A stretch of DNA of 64,000 bases from Wolbachia endosymbiont of Tyrophagus putrescentiae (GTDB lineage: Bacteria; Pseudomonadota; Alphaproteobacteria; Rickettsiales; Anaplasmataceae), in assembly GCA_030441635.1 (NCBI GenBank), contig JAUEMM010000001.1:119467-183466 (forward strand), given 5' to 3'. The position numbers and the translations under genes were made by a program. Shown piece after piece: positions 1-64,000 of this stretch (position 1 is the first letter of the stretch; every line of letters starts with the position of its first letter). Under the pieces are notes generated by a model. It ran no database searches. It worked only from the letters and a program-made list of their open reading frames with translations, and was not told where the DNA came from.

Positions 1-8790: not shown

Positions 8791-9690
8791 TTATTCTATA
8801 AATTCCCCTATCTTGAAACCACGGATAAAATCTTCAATGTTGCATGGATTTCTGCCTTCTACTTGCACAATTTTAGGAAATAGAATTCCATCCTTAAATT
8901 TGATATTCATGCTATTATTTATTAACTGACCTTGCTCTGAGTCTAAAACTGCGCACATTTCAAAATCAGCATCGAGTATTCTTACGCGTTTATTTTCTGT
9001 CATGATAAATGCTTTGGGGTAGAAGGCTTTAACTTTTCTATAAGCCATTTCACAGGTGTCATTTGCATAAATCTTAAAATCCTTAATCTTATCAGCATAG
9101 CAAGCTTGGTCATCATTTTGCTCAACAGGAACCTGCTCTTCAATTTTATCCAGTACCTTTAATAGTAAGTCACCTCCTAATTTGGATAACTTATCATGTA
9201 ACGTCTTACAATTGTCATTTTTTTCTACTAAAAACTTTTCTTGCTGTAAAATAGGGCCTGAATCTAATCCTTCACTAACCTGCATTATACTTATACCAGT
9301 TTCCTGATCACCAGCTAAAATTGTATGTTGTATTGGAGCTGCACCACGCCACCTAGGCAGTAATGAAGGATGAATATTTATACATCCATACTTTGGAATA
9401 TCTAAAATTTCTTGTGGAAGTATCAACCCATACGCAGCAACAACTGCAACATCAGGCACAAAACTTCTAAACTTTTCTTGCTCCTCTGAGGATCTGAAAG
9501 AATTAGGAGTATGTATTTCTATATCATTAGCTTCAGCAAGAATATGCACTGGCGTTTTTGTTAGCTTTTTTCCTCGATTCGCAGGCTTAGGAGATTTTGT
9601 ATAAGCTGTAACTATTTCATGCTCTGAACTCAACAATAACTTCAATGGGATAACCGCAAACTCGGGCGACCCCATGAAAATTATTTTCAT
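8791..9690 (-). CDS. fmt: methionyl-tRNA formyltransferase
   Basis: 299 aa with [13 protein letters not shown] and [18 protein letters not shown] motifs. Confidence 0.92.
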
Positions 9691-10046
9691 GCTACCAGTT
9701 TTTCACTGACAGTTTTAACTAGTTTAGCAAAATCATCTTTGTAATTCACAGCCATTTCAGCAAGAATTTTTCTATTTAAATTAATTCCAGCAAGCTTGAG
9801 ACCATGAATAAACTTACCATAAGTAACCCCATGTTCCCTTACTGCAGCGTTAATACGCACTATCCACAAGCTACGGAAATCACGTTTACGAGTTCTTCTA
9901 TCTCTATAAGCGTATTGAAGTGCTTTTTCAACTCGTTGTAATGCAATTCTGTAACAATTTTTCGCACGTCCCCTGTACCCTTTTGCTAACTTCAATATTT
10001 TTTTGTGACGTGCATGAGTAGTAACTCCACGTTTAACCCTAGCCAT
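9687..10046 (-). CDS. rplT: 50S ribosomal protein L20
   Basis: [27 protein letters not shown]... is the canonical L20 N-terminus. Confidence 0.95.
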
Positions 10047-10065
10047 CCTATTTTACCTCCATTTT

Positions 10066-10272
10066 TTAAAGACCATAAGGTATATAAAGTTTCACTATAC
10101 GTGAATCAGACTTACCAAGAATCGCTGTACCACGTTGATTACGAATATTAGACTTACTTCTTTTAATCATTCCATGTCTTTTCCCAGACTGGGTAGCAAT
10201 AACCTTACCGGTCGCAGTAAGCTTAAAGCGTTTTTTGACAGAAGATTTAGTTTTCAATTTTATTTTTTTCAT
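10066..10272 (-). CDS. rpmI: 50S ribosomal protein L35
   Basis: 68 aa, basic, with the [18 protein letters not shown] pattern. It sits directly upstream of rplT. Confidence 0.93.
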
Positions 10273-10341
10273 ATCTTAAGCACGCAACTAACTAGTAGTA
10301 TAAGTAGTTTTATTAAATAATCAAATTAAAAATTACATGCT

Positions 10342-10785
10342 TTAAAGAAGCTTAAAAGTAATTACACCAAGTATATGACTAATGCCATTTTTATCACCTA
10401 ACGGTAATAATACCTGTCTTATTTTAATGCTTTCACTCTCTTCTTGCTCAGTAATTGGACATCCATTTTCTACTACTGTATCAAATTTTTCAAGTACCGC
10501 ATCTATTTTATACAGCCGTAAAAACGGCGCATCAATTGTGTATCGATTATCAATGCGCATGTTCCTTTCAAAACCGTAAAACTCAGTTGCCTTTTCTCCC
10601 ACAGCTTCACAAATATAGCTTTGATTCCTGACTTGAATTATAAAGCAATGCTGCCACGACTCCATTATTTCTGAGGTATCTATCTCCTCTCTTCTTGGCC
10701 ATTCTCTATTTTGGCCTTTTATATCACTCCAATGTTGAGCAACTATATTCGCTATTCTTCTTTCTTTTCCTACATAAGTTTCCAT
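10342..10785 (-). CDS. PAS_5 (DUF1457)-like small protein
   Basis: HWSDIKGQNREWPRREEIDTSEIMESWQHCFIIQV fits the alphaproteobacterial PAS_5 N-terminal pattern. Start chosen at ATG 10785 (METYVG...); the ORF track extends to 10803. Confidence 0.5.
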   Translation of the reverse strand: METYVGKERRIANIVAQHWSDIKGQNREWPRREEIDTSEIMESWQHCFIIQVRNQSYICEAVGEKATEFYGFERNMRIDNRYTIDAPFLRLYKIDAVLEKFDTVVENGCPITEQEESESIKIRQVLLPLGDKNGISHILGVITFKLL

Positions 10786-10906
10786 GACTCTTCCACATAT
10801 CAATACAAAAATTTATAGCAAATATATTGATTTTTTCTTACCGTGATATGTATTGACTGACGTTATATCTATTTTTAAGTAATAGTTTACTATTTGTAAA
10901 AGCTTA

Positions 10907-13720
10907 TTATGATAATTTTAGTTTTTGGCTAGTTCTGATCATAATATGATCAAAAATTCCCAATACCCTCTTTAGCACGCTTGGAGTTAATGAAGATATA
11001 AAATCAACAAATACATTGCTATTTTTATCGTCCCCACTAGCCTTATAATCTATTGCAACTATTCCCCTACTTTTTCCACCCGTTAGAAGTTTTCCAATTA
11101 TGGGTATTTTAAAAATAAACTTATTAACGGAATATGCTGGTATTACTTGCCCTTTAACCTGAAATTTACGATCTTGAATACTCAATTTGCCACTGGTTGT
11201 AATACCCAATTCTGCCCCTTCAATCCAGGACTCTTCAATTTCAATAGTATTATCATTGTACGAAAAAGGTATATTACATTTATAAAAGTGTATACCTTCT
11301 TTGTTAAGAGCATTCACAATACCAGGAAGTGATGACATTGAGAGCAAAGTGGTCAATAATGGCGCATCTTTAACATAGAAATCGCTAATAGATATCATAC
11401 CGTAACGTTCCCCCTCTTCCCTTTCAGAAGATAGATAAAAAGACATTTTTCCATTTTTCACAGACTGATTAATGCCTAGAGAACGTAAAAATATCCCTGC
11501 ATTATCTGCATAAATTTCTAATCCTATTTCACTATATTTCGCCCGTATATTGCTGTTGTCCTGCGAAAACTTCCCTGTAAATCCGCTCCCATTACAATCG
11601 CCCTGAGTGCAGATTAAATTTAGCTCGGCATTATGTATAGTAATACCATTCTGCATAATGACATTATCAATGTCCATTTTCACCTCTATACTTTTTCCTG
11701 GACCACCATTACTTCCGGCAAGCCATTCTGGAATATTACTCAAGTTAATTTTTTCACCATAAATTATTACAACGCTCTTTTCCTTACTTGACTCAATTGT
11801 TATATTAAAATCATTATCGGGCAGATCAAAATTCGTAGAATCTAAACGTAAATTTCCATCTTCTACCCTTCCATTCAGCTTAATATTTAAATTATTTCCC
11901 GTCACATCTAATCTATTTATCAACAATTTGTTACTACCCTCAAGTGCTACAGAAAACTGGACCTTATTGTGATCTTCAAAATGATTGTTCCACCCTAAGT
12001 AGTTTGAACTTAAGCTTAACTCTGACAAATCTACATTTCCGTTTATAAATCCCGTATCATCTGGGTTGATTACTGATTTTACGTCTACACCTACATAGCC
12101 CACCATATTTCCAAAGATCTGGGCTGGTAAATCTCCATTGAACTCGCAGGTATAATGTTTATCATGCTCTTTAAAATTAAGCAGCAACTGCTTATTATTC
12201 ACTATACCACTGCCACTTAAATCAATAAAATCGCGGCCAAATTTAAGTTTGATATCATACTTATCAATATTTGCATCATAAGTGGTTAAATTATTAATTT
12301 TAACATTAAAATCAGCTAAAAAATCTGCTTTTTTATCATTAGTTAAATTAAAAACCTGGAAACTGAATTTAGACTCTGCAGTACCATTAATTTTATCTTT
12401 CTCAATCGTCAGAACTTTATCTAATTTGAATTTAACAGGTTCATATAGGCCATATGCATTACTTGTAGCTTGCCCATGAATAACCAACACTGCATCTTCT
12501 CTTTCAAGTGAGTTAATGTTAATATTGCCACCATTGATAGCAAAGTTTTGAAATTTAGCATTGTCTACAGTAATCTCAAGGTTCCCGTTCTTCAGCTTTA
12601 AATTGCCATTTAATTTTTCTACCGGCACAAAATCATCGTCGAATTTCACACTACCATTTTCTATATCAGCAGTAATTTTGACATTTGATAAATTGCTTTC
12701 ATTTACCTTACCACTAAAATCTATAACTGTGTTTACAATATCCCCATCAATGTTACTACAATACCAATCTTTAAACTTAGCAGCACTATCAGGCATGTAA
12801 GCACATACATCTTTTGCAGAGAATTTACTGATATTTACTCTAAGTAAAGCGTGATTCGTACCAAAATTCATTTTGCCAACTAAAGAGAGATACATATCTT
12901 TTAAATTAAAGTGAAAGTTTTTTACGCTGAGTAATTGATCGTGGTACACAAGTTTTATATTCACATCCCTTAATGTCGTTGAGTTTTTGTCTGCACTTAA
13001 TATATATATATCTCCATTCAAAACTTCGTTCTTTTTATTAATCTTTACTGAAAAATTACCGTTAAGATTTGCATCTTCACCTAACTTTAAGTTATAAAAC
13101 TCTCCATTTATAATCAATAAATCATTGCGGTTCTTCACTACTACGGACAGGTTATCTAATATTCTTTTGTCACTTTGTGTATGGATGTTAATATATAAAT
13201 TTCTTTTCTTAGTAATGTACAACTTATCGATGTAAAACTCATCTTCTATATTTTTGTGTATTATCACATTAGTGACCTCAATTTTTGCGTTCTCACTTAA
13301 ACTAAAAAACGAATCCCATACCATACCTAGTGAATCCCTTAAGTTAAAATCTACATCTTTAAGGTTAGTTTTCTTGTTAATGTACATAGATACATTATTG
13401 GTCAAGACTCTAGAAAAGTTTGTTCGAGCCCTAAATAAGGAACTGAACTCAAAATAGACAACAAGCTTGGGAATTTTGATGGTTACATTATGGTTCTCTA
13501 TTATCAAATCTTTGATCATTAAACACGGATCTTTACTCTCTTTTTTCCAGACAAACAAAGTATTGCGTATATTCACATGTGAACCGCTAGAAATTTTGTT
13601 CTTTATATAGAAATTGATGTAACTGACATTGATCTCTATGGAATCCTTGCTTTTTAAATACAGGAAAAAGCCGAATAAAATTACAAGTAAAAGTATGATA
13701 ATCTTTTTAAGCATTACCAA
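10907..13720 (-). CDS. large AsmA/YhdP-like envelope protein (N-terminal TM anchor)
   Basis: 937 aa. It has a single N-terminal hydrophobic helix and a long beta-rich body rich in N, K, S and I. The C-terminal part (GITTSGKLSIQDRKFQVKGQVIPAYSVNK...GIVAIDYKASG) resembles AsmA-like C-terminal regions. Confidence 0.5.
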   Translation of the reverse strand: MVMLKKIIILLLVILFGFFLYLKSKDSIEINVSYINFYIKNKISSGSHVNIRNTLFVWKKESKDPCLMIKDLIIENHNVTIKIPKLVVYFEFSSLFRARTNFSRVLTNNVSMYINKKTNLKDVDFNLRDSLGMVWDSFFSLSENAKIEVTNVIIHKNIEDEFYIDKLYITKKRNLYINIHTQSDKRILDNLSVVVKNRNDLLIINGEFYNLKLGEDANLNGNFSVKINKKNEVLNGDIYILSADKNSTTLRDVNIKLVYHDQLLSVKNFHFNLKDMYLSLVGKMNFGTNHALLRVNISKFSAKDVCAYMPDSAAKFKDWYCSNIDGDIVNTVIDFSGKVNESNLSNVKITADIENGSVKFDDDFVPVEKLNGNLKLKNGNLEITVDNAKFQNFAINGGNININSLEREDAVLVIHGQATSNAYGLYEPVKFKLDKVLTIEKDKINGTAESKFSFQVFNLTNDKKADFLADFNVKINNLTTYDANIDKYDIKLKFGRDFIDLSGSGIVNNKQLLLNFKEHDKHYTCEFNGDLPAQIFGNMVGYVGVDVKSVINPDDTGFINGNVDLSELSLSSNYLGWNNHFEDHNKVQFSVALEGSNKLLINRLDVTGNNLNIKLNGRVEDGNLRLDSTNFDLPDNDFNITIESSKEKSVVIIYGEKINLSNIPEWLAGSNGGPGKSIEVKMDIDNVIMQNGITIHNAELNLICTQGDCNGSGFTGKFSQDNSNIRAKYSEIGLEIYADNAGIFLRSLGINQSVKNGKMSFYLSSEREEGERYGMISISDFYVKDAPLLTTLLSMSSLPGIVNALNKEGIHFYKCNIPFSYNDNTIEIEESWIEGAELGITTSGKLSIQDRKFQVKGQVIPAYSVNKFIFKIPIIGKLLTGGKSRGIVAIDYKASGDDKNSNVFVDFISSLTPSVLKRVLGIFDHIMIRTSQKLKLS

Positions 13721-14192
13721 TTGCTTTTCTTGCTAAGGTATCAGCTTCCTCATTATATTTATTACCATTGTGAGCTTTAACCCACTCCCAATTAATACGA
13801 TGTTGTGAAGCTATGTTATCTAACTCTTTCCAAAGCTCCATATTTTTTACTGGTTTTTTATTACTTGTTTTCCATCCATTTGTTTTCCATTTATTTATCC
13901 ATTCTGTTATTCCTTTTTTGATGTAAAGACTATCTGTGTAAAGATTAACAGTACAAGAAGTTTTTAATGCTTTGAGGCCATTAATTACTGCCATCAATTC
14001 CATTTGATTATTTGTAGTGTTTTTTTCTCTACCGTAAATGTCCTTTCTTTGATCTCTATATAATATCACAGCCGCCCATCCTCCATCACCTGGATTACCT
14101 GAACATGCACCATCAGTATATATTGTCACTTCCTTTGTATTCACCTTTATTACATAATTAATAAAGTATATATTACTCTTATGAAACTTCAA
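13707..14192 (-). CDS. rnhA: ribonuclease HI
   Basis: IYTDGACSGNPGDGGWAAV...TNNQMELMA...TDSLY...WVKAHNGNKYNEEAD shows the RNase H1 catalytic motifs. The true start may lie downstream of the annotated ATG. Confidence 0.88.
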   Translation of the reverse strand: MKFHKSNIYFINYVIKVNTKEVTIYTDGACSGNPGDGGWAAVILYRDQRKDIYGREKNTTNNQMELMAVINGLKALKTSCTVNLYTDSLYIKKGITEWINKWKTNGWKTSNKKPVKNMELWKELDNIASQHRINWEWVKAHNGNKYNEEADTLARKAIGNA

Positions 14193-14269
14193 TGAAAGAA
14201 AATTTCTACAGTAAATATAGTGCAGAACACACAGCGAAAATATACATTACAATGAATAAAAAAATAGCC

Positions 14270-14893
14270 TTAATACTTGCCTCTTTCTGGGAAAATCAAC
14301 TGTGAGTTTAAATACTTAATAATTTCGTTGTATACCTGTGCTTCATCTTTTTTTTGAACCTCAGTGATAGTGTAGCATCGTTCAGGATTTGCTATAGCTA
14401 TTTCTTGAAAACCCCTTCTGACCTTATTATAAAAATCAACGTCCATTTTCTCGTATTTATTCTGGTTCTTTACTCTTTCTATTCCAATGTTAACATCTAC
14501 ATCTAGAATAAAAGTAATATCCGGATATTTTATTTCAAATAAATCATGTAATTTCTTAATTAACCCTAAGTCAACACCAGACCCGTATCCTTGATAAGCA
14601 ATGGTTGAGTCAATAAACCGATCACAAATTATAATCCTTCCATTTGCAAGAGCTGGCGATATAACTTTCTTTATATGCTCATATCTCATTGAAACAAGTA
14701 ACAGAAGTTCGGAAACGGGATCGATACTACTTACTAGTAGTACTTCCCTGATTTTTTCTGCAAAATCAGTACCACCAGGTTCTCGAGTCAAAACCACACT
14801 TTCTTTACCGTAGATTTCCTTAAAATAATCCGCAAGTAATCTAGATTGAGTTGTTTTGCCAGATCCGTCTATCCCTTCAAAAGTTATAAACAT
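14270..14893 (-). CDS. tmk: thymidylate kinase
   Basis: MFITFEGIDGSGKTTQ P-loop, DRFIDSTIAYQG. Confidence 0.9.
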   Translation of the reverse strand: MFITFEGIDGSGKTTQSRLLADYFKEIYGKESVVLTREPGGTDFAEKIREVLLVSSIDPVSELLLLVSMRYEHIKKVISPALANGRIIICDRFIDSTIAYQGYGSGVDLGLIKKLHDLFEIKYPDITFILDVDVNIGIERVKNQNKYEKMDVDFYNKVRRGFQEIAIANPERCYTITEVQKKDEAQVYNEIIKYLNSQLIFPERGKY

Positions 14894-14897
14894 AAAC

Positions 14898-15653
14898 CTA
14901 ACGTTTTTTCTTGTAGAGACTGCTCCAAACTCTCTTATTAGTCAACACAAAAAACACTGTTAAAAACATAAAGTATGTCATAACTTTCAGGCCTAACTTG
15001 TGACGATGCTCTAGCTCTGGTTCTGCAGCCCAATGCAGGAAGTTTACTACATCATATACCATATTTTCAACTGTAGCCTGCCTATTTCCACTATACTCCA
15101 CTAATCCTTCAGATAGTGGTGGTGCCATAGCTAATTTACCTGTTGCAAAATAAGGATTAATGTATAAGCCACTCTCGTCCTGTTCACTGCCTTGATAGCC
15201 CGTTAACAGCGAATAAACGTAATCAGCACCATCATGTCTCGCTTTAATGATCAGCGACAAATCTGGTGGTACTGCACCATTGTTAGAGGCTGCGGCTGCT
15301 TCTTTTGAGCCAAAAGGAGCTACGAAATAGTCTGAAGGTTTTCCAGATCTTTCAAACATTTCACCTAAATCATTAGGGCCATCTTTTATTTGGTAAGAAG
15401 CTGCAATTTGCTTAACCTCCTCTTCAGAAAAACCAACATCTTTTAAATTACGGAATGCTATTCTATTCATTGAGTGACAAGCAGCACAAACTTCTTTATA
15501 TACCTTGTAACCACGCTGAATAGATTCCCTATCGAAATACCCAGTGATACCTGAAAATTTCCAATCTATTTTTTTATTTGGTAACGGTTTAAATTCTTCA
15601 GCAAACGCAAAGTTAGCAAAAAATAACATACCAAGTATAAGTCTTACTAACAT
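14898..15653 (-). CDS. petC: cytochrome c1 (bc1 complex)
   Basis: Signal peptide, heme motif CAACHS, PPDLS motif and C-terminal TM anchor. It immediately follows cytochrome b. Confidence 0.88.
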   Translation of the reverse strand: MLVRLILGMLFFANFAFAEEFKPLPNKKIDWKFSGITGYFDRESIQRGYKVYKEVCAACHSMNRIAFRNLKDVGFSEEEVKQIAASYQIKDGPNDLGEMFERSGKPSDYFVAPFGSKEAAAASNNGAVPPDLSLIIKARHDGADYVYSLLTGYQGSEQDESGLYINPYFATGKLAMAPPLSEGLVEYSGNRQATVENMVYDVVNFLHWAAEPELEHRHKLGLKVMTYFMFLTVFFVLTNKRVWSSLYKKKR

Positions 15654-16885
15654 TACTTCATCTCCGACACAGTATCACTTAAGGTTTTTGGTAACATTTT
15701 TGGTTTTTCATACTTGCTAAGCAATGGTAGGATAATTGCAAAATACGTAAAATAATAGAGAGTAGAGAACCTGCTGAGCGTAATATAAGGTTCCTTTACT
15801 TCTTGTCCTCCAAGCCAACCAAGGAGAAAAAAGTTGACTGCAAAAATCCAGAAAAATACTTTAAATACCGGACGATAGGCACCACTCCTCACTTTTGATT
15901 TATCAAGCCATGGCAGTAAAAACCAAACAAAAATAGAAGCAAACATGGTTACTACTCCTATTAACTTATTTGGAATCGAACGGAGCATTGCATAAAAAGG
16001 CAGAAAGTACCACTCTGGCACTATGTGCATTGGAGTTGTCATAGGATCAGCCTCTATGTAATTATCAGAGTGCCCAAGGTAATTAGGAGCATAAAAAACA
16101 AAAGCAAACAAAACTATAAGGAACAAGCCAAAAGTTATGCAATCTTTAACAATATAGTAAGGGTAGAGAGGAATGGTATCCTTGCTCGATTTTATTTCTA
16201 CTCCACTTGGATTGCCAGAGCCAAATCTATGCAGGGCAATAACATGTAGCATTGCTAGAGCAATTATAATAAATGGCAATAAATAATGCAGTGCAAAAAA
16301 GCGATTAAGCGTAGGGTTCTCAACAGAAAATCCGCCCCATAACCATATAACTATTTTGTTACCTACAATTGGTATTGCTGAGAAAAGCTGGGTTATAACT
16401 GTTGCTCCCCAAAAACTCATTTGCCCCCAAGGAAGAACATATCCCATAAAGGCAGTAGCCATCATTGCAAAAAATATGAATATACCGACAAACCACACCA
16501 TCTCCCTTGGTTTTTTATAAGATCCATAATAGAGACCTCGCATTATGTGAGCATACACTACTATGAAAAAAAGCGATGCTCCTACAGCATGAGTATAACG
16601 TATCAACCACCCATAACTTACGTCGCGCATTATACGTTCTACGCTATTAAAAGCGTGGTCAACATGTGGAGTATAGTGCATAGCAAGAACTATACCCGTG
16701 ATTATCTGTAAAATCAGTGCTATACCAGCCAAAGAGCCAAAATTCCAGGCGTAATTTAAGTTTTTTGGTACTTGATAAGAAGCAATATGTTTTAGAAAAG
16801 AAAATATAGGCAGCCTGTACTCTATCCATCCAAGTATGCCATTCTTTTCTTCTGCATTTTTTATTTTATCATCGTCATCTTGCAT
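15653..16885 (-). CDS. petB: cytochrome b (bc1 complex)
   Basis: Conserved [28 protein letters not shown]. Start set at ATG 16885 (MQDDDDK...) because the upstream 50 codons of the ORF look non-coding. Confidence 0.9.
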
Positions 16886-17126
16886 CTTGATTTTATTTCC
16901 TAACTCTAGATTATTGTAATGCTTTATCTTTTCTACACAATAAAAACTTTGTAGATAGCAATACCCCCAACTATGAATGGAGTAAAACTTAGGGCTTTTT
17001 CGGTTACGAAATGGAAGTAGAGAAAATATGCACAAAGAATTTATTGGGGCAAGCTAAAGTGGTGCTAGATACCACACAACTGGTAGCCTCCTACAGCATT
17101 ATTTATGCTGTAAATACTACTATAAG

Positions 17127-17198
17127 AGGCCGGGACCGGAATTGAACCGGTATAAAAGGATTTGCAGTCCTCCGCATAAACCACTCTGCCACCCAGCC
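17127..17198 (-). tRNA. tRNA-Cys (anticodon GCA)
   Basis: Reverse complement ggctgggtggcagagtggtttatgcggaggactGCAaatcctttt...ccggttcaattccggtcccggcct folds as a cloverleaf. CCA is not encoded. Confidence 0.85.
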
Positions 17199-17202
17199 AT
17201 TT

Positions 17203-18111
17203 TTATTGTGCGTAAATGCCTACTATGCTTTCTAGCATAGATAGTGCCTCTTCTTTTTTGCGCTGAAAAGTATTGCGTCCAATTATTGATCCATTTCCAC
17301 CGCCTTGTTTAATCTCTTTTGCTTCATTAAGTATATCATCTATTGATTTTGACTCACCACCAGAAAAGACTACCACTCTTCTGCCTGCAAAACAAGCTTT
17401 CTTAATATAGGCAATCCTTTGCGATAAAGAATCTATGTTATTGATCTTCTCCTTCTCTAGATGTTGAGTAGGAAGCTTTACCTTTATTATGTGAGCACCT
17501 AGTAAGGCTGCCATGTGCGCAGCATAAGCAATAATATCCATAGCGGTTTCTCCTTCTTTGGAGATTCCTTCACCACGTGGGTAAGACCACAGCACTGCGG
17601 CAAGCCCATAAGACTTTGCTTCTGCGATAATTTCACGTGCTTCTTCTATCATATCAAAACATTTTGCAGATCCAGGGTATATGGTAAACCCTACAGCAAC
17701 ACATCCTAAACGTAAGGCATCCTTTACAGAAGCGGTGATTGCTTGATCGGACGTTAAATTTTTGGAGTGTAGAGAGTTAGAGCTATTAAGTTTCAAAATA
17801 AGTGGCAGCATACCCGCATAAGTTGAAGCACCAGCTTCAATCATACCAAGTGGCGCTGCATAAGCACTCACTCCAGCATCAACTGCGAGCTGAAAGTGAT
17901 AACATGGATCATAAGCATCAGGATTAACTTCAAAGCTTTTTATTGGCCCATGTTCAAATCCTTGATCAACAGGAAGAATCACCAGCCTGCCAGTATTACC
18001 AAGCTTTCCATGCATTAAAATCCGAGTAAGATTTGCCCGCGTTCCTGGATTATCACTTTCGTAGTAGCTTAAAATTTTTTTTACTCTATCACTTATTAGC
18101 ACTGTATACAC
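17203..18111 (-). CDS. fbaB: class I fructose-bisphosphate aldolase (DhnA/FbaB type)
   Basis: 302 aa. ILPVDQGFEHGP, the Schiff-base lysine context HIIKVKLP and the C-terminal GRNTFQ fit the DeoC/FbaB-family aldolase pattern. Confidence 0.75.
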   Translation of the reverse strand: MYTVLISDRVKKILSYYESDNPGTRANLTRILMHGKLGNTGRLVILPVDQGFEHGPIKSFEVNPDAYDPCYHFQLAVDAGVSAYAAPLGMIEAGASTYAGMLPLILKLNSSNSLHSKNLTSDQAITASVKDALRLGCVAVGFTIYPGSAKCFDMIEEAREIIAEAKSYGLAAVLWSYPRGEGISKEGETAMDIIAYAAHMAALLGAHIIKVKLPTQHLEKEKINNIDSLSQRIAYIKKACFAGRRVVVFSGGESKSIDDILNEAKEIKQGGGNGSIIGRNTFQRKKEEALSMLESIVGIYAQ

Positions 18112-18254
18112 AAAGATTTAAAACAGCTTAATTCTAGCAAAAACTGTTGCTAAAGGAAAGGGTTTTAATATTTTTATTTTGTTATTCAAATAAGATTTTA
18201 TTAATCTTTCAATTAAAACACTAAGTAATCAACTAATATATTTAAAAGCAAAGC

Positions 18255-18995
18255 ATGAGCTTAGATAACAAAACCTTAAACCAAAAACTAATTGATTCGT
18301 GTGAAAAGGGTAATCTAGAAGCAGTAAGAAATGCGATAAAAGAAGGTGCGGATATTAATCATTATGATAAGTATGGATTGACACCTTTATATTACTCAGT
18401 TTTTTTCAAACATTATGAAATAGTAGAGTTTTTATTAAAAAGTGGAGCAAATATTTATGCTCCTAGTGGAATATCAGGTTATAATACTTTACACTTAGCT
18501 GCTCAAGAAGGTAGCAAACGGATGTTAATACTCCTACTAGTAGAATCAATTTTTCATGGGAAAGATGGTATTAATAACAGAGTGAACAACAATGGAGAAA
18601 CTGCACTGGAAATAGCTTTAGAATGCAAAAAATTTGAGCATGCTAGGCTTCTTGCACTTTATGGAGCAGACAAGAGTGGCGTTAATCGTAATAGTAGTAT
18701 TTTTAATATTATACCTGATAAAATAATTGAAAATATAAAAGAGCTTGCAGTAAGAAAGCAGCGATTTGAAGAAAACACAAAAGTGTTGCCTAAAGATTAC
18801 GAAAGAGTAACATCACGTGCAAACATTGTTGTTGAAAAAGCAATACAAGAGGCTTTATCAAAAGGTGCTGCAACTTGTAGTCCTAAAACTTTAGTAGAGC
18901 TATCGGTTGATGCATTATCTGTAACGAAAAAAAGAAAAAGTGAAGATTTAAGTTGTGAACCGTCTATAAAACGAAGTAAACAAGCTGGTTTTTAA
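18255..18995 (+). CDS. ankyrin-repeat protein with basic bipartite C-terminal tail
   Basis: ANK motifs (GADINHYDKYGLTPLYYSV, GANIYAPS..GYNTLHLAAQEG, NNNGETALEIAL). The tail is KKRKSEDLSCEPSIKRSK. Confidence 0.85.
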   Translation: MSLDNKTLNQKLIDSCEKGNLEAVRNAIKEGADINHYDKYGLTPLYYSVFFKHYEIVEFLLKSGANIYAPSGISGYNTLHLAAQEGSKRMLILLLVESIFHGKDGINNRVNNNGETALEIALECKKFEHARLLALYGADKSGVNRNSSIFNIIPDKIIENIKELAVRKQRFEENTKVLPKDYERVTSRANIVVEKAIQEALSKGAATCSPKTLVELSVDALSVTKKRKSEDLSCEPSIKRSKQAGF

Positions 18996-19116
18996 TGCCC
19001 TATGTAGGTTATTATAACTAGATCAACTACCGTTACCACTGCATTGCACCTAGAGTGTTATAAACTACTTCAATTTGATGAGGAACGCAAGCGAATATCA
19101 GAAATCTAATGAAAAA

Positions 19117-20520
19117 CTAAAGAGGAATGTGTGAAGAGTAAAGGCTTTTTATCCCTATAAAGAAAATTATAATGTTCGCTAATGACGTTGCTACTATAAT
19201 AAAAAGCAGACCCTTATTGCAGCCGATAGTTGTACTATTGCTGCCTTTATCAAAGTACATCACCTTCACGATATTTAAATAATAGTAACATGATATCACA
19301 CTTGCAACCACGAGAATCAGGGATAGCATTATAGATCCTGAATTTATTAAACTTGTGAATACAAAGAATTTAGCAATAAAGCCTGCAAATGGTGGTATTC
19401 CAGACATTGAAAGCAGCAGTATAGATAAATTGCATGCTAAAAACGGTTGTTTTGTACCAATGCCAGACAAGTTTGAGATATCACAACTATCATCATCCAT
19501 TTGTATCAAACACGCAAATATTCCTATATTTGTCATTATATATATTAATAAATAAATTAAAGCACTGTTCATTCCTTCCTCCTGAAAGGTAGAAAGTGCA
19601 GCAAACATGTATCCTACATGACCAATTGCACTATAGGCAAACAGTCTTTTTAGATTGTATTGACGCAAAGCACCTAAAGCCGAGATGAGTACAGATAATG
19701 CCGAGACGTATAAAAAGATGGGTTGCACGTATTTCATTATACTTGTGTTTATCAACACTTCATTCATAAATCGCACTAGAAACGTTATAAGTGCAACTTT
19801 GGGTGCCGTGGAAAAAAATGCAGTTACAATAGTTGGAGCACCTTGATATACATCAGGAGCCCACATGTGGAAAGGCACAACGGCTAGCTTGAAGCATAGG
19901 CCAATAAAAATGAATACTAAACCAAAAATCACACCATATGTGACTTGCTTATTCTGTAAAAATAAACTCAATTCAGAGAAATTAGTTTGTTCTGTATACC
20001 CATAAAGCAAAGACATTCCGTAGAGCATAATACAAGAAGCTAATGCACCAAGTGTAAAGTATTTCACACCTGCTTCGCATGAATAAAGTGAATCACGATT
20101 AAAGCATGCAAGTATATATAGCGATATACTCATCAATTCAAATGCCAAGTAAAAAGAAATCAAACTATTTGCTGACACTAAAGTTATCATGCCAAACAAT
20201 GCAAAGGAGATCAGTATGGAAAATTCATATTTATAGTCATATTTTGACAAATTAAATAACAATAGTATTGCTACACCTGTGGCAAGTATAAGCCATTGCG
20301 CTGCTCTGGTGTAATCATTCAATATCAACAATGAATTAAATAGAAACACCTGATTATTGTTTATAGTATTAATCAAAATGATGAGTGTTATAAATGTACA
20401 GCCAAGAACTAGTAAGTTGACGAAGCGGCGATTGAGCACGATACCCAGCAGCAATAAAACTAATGAAGAGATAATATAGAAAACTTCAGGTAGTATCTGT
20501 ATATAGTGAGAATAATTCAT
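19117..20520 (-). CDS. nuoN: NADH-quinone oxidoreductase subunit N
   Basis: 467-aa polytopic membrane protein of the antiporter-like family, last gene of the nuoJKLMN block. Confidence 0.9.
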   Translation of the reverse strand: MNYSHYIQILPEVFYIISSLVLLLLGIVLNRRFVNLLVLGCTFITLIILINTINNNQVFLFNSLLILNDYTRAAQWLILATGVAILLLFNLSKYDYKYEFSILISFALFGMITLVSANSLISFYLAFELMSISLYILACFNRDSLYSCEAGVKYFTLGALASCIMLYGMSLLYGYTEQTNFSELSLFLQNKQVTYGVIFGLVFIFIGLCFKLAVVPFHMWAPDVYQGAPTIVTAFFSTAPKVALITFLVRFMNEVLINTSIMKYVQPIFLYVSALSVLISALGALRQYNLKRLFAYSAIGHVGYMFAALSTFQEEGMNSALIYLLIYIMTNIGIFACLIQMDDDSCDISNLSGIGTKQPFLACNLSILLLSMSGIPPFAGFIAKFFVFTSLINSGSIMLSLILVVASVISCYYYLNIVKVMYFDKGSNSTTIGCNKGLLFIIVATSLANIIIFFIGIKSLYSSHIPL

Positions 20521-21944
20521 AGCACATTACATCCAATTAGTAAATTACTGGTATACAGCTTTAAATAGTTCAGTACAAACGTTGGATAAATTCCGAGTAA
20601 AATAACAAATACTGCCAGTAAAGTTAAAATGCACAACTCAATTTTGTTTAAGTCACCATTTAAGTTACAGCAACCTATTCCCCATATTATCCTTCTACAT
20701 AAGCTTAACATATAAATTGCACTTAAAATAGTGCCTAGCGCTATGAATCCCGTAATGAATTTTATGCTTTTAAACATTCCCAACATAGATAAAAATTCAC
20801 CTATAAAACCTGATGTTCCTGGTAAGCCTATAGAGGCCATTGAAAATAAAATGAACATAAAAGCAAACTTCGGCATTATGTTTGCTATGCCGCTATATTT
20901 TTTAATTTCCAAAGTCCCAGTTCTGGCATATAGCATACCAACACATAAGAATAGTGCAGGGGAAATTAAACCATGACTGATCATTTGAAACATTGCACCA
21001 ATAACTCCTTCTTCCTGAAATGAAAAAAGCCCAGCAGTAACAATGCCCATGTGAGCTATTGAAGAATATGCTATTAATTTCTTGATATCTTTTTGTGCAA
21101 ATGCAACCAGAGAAGTATAGATCACAGCGATAATGCTGAGCAGAACTACCATACCTGAAAAGTGCATGCTAGCTGCAGGAAGCATAGGAATGGAAAATCT
21201 AATGAATCCATAGCCTCCCATTTTTATGAGTATTCCTGCCAAAATAACTGACCCAGCAGTTGGAGACTGTACGTGCGCATCAGGAAGCCAGGTATGAAAA
21301 GGAAACATCGGAATTTTTATTGCAAAGGATATAAAGAACGCAAGCCATATGGCTACCTGTATTTTAGGATCAAGAGCCGGCACTCGCTTAGTCAACTCCA
21401 GCATATCAAATGTTCCAAAATTCTTGTAAATGTATATTAATCCAAGCAAGAATAGTAAGGACCCAGTGAGTGTATAGAGAAACAATTTAAATGTTGCATA
21501 TATTTTTTCTCTTCCACCCCAAATACCAATAATGAAAAACATCGGTATTAAAACAGCTTCGAAAAATACGTAAAAACTTATTGCATTTAAAGAAATAAAA
21601 AAACCAATTATGAAACTTTCAAGCAGCAGGAGCAATGCCATGTACGCTTTTAAATTTACGTAATCCATTTTGCAATTGTAGGCTATGCAAATTACAAAAA
21701 GAAAAGTTGTAAGCAAGAGAAAAAGTAAAGATATTCCATCTATTCCCAGTGCAATTCCTTTTATTGGGTAGCTTACAAACTGAAAATCTGGGTTATTATA
21801 ATCAAAGCAAACTAAAGCAACAATGCTGAGCACGAATGGTGACGTAGCAAAGGCTAGACTTATTGTGTGCTTATAGTCAACCTTCACTAAAGACAAAACT
21901 AAAGCTCCTATCAACGGGAGCAGAAATATACTGAACAACAACAC
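20517..21944 (-). CDS. nuoM: NADH-quinone oxidoreductase subunit M
   Basis: 475 aa with FPFHTWLPDAHVQSPTAGSVILAGILIKMGGYG motif. Confidence 0.92.
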   Translation of the reverse strand: MLLFSIFLLPLIGALVLSLVKVDYKHTISLAFATSPFVLSIVALVCFDYNNPDFQFVSYPIKGIALGIDGISLLFLLLTTFLFVICIAYNCKMDYVNLKAYMALLLLLESFIIGFFISLNAISFYVFFEAVLIPMFFIIGIWGGREKIYATFKLFLYTLTGSLLFLLGLIYIYKNFGTFDMLELTKRVPALDPKIQVAIWLAFFISFAIKIPMFPFHTWLPDAHVQSPTAGSVILAGILIKMGGYGFIRFSIPMLPAASMHFSGMVVLLSIIAVIYTSLVAFAQKDIKKLIAYSSIAHMGIVTAGLFSFQEEGVIGAMFQMISHGLISPALFLCVGMLYARTGTLEIKKYSGIANIMPKFAFMFILFSMASIGLPGTSGFIGEFLSMLGMFKSIKFITGFIALGTILSAIYMLSLCRRIIWGIGCCNLNGDLNKIELCILTLLAVFVILLGIYPTFVLNYLKLYTSNLLIGCNVL

Positions 21945-21946
21945 TT

Positions 21947-23791
21947 TTATTTCATTCCAATAATATATAAAGCACTTACTATTAAGGTCACAAACATGAT
22001 GAGTGCATAATCAAATATATAACCAGTTTGTAACTTCACAGAATCTTTGGAACAGTTATTAACCAATTTAACAATACCGTTTGGCCCAAAGGAATCAATA
22101 ACTTTTACGTCATTTTGCCATAGAACTTTAGAAATAAATCTTACAGGTACAACTACAGCAAATTCATATATCTCATCAAAATACCATTTATTTCGCAAAA
22201 ATTTTAACAGAAACTCACTTTCAATTTGCCTTATAAACTTAAAGTAATAAACAAGGTACGCACATATTATTCCACTTAAGCTCACAAAAGTTGGCATTAA
22301 CTTGATAAAGTAATTACTGATTAGATGCTCTTCAGCGACTACTAAACTTGATTTCCAAAATATTTCACTAGTTATATTCAAAATATTTGCTCCCCATATT
22401 CCAGAAAACAGCGACCCAAAAACAAGAATAATAAGTGGTATAAGCATAATCTTGGGTGCTTCATGTACGCTTAAGTTATTTCTTTTTTTGCCATGAAATA
22501 CAAGAAGTAGTAATCTCCACGAGTAAAATGACGTGAAGAATGCAACTATCAAACTGACTATAAAAGCAAATATATCTGATCCATAAGCATGCTCAATTAT
22601 TAGGTCTTTTGAATAAAAGCCTGCAAATGGAAATATTCCAGATAATGCAAGAGAACCTACCCACATTAAAATGTAAGTATAAGGAATCTTTTTCCAACAT
22701 CCCCCCATTTTCTGGATATTCTGCTCGTGGTGTGTTGCGTGGATTACATTACCTGCTCCTAGGAACAATAGTGCTTTGAAAAAAGCATGAGTCATTAAGT
22801 GAAAGATAGCAATATTATAAGCGGAAAGACCGCACGCTATAAACATATAGCCAAGTTGACTGCATGTTGAGTATGCAATAATCTTCTTTATATCATCTTG
22901 AGCGATTGCAACTGTTGCTGCAAAAATAGCAGTAAGCATACCAATTATTACTATCATCTCTCGTGCTACATTGGATAGCTCAAACAAAGGGGAACATTTA
23001 GCTATTAAGAAAATACCAGCCGTAACCATAGTTGCTGCATGAATCAGTGCAGAAACAGGAGTTGGCCCCTCCATTGCATCCGGCAGCCATATATGTAAAC
23101 CTAACTGGGCAGATTTACCCATGCAACCAATAAAAAGTAATATGCATATTATATGCATCACATTAAATTCACAACAGAATGCTTTAATTTTTTGACTTCC
23201 AAGGATCTCAATAGTATCAAATATATAGCGAAACTCCAGAGAACCAAACGTATAGTAAATGAGCAAAATACCAATCAGTAAGGAAAAATCTCCTACTCTA
23301 TTGACAATAAAAGCTTTTATTGCCGCGTTGTTTGCAGAATATCTTTTAAACCAGAACCCTATCAGTAAATAAGAACACAGGCCAACTCCTTCCCAGCCAA
23401 AGAAAAGTTGAACAAAATTATCGCTCACTACTAGCACTATCATACAAAAAGTAAAGAGTGATAAATAAGAAAAGAATCTCGATTTCTCGTTTTGCATGTA
23501 CCCAATGGAGTATAAATGTACTATCAATGAAACGGTAGTAACAACAATCAACATCACAGATGAAAGTCTATCTATACTAATTGCCCAATTTAGTTTTAAG
23601 ACACTCAATGAAAACATAGGAAAAAGTTCCAGGTGATAGTTATCAGAAAACTTAAAAAACAGATACCAAGACAGAATTGCCGATAATCCAACTCCTGCAG
23701 TTGTAATCAATTGACTGAAGAAATCTCTTCTTAAAAAGGCTGCTGATAGCGAGCAAAGTAGAGGTAAAAATACAATTAACTGTACTATCAT
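21947..23791 (-). CDS. nuoL: NADH-quinone oxidoreductase subunit L
   Basis: 614 aa with GWEGVGLCSYLLIGFW and LHIWLPDAMEGPTPVSALIHAATMV. Confidence 0.92.
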   Translation of the reverse strand: MIVQLIVFLPLLCSLSAAFLRRDFFSQLITTAGVGLSAILSWYLFFKFSDNYHLELFPMFSLSVLKLNWAISIDRLSSVMLIVVTTVSLIVHLYSIGYMQNEKSRFFSYLSLFTFCMIVLVVSDNFVQLFFGWEGVGLCSYLLIGFWFKRYSANNAAIKAFIVNRVGDFSLLIGILLIYYTFGSLEFRYIFDTIEILGSQKIKAFCCEFNVMHIICILLFIGCMGKSAQLGLHIWLPDAMEGPTPVSALIHAATMVTAGIFLIAKCSPLFELSNVAREMIVIIGMLTAIFAATVAIAQDDIKKIIAYSTCSQLGYMFIACGLSAYNIAIFHLMTHAFFKALLFLGAGNVIHATHHEQNIQKMGGCWKKIPYTYILMWVGSLALSGIFPFAGFYSKDLIIEHAYGSDIFAFIVSLIVAFFTSFYSWRLLLLVFHGKKRNNLSVHEAPKIMLIPLIILVFGSLFSGIWGANILNITSEIFWKSSLVVAEEHLISNYFIKLMPTFVSLSGIICAYLVYYFKFIRQIESEFLLKFLRNKWYFDEIYEFAVVVPVRFISKVLWQNDVKVIDSFGPNGIVKLVNNCSKDSVKLQTGYIFDYALIMFVTLIVSALYIIGMK

Positions 23792-23792
23792 T

Positions 23793-24101
23793 TCACTCCT
23801 TCATTAGATTTGCTTGCTCTATATCTATGTTGCCACGCTTTCTGTAATATATCACAAGTATCGCAAGCCCTATTCCTGACTCTGCAGCAGCAACAGTCAG
23901 CACAAACATAACAAAAATCTGCCCAACTATGTCATTTATAAAAACAGAAAAAGCAACCAAATTTATGTTAACTGCCAATAACAGTATTTCTATTGATAAT
24001 AATATATTTATTATGCTTTTACGATTGATGCAAATACCACATATTCCAACGGTAAATAAAATAGCAGCTACTATTAAAAAATGATTCAATCCTACTTCCA
24101 T
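23793..24101 (-). CDS. nuoK: NADH-quinone oxidoreductase subunit K
   Basis: 102 aa, three TM helices, [15 protein letters not shown] motif. Confidence 0.92.
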
Positions 24102-24670
24102 TCCATTCCCTCTCCGGATTTAGCTTTGATTAGTTTGACAGATGAAGATTGCGTCAATTGTTTCAATATATTCTGTCTTTTACTTTCTTTTTTCTTCTCC
24201 TGTAAGGTAAGTACAATTGCGCCAACTATTGCAACGAGTAATAAAATACTTGAAACATGAAAAGCATACATGTAATCGGTGTAAAGCACATTACCGATGG
24301 CTTTCACATTGTTAGAACTATAATCTATAGTGCTACCCACATTTGAAGCTGAGTTATAAATCACAAAGCCTATAATTAAGCAAAATGTAACACAAAGTAT
24401 TATGCCGAGAATATAATGCTTTGCAAAACCTTTATTTAGCCTTACATCAAGCATCATGACTACAAAGAGAAACAATACTGCAACTGCACCTATATATACT
24501 ATCAGCACCATCATAGCTATAAACTCAGCACCAAGAAGAATAAACAGTGCTGCGGAATTCACGAACGTCAGAGTTAAAAATAATACTGAGTGTACAGGAT
24601 TTTTCGCACTAATTACACACACGGCAGACAAGACACTCAAAGCTGCAAAAAAGTAAAAAAAGAAAGCCAT
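24092..24670 (-). CDS. nuoJ: NADH-quinone oxidoreductase subunit J
   Basis: 192 aa with NPVHSVLFL and [15 protein letters not shown] motifs. It overlaps nuoK. Confidence 0.9.
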
Positions 24671-24820
24671 TTCTATTAACTATAGCTATAGTTAATAGTT
24701 AAAATAAGTATCACCACAAAGTCAATATTAAATAATTTAGTGTTCATAGACCATACATATTTTTTTTACCTTCTTCATGTAGAACAAACTCATTGTTCAA
24801 TGATTTTAAGGAGAATTACT

Positions 24821-25084
24821 ATGGCAACAGACTTATTGAGTACAGTAAAGAGCTCATTAGAAGGTAATTTAAATGATCTTACTATTAAATTAAAAGAGGT
24901 AAAAGACAATTTACAAGAAAAGTTAGAGGAGGGGATACAAGGAATGGATGAAAAAATAAGCCAAGTTAGTCAAAATATATTCGGAACAAATATAAAAGAA
25001 GAGATAGTGACAACAAATCATCCATGGGAGCAGAACGCTTCATCAAGTGAAAATGAGCTTATAAATCAAAACAACATTATATAG
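24821..25084 (+). CDS. small hypothetical coiled-coil protein
   Basis: ATG at 24821 is preceded by aaggag (8 nt upstream). 87 aa, rich in E, K and L heptad-like sequence. A hairpin lies 16 nt downstream. I recognise no family. Confidence 0.4.
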   Translation: MATDLLSTVKSSLEGNLNDLTIKLKEVKDNLQEKLEEGIQGMDEKISQVSQNIFGTNIKEEIVTTNHPWEQNASSSENELINQNNII

Positions 25085-25099
25085 AGTAATGACGTTTTA

Positions 25100-25134
25100 C
25101 AAATACAGTGGAATAACAAGCTCTACTGTATTTG
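25100..25134 (+). terminator. hairpin (10-bp stem, 15-nt loop) followed by a T-rich tract
   Basis: caaatacagt (25100-25109) pairs with actgtatttg (25125-25134), followed by actatttt. Confidence 0.35.
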
Positions 25135-25250
25135 ACTATTTTAATAGTTGTGTTAACGATTACATATCACTGTAGGAGAGTTATAAATTAAAGTGCTGCT
25201 TCTATGAACTGTATTTACCGTTCTCGGAGAAGCATATTGAAATTTTTAGA

Positions 25251-26549
25251 TTGACTGTTAGTCTTTATAGAAATATTAAAAACATTGTGCACAAAAAAAT
25301 AGGTTTTTTAGCAATTTTTGCTTTAGTAATCAGCAGTCAAATTGGCTCTGGCATCTTTATGTTGCCAATTAGCCTTGCTCCTTATGGCATTTATAGTTTA
25401 ACAAGTTGGCTGATATCTAGTGCAGGTGCTATATCCCTTGCTCTGGTGTTTGCCTTGCTCTGTGCAAAATTTCCCGAGACAGGTGGGCCGCACGCATATG
25501 TAAAACATGCCTTTGGTCCAACGGCAGCTTTTTTCACTGGGTGGACGTATTGGGTAATCTCGTGGGTGAGTTCGACTGCCGTAACAGTTGCAACTATTGG
25601 TTACCTTAGTCCACTTTTTCATCAAAATATACGGCTATTTTGGGAAATATTGTTACTTGTAATAATCATATTAGTAAACCTCAAAGGAGTAACTGCGGCT
25701 GGACGCGTTGAGCTCTTGTTAACTATCATTAAGACTGCAGCGTTGCTTTTGATTCCAGCAGTAGTTTTATTCCACTTTAATAAGAACAATTTCATGGTAA
25801 GCAGTGAAGTGGCTAGCCTTACACTATCGCAAATTCTTGCGCGATCAACACTTTTGACCATGTGGTGTTTTGTTGGTCTTGAATCAGCGACAGCACCTGC
25901 AGGATCGGTTAATAATCCAGCTAAAACAATACCAAGGGCAATAGTACTTGGCACAATCTCTGTTGCAGTAATATATTTTATTAATAGCCTTGCAATCATG
26001 GGACTCATAAATGGCAATGATTTAGTCAATTCAAAAGCACCATATGTGGATGCAATAAGGATCATATTTCCTGGTAATTGGTACTTAATTATTTCTTTTA
26101 TTGCATTTATTGTCTGTGTTGGTAATCTCAACGCTTGGGTTTTAGCAAGTGGGCAAGTTGCTCTAGGTCTTGCTGAAGATAAACTTATGCCAGAATTTTT
26201 TGCTAGGAAAAATAAATACGATTCTCCCTTTTGGGGAATATTAACCAGTGCATTTGGTACTTTAGTTCTACTTATCCTTACATCAAATAACAATTTTGCC
26301 GAGCAAATAACATCAATTATCGACTTTTCTGTAATATCAGTTTTATTTGTCTACTTAGTGTGTACCGTTGCTTTTTTGAAATTCGTCATACAAGAAAAGC
26401 ACTATTGTCAGCTTCTGATCGGAGTGATAGCAATATCCTTTTGCTGCTGGATAATATTTGAAACTCCTATGTATACTTTGCTAATAGCAAGCTTATTTAC
26501 TATCAGTGGGTTGCCTGTTCTAATACTACAAAAAAAATTCCGTTTTTAA
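25251..26549 (+). CDS. APC-superfamily amino acid permease, paralog 1
   Basis: About 12 TM helices. SSQIGSGIFMLP, FPETGGPHAYV and GLESATAPAGSVNNP motifs are typical of APC amino acid/polyamine transporters. Start uncertain (TTG in the ORF track). Confidence 0.8.
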   Translation: MTVSLYRNIKNIVHKKIGFLAIFALVISSQIGSGIFMLPISLAPYGIYSLTSWLISSAGAISLALVFALLCAKFPETGGPHAYVKHAFGPTAAFFTGWTYWVISWVSSTAVTVATIGYLSPLFHQNIRLFWEILLLVIIILVNLKGVTAAGRVELLLTIIKTAALLLIPAVVLFHFNKNNFMVSSEVASLTLSQILARSTLLTMWCFVGLESATAPAGSVNNPAKTIPRAIVLGTISVAVIYFINSLAIMGLINGNDLVNSKAPYVDAIRIIFPGNWYLIISFIAFIVCVGNLNAWVLASGQVALGLAEDKLMPEFFARKNKYDSPFWGILTSAFGTLVLLILTSNNNFAEQITSIIDFSVISVLFVYLVCTVAFLKFVIQEKHYCQLLIGVIAISFCCWIIFETPMYTLLIASLFTISGLPVLILQKKFRF

Positions 26550-26609
26550 ACTGGAAGTTGGGAAATTTATTGAATTTTTTTAATTAAAATTATATTTTTA
26601 ACTTTTAAT

Positions 26610-27875
26610 ATGATGAGAGTGTCAAATAAAATAGGTTTTTTAGCAATTTTTGCTTTAGTAATCAGCAGTCAAATTGGCTCTGGCATCTTTATGTTGCCAA
26701 TTAGTCTTGCTCCTTATGGCATTTATAGTTTAACAAGTTGGCTGATATCTAGTGCAGGTGCTATATCCCTTGCTCTGGTGTTTGCCTTACTCTGTGCAAA
26801 ATTTCCTGAGACAGGTGGGCCGCACGCATATGTAAAACATGCTTTTGGTCCAACAGCAGCTTTCTTCACTGGATGGACGTACTGGGTAATCTCTTGGGTA
26901 AGTACAACTGCTGTAGTGGTTGCAAGCGTTGGTTACCTTACGCAGCTTTTTCATAGTGACATGCACCTGTTTTTAGAAATACTACTACTTGCAACTATTA
27001 CGTTAATAAATCTGAGAGGAATCACTACTGCTGGATATGTTGAACTTTTATTAACAATCATCAAAATCGCAGTTTTACTCTTAATTCCAGCAATTGCTTT
27101 ATTTTATTTTGACAAGAGCAACTTTGTTGTAAGTAATGAAGTCTCGAGCCTTACACTATCGCAAATTCTTGCGCGATCAACGCTTCTGACCATGTGGTGT
27201 TTTGTTGGTCTTGAATCAGCAACAGCACCTGCAGGATCAGTGAATAATCCAGCTAAGACAATTCCAAGAGCAATAGTGTTTGGTACAGTCTGTGTCGCTA
27301 TTATATATTTCATTAATAGTCTTACAATTATGGGACTCATAAATGGCAATGATTTAGTCAATTCAAAGGCGCCATACGTAGATGCAATAAAAATTATGCT
27401 GGCCGGTAATTGGCACCTAGGAATTTCTATTGTTGCCTTTATATTTTGCATTGGCTGTCTGAATGCTTGGGTTTTAGCAAGTGGACAAGTTGCCTTAGGT
27501 CTCGCTGAAGATAAACTTATGCCAAAATTTTTTGCTAAGAAAAATAAACATGGCTCTCCTTTTTGGGGAATAATCACTAGTTCACTCGGCACTCTGATTT
27601 TACTTATGCTCACATCAAGCAACAATTTTGCTGAGCAAATCACATCAATTATTGATTTCTCTGTAGTATCATTTTTATTTGTTTACTTAATATGCAGCTT
27701 AGCTTTAATCAAGCTTGCCAGATTCTATCACCAGCTTTTAATCGGGATAATAGCTGCAGCCTTCTGCTGTTGGGTGATCTCTGAAACCTCTATGAGTATC
27801 TTATCAGTAGCAAGTTTATTTACTGTAAGTGGAATACCTATGTATTTGTTTTGGTATCGCAGGGTGTGTGTATAA
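26610..27875 (+). CDS. APC-superfamily amino acid permease, paralog 2
   Basis: 421 aa, collinear with paralog 1 and nearly identical over the first ~95 aa and a central block. Confidence 0.8.
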   Translation: MMRVSNKIGFLAIFALVISSQIGSGIFMLPISLAPYGIYSLTSWLISSAGAISLALVFALLCAKFPETGGPHAYVKHAFGPTAAFFTGWTYWVISWVSTTAVVVASVGYLTQLFHSDMHLFLEILLLATITLINLRGITTAGYVELLLTIIKIAVLLLIPAIALFYFDKSNFVVSNEVSSLTLSQILARSTLLTMWCFVGLESATAPAGSVNNPAKTIPRAIVFGTVCVAIIYFINSLTIMGLINGNDLVNSKAPYVDAIKIMLAGNWHLGISIVAFIFCIGCLNAWVLASGQVALGLAEDKLMPKFFAKKNKHGSPFWGIITSSLGTLILLMLTSSNNFAEQITSIIDFSVVSFLFVYLICSLALIKLARFYHQLLIGIIAAAFCCWVISETSMSILSVASLFTVSGIPMYLFWYRRVCV

Positions 27876-27952
27876 CTTTTCTTAAACAAATTAAGTCTTT
27901 TCAGTTTTATCTTTTTCTATGATAATTGGTTTATGTTTTAATATAAAAAGTA

Positions 27953-28972
27953 ATGTTCAGAAACTTTGCGTTTGCCTTAATTTTTCTAGTTTGCGCTCCC
28001 TTTTTTAATACTGAAGCTAGAAATTACATTAGGATTGCTGGATCTTCAACAGTCTTTCCGTTTATATCATTCATAGCTGAAGAATTTAATCGTGTATTTT
28101 CCTTTAAAACCCCCGTTGTAGAATCGGTAGGAAGCGGAGCAGGTTTTAAAATGTTCTGCTCTGGTTTAGGAGAAGATACTCCGGATATTGCTACATCATC
28201 TCGCCCCATAAAAGAAGTAGAAAGAGAGCTATGTAAGAGGAATAAGGTTGATGAAATAGCGGAAATAATAATAGGATATGATGGAATCGTTGTAGCTAAT
28301 TCAAATCAGAGTTATAAGTTTGATTTCACGAAAAAGGATTTATTTAATGCTTTATCAGCATACTCACAGAAAAATAACGAGCTAGTAAAGAACAATAGAA
28401 ATTATTGGTCTGATGTGAACAAGATCTTTCCAAAGACTGATATTGAAATCTACGGTCCATATCGTAATTCTGGTACTTATGAAACCTTAATTGCATCTAT
28501 TATGCTTGATCAATACTCATGTATGAATTCTAAACCTTTTAAGCAAACTTATCCGAAGTATGAAGAAAGAAAAAAAGTATGCAGTAGTATACGAGATGAT
28601 GGTAGATATATTGAAGTCAGTGCTAATGAAAACATCATAATACAAAAACTTAACAGCAATAGAAATGCTCTGGGGATATTTAGTTTTAGTTTTCTAATGA
28701 GGAATCAAGATAAAATACAAGGAAGCACAATTGCGGGCATTGAGCCGACTTACGAAAACATATCGTCAGGGAAATATATACTAGCAAGGCCTTTATATCT
28801 TTATATAAAAAAAGATCACATAGGAAATGTTCATGGGTTGAAGGAGTTCATAAGAGAAATTATGGATGCTATCAATATTGACAGTGGCTACCTATTTAGA
28901 CTCGGTTTAATACCACTTTCACATGAAGATATACAAAAAACTGCGACAAAAATTCGGAATATTACTCAATAA
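27953..28972 (+). CDS. PstS-family phosphate-binding periplasmic protein
   Basis: Signal peptide, then IRIAGSSTVFPF and GSGAGFK motifs characteristic of PBP-like phosphate-binding proteins. Confidence 0.7.
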   Translation: MFRNFAFALIFLVCAPFFNTEARNYIRIAGSSTVFPFISFIAEEFNRVFSFKTPVVESVGSGAGFKMFCSGLGEDTPDIATSSRPIKEVERELCKRNKVDEIAEIIIGYDGIVVANSNQSYKFDFTKKDLFNALSAYSQKNNELVKNNRNYWSDVNKIFPKTDIEIYGPYRNSGTYETLIASIMLDQYSCMNSKPFKQTYPKYEERKKVCSSIRDDGRYIEVSANENIIIQKLNSNRNALGIFSFSFLMRNQDKIQGSTIAGIEPTYENISSGKYILARPLYLYIKKDHIGNVHGLKEFIREIMDAINIDSGYLFRLGLIPLSHEDIQKTATKIRNITQ

Positions 28973-29010
28973 ACAAAAAAATTGCTGTAGCTTTGGCTAA
29001 CTTAGCGGTT

Positions 29011-29385
29011 TTATTCTTCATTCTCTATAAAATATTTTGACTTATCATTTTTGTGTTTATATTCTTCGGCTGTATCTAGTGGTTCCTTTTTAGCTGTAAT
29101 ATTTGGCCATTTCTGTGAATATTCTTTGTTGATATTATAAAACAACTTAAAGATCTTTTGCTCGTTGGTAAGCGACTCTTCATCTATATCTAGAATATCT
29201 TTTACTGAATCATCAGTTACAATTGCTTCTACTGGGCATTCAGGTATGCAAACACCACAGTCAATACACTCATCAGGATTAATTATAAGCATATTCTTGC
29301 CTTCATAAAAGCAGTCAACTGGACAGACTTCTACACAATCGGTGTACTTACACTTTATGCACTTGTCTGTTGTAAAATGTGTCAT
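29011..29385 (-). CDS. fdxA: 7Fe ferredoxin (FdxA type)
   Basis: [21 protein letters not shown] and [16 protein letters not shown] cluster motifs. Start set at ATG 29385 (MTHFTTDKC). Confidence 0.9.
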
Positions 29386-29546
29386 AAGCATTACATGTCT
29401 ATATAATTTTAGGTACATCAGGTTAGTGAGAAATTCAAGTCTTTTGATGAAATATTTATTAAAATATATTATAATTTAGATATTAATGGTTTGTTAAACG
29501 TTTTTCTGATAAAGTTATAGTTGTATTAGTAGATGTAAATTCTTTT

Positions 29547-30653
29547 ATGAAGATAAATAAATTAAATAACGAAGAGCTAGCAATATGGTTAAGTTTAGCA
29601 AGAACTGTTGGAACAATGAAGTTCTTCAGTTTATTAAGAGCATGTGACTCCTTAAATAAGGCACACGAATATTTAAATAGATTGGAAAACAAAAAGATAT
29701 ACAGCGTCCAGGATGCACAAGAAGAAATCAGCATGACAGAAAAAACAGGAGCCAAAATTATACCTGCATGTGATCCAGATTATCCGGGTCTTTTAAGAAA
29801 TATTTTAGATTGTCCTCCTGTAATCGCTGCATTGGGTGACACATCGTTATTAAATCAGGAAATGATTGCTATAATCGGTGGACGTAATTCCTCAATAAAT
29901 GGCAGAAAATTTGCTAATAAACTTGCCCTTGACCTAAGCGAAGCTGGTTTTATAACCGTTTCTGGGCTTGCAAAAGGAATCGATACTGCTGCAAATAGCG
30001 TAATATATAAAAATTATCCCACAATTGCTGTAGTAGCAAGTGGAATTGATGTAGTATATCCGAGAGAAAATATAGATTTATATGAGCAAATTGTTAAAAA
30101 TGGTGGGCTAGTCATTACTGAACTTCCTTTTGCAACAAAGCCTAAACCACAATATTTTCCTCAGAGAAATCGCATTATATCTGGTCTATCATTAGGCGTA
30201 GTAGTAGTTGAAGCATCAAGGCACTCCGGTTCTTTGATTACAGCAAACTTTGCTTTAAATCAAGGAAGAGAAGTTTTTGCTGTTTCTGGTTTTCCTCTAG
30301 ATTTGCGTTGTAGTGGTAGCAATTATCTTATTAAAAACGGTGCTAAACTTGTGGAATCTGTTGATGATATAATAGAAAGTTTCAGGTTTAATTTACCACA
30401 AAGTCAGAGAAACCTTTTTAATATAGTTGCTCATCCAGAGCAAGAGGAATTGCAGCAAGCAAAATCAATTATAGTTAATCATATCAATTCTGTACCTATC
30501 AATGTAGATGAGCTGATATTAGAAAGTGGATTGTCCCCAGATATGGCTTTAATGGCTCTTTTAGAACTAGAAATGGAAAATAAAATAGAACGCTCACCAG
30601 GGAATAAAATATCATTCGTCTTTAATAGTTGCACTGCACATGGAAGTAATTGA
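29547..30653 (+). CDS. dprA: DNA-processing protein DprA (Smf)
   Basis: 368 aa. GGRNSS..G, GLAKGIDTAAN, VVASGIDVVYPREN and FPQRNRIISGLS are DprA Rossmann-fold motifs. Confidence 0.88.
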   Translation: MKINKLNNEELAIWLSLARTVGTMKFFSLLRACDSLNKAHEYLNRLENKKIYSVQDAQEEISMTEKTGAKIIPACDPDYPGLLRNILDCPPVIAALGDTSLLNQEMIAIIGGRNSSINGRKFANKLALDLSEAGFITVSGLAKGIDTAANSVIYKNYPTIAVVASGIDVVYPRENIDLYEQIVKNGGLVITELPFATKPKPQYFPQRNRIISGLSLGVVVVEASRHSGSLITANFALNQGREVFAVSGFPLDLRCSGSNYLIKNGAKLVESVDDIIESFRFNLPQSQRNLFNIVAHPEQEELQQAKSIIVNHINSVPINVDELILESGLSPDMALMALLELEMENKIERSPGNKISFVFNSCTAHGSN

Positions 30654-30686
30654 CTTTCATTTCATTGCGGAACTATACTATGTTGC

Positions 30687-30759
30687 GGGTAATTAGCTCA
30701 GTTGGTAGAGCACTTGCTTGACGTGCAAGTGGTCGCTGGTTCGAGTCCAGTGTTACCCA
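30687..30759 (+). tRNA. tRNA-Val (anticodon GAC)
   Basis: gggtaat-ta-gctcagttggtagagc-a-cttgc-ttGACgt-gcaag-tggtc-gctggttcgagtccagt-gttaccc-a. CCA is not encoded. Confidence 0.85.
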
Positions 30760-31239
30760 CTAAATGGAGGTCTTTCAGCTAAAATATGAAATAAAAAATA
30801 CGCTAAAAACTAATCGAACAAACACGGTATTTTGCTTCAAATTTTTACCAATAAAGGTCCCATATTTTTACATAATCTGTTAATAACATTCTCTATTTCT
30901 CCACAATATAGGGTGTTTTTTGCAAATTTAGAGATTGAGTAAAGTAAACAAATGAAAATTTTGTTACGCTAAAGATATCATTTTTCTTAAAAAAGTATTT
31001 AATTTGAGATTAAAAAATATGTTACTTCACATATAATTTTTCTTATCTTATGTTAATAAGAGTATAGAATTAAAACAAACACCGAGGAGCAATTTTTAAT
31101 ATCAAATCTTAGAAAGAGGTTAATCTATTCCTATTAATATAGCTTTTTTGCAGTGTACTTCTTGAAAAAAGGTTAAGCTGCCTTTTACTATTGTTTAATT
31201 GCTAATATTGTAATATTAAATCGTCATGTGAGGTATAGA

Positions 31240-32277
31240 ATGGATATTAAAGCGAATTACGCAAGAATCACTAAACGTGTGGCAGCATATATAGTAGACC
31301 AAACGATATTCCTAGTCTGTTGTTCATCATTTTTTTTATTAATTTTATTTATATTACCAGAAGAACCACCTGCTGACTTTTTTAATTATGTCTTTCCTGA
31401 TAATGATATTGATACAGGCCTCGTGTCAAAACGATATGAAATATTAAAAGATCCAGGTACATTACTAGAAAGTTTGCTATATATAGCATTAGAAGTATTA
31501 ATGATAACAAGACTTGGCTGGACTCCTGGAAAATTACTCTTTGGTATATATATAAAAGATGCAAGCACACTTAAAAACGCTGCTTTAATGCAAGTAATTA
31601 TGAGAAGTAGTCTCAAGGCGCTTTTGTTTATTATGCTCTATATCTCTGAGTGGTTTTTAATTTTACCAATCTTGGTTTTAATATTTGCAGCATTTAATAA
31701 ATTCAATCAGTCCTTTTACGATAAAATTGCAAACACGGTAGTGATAGAGCATCAGTCTGAAAAATGTTACTTAAATTCAAACTATGCGGGAATAGCTAGA
31801 CGTGTTATGGCGCATATTATTGACAGTCTTGTTATTATTGGAATTTCTTTAATCTCTTTGATTTTTATAGGAATAATTTTTCACATTGCTGGATCTAAAT
31901 TATTCATTAAACGTACTTACTTATCTTTTTTGCTATCAATAGTATTCGGTGTATTCATGATAAGAAAATTTGGTGGTACTCCAGGACAATTGTTAAGCGG
32001 TATTCATATAAAAGATGCAGATACATTTGAAAATATTACTCTGGTGCAAGCGATAATTAGGCATGTCTTGGTTGAAATTATTCGCTTCCCTATACTAATC
32101 ACGAGAAGGGAAATTTTTAATAAGTATACCTCTGAATGGTGGCTTGATCCATTTTCAGGCTTAATCTTTATGACTATGATGCTAATTTTTGTATATGCAA
32201 TATTTGATCAGCGCAAGCAATTTCTTCATGATAAAATCGCAAGAACAGTGGCGATAGAATATAAACCTTTAAGCTAA
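31240..32277 (+). CDS. RDD-family membrane protein with two RDD domains, copy 1
   Basis: Two internal halves start YARITKRVAAYIVDQ and YAGIARRVMAHIIDS. Each half ends in F(Y/L)HDKIA(N/R)TV, the RDD-family signature, with multiple TM helices. Start at ATG 31240 (MDIKANY), matching copy 2. Confidence 0.75.
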   Translation: MDIKANYARITKRVAAYIVDQTIFLVCCSSFFLLILFILPEEPPADFFNYVFPDNDIDTGLVSKRYEILKDPGTLLESLLYIALEVLMITRLGWTPGKLLFGIYIKDASTLKNAALMQVIMRSSLKALLFIMLYISEWFLILPILVLIFAAFNKFNQSFYDKIANTVVIEHQSEKCYLNSNYAGIARRVMAHIIDSLVIIGISLISLIFIGIIFHIAGSKLFIKRTYLSFLLSIVFGVFMIRKFGGTPGQLLSGIHIKDADTFENITLVQAIIRHVLVEIIRFPILITRREIFNKYTSEWWLDPFSGLIFMTMMLIFVYAIFDQRKQFLHDKIARTVAIEYKPLS

Positions 32278-32341
32278 TTGTTTGCTTTGATCTACCTTCT
32301 CTGTCGGATTTTTAATTCATATCAAATTCACTTAGAAATCA

Positions 32342-32369
32342 TTGACACTAAAAATATCTGTGTTATAGT
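32342..32369 (+). promoter_or_regulatory. sigma70-like promoter (TTGACA, 16-nt spacer, TATAGT) upstream of the 32458 gene
   Basis: ttgaca at 32342-32347 and tatagt at 32364-32369. The same architecture is conserved upstream of the 34070 gene. Confidence 0.4.
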
Positions 32370-32457
32370 AAGCTATATTTAGCATTTTGGTGGGATTGTT
32401 TCGATCATTTAGCTTCATAGTAAAGGTAGTTTATTAATTATACTTGAGGAGGATTAA

Positions 32458-32805
32458 ATGGGTGTGGGTCAGCAACAGTCAATCAGTAAAACAATTGATG
32501 AAGTTTGTACAGAGGTAAGTAGATTAATATATGATATTATTAGCGAAAATCAGGAGAATATTGATGTAATTGAAAATCTTCGTTCAACGCTAAAAATAAG
32601 GAAAATTGTGTCAAGTAATTTAAATAAATTTGCAAAGGTTTTACGTAGACATATTGCCGAGAAGCTTACAGATATGTTTATAGAACATCTTGTTGAAAAA
32701 TATACAACTCAAGAACAACGCAAGGCTTTTATAAAAGAAGTTTGTGAAATTGTTTTAGATCCTTCTCCTTCGATCAGGATTGCAGAAAAGCTTTCTCAGA
32801 TATGA
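32458..32805 (+). CDS. hypothetical 115-aa protein (N-terminus MGVGQQ)
   Basis: ATG is preceded by gaggaggat. Helical and charged, with no recognisable domain. It occupies the position held by the 34070 ankyrin gene in the duplicated module. Confidence 0.5.
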   Translation: MGVGQQQSISKTIDEVCTEVSRLIYDIISENQENIDVIENLRSTLKIRKIVSSNLNKFAKVLRRHIAEKLTDMFIEHLVEKYTTQEQRKAFIKEVCEIVLDPSPSIRIAEKLSQI

Positions 32806-32904
32806 AATAAAGAGCATATCATAGAGGAATATAGCAATATATCCCATTTTACTATTGTTTAATTGCTAATATGGTAACATTAGATGGTTATGTAAGGCAT
32901 AAAA

Positions 32905-33900
32905 ATGGATATTAAAGTAAACTATGCAGAAATTAGCAGGCGTATTGTAGCATATACAGCCGATCAAATAATATTTCTAGTTTTTTTCTTATTCACTTTA
33001 TTTCTACTATCAGGAAAGTCTCTTACTGACGTTCTTAATTATGTATTTCATGACGATATAACCTCCTCAATCCAATATGAGATGTTAGGAGCATTAGTAT
33101 ATGTGATATTAGAAGTATTAATGATAACAAAACTTGGCTGGACTCCAGGCAAATTGCTATGTGGTATGTACATAAAAGATGCAAATACTTTTGAAAATGT
33201 TGCTTTAACACAGATAGTAATAAGAAGTATTCTTAAGATGCTTCTGATGTTACCCATCTACATTTCTGACTGGTTCTTTATTTTACCAATTTTAGTTTTA
33301 ATGCTTGCAAAATTTGATCAACGTAAACAACTTTTTCATGATAAGATTGCGAAAACAGTAGTAATCGATTACAAACCTGAAAAACATCACTCAAATCTAA
33401 GCTACGTGGGAATATTTAAGCGTGTAGCAGCATATATTATCGATTACCTTACTATTACAGGAATCACTTTAGTCTTCCTCTATTTTGCAGAAATGACTTT
33501 TGACACTAATAAAGCTGAGCTATTAGCAACATACTTGTTTTTCCTGCTATCAATAATATTTGGAGTATTCATGATCAAAAGGTTTAGTGGTACTCCAGGA
33601 CAATTGTTATGTGGTATTCACATAAAAGATGCAAATACACTTGAAAATATTACTTTAGTTCAAGCAATAGTCAGGTACGTTTTGTTTGGGGCTTCTAACA
33701 TACTTGTATTGAATTATGCACTTACTCTAGAAGAGTTATACAATAAGCATGCTTTTGAATGGTGGCCAGAACCCTTGTTGATCTTAACATTTGTAGTTAT
33801 AACACTAATTTTCATATCTGCAATATTCGACAAACACAAGCAGTTTTTTTACGACAAAATTGCAAGAACGATAGCAATAAACTATAAATCTTCAAGCTAA
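32905..33900 (+). CDS. RDD-family membrane protein with two RDD domains, copy 2
   Basis: 331 aa, collinear with copy 1 (for example LEVLMITKLGWTPGKLL, YIKDANTFENVAL, ILPILVL, FHDKIAKTVVI). Confidence 0.75.
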   Translation: MDIKVNYAEISRRIVAYTADQIIFLVFFLFTLFLLSGKSLTDVLNYVFHDDITSSIQYEMLGALVYVILEVLMITKLGWTPGKLLCGMYIKDANTFENVALTQIVIRSILKMLLMLPIYISDWFFILPILVLMLAKFDQRKQLFHDKIAKTVVIDYKPEKHHSNLSYVGIFKRVAAYIIDYLTITGITLVFLYFAEMTFDTNKAELLATYLFFLLSIIFGVFMIKRFSGTPGQLLCGIHIKDANTLENITLVQAIVRYVLFGASNILVLNYALTLEELYNKHAFEWWPEPLLILTFVVITLIFISAIFDKHKQFFYDKIARTIAINYKSSS

Positions 33901-33954
33901 TTCCAGACTTTGCTCTGTTTTTCTAACCAATTGACGTAATGTATTAAAAAACTG

Positions 33955-33982
33955 TTGACATAGAAAATATTTGTATTATAAG
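33955..33982 (+). promoter_or_regulatory. sigma70-like promoter (TTGACA, 16-nt spacer, TATAAG) upstream of the 34070 gene
   Basis: ttgaca at 33955-33960 and tataag at 33977-33982. It is paralogous to the 32342 element (ttgacaYaRaaaatatYtgtRttataRgt). Confidence 0.4.
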
Positions 33983-34069
33983 TTAAGCCATGTTTGGTAT
34001 ACGTGAAGTTATTTACAACTATCTAATTTTTATAGTGCAGGTAGTTAGTTAACATTTAAAGAGGGTAAA

Positions 34070-35653
34070 ATGGGTATAGGTCAAACTAATGATATAACTG
34101 AAAAAGACAGTGTTGTTAAGCTATTACAGTCTGGTATTTTAAATCAAGGAAATCTTAATGGTAAAATTGGGCATACAGGGGTAATAAGCTTAAGCGAAGA
34201 TAATACAGTTAAGCTTTATCGTTCAAAACGAAATATAGGTATAGTTAATGTAATACTCTTTATAACCAGGTTAGTGTCAAATCCGCGTGGTTGGCAATGG
34301 GGTATAAGAGTGGGTACACGGTACTTAGGTACACGACGTGGACAGGAGAAGGCTATAGATACAGGTAGAGATGCTCTTGGTGATGTAGAGGTTTTGGAAA
34401 AGCTTAAGGATCTTGTTAATCGGTTTCATAATAACAGCAAAGCGCCACAAGAAACTACTACTCAAAGTAGCCAGACTATAAAACAGCTTAACTTAGAGCT
34501 AATTAATGCTGTAAAACAATCTAATCTTGATAAGGTTAAAGAGTATGTTAATAAGGGAGCTAATGTAGAGACTAAAGATAGTAATGGCAGTACAGCTTTG
34601 CATATAGCTGCTAAAAGTGGCAACTTAGATATAACAAGGTTTTTATTGGATAAAGGTGCTGATTTTAATGCTCAAGATAGCTTAGGTTTTATGCCTTTAC
34701 ATTTAGCTGTTGAACATGGTCATTTAGATATAGTCAAATCTCTTGTAGAGAAAGGTGCTGATGTTGATGCTTATCAAGGTGGATATAGCTATAGTACTGC
34801 TCTTCATTTAGCTGCTCAGAAAGGTCATTTAGATGTAATAAAATACCTTATAGAGAAGGGTGCTAACCACAAAGCTACTGATAGAGACGGCAAAACTCCT
34901 ATGCTAAGAGCCATTCAGAATGGGCACTTAGATGTATCTGGATACCTTATGGAAACGGAAGAACAACAGGTGACAACAAATGCACAACAGGTTACAAAGG
35001 GACAGCAAATTACAGAAGTAACAGAAGTAAATGATAACAAAGTTCCACAAGAAACTGCTACTCAAATTAGCACAGTTGGAACAAGTGAGAAGCATGTGAC
35101 AGAGAGTTACAGCAAAGCGCCACAGGAATTTACCACTCAAATTAGTACAGTTGGGACAAGTGAGAGGCATATAACAGAAAGTTATAGCAAAGTGCCACAA
35201 GAAATTACTACTCAAATTAGCACAACAGAACTAAATGATAGTAAAACACCACAAGAAGCTACTACTCAAATGAGTACGGTTGGGGCAAGTCAACAACAAA
35301 CTACAGAACTAAATGACAACAAAACACCACAAGGTCAGATTAGCACAAAAGAACAACCAGTCACAGAAGAGCCACCTAAAAGTCTTGTACAAGAGATTTG
35401 GAAATTTATTTCTGATCTTTTACCTAAATCCAGAGATGGTCTTTTAATAGAAAGTTATAGCAAAATGCCACAAGAAATTACTACTCAAATGAGTACAGCT
35501 AGAACAAGTGCAAAACAAGTTACAGGTGAGCAGCGAGTTACAGAAGTAAACGGTATCAATACTCCACAAGAAGCTACTACTCAAATGAGTACAGTTAGAA
35601 CAAGCGTAAAACTCATTACAGAGAAGCAACGAACTACAGAAAGACAACAATGA
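34070..35653 (+). CDS. ankyrin-repeat protein with C-terminal T/Q-rich tandem repeats
   Basis: 527 aa. ANK units (DSNGSTALHIAAKSGNLDITRFLLDKGADFNAQD, and others) are followed by PQE-x-TTQ(I/M)ST(V)GTS... repeats. Confidence 0.85.
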   Translation: MGIGQTNDITEKDSVVKLLQSGILNQGNLNGKIGHTGVISLSEDNTVKLYRSKRNIGIVNVILFITRLVSNPRGWQWGIRVGTRYLGTRRGQEKAIDTGRDALGDVEVLEKLKDLVNRFHNNSKAPQETTTQSSQTIKQLNLELINAVKQSNLDKVKEYVNKGANVETKDSNGSTALHIAAKSGNLDITRFLLDKGADFNAQDSLGFMPLHLAVEHGHLDIVKSLVEKGADVDAYQGGYSYSTALHLAAQKGHLDVIKYLIEKGANHKATDRDGKTPMLRAIQNGHLDVSGYLMETEEQQVTTNAQQVTKGQQITEVTEVNDNKVPQETATQISTVGTSEKHVTESYSKAPQEFTTQISTVGTSERHITESYSKVPQEITTQISTTELNDSKTPQEATTQMSTVGASQQQTTELNDNKTPQGQISTKEQPVTEEPPKSLVQEIWKFISDLLPKSRDGLLIESYSKMPQEITTQMSTARTSAKQVTGEQRVTEVNGINTPQEATTQMSTVRTSVKLITEKQRTTERQQ

Positions 35654-35880
35654 CAACAAAAGCACAACAAGTTACAGAAGTATCACAGGTCATAGAAAAG
35701 CAGCAGGTTGTAACAGAAGGAACACAGATTACAGAAAAGCAGCAGACTACAGAAGGACAGCAGGTAACAACAAAAATGCAACAGGTTACTGAGAGACAGC
35801 AGGTTACAACAGAAGCGCCGCAGGTTACAGAAAGGCAACAGACTACAGAACTAAATGAGTGCAAAACATCACAAGAAATT
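34955..35880 (+). repeat. low-complexity coding repeat tract spanning the junction of two ankyrin genes
   Basis: 75-nt units at 35041-35115 and 35116-35190. Degenerate copies occur near 35191, 35245, 35466 and 35564. These are followed by QQVT(E/T) short repeats at 35650-35850. Confidence 0.8.
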
Positions 35881-37209
35881 ACTAATCAAAATAGCCAAAA
35901 GTTGAGCTTAGAGCTAATTATAGCTGTAAAAGAATCCAACCTTGATAAGGTTAAAGAGTATATTAATAAGGGTGCTGATGTAAATACTAGAGATTATTAT
36001 CACTGGCATGAAAACACGATTCTTCATTGGGCTGCTAAAAAAGGTTTTGTGGGTATAGCAAAGTTTTTATTAGATAAATGTGCTAATGTGAATTTTAGGA
36101 ACACATTCGATGATACTCCTTTACATCTTGCTGCTGAAAATGGTCATTTAGATATAGTTAAATCTCTTGTAGAAAAAGGAGCTAATGTTAATGCTAAACG
36201 CAGACATGGCTTGACTCCTTTACACTTTGCTGCTAAAAATGATCACTTAGATGTAGTTAAATACTTAGTTGATGAGAAAGGTGCTGATTTTAAGGTTAAG
36301 GACAATGATGGCTGGACTCCTTTACACTTTGCTGTTTACAGTGGTCACTTAGATATAGTTAAATACTTAATTGATACAAAAGGTGCTTATTTTAATGTTC
36401 AGGATGCAGGTGATTTCCATGGTTGGACTCCTTTACACAGGGTTGCTGATAATGGTCACTTAGATGTAGTTAAATACTTAGTTGATGAGAAAGGTGCTGA
36501 TTTTAATGTTAAGGACAATGATGGCATGACACCTTTACACGTTGCTGCTTCTGGTGGTCACTTAGATATAGTAAAATATCTTATAGGGGAAGGCGTTGAT
36601 GTAAATGCTGAGAATAAAGTCCGGAATACTCCATTACATATGACTGCTTGGAGGGGTCACTTAGATACAGTTAAATACCTTGTAGAAAAAGGAGCTGATA
36701 TTAATGCTAAAAATAAATATAATGAAACACCTTTAGGTTTAGCAGGAACACATGATGTAGTTAAATATCTACAAGGACTAGGTGCTAGTCGTAGCCGCCG
36801 TTCTGTAACAGGAAACCAACAAGGAAAATTATCATTATTAATAAATGATAGAGTTATGAATTGGATTAAAGGTTCTACAGAATCTCCAGCTTTACTTACT
36901 TCTAAGGAGCGTAGCACTAATCATGACAATACTATTACGTTTGCACCAGAGATAAATGCTACTGTAATAAACAACGCACTGCTGTTAGGTATGTTTGCTG
37001 CTAGTGTATTCAATAAAACACAAAGTAAGCAACAACCAACTCAAGAGAACCTTTTGTCGCCAGCTCAACAATCGATGTTGAAGAATGGAGTTGATGAGTA
37101 TGCAATTAAAAAAGCTATAGAAGAGGGCGAGAAGAAGTATGGGGTTTCACCTGCTACTTATATTGATAATGTATCGCTTCATAGCAATGAAACTGGGTTA
37201 CAGAAGTAG
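35650..37209 (+). CDS. ankyrin-repeat protein (about 10 ANK units) with N-terminal QQVTE repeats
   Basis: 519 aa. Its ATG overlaps the stop of the previous gene (ATGA). It has repeated GWTPLH..A...GHLD(I/V)VKYL(V/I)..KGAD units. Confidence 0.85.
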   Translation: MTTKAQQVTEVSQVIEKQQVVTEGTQITEKQQTTEGQQVTTKMQQVTERQQVTTEAPQVTERQQTTELNECKTSQEITNQNSQKLSLELIIAVKESNLDKVKEYINKGADVNTRDYYHWHENTILHWAAKKGFVGIAKFLLDKCANVNFRNTFDDTPLHLAAENGHLDIVKSLVEKGANVNAKRRHGLTPLHFAAKNDHLDVVKYLVDEKGADFKVKDNDGWTPLHFAVYSGHLDIVKYLIDTKGAYFNVQDAGDFHGWTPLHRVADNGHLDVVKYLVDEKGADFNVKDNDGMTPLHVAASGGHLDIVKYLIGEGVDVNAENKVRNTPLHMTAWRGHLDTVKYLVEKGADINAKNKYNETPLGLAGTHDVVKYLQGLGASRSRRSVTGNQQGKLSLLINDRVMNWIKGSTESPALLTSKERSTNHDNTITFAPEINATVINNALLLGMFAASVFNKTQSKQQPTQENLLSPAQQSMLKNGVDEYAIKKAIEEGEKKYGVSPATYIDNVSLHSNETGLQK

Positions 37210-37348
37210 ATAGTGGTTGAAGTGGAGCATGGCAATTGTTTATATAATATTGGGTATACTCCCCTTCGTTATATTTGATAATTTATTTGTACTAGACACA
37301 ACTTAATCTGACAGACAAGAGTTAACTGACAGAAGAATTGAGGTAGTC

Positions 37349-37389
37349 AAAGAGGAGTATGGTAGTCGTTTCTAGGTATACTCCTCTTT
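37349..37389. terminator. 12-bp perfect hairpin between convergent ankyrin genes
   Basis: aaagaggagtat (37349-37360) pairs with atactcctcttt (37378-37389) across a 17-nt loop, followed by attatttt. Confidence 0.4.
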
Positions 37390-37415
37390 ATTATTTTAGA
37401 CAATTTACTAAATTC

Positions 37416-38590
37416 TTAACTCTTCTGAACAGAATTCAAATATTTGATCACATTTGAGTCAGTTGCAACATTCGCAGCAGTTTTACCGTCATTATTTTTA
37501 GCATTAATATCAGCACCTCTTCGTATAAGGTATTTCATTACATCTATTTTATCTTCTTGGTTCTGAAATATATTGTCTTGAGCAGCTAAATGCAAAGGTA
37601 TATTGCCATCATTATCTCTAACATTAATATCTGCCCCTTTCAGAATTAAGTATTCTATTATTTCACAATTATGTTGACCAGCCGCTATGTGTAGTGCTGT
37701 AGTTCCATCTTTTGTTGTACTATTTATATCAGCACCCTTATCGACTAGATATTTTACTACATCTAAGCTCTTACTACCTACAGCACTATGTAAAGAAGTA
37801 CCACCGCCATAGTATCTGCAGCATTAGCATTCACATCAGCGCCTTTCTCAATCAGGTATTTCACTACATCCAAACTACCATTACCGGCAGCACTGTGTAA
37901 CTCAGTACAGCCATACCTGTTCCTTAGGTTAACATCAGCACCTTTCTCAACATATTTCATTTAACATTCACAAAATCATTCTGTTCTACAGCGTTAGCTA
38001 GTTCTAAATTGAGTTGTTCCATGGGTATTGCTGTACTAGTGGTCTCTTGTAACTTTGTATACTGCTTCGTTGTAACCTGTTGTACTTCATTAGCTCTTTT
38101 CTCTATAAGGTTACTCTCTTATACCCGAGCAAGGATGCCATCAGCTATGCGTAAAAGTGGCTGTCCATACTGATTTCTGATATTAACATCTGCACCTTTA
38201 TTTTCAATAAGTTTTAACAGTCTCAAGCTCACCGCGTTTTACAGCATTAATTAGCGCGAAATTTACAGGTATTTCTAAATTTGTATGTTCTATAGGTACT
38301 GTTATTTTTTGTGATTCTGTGACATGCTGCTCTGTTGTAATTTCTGCACATTGTTTTTTGGCATCAGACTCATGCTCCTCAAACTTTCCGTTTATTTTAT
38401 CTACAGCTCTCTCCTTTAAATGATGCTGTTTTATTCTATGTAACTGTGAAATAAACATAACTGCATTAAAAAATTTCATCATATCTTTGAGTACACTTAA
38501 ACTCCGCTTTGAGCAATGAAGTTTATCCTCGCTTACTTTGTTATCGTTAAAGTTTAAAGACTGTAGTTGTTTATTTTTTTTGTTGCTCAC
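37416..38590 (-). pseudogene. degraded ankyrin-repeat gene (multiple frame disruptions)
   Basis: The N-terminal ORF 38590-38204 ends ...AVKRGELETVKTY*. The next ANK unit (LIENKGADVNIRNQYGQPLLRIA) is in another frame. ORF 37960-37778 holds ANK units. The last ~125 codons (…KYLVDKGADINSTTKDGTTALHIAA… to QKS*, stop at 37416) are in yet another frame and lack a start. Confidence 0.65.
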
Positions 38591-38768
38591 TTAATCCCAT
38601 TTTTGCCTCCTTAAGCTAAGCTAATTAAACTATTTATGCTTAAAGTTAAGTAATTATGTGAAACTTTAAACACACACGCATTTTTACATAAATACTTTTG
38701 ATGTCAATAAGTTTTTACATAAAATATGTATAATTCGACCACTATGAATTGAAATCCATAACTGGGGT

Positions 38769-39759
38769 TTATACAGTAATTACTCTTGAGTAACTTGTTT
38801 GATCAGTAAAATTGGAGTTTACTATAAGATTAACTAGGTGTTTTCTAACAAGATCTGCTTCACAGTAAATTGGGCTATATCCTTTAACATGTGCTTTATT
38901 TTTTAATTGATTCTCAACTATTTTTTTATCTTGCAAGAACGCGATTTGAAAAAATGGCCATGCAATAATGTATTTCAAAAATCCAGGTAAAATAGTCCTT
39001 TTAGGAAAGTAAAAGAGAACATGAATATTATGTAAATTTGTAGTAGTTGGTGTCAAATAAGCTCTAATCTTAAGACTCAAACCATTTTTACTGTAGTAGT
39101 TAATCTCTGCGATGCTAGGCATTTGAAACAAGGAGTCACTTTGAAATCTTTCTTTTTCAAACGATTTAGATATAACTCCAAATTGCTTATTTTCTCCGGT
39201 GTAATGAATGGTTACACAACGATCAAAACATTTAACTTGAGCATAAATTTTTTGTGCTTTTTTTGGACTACGTATCAGGTATTTATGAATAAAGGGAGTA
39301 TGAGTAGCATCAAGAAAATTCTCTAATATATCAATTAGATCACCATTTACTTTCCTTGTCCAATAGTAATGATGGCAGGAATCTAAGTCTGGTATACCAT
39401 ATAATGGATATGGATTACTGTTTAGACTTACAAAAACGTATCCCTTATATTCCTCAACAAATACCTTTTTGAGACAAAATCTAGGAGCATTTTCTAAAGC
39501 AGGTATATTTTTACATACTCCTTCAAAATTGAATTCCCAACCATGATAGCAACACTTAATGTAATCACTGGTTAGCCTTCCATTTGAAAGGGGCACTCCG
39601 CGGTGTGGACAATAGTCGATAAATCCCCTCAATATTCCTATTATTATCTCTAAAGATAATAATAGGAATATTTAAAATAAAAAATTTTTGCAATTTGTAT
39701 TTTATGTCTTTCGATCGACTTACTAAGTAGCAATAACTTTTTAGATGTTCTATATTCAT
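38769..39759 (-). pseudogene. Rieske [2Fe-2S] non-heme iron oxygenase, frameshifted
   Basis: Rieske motifs CPHRG (about 39597-39611) and CCYHGW (39541-39558). The N-terminal 60 codons (39759 downward, ...IIIFRDNNRNIE) are in a different frame and join near the C4 run at 39625-39628. Confidence 0.7.
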
Positions 39760-40913
39760 AACTTAAAATACTTCATAATGGGAACTCCAATGTAAATTAG
39801 TATATTGCCTAATAACTTCCATGTTAATTTTTGCAATCTATTATTTAGATGATTTGTATAGACGGCACTATATTCGATAAATGGTACACCACCACGTAAA
39901 ATTTTGAATAGTGATGCACCAGAGCTAAGGTTCAATACCATACCTTTACGTTGCGCTCTATTAATACAGTAAGCCATCAATATTCTATACAACCCTAGTT
40001 TTTGTGATAAATCTGTATCATACCCAACAATTGGTGCTGTTGTAGTATTATTTCTATCATAGCAACCAATTATAGCATCTAAAACACCCTCTTTATTACG
40101 TAAACCGAAATATTCAATGAATGATGTCTTATGTGAGTATTCTATGTATTGAGCATTAAAAATAGGATTATATGTTGAATATTTATCGATATATAATTTT
40201 TTGTATAAATGTTCTATTTGTTTGTAGTCACTGTGCATTATATCTGCATTGTAACACAAAGTATAATCTCTTATATTATTTAAAAGCTTTAGGTCAATCT
40301 GATAATTTTTTTGTTTTGTATAGTCTTTAAGACTTTGATCAAATATATAGACTTGTCTACTTGGAACTAGCTTACAGCCAATATTTTTCAAAACTTGTAT
40401 TAAGTCCTTATTAGTGTGAAAATTTAGGGACCTAAATATAATAGTATGCTCAGGAAATTCTTTTATAAGGCCTTGTAAATATTGTCTTAGTTCACCTTCC
40501 TTCCATGTTGTATTAAAGTATAAATTTGTAGAAAGTAAAAAATTATTATTGGAAACAACACGATCTATATGCACTTTCTTTAATAAATTATCCAAACTGC
40601 TAATGAGCATTAGTAGTATTTTTTGAATCAATAGATTATTTATTTTCTTCAATTCCTGTTTAGCATAAGATATAAAAGCAGTATACATAGAACATACATA
40701 AGATGTGTTATAAGCAATCTCATTAACTGTTACAGATAGTATACTCCCATCAACAACAGCAGCCCTTATTTCAGTTTGAACATTATCAATTAATAAGAAT
40801 GGTATTTTTAGTGCTTGCAACATCATATAATGAGCAAGTTCGGTTTTTTCTTTAAGAACAGCTTCAGAGCTAATATCATCAAGATTCAGTAATTTCATGC
40901 CCATCCCACTCAA
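39756..40913 (-). CDS. hypothetical protein, possibly GNAT/FemAB-like acyltransferase fold
   Basis: 385 aa. The C-terminal segment GLYRILMAYCINRAQRKGMVLNLSSGASLFKILRGGVPFIEY resembles CelD/FemAB-type GNAT proteins (weak, by eye). There is an ATGA overlap with the Rieske gene. Confidence 0.4.
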   Translation of the reverse strand: MSGMGMKLLNLDDISSEAVLKEKTELAHYMMLQALKIPFLLIDNVQTEIRAAVVDGSILSVTVNEIAYNTSYVCSMYTAFISYAKQELKKINNLLIQKILLMLISSLDNLLKKVHIDRVVSNNNFLLSTNLYFNTTWKEGELRQYLQGLIKEFPEHTIIFRSLNFHTNKDLIQVLKNIGCKLVPSRQVYIFDQSLKDYTKQKNYQIDLKLLNNIRDYTLCYNADIMHSDYKQIEHLYKKLYIDKYSTYNPIFNAQYIEYSHKTSFIEYFGLRNKEGVLDAIIGCYDRNNTTTAPIVGYDTDLSQKLGLYRILMAYCINRAQRKGMVLNLSSGASLFKILRGGVPFIEYSAVYTNHLNNRLQKLTWKLLGNILIYIGVPIMKYFKL

Positions 40914-42024
40914 TATCTTGTGTTGCTGCCTTTTTAAGGTTAAATCTTGTAGAAAAGCTCCTGATTAGAATTTCGAAAAAACTAATAAATTGTAGGTAAT
41001 GTAACTTTTTTTCACTATAAATGTCTAGTGCGTTTTTATAATCTTTAATGAATTGTTTTACACCAAAACCTTTAATGTGATTAGCAGAATACAACCACAT
41101 ACCAAATTTCACTTGATAAGGTTTATTATGTGTTACATACTTTGACTCTTTTGGTTTTGTAATTAACTCTAATATGTTTAATTCAGGTATTAAGTACAGC
41201 CCACTCGTTCCTCTTGGATTACATTCAATTGGGTAAATATGTCCATAATCATCAGCGATAAAATCAAAAGCTATTTGCCCTGTAAAGCTGAATTTTCTTG
41301 CGGTACTTTTTACAAAATCAATAATTTCTTGGTTATATTCAGGTTGAAAATATATTCCAGCTCCTAAACCAGCTTTATATTTTGGATGGTAGCAAGAGTG
41401 TACAATAATTTTACCATTTATAGATAGGCTATAGGAGCATAACTCCCTACCGGAAATTTTTTGTTGAGCAACAACAGGATATCTTATTGCAGTTCTAATT
41501 TTGGAAATGTCTAATATTGTTTCTGACCCAAAACGACTAAACACCGGCTTTAGGATATAGTCGTTAGTATCATGTTTTGTTTTCCAATGTAAAAACTCGT
41601 CCTGAGAATTAATAAGATATGTTTTTGGCTTATGTATACCAGTATCATCAACAAGATTTTTGATAAATAAAAATTTGTTATGCAGCAATGATAGTTTTTC
41701 AAATTCATCTGTAAATAAATGAGTTGTAGTAGGTAGAAAATGTTTTAGCTTAGATAAGTAAAATATTTCTTCACATGTTGGAATAATTAAGTTTATTCCT
41801 TCTTTTACAACTATTGATAATATGTCTTCTATGAATAGTCTAGGAGACTGCATTGGTGATCTGATATAGTAGTATCGCTCTATAGTATTAGTAAACCTAC
41901 CTATTGGTAAGCGCATGCTATCAGCCATAATAATCTTTACGCTCGACCTACTGAATTTTAATCTATAAGCCCATTCAATTGCAATCGGAGCCCGAGCACC
42001 GGTAATTAAAATATTCATCTGCAA
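40879..42024 (-). CDS. ATP-grasp enzyme
   Basis: 381 aa. N-terminal NILITGARAPIAIEWAYRL, central KPVFSRFG, and IECNPRGTSGLYL (the E-x-N-P-R ATP-grasp catalytic loop). Confidence 0.75.
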   Translation of the reverse strand: MQMNILITGARAPIAIEWAYRLKFSRSSVKIIMADSMRLPIGRFTNTIERYYYIRSPMQSPRLFIEDILSIVVKEGINLIIPTCEEIFYLSKLKHFLPTTTHLFTDEFEKLSLLHNKFLFIKNLVDDTGIHKPKTYLINSQDEFLHWKTKHDTNDYILKPVFSRFGSETILDISKIRTAIRYPVVAQQKISGRELCSYSLSINGKIIVHSCYHPKYKAGLGAGIYFQPEYNQEIIDFVKSTARKFSFTGQIAFDFIADDYGHIYPIECNPRGTSGLYLIPELNILELITKPKESKYVTHNKPYQVKFGMWLYSANHIKGFGVKQFIKDYKNALDIYSEKKLHYLQFISFFEILIRSFSTRFNLKKAATQDIEWDGHEITES

Positions 42025-43337
42025 TCCTCAATATTAAAGTTTCTCCTTATCCTTCTGTACTTCTGCCTAAGATCAATGGAATTCAATTTGAGAAAGGTGA
42101 TATTCGGATAATCAAGCTGTAATAGATCACATAAATTCCGTATGTCCTGATTTATATATCCTTTTGCATCTTCTGACAGTGGAGCCATCTTAATCCACAA
42201 TTGATCATGACTGTTTTGCTCTATTCTATAGTCACTTACAGCACTTTGCTTGCAAAATATGTTACGAACTGAGTCAGCAAATATAGGTATTAACTCGCCA
42301 CTATTACGTTTCTTTAGATATAAAACATCATCACAACGTCCTTCTATTCTGTCTAAAATTGTGAATGGAGTATCATTTTTCTCATCTGACAGAACTAGAA
42401 CATCATCTAAGCGGTAACGTACTATAGGTTGGGAAGTTCGTGTAAAGTCTGTTATAATTGGAATAAAGCGATTTTCACCAACTAATTCTTTCTCAATAAA
42501 TACGTATTCCTCATTCATAATAATACCATCGTGGTATGGGGAACTTATTCCTAAGAACCCTTCTGTACATTGATAAATTTGAAAGATTTTTTGATTAAAG
42601 AAAGCACTCAATTTTGTTTCAACATCAGGATCTAGTACTTCTGATACAGAAAAAATCTAACAGGATTAACTTGATGGCTTTTTATGCTGCCGATAAGGAG
42701 GGTTAAAACACAAGCTGGAGCAACTAAAATAGTTGGTTGATATTTACATAATTCTGAAGCTATATAATCTATACCACTTGTAACGTCTATAAATTTAAAA
42801 TTTATGATTTTTGAACTTAAGTTCTGATATAAAGTACTGTCATTTCTAAAACAGAAAGCAATTCTATGCTTTTGTAATTGTAGTCCTTTTTAATGCCTTG
42901 CTTAACATGATTCCAGACCATAAATCACACTCACTTTGAGAAACAAGAAAGATCCCTGTTTTGCCAGAAGTACCTGAAGATAAGCCAACAGTTATATTAT
43001 TATAGTTAAGATTATATAGGCGTTTTTCATAGCAAGTGTGTGCAAAATTCAGTAATTCTTGACTTTTAAGTCCTAGCGTATTTATTGATGATATATTTTC
43101 CATCATAGATATCTTGTCCATTACAGGAAAATCCTCTAATAGTCTACCGTTTTATGCACTATAAAACGGTGAATGACTACACAACCACTTTAAAAACTTA
43201 CTCAACTTTAGCTTTTGATAAGTTTCCAATTTGGCTCTACTATTAAGTGAGTAGGTAAGATAGCGATCTTGTAAAAAAGCCTTTATTATGGTTAACTTAC
43301 TCATAAATCCACCATTTTCAAGTATGTTTCTAAGCAA
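42015..43337 (-). pseudogene. F390-synthetase/PaaK-like adenylate-forming enzyme, disrupted at three or more sites
   Basis: Fragments: N-terminal ...YQKLKLSKFLKWLCSHSPFYSA, then an in-frame TAA at 43152-43154. Next NGRLLEDFPVMDK...GLSSGTSGKTGIFLVS (AMP-binding Ser/Thr/Gly loop), ending in TAG at 42864-42866. A middle piece follows in another frame. A further shift at the A6 run 42650-42655 leads into QIYQCTEGFLG...PIVRYRLDDVL... Confidence 0.7.
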
Positions 43338-44149
43338 TGAGACGGTATTATTTTAATATTAGGATAAAGTTTATGCAGAGTACGCAATTTACTTAATGTT
43401 GCACTGTACTCTGAATGATTGTGGTGTAGTATTTTTGTTATCCAATGCGGTAGAGTGTTACTCACATATGCTTTTTTTATCCAACAGGAATCCCCTACTA
43501 AAAATTTGTGTGTATCATTACAATATAAACCAAAATGTCCAATTGCATGACTAGGTAATGGTACAGCTAATAGTGTCTCATCTCCTAATATGTCATATGC
43601 AATATTAAATAAATATGGACCTGGAGTTTGCTTTTTGCATTCAATAAAATTGAGTTTTCTATATTTGAATTTTGCAACTAAGTATGGTAAAATTCCCTTA
43701 ATTATCCCCTTAAAACCTGTAGCTTTTTTTGCAAATTCATATGCCTCACGTGAACAAATAATCTCAGCATTTGGAAAGTCATCTATAGCTGAAATATGAT
43801 CTGCGTGAAAATGAGAAACAAAAATATATTTTATACTTAAAGGATCTATTCCATCTACGAGTAGGGATTCTCTCAAAGTGAGAGGAATATGCACAGGAGT
43901 CAATAGTTTGTATAATGCATATGGAAATTTCTTTGTTGCATTAAAAAATTCTTGACTATAACCAACATCAAAAAGAATGTGCCCAAACTTGTTATGATGA
44001 AGAAGAGCACAAATCATTGAAAATTCTTTTAACCGAAGTGAACCGTTTTTTATTACTGTATACTCAGGGTGTCTACAGTACCCAGCTCGATAGAGTTTAA
44101 ATCTAACCATGCGAAAACCATTTTGCAAATCTATTAATACCTTCTTCAA
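43301..44149 (-). CDS. MBL-fold metallo-hydrolase
   Basis: HxHxDH motif (SHFHADHISA), plus downstream His and Asp residues (PSHAIGHFG, VGDSCW, PSHC). Confidence 0.8.
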   Translation of the reverse strand: MKKVLIDLQNGFRMVRFKLYRAGYCRHPEYTVIKNGSLRLKEFSMICALLHHNKFGHILFDVGYSQEFFNATKKFPYALYKLLTPVHIPLTLRESLLVDGIDPLSIKYIFVSHFHADHISAIDDFPNAEIICSREAYEFAKKATGFKGIIKGILPYLVAKFKYRKLNFIECKKQTPGPYLFNIAYDILGDETLLAVPLPSHAIGHFGLYCNDTHKFLVGDSCWIKKAYVSNTLPHWITKILHHNHSEYSATLSKLRTLHKLYPNIKIIPSHCLETYLKMVDL

Positions 44150-45095
44150 TAGATACTGAAGGTTTAAATTTCAAAAGAGTTTGTGCATTATGTATATTCA
44201 AAGTTTGAGAATAAGACAATAATCCCAGTGTATAAGAAGTAATAGGTGGTTCAAATGCATAATTTGTTAATTTGCTAGTAAGTTCCATTATTGCTGTTAC
44301 TGATTTTAAAAGTGAATACTTTACTTTAATTAAGCGTACTTTGACCTTCAAAGCATCAAATAGAATGTCCAAAATATTTTGTATTTTTAGTGGCTGATTG
44401 TTTGTAATATTGAATATCTGTCCTGACACTGTTTCAATATTAGAAAGTGACAACATAATTGCATCCACCACATTTTCTACATATGTAATATCCACAATAG
44501 GGTCTCCATTTCTTATTAGTGGAAAATATCCTCTAGAAGCTATGCGTGACACACGAGGAATAAATTCCTTATCATATGGACCAAAAATACCTCTTGGTCT
44601 TAAAATTACAGACTTTATCATATTACTGGCGCCTATTACTAGGTCTTCTGCAAGCTTTTTTGTTTCAGTATAAAAGCTTGCAAATTGATTTGATAGAGGA
44701 TCATTTTCCGAAATATTCAACCGATCTCTAAAATCAAAGTAAACACTAGGAGTGGATATATGAATCAAAGGACAGTCCTTTTTATAAGCGAGTTCAATAA
44801 CATTTTTAGTACCAACTACATTTGTTATGTAAAAATCTAAATATTTTCCCCAAGGCTTAGAAAGCGCAGCACAATGAATAATAGCTAAACATGTCCCTAG
44901 TGATTTCTCAATATGAATTTCATTTCGTATATCAGTAGATATAAAAGTTGCCCCTTGAAACTGCAGTTGCTTTCCTATGTTCTGATTTCTTCCAATTGCA
45001 ACAACATGATTACCAACACTCAGAAGATATTCTACAAGATTCCTTCCAAGTCCTCCAGTTGCTCCAGTAACTAAGATATATGGTTTAGTATTCAA
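44103..45095 (-). CDS. NAD(P)-dependent epimerase/dehydratase (extended SDR, 3-beta-HSD-like)
   Basis: VTGATGGLGRNLV Rossmann motif and YTETK (YxxxK) catalytic motif, 330 aa. Confidence 0.85.
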   Translation of the reverse strand: MNTKPYILVTGATGGLGRNLVEYLLSVGNHVVAIGRNQNIGKQLQFQGATFISTDIRNEIHIEKSLGTCLAIIHCAALSKPWGKYLDFYITNVVGTKNVIELAYKKDCPLIHISTPSVYFDFRDRLNISENDPLSNQFASFYTETKKLAEDLVIGASNMIKSVILRPRGIFGPYDKEFIPRVSRIASRGYFPLIRNGDPIVDITYVENVVDAIMLSLSNIETVSGQIFNITNNQPLKIQNILDILFDALKVKVRLIKVKYSLLKSVTAIMELTSKLTNYAFEPPITSYTLGLLSYSQTLNIHNAQTLLKFKPSVSIEEGINRFAKWFSHG

Positions 45096-46077
45096 GAATC
45101 AGCCCTCCCAATATCAATCCAGCAGCCGCTCCTAAAAATAAGATTTTATTCCCTTTTTGAAGTTGTTTATTATTAGTCAACTCATATAATGCATTTGGTA
45201 CTGAAGCTGCTACCTGATTACCGTAATTTTCAATAATGCATATTACTTTATCTTGCTTAATACCAAGATGCTTTTGTATGTGTTTTATACCGTGGTAGCT
45301 TGCTTGATGAGGAATTACAAAATTAATGTCCTGAAGTGATACGTTAGCCTTTTTGAGCAATAATTCTAAGAAATTATTAAAGTATTTAGCTGCAGTCTTA
45401 AATATTTTTGGGCCATCCATTTCGAAGTAAAAGGAGGTAATACCAGGTGATTATCCAGTTCTACTAGGGTGGGTTAAGGTTCCACAACCACGACATTGAC
45501 TATGATTTCCACCATCAGGAAATGTCTGAAATAAAGATGCAATAACTGATGAAGATGAACTCTGTGATGCACTTAGAATAACTGCCACCGCACCATCACC
45601 AAATAAGTTAAAAGTTGAATGATTATTTTTAGTTATTCCTAGAGACGGTAATTCACTACAAAATATTAAAATGTTTTCATAATTTTTTACTTTAAATAGA
45701 CAATCCGCGATTTCTAATGCTTTTAAAAAACCTAAGCAAGTACAGTCTACATCAAAGCAGTCTTGACCACTAGTTTGGTAATAAGATAGTAGCAATGATG
45801 CAGTACACGGTAAAATCTGTGGAACCAAGCTTCCTCCATTGATAATACAGTCAATATTTTCTATGCTTAAGTTTGCTTTAAGTAGTGCATCATCAATCGC
45901 ATCTTTTGCCATACTAAGTGTTGTTTCATTTATCGGCTCAGCCCAATATCTAGATTTTATATGTGAATTTCTCTCTGTATAGCCAGCAGGAAGATTGCAT
46001 AATTCATCGATCTTATCAGAAGTAACTTTGTTTTTTGGAATGCAGCGTCCTATTGAATTTATAGAAAAATGTTTCAT
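45085..46077 (-). pseudogene. KAS III (FabH)-like condensing enzyme with a single in-frame TAA
   Basis: The Cys-His-Asn triad context is present (DCTCLGFL; VIPHQAS; YGNQVAASV). The N-terminal 208 codons and C-terminal 111 codons are in the same frame, separated by TAA at 45451-45453 plus 10 sense codons (SPGITSFYFE). Confidence 0.8.
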
Positions 46078-46282
46078 ATTTTCATTTTAGTCTAAGTCAA
46101 ATATACTTTAATGCTAATACTATATTTTACATTATTAAAATAATTAAGCAAGGAAGGTGAATAATCAAAGAGAAAGGATTGTGAAGATGGGAGATTCCTG
46201 TGAGCAGCACTAGTAAAAAAATTCTTTATTTAGAAGCCAAATTTTCTAAAATTAAAAGAATTTTTCTTGCCCACTTTTAATT

Positions 46283-46383
46283 ATGTATGGCCTTTTTAAG
46301 CTTTTCATACTATTAAAAGTATGAGGAATATGGCCAATTTAACTCACATTTCATAATATTTGTGAGACCGAGTTTATTTAGTA
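46283..46383. repeat. copy A of a ~100-bp imperfect direct repeat in an ORF-free spacer
   Basis: Blocks shared with copy B: atRtatggYctttt, aatatggccaat, ttgtgaga, agttt(t)atYtagta. Confidence 0.6.
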
Positions 46384-46718
46384 AAGAGCGGGGAGCCACT
46401 TTTTCTTGTGAATTTGCCTATATCAAATTTAGCATAACCTTAAATCCATCTCCGGTGGCCAACTTTACCCACAATATATTTTAGTTGCGTAAGTAATTTA
46501 CTTTTCGCAAGCTATTAATAAATCTCTCCAAATCACGCTTTTATGGAAAGTATTCTCAATGTGATGCAAAGGAATTTTTCAACTGAGGTTTTGTGCTATA
46601 ATTTGTTCTTTAAAAAAACTTTAGCAAAGCAATGTCAATAAAAAACATTATGTTGACTGCTTTACTTTTTAGCTTCGTTTTTATTAAAATTTTCTAATTT
46701 TTTTATTCTCTCTTAAAC

Positions 46719-46818
46719 ATATATGGTCTTTTAACATTTTATACCACTTCCAATACGCGCTAATATGGCCAATGTCAGCTATTTTACATAACACTTGTGA
46801 GAAGAAGTTTTATCAGTA
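46719..46818. repeat. copy B of a ~100-bp imperfect direct repeat
   Basis: See copy A. The two copies are 436 bp apart, start to start. Confidence 0.6.
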
Positions 46819-46899
46819 TAGTAACCTCCACTAAAATAGCTAAGTCCATATTAAATCTTTACCATCACATTCTGAACCTAAGGTGTTGGTACTGCAAAA

Positions 46900-47982
46900 T
46901 CAATACTCGTGATCCCATATTTCCACTATATCATCTATTAAGTTTATAACTTCCGCTTTTTTAAATTTGTAACACTCATTAATAGACTGAATTCCAAGAT
47001 TACCTATAAAAGGTATAGAATCATTGCCTAGAATTTTACCACTCCGGCATATTACTAGTCTGTCAATCAACTTGTGTTTTAATAATTCTGTAATTAATAT
47101 GCCTCCTCCTTCTACCAACACTCTAGTTATTCCAATCTCTGAAATAAGCTTTTGCATCATGTCTTTTAAACAAACTTTACCATTTTTGTTTGAATTAACT
47201 GCTAAGTAGTTAATATTCTTTATTTCTTCCACTATTTCACTGTTTGTAATGACCCAGGTCTTTACTTTATCAGCAGTTTTTGCGATATTGTGTTCTTTTC
47301 TCAACTGTGCTTGGCCGTCTATAATAATCCTTATTGGTGACTTATCTTCAAGTCCAGGCAGTCGACAAGTTAAAAGTGGATCATCTTGAACAAGAGTGTT
47401 GCTTCCGATCATAATTGCATCATATTTAGTTCTTAATTTATGTACCCAGTTTCTCGTATCTTCACTTGTAATCCACTTGCTTTCATTTGTAAATGTTGCA
47501 ATTTTCCCATCCAGAGTTGAAGCAACCTTGCAAGTTATAAATGGTCTATGTGATTTTTTAGTTAGGAAAAAACCCACGTTTAGCTTTTCTGCTTCTTCTT
47601 GCATAATTCCATGTGTGATTTCAATTCCGGACTCCTTCAGTATCTCTATTCCTTTACCTGAGACTCTTTCATCGGGATCAGTAGTCGCGACTACTACTCT
47701 TTTTATTCCTGATTTTATAATTTCTGAAGTGCAAGGGCCTGTAACTCCATAATGACAGCACGGCTCAAGAGTTACATACATAGTTGCACCACAAGCTAAA
47801 TTCTGAGCGTTTTCCAGTGCAACTACCTCTGCATGCGGGCGTCCACCAACACCAGTACACCCCTCAGCAATTACCGCATTATTTTTTACAATGACGCAAC
47901 CAACAGCAGGATTAGGTGCTACATTTCCCAACGCATTTGCTGCAAGTTTTAATGCAATTGACATGAAGTAATAGTCAGACAT
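46900..47982 (-). CDS. ribD: bifunctional riboflavin biosynthesis deaminase/reductase
   Basis: N-terminal CMP/dCMP deaminase motifs (HAEVVAL, PCCHYGVTGPC) and C-terminal RibD reductase domain, 360 aa. Confidence 0.9.
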   Translation of the reverse strand: MSDYYFMSIALKLAANALGNVAPNPAVGCVIVKNNAVIAEGCTGVGGRPHAEVVALENAQNLACGATMYVTLEPCCHYGVTGPCTSEIIKSGIKRVVVATTDPDERVSGKGIEILKESGIEITHGIMQEEAEKLNVGFFLTKKSHRPFITCKVASTLDGKIATFTNESKWITSEDTRNWVHKLRTKYDAIMIGSNTLVQDDPLLTCRLPGLEDKSPIRIIIDGQAQLRKEHNIAKTADKVKTWVITNSEIVEEIKNINYLAVNSNKNGKVCLKDMMQKLISEIGITRVLVEGGGILITELLKHKLIDRLVICRSGKILGNDSIPFIGNLGIQSINECYKFKKAEVINLIDDIVEIWDHEY

Positions 47983-47988
47983 TTAAAA

Positions 47989-49179
47989 TTAAAAAGAAGT
48001 CATCTCATATGAAGTATCAAATATCCTCCTATGTTCATGTATAGCAAACCTATCGGTCATACCAGCAATGTAATCACATATTACTATTGAACGCTGAGAT
48101 TCAGTGGCAATTTTTTCCCATTCGGTTGGTAGTAATGCTGGCTTTTCATAAAAACACTGAAAGAGTTCTTGCAATATACGTTGTGCTTTATTCATAGTTC
48201 TATTCAGCTTGTAGTTCCGATATATTTTCTGCATATTAAATTTTTTCATTTCTATTACAGCTTTTGTCACTTCCAGTGAAAATGTTACTAAAGGTTTATC
48301 TAATTTCCTTATGTCTTCCGCATTTTTTACTTTATAGTCTTGAATATTCACCTCAGTTTGAGAGACTACATCATTAATCATGATACCTATGGTTTTACTT
48401 AAAGCTTCGTGTATAACTTTATTTTGAGATATGTTCACATACCTACCTTTTACATCTTGGAATACTTTTCCAATTAAAGGAATATTTAGTAAATCTTCGA
48501 TGGTAATCAGATTTGCTCTTAATGCATCGTCGAGATCATGGACGCTATAGGCAATATCATCAGCAATGGAAGCAACTTGCGCTTCAGCACTAGAAAATTC
48601 TTCAAGTTTGAGATTATATTTTTCATTATACTCTAACATTAATTTATTACTTGTGGGAAATTTTGCATATTGGCCAAGCAAAGGACCGTTATGTTTAGCT
48701 ATTCCCTCAATCACTTCCCAACTAAGATTCAGTCCATCAAAATCAGCATGCTTCTTTTCTAGGTAAACCAGGATTCTAATAGTTTGAACATTGTGGTCAA
48801 ATTTGTATATACCTTCTAAGTTTTGAGTTACTTTATTTAATGCATCTTCGCCTGCATGGCCGAAAGGTGGATGACCAAGATCATGTGCAAGTGCTATACA
48901 CTCAGTGATATCTTCATTTAAATTAAGCCTACGTGCAATTGACCTTGCAATTTGTGCAACTTCAAGACTATGAGTAAGGCGAGTGCGGTAATAGTCATGC
49001 GCATAGTTAATAAAAACTTGTGTTTTGTATCCTAATTTCCTAAATGCATTGGAGTGAATGATGCGATCCCTGTCACGCTGAAAGCAGCTACGATACTTAT
49101 CCTCTTGTTCTGAGAAATATCTTCCTCTTGTTTGATTTGGATAGCACACGTAATTTAGTAGAAAATTATTGTTTGACAT
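47989..49179 (-). CDS. dgt: dGTPase-like HD-domain triphosphohydrolase
   Basis: FQRDRDRIIHSNAFRKLGYKTQVF, TRLTHSLEVAQIARSIA and AHDLGHPPFGH motifs. Confidence 0.85.
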   Translation of the reverse strand: MSNNNFLLNYVCYPNQTRGRYFSEQEDKYRSCFQRDRDRIIHSNAFRKLGYKTQVFINYAHDYYRTRLTHSLEVAQIARSIARRLNLNEDITECIALAHDLGHPPFGHAGEDALNKVTQNLEGIYKFDHNVQTIRILVYLEKKHADFDGLNLSWEVIEGIAKHNGPLLGQYAKFPTSNKLMLEYNEKYNLKLEEFSSAEAQVASIADDIAYSVHDLDDALRANLITIEDLLNIPLIGKVFQDVKGRYVNISQNKVIHEALSKTIGIMINDVVSQTEVNIQDYKVKNAEDIRKLDKPLVTFSLEVTKAVIEMKKFNMQKIYRNYKLNRTMNKAQRILQELFQCFYEKPALLPTEWEKIATESQRSIVICDYIAGMTDRFAIHEHRRIFDTSYEMTSF

Positions 49180-49223
49180 GTAGAATCTGCGTTATAATTA
49201 TTTAATAATGAAAGGTGCTTACT

Positions 49224-49679
49224 ATGTCAACAAATTACAATATTAACCTGACTGATAGTGCAATAAAAAAAATTCACTCTCTTGTAGAGCAAGAAAGGTC
49301 CCCAGGGTCTGTATTGAGGATTGCTATCTCGGGAGGTGGATGCTCTGGTTTTAAATATAATTTCCTTATTGACAAGATTCCGTCATTAAGTGATGAAGAA
49401 GATGATGATGATTATGACGATGATGATTTCGAGGATGACTTTGATGAAGAAGATGATGATGAAGACTATGAAAGTCGATCTAACTTTGGTAAAAAAAATC
49501 AAGATATGATAATCAATGATAATAGTGGAAATCCTATACTTATGGTTGACACTTGTTCAGTGAAATTTTTGCAAGACTCGGTAATAGACTATGTTGAAGA
49601 TTTATGTAATTCTGGGTTTCAAATAAAAAATAATCTTGCTAAATCTCAATGTGGATGCGGTAATAGCTTTTCAGTTTAA
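49224..49679 (+). CDS. erpA: HesB/IscA/ErpA-family Fe-S cluster insertion protein with a long acidic insertion
   Basis: GGGCSGFKY near the N-terminus and the C-terminal CGCGNSF signature. There is a 27-codon D/E-rich insert at 49392-49472. Start at ATG 49224. Confidence 0.75.
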   Translation: MSTNYNINLTDSAIKKIHSLVEQERSPGSVLRIAISGGGCSGFKYNFLIDKIPSLSDEEDDDDYDDDDFEDDFDEEDDDEDYESRSNFGKKNQDMIINDNSGNPILMVDTCSVKFLQDSVIDYVEDLCNSGFQIKNNLAKSQCGCGNSFSV

Positions 49680-50359
49680 TGCTCAAATTAATTTCGGTAA
49701 CGAAAAGTTTTAATAGTGATTCTCCTATTGTAAGAGATATTAATTTAAGCCTTGCAAAAGGACAGGTAATTGCATTAATTGGTAATTCAGGATCTGGTAA
49801 AACGACTATATTACAAATTGCAGGGCTGTTGGATACCCCTACTTCAGGAACGGTGTTAATCAATGAGGTAAATTGTACACAAGCAAGTGAAAAACAGAAG
49901 GTTAGTATGAGGAGGAATTTTCTCAGCTTTGTTTACCAGTTTCACTATTTGCTGCGGGAATTATCAGTGCTGGAAAATATTATGCTTCCTCAGCTTATTG
50001 TGGGAAAAAACAAAGTTGAGGCAAAAAGCAATGCATATAAAATGCTAGAGAAATTTAATTTAGAGAATAAAGCAAAGAGTATGATATCTGAAATTTCTGG
50101 AGGAGAAAGGCAAAGAGTTGCAATAGCAAGAAGCCTTGTAAATTCTCCGAAGCTTTTACTTGCAGATGAGCCTACAGGAAACTTAGATCCGTCAAATTCT
50201 CTAGATGTATTTTTACTGCTATATTCATATGTAAAAGAAAATAACTGCTCTATGCTTATAGTGACACATAATCATTATCTTGCAGAAAAAGCTGACTGCA
50301 TTTTAGAGCTGAAGAATCAATTGTTATGTAATGTGAACAACAATTACTCTATAGAATAG
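49679..50359 (+). CDS. lolD: ABC transporter ATP-binding protein (LolD-like)
   Basis: Walker A GNSGSGKTT, signature ISGGERQRVAIAR, Walker B LLLADEP, 226 aa. Confidence 0.65.
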   Translation: MLKLISVTKSFNSDSPIVRDINLSLAKGQVIALIGNSGSGKTTILQIAGLLDTPTSGTVLINEVNCTQASEKQKVSMRRNFLSFVYQFHYLLRELSVLENIMLPQLIVGKNKVEAKSNAYKMLEKFNLENKAKSMISEISGGERQRVAIARSLVNSPKLLLADEPTGNLDPSNSLDVFLLLYSYVKENNCSMLIVTHNHYLAEKADCILELKNQLLCNVNNNYSIE

Positions 50360-50437
50360 GCTATATTCGCTACAAATTATTTGACATTTAAAGGATAAAA
50401 ATATAGATTATGTACGATACTCATTAAATCTAAGGAT

Positions 50438-51010
50438 ATGGTTGCACTGAATACGCCTGAAGGGGATTTTAATTTCATAGCAAGAGATTTTAATTTGTTA
50501 GGAGTTGATGGTAAATACTATACCTTAAGTAATTGCCGCGGTGAAAATGGCTTGATAGTCATGTTTATATGTAATCACTGTCCTTACGTTCAGTCAATTA
50601 TTAGCGACTTAGTAGCTGATATAGCCTTGCTGCAGGAAAATTATCAGGTAAATGCTGTTGCGATAATGCCTAATGATGTTAATGCATATCCTGAAGATTC
50701 TTACGAGAATATGATTAATTTTGCTAAGTGCAATAGATTTACCTTTCCATATCTAATTGATACTATACAGGAAGTGGCTAAAGCTTATGGAGCTGTATGT
50801 ACCCCTGATTTTTTTGGCTTTAATTCTAGTTTGAATCTTTGTTATCGTGGACGTTTTGATGATAGGAAAAAGGATAAACTTCATGGCCATTTAGTAGGAA
50901 GCAGCGATTTATTTCAAGCTATGAAATTTGTTGCTGAGACAGGTAGTCCATTAACTGATCAGAAACCAAGCATTGGTTGTTCGATAAAATGGTGTAATAA
51001 TACGGAGTAA
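50438..51010 (+). CDS. thioredoxin-fold (AhpC/TSA-redoxin-like) protein
   Basis: CNHCPYV CxxC-type motif in a ~190-aa thioredoxin-like architecture. Confidence 0.6.
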   Translation: MVALNTPEGDFNFIARDFNLLGVDGKYYTLSNCRGENGLIVMFICNHCPYVQSIISDLVADIALLQENYQVNAVAIMPNDVNAYPEDSYENMINFAKCNRFTFPYLIDTIQEVAKAYGAVCTPDFFGFNSSLNLCYRGRFDDRKKDKLHGHLVGSSDLFQAMKFVAETGSPLTDQKPSIGCSIKWCNNTE

Positions 51011-51015
51011 ATGTT

Positions 51016-52752
51016 ATGCACGATACTTCTCAATTACATCATTTGCGCGACATTATAATTGTACTTTCTGCTGCTGTGTTTATAGTGATAGCTTTCTGGA
51101 AGATGAACATTAGTCCTGTTCTTGGATATTTTGTTGCAGGTGCAGCTATCGGTGTTCATGGGCTTGGTTTTATAACATCAACTACAGTGATGGATAGCTT
51201 TGCAGAGTTTGGTGTAGTTTTTTTACTGTTCATTATAGGTCTGGAGTTAACATTTGAACGGCTAATGGCCATGCGTATGCATGTATTTGGTTTTGGGTCC
51301 TTACAGGTTATAGTGACGATAGCGGCAATATGGGGGATTGCTGCTACAGTTGGAGCAAAATTCGGTATAGATTCAAAAAAGGCCGTAGTTATTGGTGGTG
51401 GTCTTGCATTGTCATCAACGGCGATGGTATTACAGGTGCTGCATGAGAAAGGTTATCAAGCGACACAAGTAGGTAGGTTGTCAATAGCAATCCTTTTGCT
51501 ACAAGATTTTGCAGTAGTGCCTTTGATAGTATTAGTGTCTTTACTTGCCGGCAATTCTCAGCACAGCCTTATAAGCTCATTAGCTGGGTCATTGGTGCAA
51601 GCTGCTATTGCATTAGTGCTGATATTTATAACCGGTCGTCTTCTGCTTAGGCCGTTGTTTTCAGTTATTTCCGCTATGAGAAGTAATGAGATATTCATAG
51701 CAACAACGTTGCTGATAATATTAGGAGCAGCATTTATTACTGAAGCATTTCATTTATCAATGGCGTTGGGAGCATTTGTTGCAGGGTTGCTTGTTGCGGA
51801 AACAGAGCATAGGCATTCAGTAGAGCAAGCAGTGTTGCCATTTAAAGACCTATTTCTTGGTTTGTTTTTCATGACTGTTGGTATGTCTATCAACATTAAA
51901 CTTCTTCTTGATAACATACTGTTAATTGCATTGCTATCTGTTGTTCTTATTGCTTTAAAGGCTTCCATAATTTATGTTTTATGTAGATTTTTTAGATTCA
52001 AAAGTGCGCCTGCTATACAAGCTGGATTGCTACTTGCACAGGGTGGGGAATTTGCGTTTATTTTGTTTCGTTTAGCACAAGATTTGCATGTATTAGAAGG
52101 TGAAACTGCGCAAATACTTATGATATTGACTACAATTACAATGGCATTTACCCCTCTTTTATCTGGGCTAGGGGATTGGATAGTAAACTTGCTAAGCAGT
52201 GAAAAGGTTATTTTAGATGATGAAGCTGTGGTGACAGATACACAAGATCTTCATAATCATGTAATTGTTGCTGGTTTTGGTCGTGTTGGACATATGGTAA
52301 CCAAAATGCTTAGTGCTGAGCACTTAAATTATGTTATTGTCGATATTCAGTCAAAAATAGTTAAGGAAGGTAAAAATGATGGCTTCCCTATATATTTAGG
52401 AGATGTTACGAGACCTGAAATCCTAAAGTCAATAGGAATAGAAAGAGCCCAAGCCATAGTAATCTCAATCAAAAATGAAGTTACTATAAGGAAGATAGTT
52501 TCTTTAGTTGCAGCGAATTTTCCACATGTAAACATTATAATACGCTTACCAGATTTAAGTAATGTAGAAATGTATAACACTCTGGGAGTAAGTAAAGTTA
52601 TTCCTGAAACATGCGAAGTTGGATTGCAGTTAGGTGCTGCTGCTTTGAGCTTAAGTGGTATTAGTGAAAGTGGCGTTGCGTCTTTGAAAGGTAGACTTAG
52701 AAAAAGCAATTATAGCATCCTACAAGACCCAGGCAATGATAAAGATGAGTAA
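51016..52752 (+). CDS. kefB: CPA2-family monovalent cation:proton antiporter with TrkA-N (KTN) domain (KefB/KefC-like)
   Basis: 12-13 TM N-terminal region and a C-terminal Rossmann motif VIVAGFGRVGHMV. Confidence 0.8.
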   Translation: MHDTSQLHHLRDIIIVLSAAVFIVIAFWKMNISPVLGYFVAGAAIGVHGLGFITSTTVMDSFAEFGVVFLLFIIGLELTFERLMAMRMHVFGFGSLQVIVTIAAIWGIAATVGAKFGIDSKKAVVIGGGLALSSTAMVLQVLHEKGYQATQVGRLSIAILLLQDFAVVPLIVLVSLLAGNSQHSLISSLAGSLVQAAIALVLIFITGRLLLRPLFSVISAMRSNEIFIATTLLIILGAAFITEAFHLSMALGAFVAGLLVAETEHRHSVEQAVLPFKDLFLGLFFMTVGMSINIKLLLDNILLIALLSVVLIALKASIIYVLCRFFRFKSAPAIQAGLLLAQGGEFAFILFRLAQDLHVLEGETAQILMILTTITMAFTPLLSGLGDWIVNLLSSEKVILDDEAVVTDTQDLHNHVIVAGFGRVGHMVTKMLSAEHLNYVIVDIQSKIVKEGKNDGFPIYLGDVTRPEILKSIGIERAQAIVISIKNEVTIRKIVSLVAANFPHVNIIIRLPDLSNVEMYNTLGVSKVIPETCEVGLQLGAAALSLSGISESGVASLKGRLRKSNYSILQDPGNDKDE

Positions 52753-52829
52753 GAATTAGAAAAATCTAAATTATCGACAAAAGTGTCTGTTAGTAGTAAT
52801 ATAAGCAAAGTAATACACTGGATAAAAAG

Positions 52830-54083
52830 TTGAATGATATCAAGAAAGCTATACTATCGAGCATAATTTGCAACATGATAGTATGGTATGAATTAACCCT
52901 ATTTGGGGTTTTGACATGCATAATTAGTAGTACTTTTTTTCCTTCTGAGGGTAATATAGCACAATATCTTATTACCTTTGCTCTTGGTTTTGGGTCTAGG
53001 CCACTAGGTGCACTAATTTTCGGTCATATTGGAGATAAATACGGCAGAAGAAAAGTTTTAATTGCGTCAGTCATGCTTGTGTCGGTTTCATCTACTGCAA
53101 TTGGAATTATACCAAGCTTCAGGGAGATAGGAATTGCTGCACCAATATTATTATTAATCTGTAGAATCACGCAAGGAGCAGCAGCAGGTGGAGAAATAGG
53201 TGTTAACTCAGCTTTTTTAATTGAGCATTCAAGTGATAAAGCAAACATTGGGTTTTTAGGAAGTATAAAAACTTTCAGTGGTGCACTTGGTTCGATCATG
53301 TGCTTTGTGATGATAGAAATTTGTAAAAAACTTACAGGTGAAGGTTTTGAAATCTGGGGTTGGAGGTTGCTTTTTCATTTTTGTTTTTTCATGGGTGTGA
53401 TAGGAGTGCTAACAAGATATATGATCAGCGAAAGTTTAGCGTACAGAACACATAAAGAAAGTAAAAATCTTTCTAATTCTCCACTTTCAGAGCTGTTTAA
53501 GAGCTATAAAAAACTGTTTATTATCTCAATTATAGTTGGTATTGCTCAAAATGCAGTCGTTTACTCAATAGTGATGTTTTATAATATATCTGTGAAAGAG
53601 TTTAATATACTGGGGGTTGATATTAAAAATATAGTGAGAATTATAAGTGATATGATATTTGGAATATGTGCAGTGTTGTTTGCAATATTGTCTGATAAAG
53701 TAGGAAGAAAAAGCATAATGATCACTACTTTAGTGGTACTAGTTTCTTTAAGCTTGCCAGTCTTTTTATTATTATCTAGCGATAATCAATACATTGTAAT
53801 ATTTACTTTTTTACTAACTAGTATACCGATAGGTGCATCTTTTGGGATAAGTAATTCTCTTATCTGCGAATTATTTCCAACGAAAATTAGATGTACTGGT
53901 TCTAGTTTGGCACACAATATATCTGCAGGGATTTTTGGCGGTATTTCTCCATACGTATGTATGCAACTTATAGAAAAAACTGGTACAAAACTTTCAGCAG
54001 GTATCTATCTTTCTATTTGTGCCTTAATTAGCTTAATAGCTACGCTGCAGATTAAAGCTCGAGATAAGAAAATCGATTGGTAA
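52830..54083 (+). CDS. MFS transporter (MHS/ProP-like)
   Basis: RPLGALIFGHIGDKYGRRKVL (MFS loop 2-3 motif) and 12 predicted TM helices. TTG start in the ORF track. Confidence 0.75.
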   Translation: MNDIKKAILSSIICNMIVWYELTLFGVLTCIISSTFFPSEGNIAQYLITFALGFGSRPLGALIFGHIGDKYGRRKVLIASVMLVSVSSTAIGIIPSFREIGIAAPILLLICRITQGAAAGGEIGVNSAFLIEHSSDKANIGFLGSIKTFSGALGSIMCFVMIEICKKLTGEGFEIWGWRLLFHFCFFMGVIGVLTRYMISESLAYRTHKESKNLSNSPLSELFKSYKKLFIISIIVGIAQNAVVYSIVMFYNISVKEFNILGVDIKNIVRIISDMIFGICAVLFAILSDKVGRKSIMITTLVVLVSLSLPVFLLLSSDNQYIVIFTFLLTSIPIGASFGISNSLICELFPTKIRCTGSSLAHNISAGIFGGISPYVCMQLIEKTGTKLSAGIYLSICALISLIATLQIKARDKKIDW

Positions 54084-54098
54084 TCTTTCTATTGCACT

Positions 54099-55211
54099 TT
54101 AGAAAATACTTTTTTTCACTTTATTGAAGAATCCTTCGTTTTGCTGCTGGTTTGAATCTTCACTCTCTTCAAGAGCCTTTAGTAGCTCAATTTGCTTCTT
54201 AGTGAGATTCTTTGGGTTTAAAGTTTGAACTATAACTTGCACATATAAATCACCACGAGTACTTGAATTCATATAATGCATTCCCTTTTCTCTACAACGC
54301 AACTTAGTACCTGTTTGCGTACCTTCTGGTATTTTTACTTTAATTTTCGCTCCATCTATTGACTGTACCTCGATTTCACCCCCAAGTGCTGCGAGGGTCA
54401 TTCTGACAGGTATTTTGCAGTGTAAATCTGCCTTTTCGCGAGTAAAGACTTTATGTGAGGCTATGTTCACGCATACGAACAAATCGCCATTTTTGCCGCC
54501 TCGTATTCCAGCTTCTCCTTTTCCATTTACCTTAACTTTAGTGCCGTCCTCAATACCTTTTGGGATTGCAACTGATATATTTACTTCATCTCTCCTGCGT
54601 CCACTACCACCACATTTTTTGCATTTGTTTTGTATTATTTCTCCTTCACCATAACAAACATGACATGTTCTTTCTATGGTAAAAAAACCTTGCTGACTCC
54701 TTACTCTGCCACTACCTTTACACATGTTACACTGTGCTGGTTTGATAGCTCCTTCGCTTCCGGTACCCTGGCAGGTTTCACACTTTACATTTGTAACATA
54801 GTGTATAGGAGTTTGCATTCCTTTAAAAGCATCCTCAAGAGTAATTTCAAGGTCATAACGTAGATCTGCTCCGGGTGTTGCCGCACTCTTTTTGGTTCTT
54901 GATCGACTATTGCCAAAACCTCCACCAAAAAAGTCATTAAATATATCACTGAAATCACTTGCACCGTAACCAAAATCAAATCCGCCGGCAGAAGGCCCTT
55001 CATGACCATAACTATCATACCCCGCCTTTTTATTAGGGTCAGATAAAACTTCATATGCAGCAGTTATTTCTTTAAATTTTTCTTCTGCTTCTTTGTTACC
55101 AGGATTTCTATCTGGATGATATTTCAATGCTAGCTTTTTATAAGCCTTCTTTATCTCATCAATGCTGGCGTTTCTGTTTATTTCTAATAACTCATAATAG
55201 TCTTTTTTCAT
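54099..55211 (-). CDS. dnaJ: molecular chaperone DnaJ
   Basis: J domain ([13 protein letters not shown]...KYHPDRNPG), G/F region and four CxxCxGxG zinc-finger repeats. Confidence 0.95.
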
Positions 55212-55269
55212 ATGTCACAATCTATTATGTATTTAAAGATAGGTATTTCATATATCAATTTCAAGTGTA

Positions 55270-55344
55270 TGCACCCTGAGCGGCTCGAACGCCCGACCTT
55301 CTGATCCGTAGTCAAATGCTCTAATCCAACTGAGCTAAGGGTGC
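55270..55344 (-). tRNA. tRNA-Arg (anticodon ACG)
   Basis: Reverse complement gcaccct-ta-gctcagttggattagagc-a-tttga-ctACGga-tcaga-aggtc-gggcgttcgagccgctc-agggtgc-a. Confidence 0.85.
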
Positions 55345-55509
55345 AATTAATAATAAACTATAGCAGATTTTCAGTTCACTTCAATAATGATTGCAAAAAA
55401 GCTGAAGCTGCATTAAGTTTTAGCCTATCAGATTTTTAAAAATCGACGGGAAATAGCCTAGACACCTTGAATTTTTACGTATATATTTAGTGGAAAGTTC
55501 ATTACGTAA

Positions 55510-56838
55510 ATGGATACAATAAAACTTGTGTTGCTGTTACCAACAGTAATATTCATGTTAATTACTAGCGTTTACTTATCAGCAAAGCTAAAGTGGTTAC
55601 AAATATTTAGATTACCATATGCATTTTCACTATTAAAACCTAAAAAGGGTGAGAATAGATTTTCATCGTTGGCTGCACTATTTCTAATTTTAGGCGGAAA
55701 CTTAGGAGTAGGAAATATTTCAGGCACAGCAATTGCTTTAAAGACAGGGGGTCCTGGATTCATCTTATGGATGATTGTAATCGTTATTGTTACCTCGGTA
55801 ATAAAATATGTTACATGTTATCTGAGCATTAGTAAGCGAATAAAAAAAGAAAAAAGATTTATAGGTGGACCCGTTGCTTATATGGCTGATGCTTTCAATT
55901 CTAAAAAAGCAACGGCTATATTTCTATTTATCATGATTATAGCTGCAATAACTGTTGGTAATCTTGTGCAAGTAAACTCTATATCAATACCACTTGAAAT
56001 GATAAATGTGCCTGTAATTATTGGTGGTATAGCAATGGCTGTTATTTTTTTCATTGTTACAGTACTCAGTTTACAAAAGATTAAAGTTTTTATATCGGCC
56101 TTGATACCAATCATGACAGTAAGTTACCTTGTGTTCTGTGGCGTAATATTGTTTAAACTCAGTGAAAATATCTTGCCTTCTCTCAATCTTATCTTAAGTA
56201 GTGTCTTTACAATGAGCAGTTTAAAATCAGGTTTATCCTTGGGATTGATTCTTGAAGTATTAACTATTATTCAGGTGGGAACTTTGCGAGGCATCTTTGC
56301 AACAGATATTGGACTTGGCCTTGAGGGAACTATACATTCTTCTATTACTCCCAAGAAAAATAATACTAAGTTCGTTATTGAGCAAAGCTTAATTACTATA
56401 ATATCACCGTTTATAGTTGTGATAATAGCTTTTGTTACAACGATGGTATTACTTGTAACGGATTCTTGGATGACTGGATTGGAAAGCACCAACATGTGCA
56501 TATTTGCCTTTAAAAAAGCTATAAATTCATTTTATATAAATTATTTCATTATGACTCTCATGTTTTGTTTTGCATTTACGACCATATTTACTTGGTTTTT
56601 TTGTGCAAAGCAGTCTATACGTTATGTATTTAATAGCAGTATATACGTCAAAATTTGGATTGCGATTTTTACTATGATTATTCCTCTTGGATCAATAAGT
56701 AAAGTTCAGTTATTGTGGGATATTGCAGATATTTCAATTTCTGCATTGTTGTTTATCAACATATTGGCTATATTAAAATTAATATCTAAAAATCAGGAAG
56801 TATTTACCTTAAGCAGAAGGTACTTAAAGTTCAAGTGA
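55510..56838 (+). CDS. alanine/glycine:cation symporter (AGCS) family transporter
   Basis: 442-aa polytopic protein. GNISGTAIALKTGGPGFILWM resembles the AGCS signature region. Confidence 0.65.
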   Translation: MDTIKLVLLLPTVIFMLITSVYLSAKLKWLQIFRLPYAFSLLKPKKGENRFSSLAALFLILGGNLGVGNISGTAIALKTGGPGFILWMIVIVIVTSVIKYVTCYLSISKRIKKEKRFIGGPVAYMADAFNSKKATAIFLFIMIIAAITVGNLVQVNSISIPLEMINVPVIIGGIAMAVIFFIVTVLSLQKIKVFISALIPIMTVSYLVFCGVILFKLSENILPSLNLILSSVFTMSSLKSGLSLGLILEVLTIIQVGTLRGIFATDIGLGLEGTIHSSITPKKNNTKFVIEQSLITIISPFIVVIIAFVTTMVLLVTDSWMTGLESTNMCIFAFKKAINSFYINYFIMTLMFCFAFTTIFTWFFCAKQSIRYVFNSSIYVKIWIAIFTMIIPLGSISKVQLLWDIADISISALLFINILAILKLISKNQEVFTLSRRYLKFK

Positions 56839-56871
56839 ACTGACAGAGATAAAAAGAAAGGTCAATCGCAG

Positions 56872-56901
56872 TACTGAAACCTACTTTTTTGGGTTTCAGT
56901 A
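56872..56901. terminator. bidirectional hairpin between convergent genes
   Basis: tactgaaacc (56872-56881) pairs with ggtttcagta (56892-56901). The loop is T-rich (tacttttttg). Confidence 0.5.
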
Positions 56902-56917
56902 TGTATAATAAAGAGTA

Positions 56918-57790
56918 TTAATGAACAGCAACTATATTTTCACAACTAGGGAAAACATGATCAATTCTTGCTCGTTTCGTGCAAGTGCTTGGGCTATCAT
57001 CTAGCTTTCTTTTGCGATTGTTGTAAGATCGTGCATCTTGTACACAATTATTTGGAGTATTAGCATTTTCAAAATGTTTTATACACTCTCCTACAGCATT
57101 GCAGTTCGGATTTTCTGCTAATAATTCGTTAAATATTTTTTGAACTTGTTCTTCTGTGGCACCATTCCCTTTACTTTCGAGATATTCAAAAATTTCTTTC
57201 GCTTGAAGATCTTTTGCCAATAGGAAATCCTCACGTTCTCTACGTTCTTTATTGAGTAGCGGCTCGAAGTGCAACTCACCATTGTTTATTATATGTATGG
57301 TATTATTATCATTGTAATTCACTTTATCAACACCAACGCTTTTTGAGCCTTTGTTATCTACTAATTGGCACAAGAATTTGTCTTGCTGATTGTTATTACA
57401 GTGCAACGGATTTTTTTCCATTACGTGTAATTTCACACCATATTTTTCACAAAGTATCCTGCCTTCAACTTCAGGATCACCCCATCTATTATTATTTAGG
57501 ATATTTCTCGTGTATTGCTCTATAGCTTCGTTGCGTTTTCTGCCCATATTATCATAGCTATTTGCAATTGCATCTTTAAACCATTGTGGAGGATTGTGCA
57601 GTACAAATTCTCTACACTCTTCTCGTAGCTGTTCAACAGTAACTTTTATGCCTTTTTGTTGCTCCAGCCCTTGCCTGAATGAATCAAAAAAGCAACTCCC
57701 ATTACCAATTGCTGTGCCTTTATAAAAGGTATTAGGATATGGATCTTCATTATTACGTAGATTCATCAGAAGTTGCTGGGTATTAGTCAT
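56918..57790 (-). CDS. OTU-like cysteine protease (putative deubiquitinase-type effector) with C-terminal bipartite NLS-like motif
   Basis: GNGSCFFDSF (Cys33 codon at 57692-57694) resembles the OTU Cys box (D-G-N-C-x-F). The downstream NNGELHFEPL resembles the OTU His box. The tail is RKRKLDDSPSTCTKRARI (56963-57016). Confidence 0.5.
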   Translation of the reverse strand: MTNTQQLLMNLRNNEDPYPNTFYKGTAIGNGSCFFDSFRQGLEQQKGIKVTVEQLREECREFVLHNPPQWFKDAIANSYDNMGRKRNEAIEQYTRNILNNNRWGDPEVEGRILCEKYGVKLHVMEKNPLHCNNNQQDKFLCQLVDNKGSKSVGVDKVNYNDNNTIHIINNGELHFEPLLNKERREREDFLLAKDLQAKEIFEYLESKGNGATEEQVQKIFNELLAENPNCNAVGECIKHFENANTPNNCVQDARSYNNRKRKLDDSPSTCTKRARIDHVFPSCENIVAVH

Positions 57791-57902
57791 AACTTTACCT
57801 TAATAAAGATATTATTATATTAATAAAATCGTTGACAAATTATTAATTAAGTATAGCAAAAATTCTTTAACTGTGCAATAATCATATTTTTATATAGTGG
57901 AT

Positions 57903-64000: not shown

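Follow-up and report, generated by a model that had tools for sequence, protein, structure and literature searches.

The region at positions 38769–46077 of the window, i.e., the whole 64,000-nucleotide stretch of a contig from the Wolbachia endosymbiont of Tyrophagus putrescentiae that was analysed, is probably a biosynthetic cassette of seven genes that a deep-branching Wolbachia gained by horizontal transfer and that is now at an early stage of pseudogenisation. It is a new member of a catalogued, uncharacterised cassette, and with breaks already present in three genes out of seven it represents a recent relic and not a working pathway. For Wolbachia this is a rare case of a multi-enzyme pathway gained whole from a donor of another genus, with its loss caught in progress, and four related copies in differing states of decay are informative on the ways in which endosymbionts acquire accessory metabolism and drop it again. 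In addition, the seven-gene cassette, for which NCBIfam family models exist, is widespread (Legionella, plant-pathogenic Pseudomonas, the B. cereus group, Planctomycetes, and plasmids), and intact copies are amenable to heterologous expression.

Gene content and organization

Seven gene-equivalents, co-directional and tightly packed, were found on the minus strand downstream of a spacer:

46078–46899, minus strand: non-coding spacer of 822 bp between ribD and the first cassette gene
45085–46077, minus strand: KAS III-type ketosynthase (KAS) pseudogene (PF08545, PF08541, NF005541)
44103–45095, minus strand: extended SDR of the 3-beta-HSD/epimerase family, OleD-like, intact (PF01073, PF01370; GATGGLG and YxxxK)
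43301–44149, minus strand: MBL-fold hydrolase, lactonase-like, intact (PF00753; HFHADH)
42015–43304, minus strand: pseudogene of a TIGR02304 "F390 synthetase-related" adenylate-forming enzyme (TIGR02304)
40879–42018, minus strand: ATP-grasp carboxylate-amine ligase, NF005315/PRK06849-like, intact (ECNPRG loop)
39756–40898, minus strand: tandem-GNAT protein, PF13480/BioF2-like, with a FemX/MprF-like fold, intact (AlphaFold model and PF13480 in homologues)
38769–39759, minus strand: pseudogene of a Rieske/VanA_C non-haem iron oxygenase (PF00355, PF19112)

The order is KAS, SDR, MBL, F390-like enzyme, ATP-grasp, GNAT and Rieske. The ORF junctions from which a preliminary description had deduced one translationally coupled operon (45095/45085, 44149/44103, 43337/43301, 42024/42015, 40913/40879, and 39759/39756) were confirmed, and the gene overlaps were 4–20 nt once starts had been set by alignment to intact orthologues, with ATGA overlaps at the MBL/F390, F390/ATP-grasp and GNAT/Rieske junctions. 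The region is a tight, operon-like cassette of biosynthetic-type enzymes, in which, however, three of the seven genes are broken, a feature absent from that description. Its motif calls were upheld for all seven proteins by profile or fold searches, and its statement that ACP, PKS and NRPS genes are lacking holds for all seven products; no genes for carrier proteins or for modular or type II/III synthases were found among these products or in the flanks. None of the seven proteins matched a PADLOC anti-phage defence model, and no relatives were found in IMG/VR contigs. The cassette promoter presumably lies in the 46078–46899 spacer, where consensus promoter scans gave scores not above chance.

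The KAS gene is divided by a CAA>TAA nonsense codon (45451–45453) into an N-terminal half bearing the Cys and a C-terminal half bearing the His and Asn. It could be aligned in a single frame over 330 residues with the intact KAS of two metagenome contigs, L006 (90% identity) and L008 (83%), which carry CAA and AAC, respectively, at the nonsense position. The best solved relatives of an intact KAS orthologue were MxnB (8e-48) and CorB (1.6e-45), with E. coli FabH at 2.5e-27; against the TIGR00747 FabH model it scored 182 bits (cut-off 292), and the two halves in the window 87 and 87 bits. Compared to the NF005541/PRK07204 cut-off of 402 bits, the KAS of L008 scored below (323.5) and that of the Legionella norrlandica cassette above (514). 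No OleA-type match for KAS was obtained in profile searches. For the SDR, the best NCBIfam matches were the OleD families NF042423 (1e-55) and NF042422 (1e-52), at 188 and 177 bits about one third of the cut-off of 580, and the best PDB match was NSDHL (7.5e-25). The true start of the MBL gene is likely the ATG at 44110; its nearest named relatives were AttM-type and other N-acyl-homoserine lactonases (2e-18 in NCBIfam, 1.7e-10 in PDB), with scores below the cut-off for every lactonase family matched. The TIGR02304 gene is present as three fragments corresponding to profile positions 2–47, 60–143 and 233–428, which separately scored 27.9, 77.9 and 142 bits against a whole-protein cut-off of 251.9, a value exceeded by the intact orthologues of L008 (351) and L. 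norrlandica (424). This enzyme showed almost no similarity to any solved structure.

The ATP-grasp protein retains 33 of 33 invariant residues in an alignment of 28 sequences; the NF005315/PRK06849 cut-off of 406 bits was reached neither by the full-length window protein (318.5) nor by that of L. norrlandica (328). Its AlphaFold model (pLDDT 93) had PylC and the L-amino-acid ligases BL00235 and RizA as top Foldseek matches. The next protein, previously called GNAT-like with a question mark, was identified as such by PF13480 in 10 of 41 homologues and by a tandem-GNAT AlphaFold model (pLDDT 95), with the MprF C-domain, Sbb17/Sba18 and FemX as top Foldseek/PDB matches (probability 1.00, TM 0.4–0.53); all 32 invariant residues of the 41-sequence alignment are retained. 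On sequence level, searches with the GNAT and ATP-grasp proteins gave no significant similarity to these families, the one match being MdnB-like (2.4e-6). In the Rieske gene, the motifs CPHRG...CCYHGW and DATHTPFIH are readable downstream of the frame break. An intact orthologue matched both PF00355 and PF19112, and the nearest solved relatives were SxtDIOX/SxtT, KshA and NdmA.

Relatives and possible product of the intact cassette

NuoL showed 74–80% identity to named Wolbachia, 64% to Ca. Mesenet and 58–59% to Ehrlichia; judged by this protein, the host is a deep-branching, divergent Wolbachia. The cassette proteins are approximately 35–45% identical to those of named free-living members, the closest ATP-grasp relative among GTDB species representatives showed 37% identity, and no Wolbachia-named protein occurred among the best 120 matches of two protein searches, in agreement with the earlier view that the genes are foreign to core Rickettsiales metabolism.

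The label "orphan" had to be abandoned: the same seven genes in the same order are present in many genera, and variants were found in different phyla and on plasmids. At least 595 GTDB species carry the ATP-grasp family, and all seven genes were present in 21 of 80 sampled GTDB loci, 16 of them with the exact order of the window, including Legionella norrlandica, Pseudomonas cichorii, Shewanella, and Hahella. Pseudomonas capsici, the B. cereus group, and Paenibacillus and Rhizobium plasmids are also carriers, and variants were found in Firmicutes, Planctomycetes and plasmids, the plasmid copies being annotated by generic PGAP names only. Many genomes hold ATP-grasp, GNAT and Rieske genes alone, or are without the Rieske or the adenylating enzyme. 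Genes found beside the cassette in unrelated lineages encode a fatty-acid desaturase (seven loci), a PlsC-acyltransferase/AMP-ligase fusion (eight), an FA_hydroxylase (four) and PAP2_3 (three). Such lipid-enzyme neighbours occur in a minority of loci.

The nearest relatives of the cassette are located on metagenome contigs, followed by a Parachlamydiaceae MAG. Neighbour-joining grouped the window with an L006-like copy and L008 in a clade whose sister was a MAG contig from NCBI with a UCH-domain neighbour, and the next clade outward included the Parachlamydiaceae MAG. The three metagenome contigs L006, L008 and L098 share the gene order of the window in differing genomic contexts, and two of them carry different lesions of their own. 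DNA homology to L006 spans the cassette exactly, from 4 nt before the KAS ATG to the stop codon of the Rieske gene, with differing flanks. Synonymous divergence of the cassette was 0.4–0.5 compared to approximately 1.7 for nuoL of the same metagenome, a difference that would fit movement between Wolbachia lineages after their split.

No product was named for the cassette in the literature or annotations searched, and none of the named pathways fits, as stated previously. Of the secondary-metabolite or modified-lipid logic proposed earlier, the lipid option is strengthened by the lipid enzymes recurring beside the cassette in other phyla. Based on superfamily-level similarities, KAS, the OleD-like SDR, MBL and the adenylating enzyme may form an acyl module, in which KAS would condense acyl thioesters, possibly head-to-head by analogy with MxnB, CorB and OleA, the SDR would then reduce the 3-oxo group, MBL would free the acid by a thioesterase or lactonase-type step, and the adenylating enzyme would re-activate the carboxylate as an adenylate. 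In a putative amino-acid module, the PylC/L-amino-acid-ligase-like ATP-grasp and the FemX/MprF-like GNAT, as modelled, would attach at least one amino acid, and the tandem GNAT may by analogy depend on aminoacyl-tRNA; the Rieske monooxygenase would then hydroxylate the product. From the recurring lipid enzymes and the fold matches we infer that the intact cassette would yield a beta-hydroxy or branched acyl lipid decorated with amino acids, or else a lipopeptide-like molecule. Since many genomes carry partial sets, the two modules may not share one product. A tentative and rather unlikely account of the whole is that the intact cassette represents an undescribed route to aminoacylated beta-hydroxy/alpha-branched acyl lipids (an Ole/MxnB-like module with a PylC-like ligase and a possibly tRNA-dependent GNAT), which belongs to a gene pool that intracellular bacteria have in common (Legionella, Parachlamydiaceae, Rickettsiales), passed from one divergent Wolbachia lineage to another once these had split, and was then repeatedly lost.

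It is possible, but not probable, that the intact cassette instead yields a diffusible secondary metabolite or signal (a pyrone, beta-lactone or acylated dipeptide) and not a membrane lipid. This agrees with the closest relatives of most products, i.e., pyrone-forming MxnB and CorB for KAS, OleD of olefin and beta-lactone pathways for the SDR, AHL lactonases for MBL, and saxitoxin-tailoring SxtT and SxtDIOX for Rieske, as well as with the resemblance of the ATP-grasp to PylC and L-amino-acid ligases and the presence of ABC ATPase genes near the cassette in nine loci. However, no gene for a dedicated exporter, a regulator or resistance accompanies the cassette consistently, the recurrent neighbours are membrane-lipid enzymes, and the best structural matches of the GNAT include the lipid-aminoacylating MprF domain.

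Inactivation of the cassette in this Wolbachia

Five inactivating lesions were found in KAS, TIGR02304 and Rieske, the other four genes being intact. Besides the KAS nonsense codon, the TIGR02304 gene contains a TAA at 43152–43154, a +1 insertion (A4 to A5) near 42891 and a -1 deletion near 42657, the last two leaving approximately 78 codons out of frame, and the Rieske gene contains a +1 insertion near 39639 within a palindrome:

39631–39672, no strand assigned: perfect 19-nt inverted repeat with a 4-nt loop, containing the Rieske frameshift

This palindrome is imperfect in intact orthologues, and the insertion together with adjacent substitutions makes it perfect in the window, a change typical of template-switch mutation. 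With the condenser, the adenylating enzyme and the oxygenase each inactivated, no product is possible in this genome; thus, no metabolite is expected from the cassette in this strain, and the earlier suggestion of a host-directed or defensive metabolite does not apply to it at present.

Pairwise dN/dS was 0.09–0.18 for all seven genes and 0.11–0.36 on the window branch. The ratios are low throughout, broken genes included, which marks the decay as recent; judged by these ratios, purifying selection acted on all seven genes until recently. The same low ratios on the window branch and the four perfectly intact genes would also be expected if this Wolbachia had a functional operon and sequencing or assembly errors had produced the stops and frameshifts. 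Of the five lesions, three are indels of one base located at or next to short A runs, and an N-run adjoins one of the "lesions" of L006, so that artefacts occur in such data. We nevertheless consider a functional operon with such errors very unlikely. General sequencing error is contradicted by approximately 38 kb of uninterrupted frames of at least 300 codons outside the cassette, where its lesion density predicts approximately 26 breaks, by the two lesions that are base substitutions creating TAA, and by the linked changes that complete the Rieske palindrome. At single lesions, which are known from the assembled sequence, assembly error is possible. Moreover, L006 has MBL and ATP-grasp lesions of its own and L098 a 143-bp deletion fusing MBL and F390, L008 being intact; these lesions differ from those of the window, which is consistent with clade-wide loss.

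Comparison with known systems

A catabolic role, in which an aromatic or lactone substrate would undergo CoA activation, oxygenation, lactone hydrolysis and thiolytic cleavage, would account for the joint presence of a PaaK-related ligase, a VanA-type Rieske protein, a lactonase-like MBL, a dehydrogenase and a thiolase-superfamily enzyme. It is highly improbable, as the last of these is a Claisen condenser of KAS III/MxnB type and not a degradative thiolase, two of the products (the ATP-grasp ligase and the FemX/MprF-like tandem GNAT) belong to anabolism, obligate intracellular bacteria, whose catabolism is minimal, have kept the cassette, and several subsets are without the Rieske or the ligase. 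That these are housekeeping genes for fatty-acid synthesis and cell envelope (FabH, a sugar epimerase, etc.), adjacent by chance, fits their generic family names (e.g., beta-ketoacyl-ACP synthase III, NAD-dependent epimerase) but is already contradicted by the FabH score of the intact KAS orthologue, the co-occurrence of the seven genes as a unit in unrelated phyla, the lack of a close homologue among GTDB representatives and the loss of the genes in this genome, and can be dismissed.

Like the OleABCD olefin/beta-lactone pathway (also that of lipstatin and nocardiolactone), the cassette combines a condenser of the thiolase superfamily with an OleD-like reductase of 3-oxo acids and an ATP-dependent carboxylate activator. 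Membership was rejected, as the SDR does not reach the OleD cut-off, KAS has no OleA match, the activating enzyme is PaaK/F390-like compared to the ANL-type OleC, and the alpha/beta-hydrolase OleB is missing; no ANL ligase or alpha/beta-hydrolase gene was found within the cluster, and the ATP-grasp, GNAT and Rieske genes are additional. The PQS route, in which PqsA is a CoA ligase and PqsE an MBL-fold thioesterase, likewise joins an adenylating enzyme to a FabH-like condenser and a hydrolase of MBL fold, and PqsD is a detectable relative of the cassette KAS (1.2e-15). However, the sequence relationships are distant, the cassette is without anthranilate-pathway genes, and its amino-acid-ligating enzymes have no counterpart in PQS. 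The pyrone-forming ketosynthases MxnB and CorB, the closest solved relatives of KAS, act with modular PKS/NRPS carrier proteins, which the cassette does not contain. The aminoacyl-tRNA-dependent MprF C-domain, FemX and Sbb17/Sba18, and PylC and the L-amino-acid ligases, are the best fold-level matches of the GNAT and ATP-grasp proteins, respectively, at TM 0.4–0.6 and without significant sequence similarity.

Compared to the TIGR02304-centred cassette (PRK07204 KAS III, OleD-like SDR, MBL, TIGR02304, PRK06849, PF13480 GNAT, and Rieske), the window differs in its three inactivated genes and its obligate intracellular Wolbachia host, but contains the same seven families and shares the gene order, the overlapping junctions and full-length homology of every product.

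Organization of the cassette in the window

The window was found to carry a gene cassette of a widespread, uncharacterized kind, in this case a new member that is decaying. The cassette comprises seven gene-equivalents at 38769–46077, all on the minus strand and in the order KAS III, SDR, MBL, TIGR02304 (F390-like adenylating enzyme), ATP-grasp, GNAT and Rieske. The overlapping or abutting gene ends reported in the preliminary description were all found as listed. After placement of the start codons by tblastn with intact orthologues, the junction overlaps were 4–20 nt, with ATGA overlaps at MBL/F390-like, F390-like/ATP-grasp and GNAT/Rieske, and the layout is that of a single translationally coupled operon. 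The GC content of the cassette was 31.4% compared to 33.8% for the whole window. Promoter and terminator consensus scans performed no better than shuffles, and an Rfam search of the window returned tRNAs only, with no match in 6350–7300.

The cassette is flanked upstream by ribD and dgt and downstream by ankyrin-repeat genes and fragments, and no phage or IS gene directly adjoining it was present in the window. Between ribD and the cassette lies a spacer of 822 bp, within which a 60-nt direct repeat was found (46327–46386 and 46762–46821, 72% identity); no further copies occur elsewhere in the window. Directly downstream, an ankyrin-like array of 99–120-nt repeats and short ORFs (for example 37778–37960 and 38204–38590) at 37250–38590 on the minus strand appears to be a broken-up ankyrin-repeat gene. 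It is followed on the plus strand (34070–37209) by two neighbouring ankyrin-repeat genes that overlap: the first, of 527 aa, gives weak matches to Legionella Dot/Icm Ank effector models, and the second, of 519 aa, has a QQVTE-like repeat run at the N-terminus. Two tandem paralogue pairs were observed at 25251–27875 and 31228–33900; one consists of amino-acid permeases (432 and 421 aa), the other of RDD-family proteins (349 and 331 aa).

NuoL of the window showed 74–80% identity to named Wolbachia from many supergroups, 64% to Ca. Mesenet and 58–59% to Ehrlichia, and its RibD, Dgt, PcrA/UvrD-type helicase and SDR were each the sole member of their own 90%-identity cluster, so that the window comes from a deep-branching Wolbachia.

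Encoded enzymes and occurrence in other bacteria

Profile and fold searches upheld all enzyme assignments that had been made from motifs. The KAS III protein matched PF08545 and PF08541, with NF005541 as top NCBIfam model, and its nearest solved relatives were the pyrone-forming MxnB (8e-48) and CorB (1.6e-45), with E. coli FabH behind at 2.5e-27. For the SDR (PF01073 and PF01370; nearest solved relative NSDHL), the two top NCBIfam matches were OleD 2-alkyl-3-oxoalkanoate reductase families (1e-55 and 1e-52), the next match being at 1e-21. The MBL hydrolase (PF00753) was most closely related to N-acyl-homoserine lactonases, and the adenylating enzyme (TIGR02304) was scarcely similar to any solved structure (PaaK, 0.009). 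The ATP-grasp protein matched NF005315/PRK06849 over its full length (318 bits), and its AlphaFold model (pLDDT 93) had PylC and L-amino-acid ligases as nearest structures. The GNAT protein, previously assigned only with a question mark, is a tandem GNAT in its AlphaFold model (pLDDT 95). It had no Pfam match itself, but PF13480 was matched by 10 of 41 homologues; the best PDB matches of the model were the aminoacyl-tRNA-dependent transferases MprF C-domain, Sbb17/Sba18 and FemX, at TM values of only 0.4–0.53. The Rieske oxygenase matched PF00355 and PF19112 (VanA_C), with SxtDIOX/SxtT, KshA and NdmA as nearest solved relatives. Sterol demethylation, considered in view of SdmA/SdmB-like matches of the Rieske protein and the SDR, was rejected, since these matches scored 49 and 52 bits where the cut-offs are 600, and the cassette is distributed over taxa in a way that does not fit sterol producers.

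The seven genes had been described as an orphan operon, which was not borne out, as the same genes in the same order recur in many genera. Searches returned approximately 1600 homologues for ATP-grasp and 1500 for GNAT, and the ATP-grasp family was present in at least 595 species among the GTDB species representatives scanned. All seven families were found in 21 of 80 fetched loci, 16 of the 80 having the exact order of the window, including loci from Legionella norrlandica, Pseudomonas cichorii, P. capsici, Herbaspirillum, Aliikangiella, Shewanella, Hahella and Paenibacillus. A variant in Firmicutes and Bdellovibrionota had the order KAS, ATP-grasp, SDR, MBL and F390-like, with or without GNAT and without Rieske. 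The Planctomycetes variant lacked the F390-like gene, and its SDR and MBL shared one open frame, which suggests a fusion. ATP-grasp, GNAT and Rieske alone were found in several genomes, L. longbeachae and Ralstonia among them; a freshwater contig (L009) with this subset carries a VirB4 gene as well. Plasmid copies, with only generic names in RefSeq, were present in Paenibacillus, Rhizobium, Shinella, Bacillus mycoides, Deinococcus and others. A metagenome scan with the single GNAT protein gave no match, whereas a scan with a GNAT alignment gave 22 loci, the closest not above 61%.

Full-text literature searches gave no paper on this cassette or any product; those papers mentioning 'F390 synthetase' that were examined listed it just in tables or in another context, and a Wolbachia study using antiSMASH was irrelevant. 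In databases the cassette was present as family models only (TIGR02304, PRK07204 and PRK06849). The cassette is not a defence system, and a PADLOC search of its proteins gave no matches; nor is it phage-borne, no relatives having been found in viral contigs.

Lesions and probable transfer of the cassette

The genes and motifs described initially are real, but five lesions in three of the genes had been missed. These were mapped by aligning the window with the related cassettes of three metagenome contigs, L006 (ERZ28596770), L008 (SRR20047430) and L098 (SRR23525762):

45451–45453, minus strand: nonsense mutation in KAS, CAA to TAA, parting the catalytic Cys from His and Asn
43152–43154, minus strand: nonsense mutation in TIGR02304, TAT to TAA
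near 42891, minus strand: +1 insertion in TIGR02304, A4 to A5
near 42657, minus strand: −1 deletion in TIGR02304, leaving with the +1 insertion approximately 78 codons out of frame
near 39639, minus strand: +1 insertion in Rieske, inside the palindrome 39631–39672

Thus, the operon is not intact, and the presumption of a working pathway in this genome did not hold. General sequencing error is an unlikely source of the lesions, because beyond the cassette, unbroken frames of at least 300 codons make up approximately 38 kb of the window, and at the lesion density of the cassette approximately 26 breaks would be predicted there. The palindrome consists of two perfectly matching 19-nt inverted arms around a 4-nt loop. 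It is located exactly at the Rieske frameshift and is imperfect in intact orthologues; for this reason the insertion and the nearby substitutions look like one quasi-palindrome 'correction' by template switching. Pairwise dN/dS in the ancestral frame was 0.09–0.18 for all seven genes, the broken ones included, the estimate for the window branch was 0.11–0.36, and the intact ATP-grasp and GNAT had kept all family-invariant residues. On these figures, the decay of the cassette is recent. Different lesions were found in L006 (the MBL and ATP-grasp genes are frameshifted at their starts, next to an N-run in one case, and the ATP-grasp gene also has a premature stop; L006 7821–7908 and 9934–10915) and in L098 (a 143-bp deletion at approximately 2973 joining MBL to the F390-like gene), and L008 was the only fully intact one among the related cassettes.

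No ATP-grasp relative closer than 37% identity was found among GTDB representatives, and the best 120 matches of the ATP-grasp and GNAT searches included no Wolbachia-named proteins. The earlier reading as a foreign, biosynthetic cassette matching no named pathway is upheld, although it is neither an orphan nor functional here. The nearest relatives were the contigs L006/L007 (ENA/Logan), L098 and L008, with proteins 69–90% identical to those of the window where frames are intact (DNA, 79–88%), followed by an NCBI MAG contig with a ubiquitin-hydrolase-domain neighbour (62%), a clade including a Parachlamydiaceae MAG (54%) and, farther out, Ca. Jidaibacter and Legionella (approximately 45%). 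At the DNA level, the window and L006 are homologous from 4 nt before the KAS start up to the stop codon of Rieske, and their flanking genes are unrelated. In an exact-sequence cluster look-up, the L006 flanks matched nothing but singletons.

At the contig edge of L098, approximately 150 bp upstream of its cassette, positions 18–87 were 89% identical to the 3′ end of an element in the window:

6841–7679, minus strand: IS5-family element whose transposase is split into an HTH_Tnp_4 ORF (149 aa) and a DDE_Tnp_4/DDE_Tnp_1 ORF (114 aa)

This identity suggests a Wolbachia origin for L098 as well. Beside the element in the window, a short leucine-rich-repeat (RNI-like) ORF fragment (6582–6779, minus strand) is probably what is left of a disrupted gene. 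A Wolbachia-like nuoL on L097, a contig from the same metagenome as L006, was 78% identical to nuoL of the window (21947–23791), with dS of approximately 1.7, and the dS of the cassette between the window and L006 was well below this (0.39–0.52). If L006 belongs to the organism of L097, this hints at movement of the cassette between Wolbachia lineages after their divergence.

Proposed chemistry of the intact cassette

The enzymes form two groups, each of which was also found separately. KAS, SDR, MBL and the adenylating enzyme would constitute an acyl module, predicted to perform a Claisen condensation, to reduce the 3-oxo group, to hydrolyse a thioester or lactone and to re-activate a carboxylate at the expense of ATP. 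ATP-grasp, the tandem GNAT and Rieske would constitute an amino-acid module, in which a PylC/L-amino-acid-ligase-like amide former may be paired with a transferase of the FemX/MprF-like type and with a monooxygenase. Lipid enzymes repeatedly flank the cassette in unrelated lineages and phyla (L013, L016, L034, L041, L043, L045, L048, L069, L070, L079, L082 and other loci), comprising membrane fatty-acid desaturases (7 loci), PlsC-acyltransferase/AMP-ligase fusions (8), FA_hydroxylase (4) and PAP2_3 (3). In its logic the acyl module resembles OleA/OleD/OleC, and also PqsA/PqsD/PqsE. Because of the recurrence of lipid enzymes we favour as product a hydroxy or branched acyl lipid decorated with amino acids, or a lipopeptide-like molecule. 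As the main alternative, the product may be a diffusible pyrone, lactone or peptide; a catabolic or housekeeping role of the cassette is unlikely.
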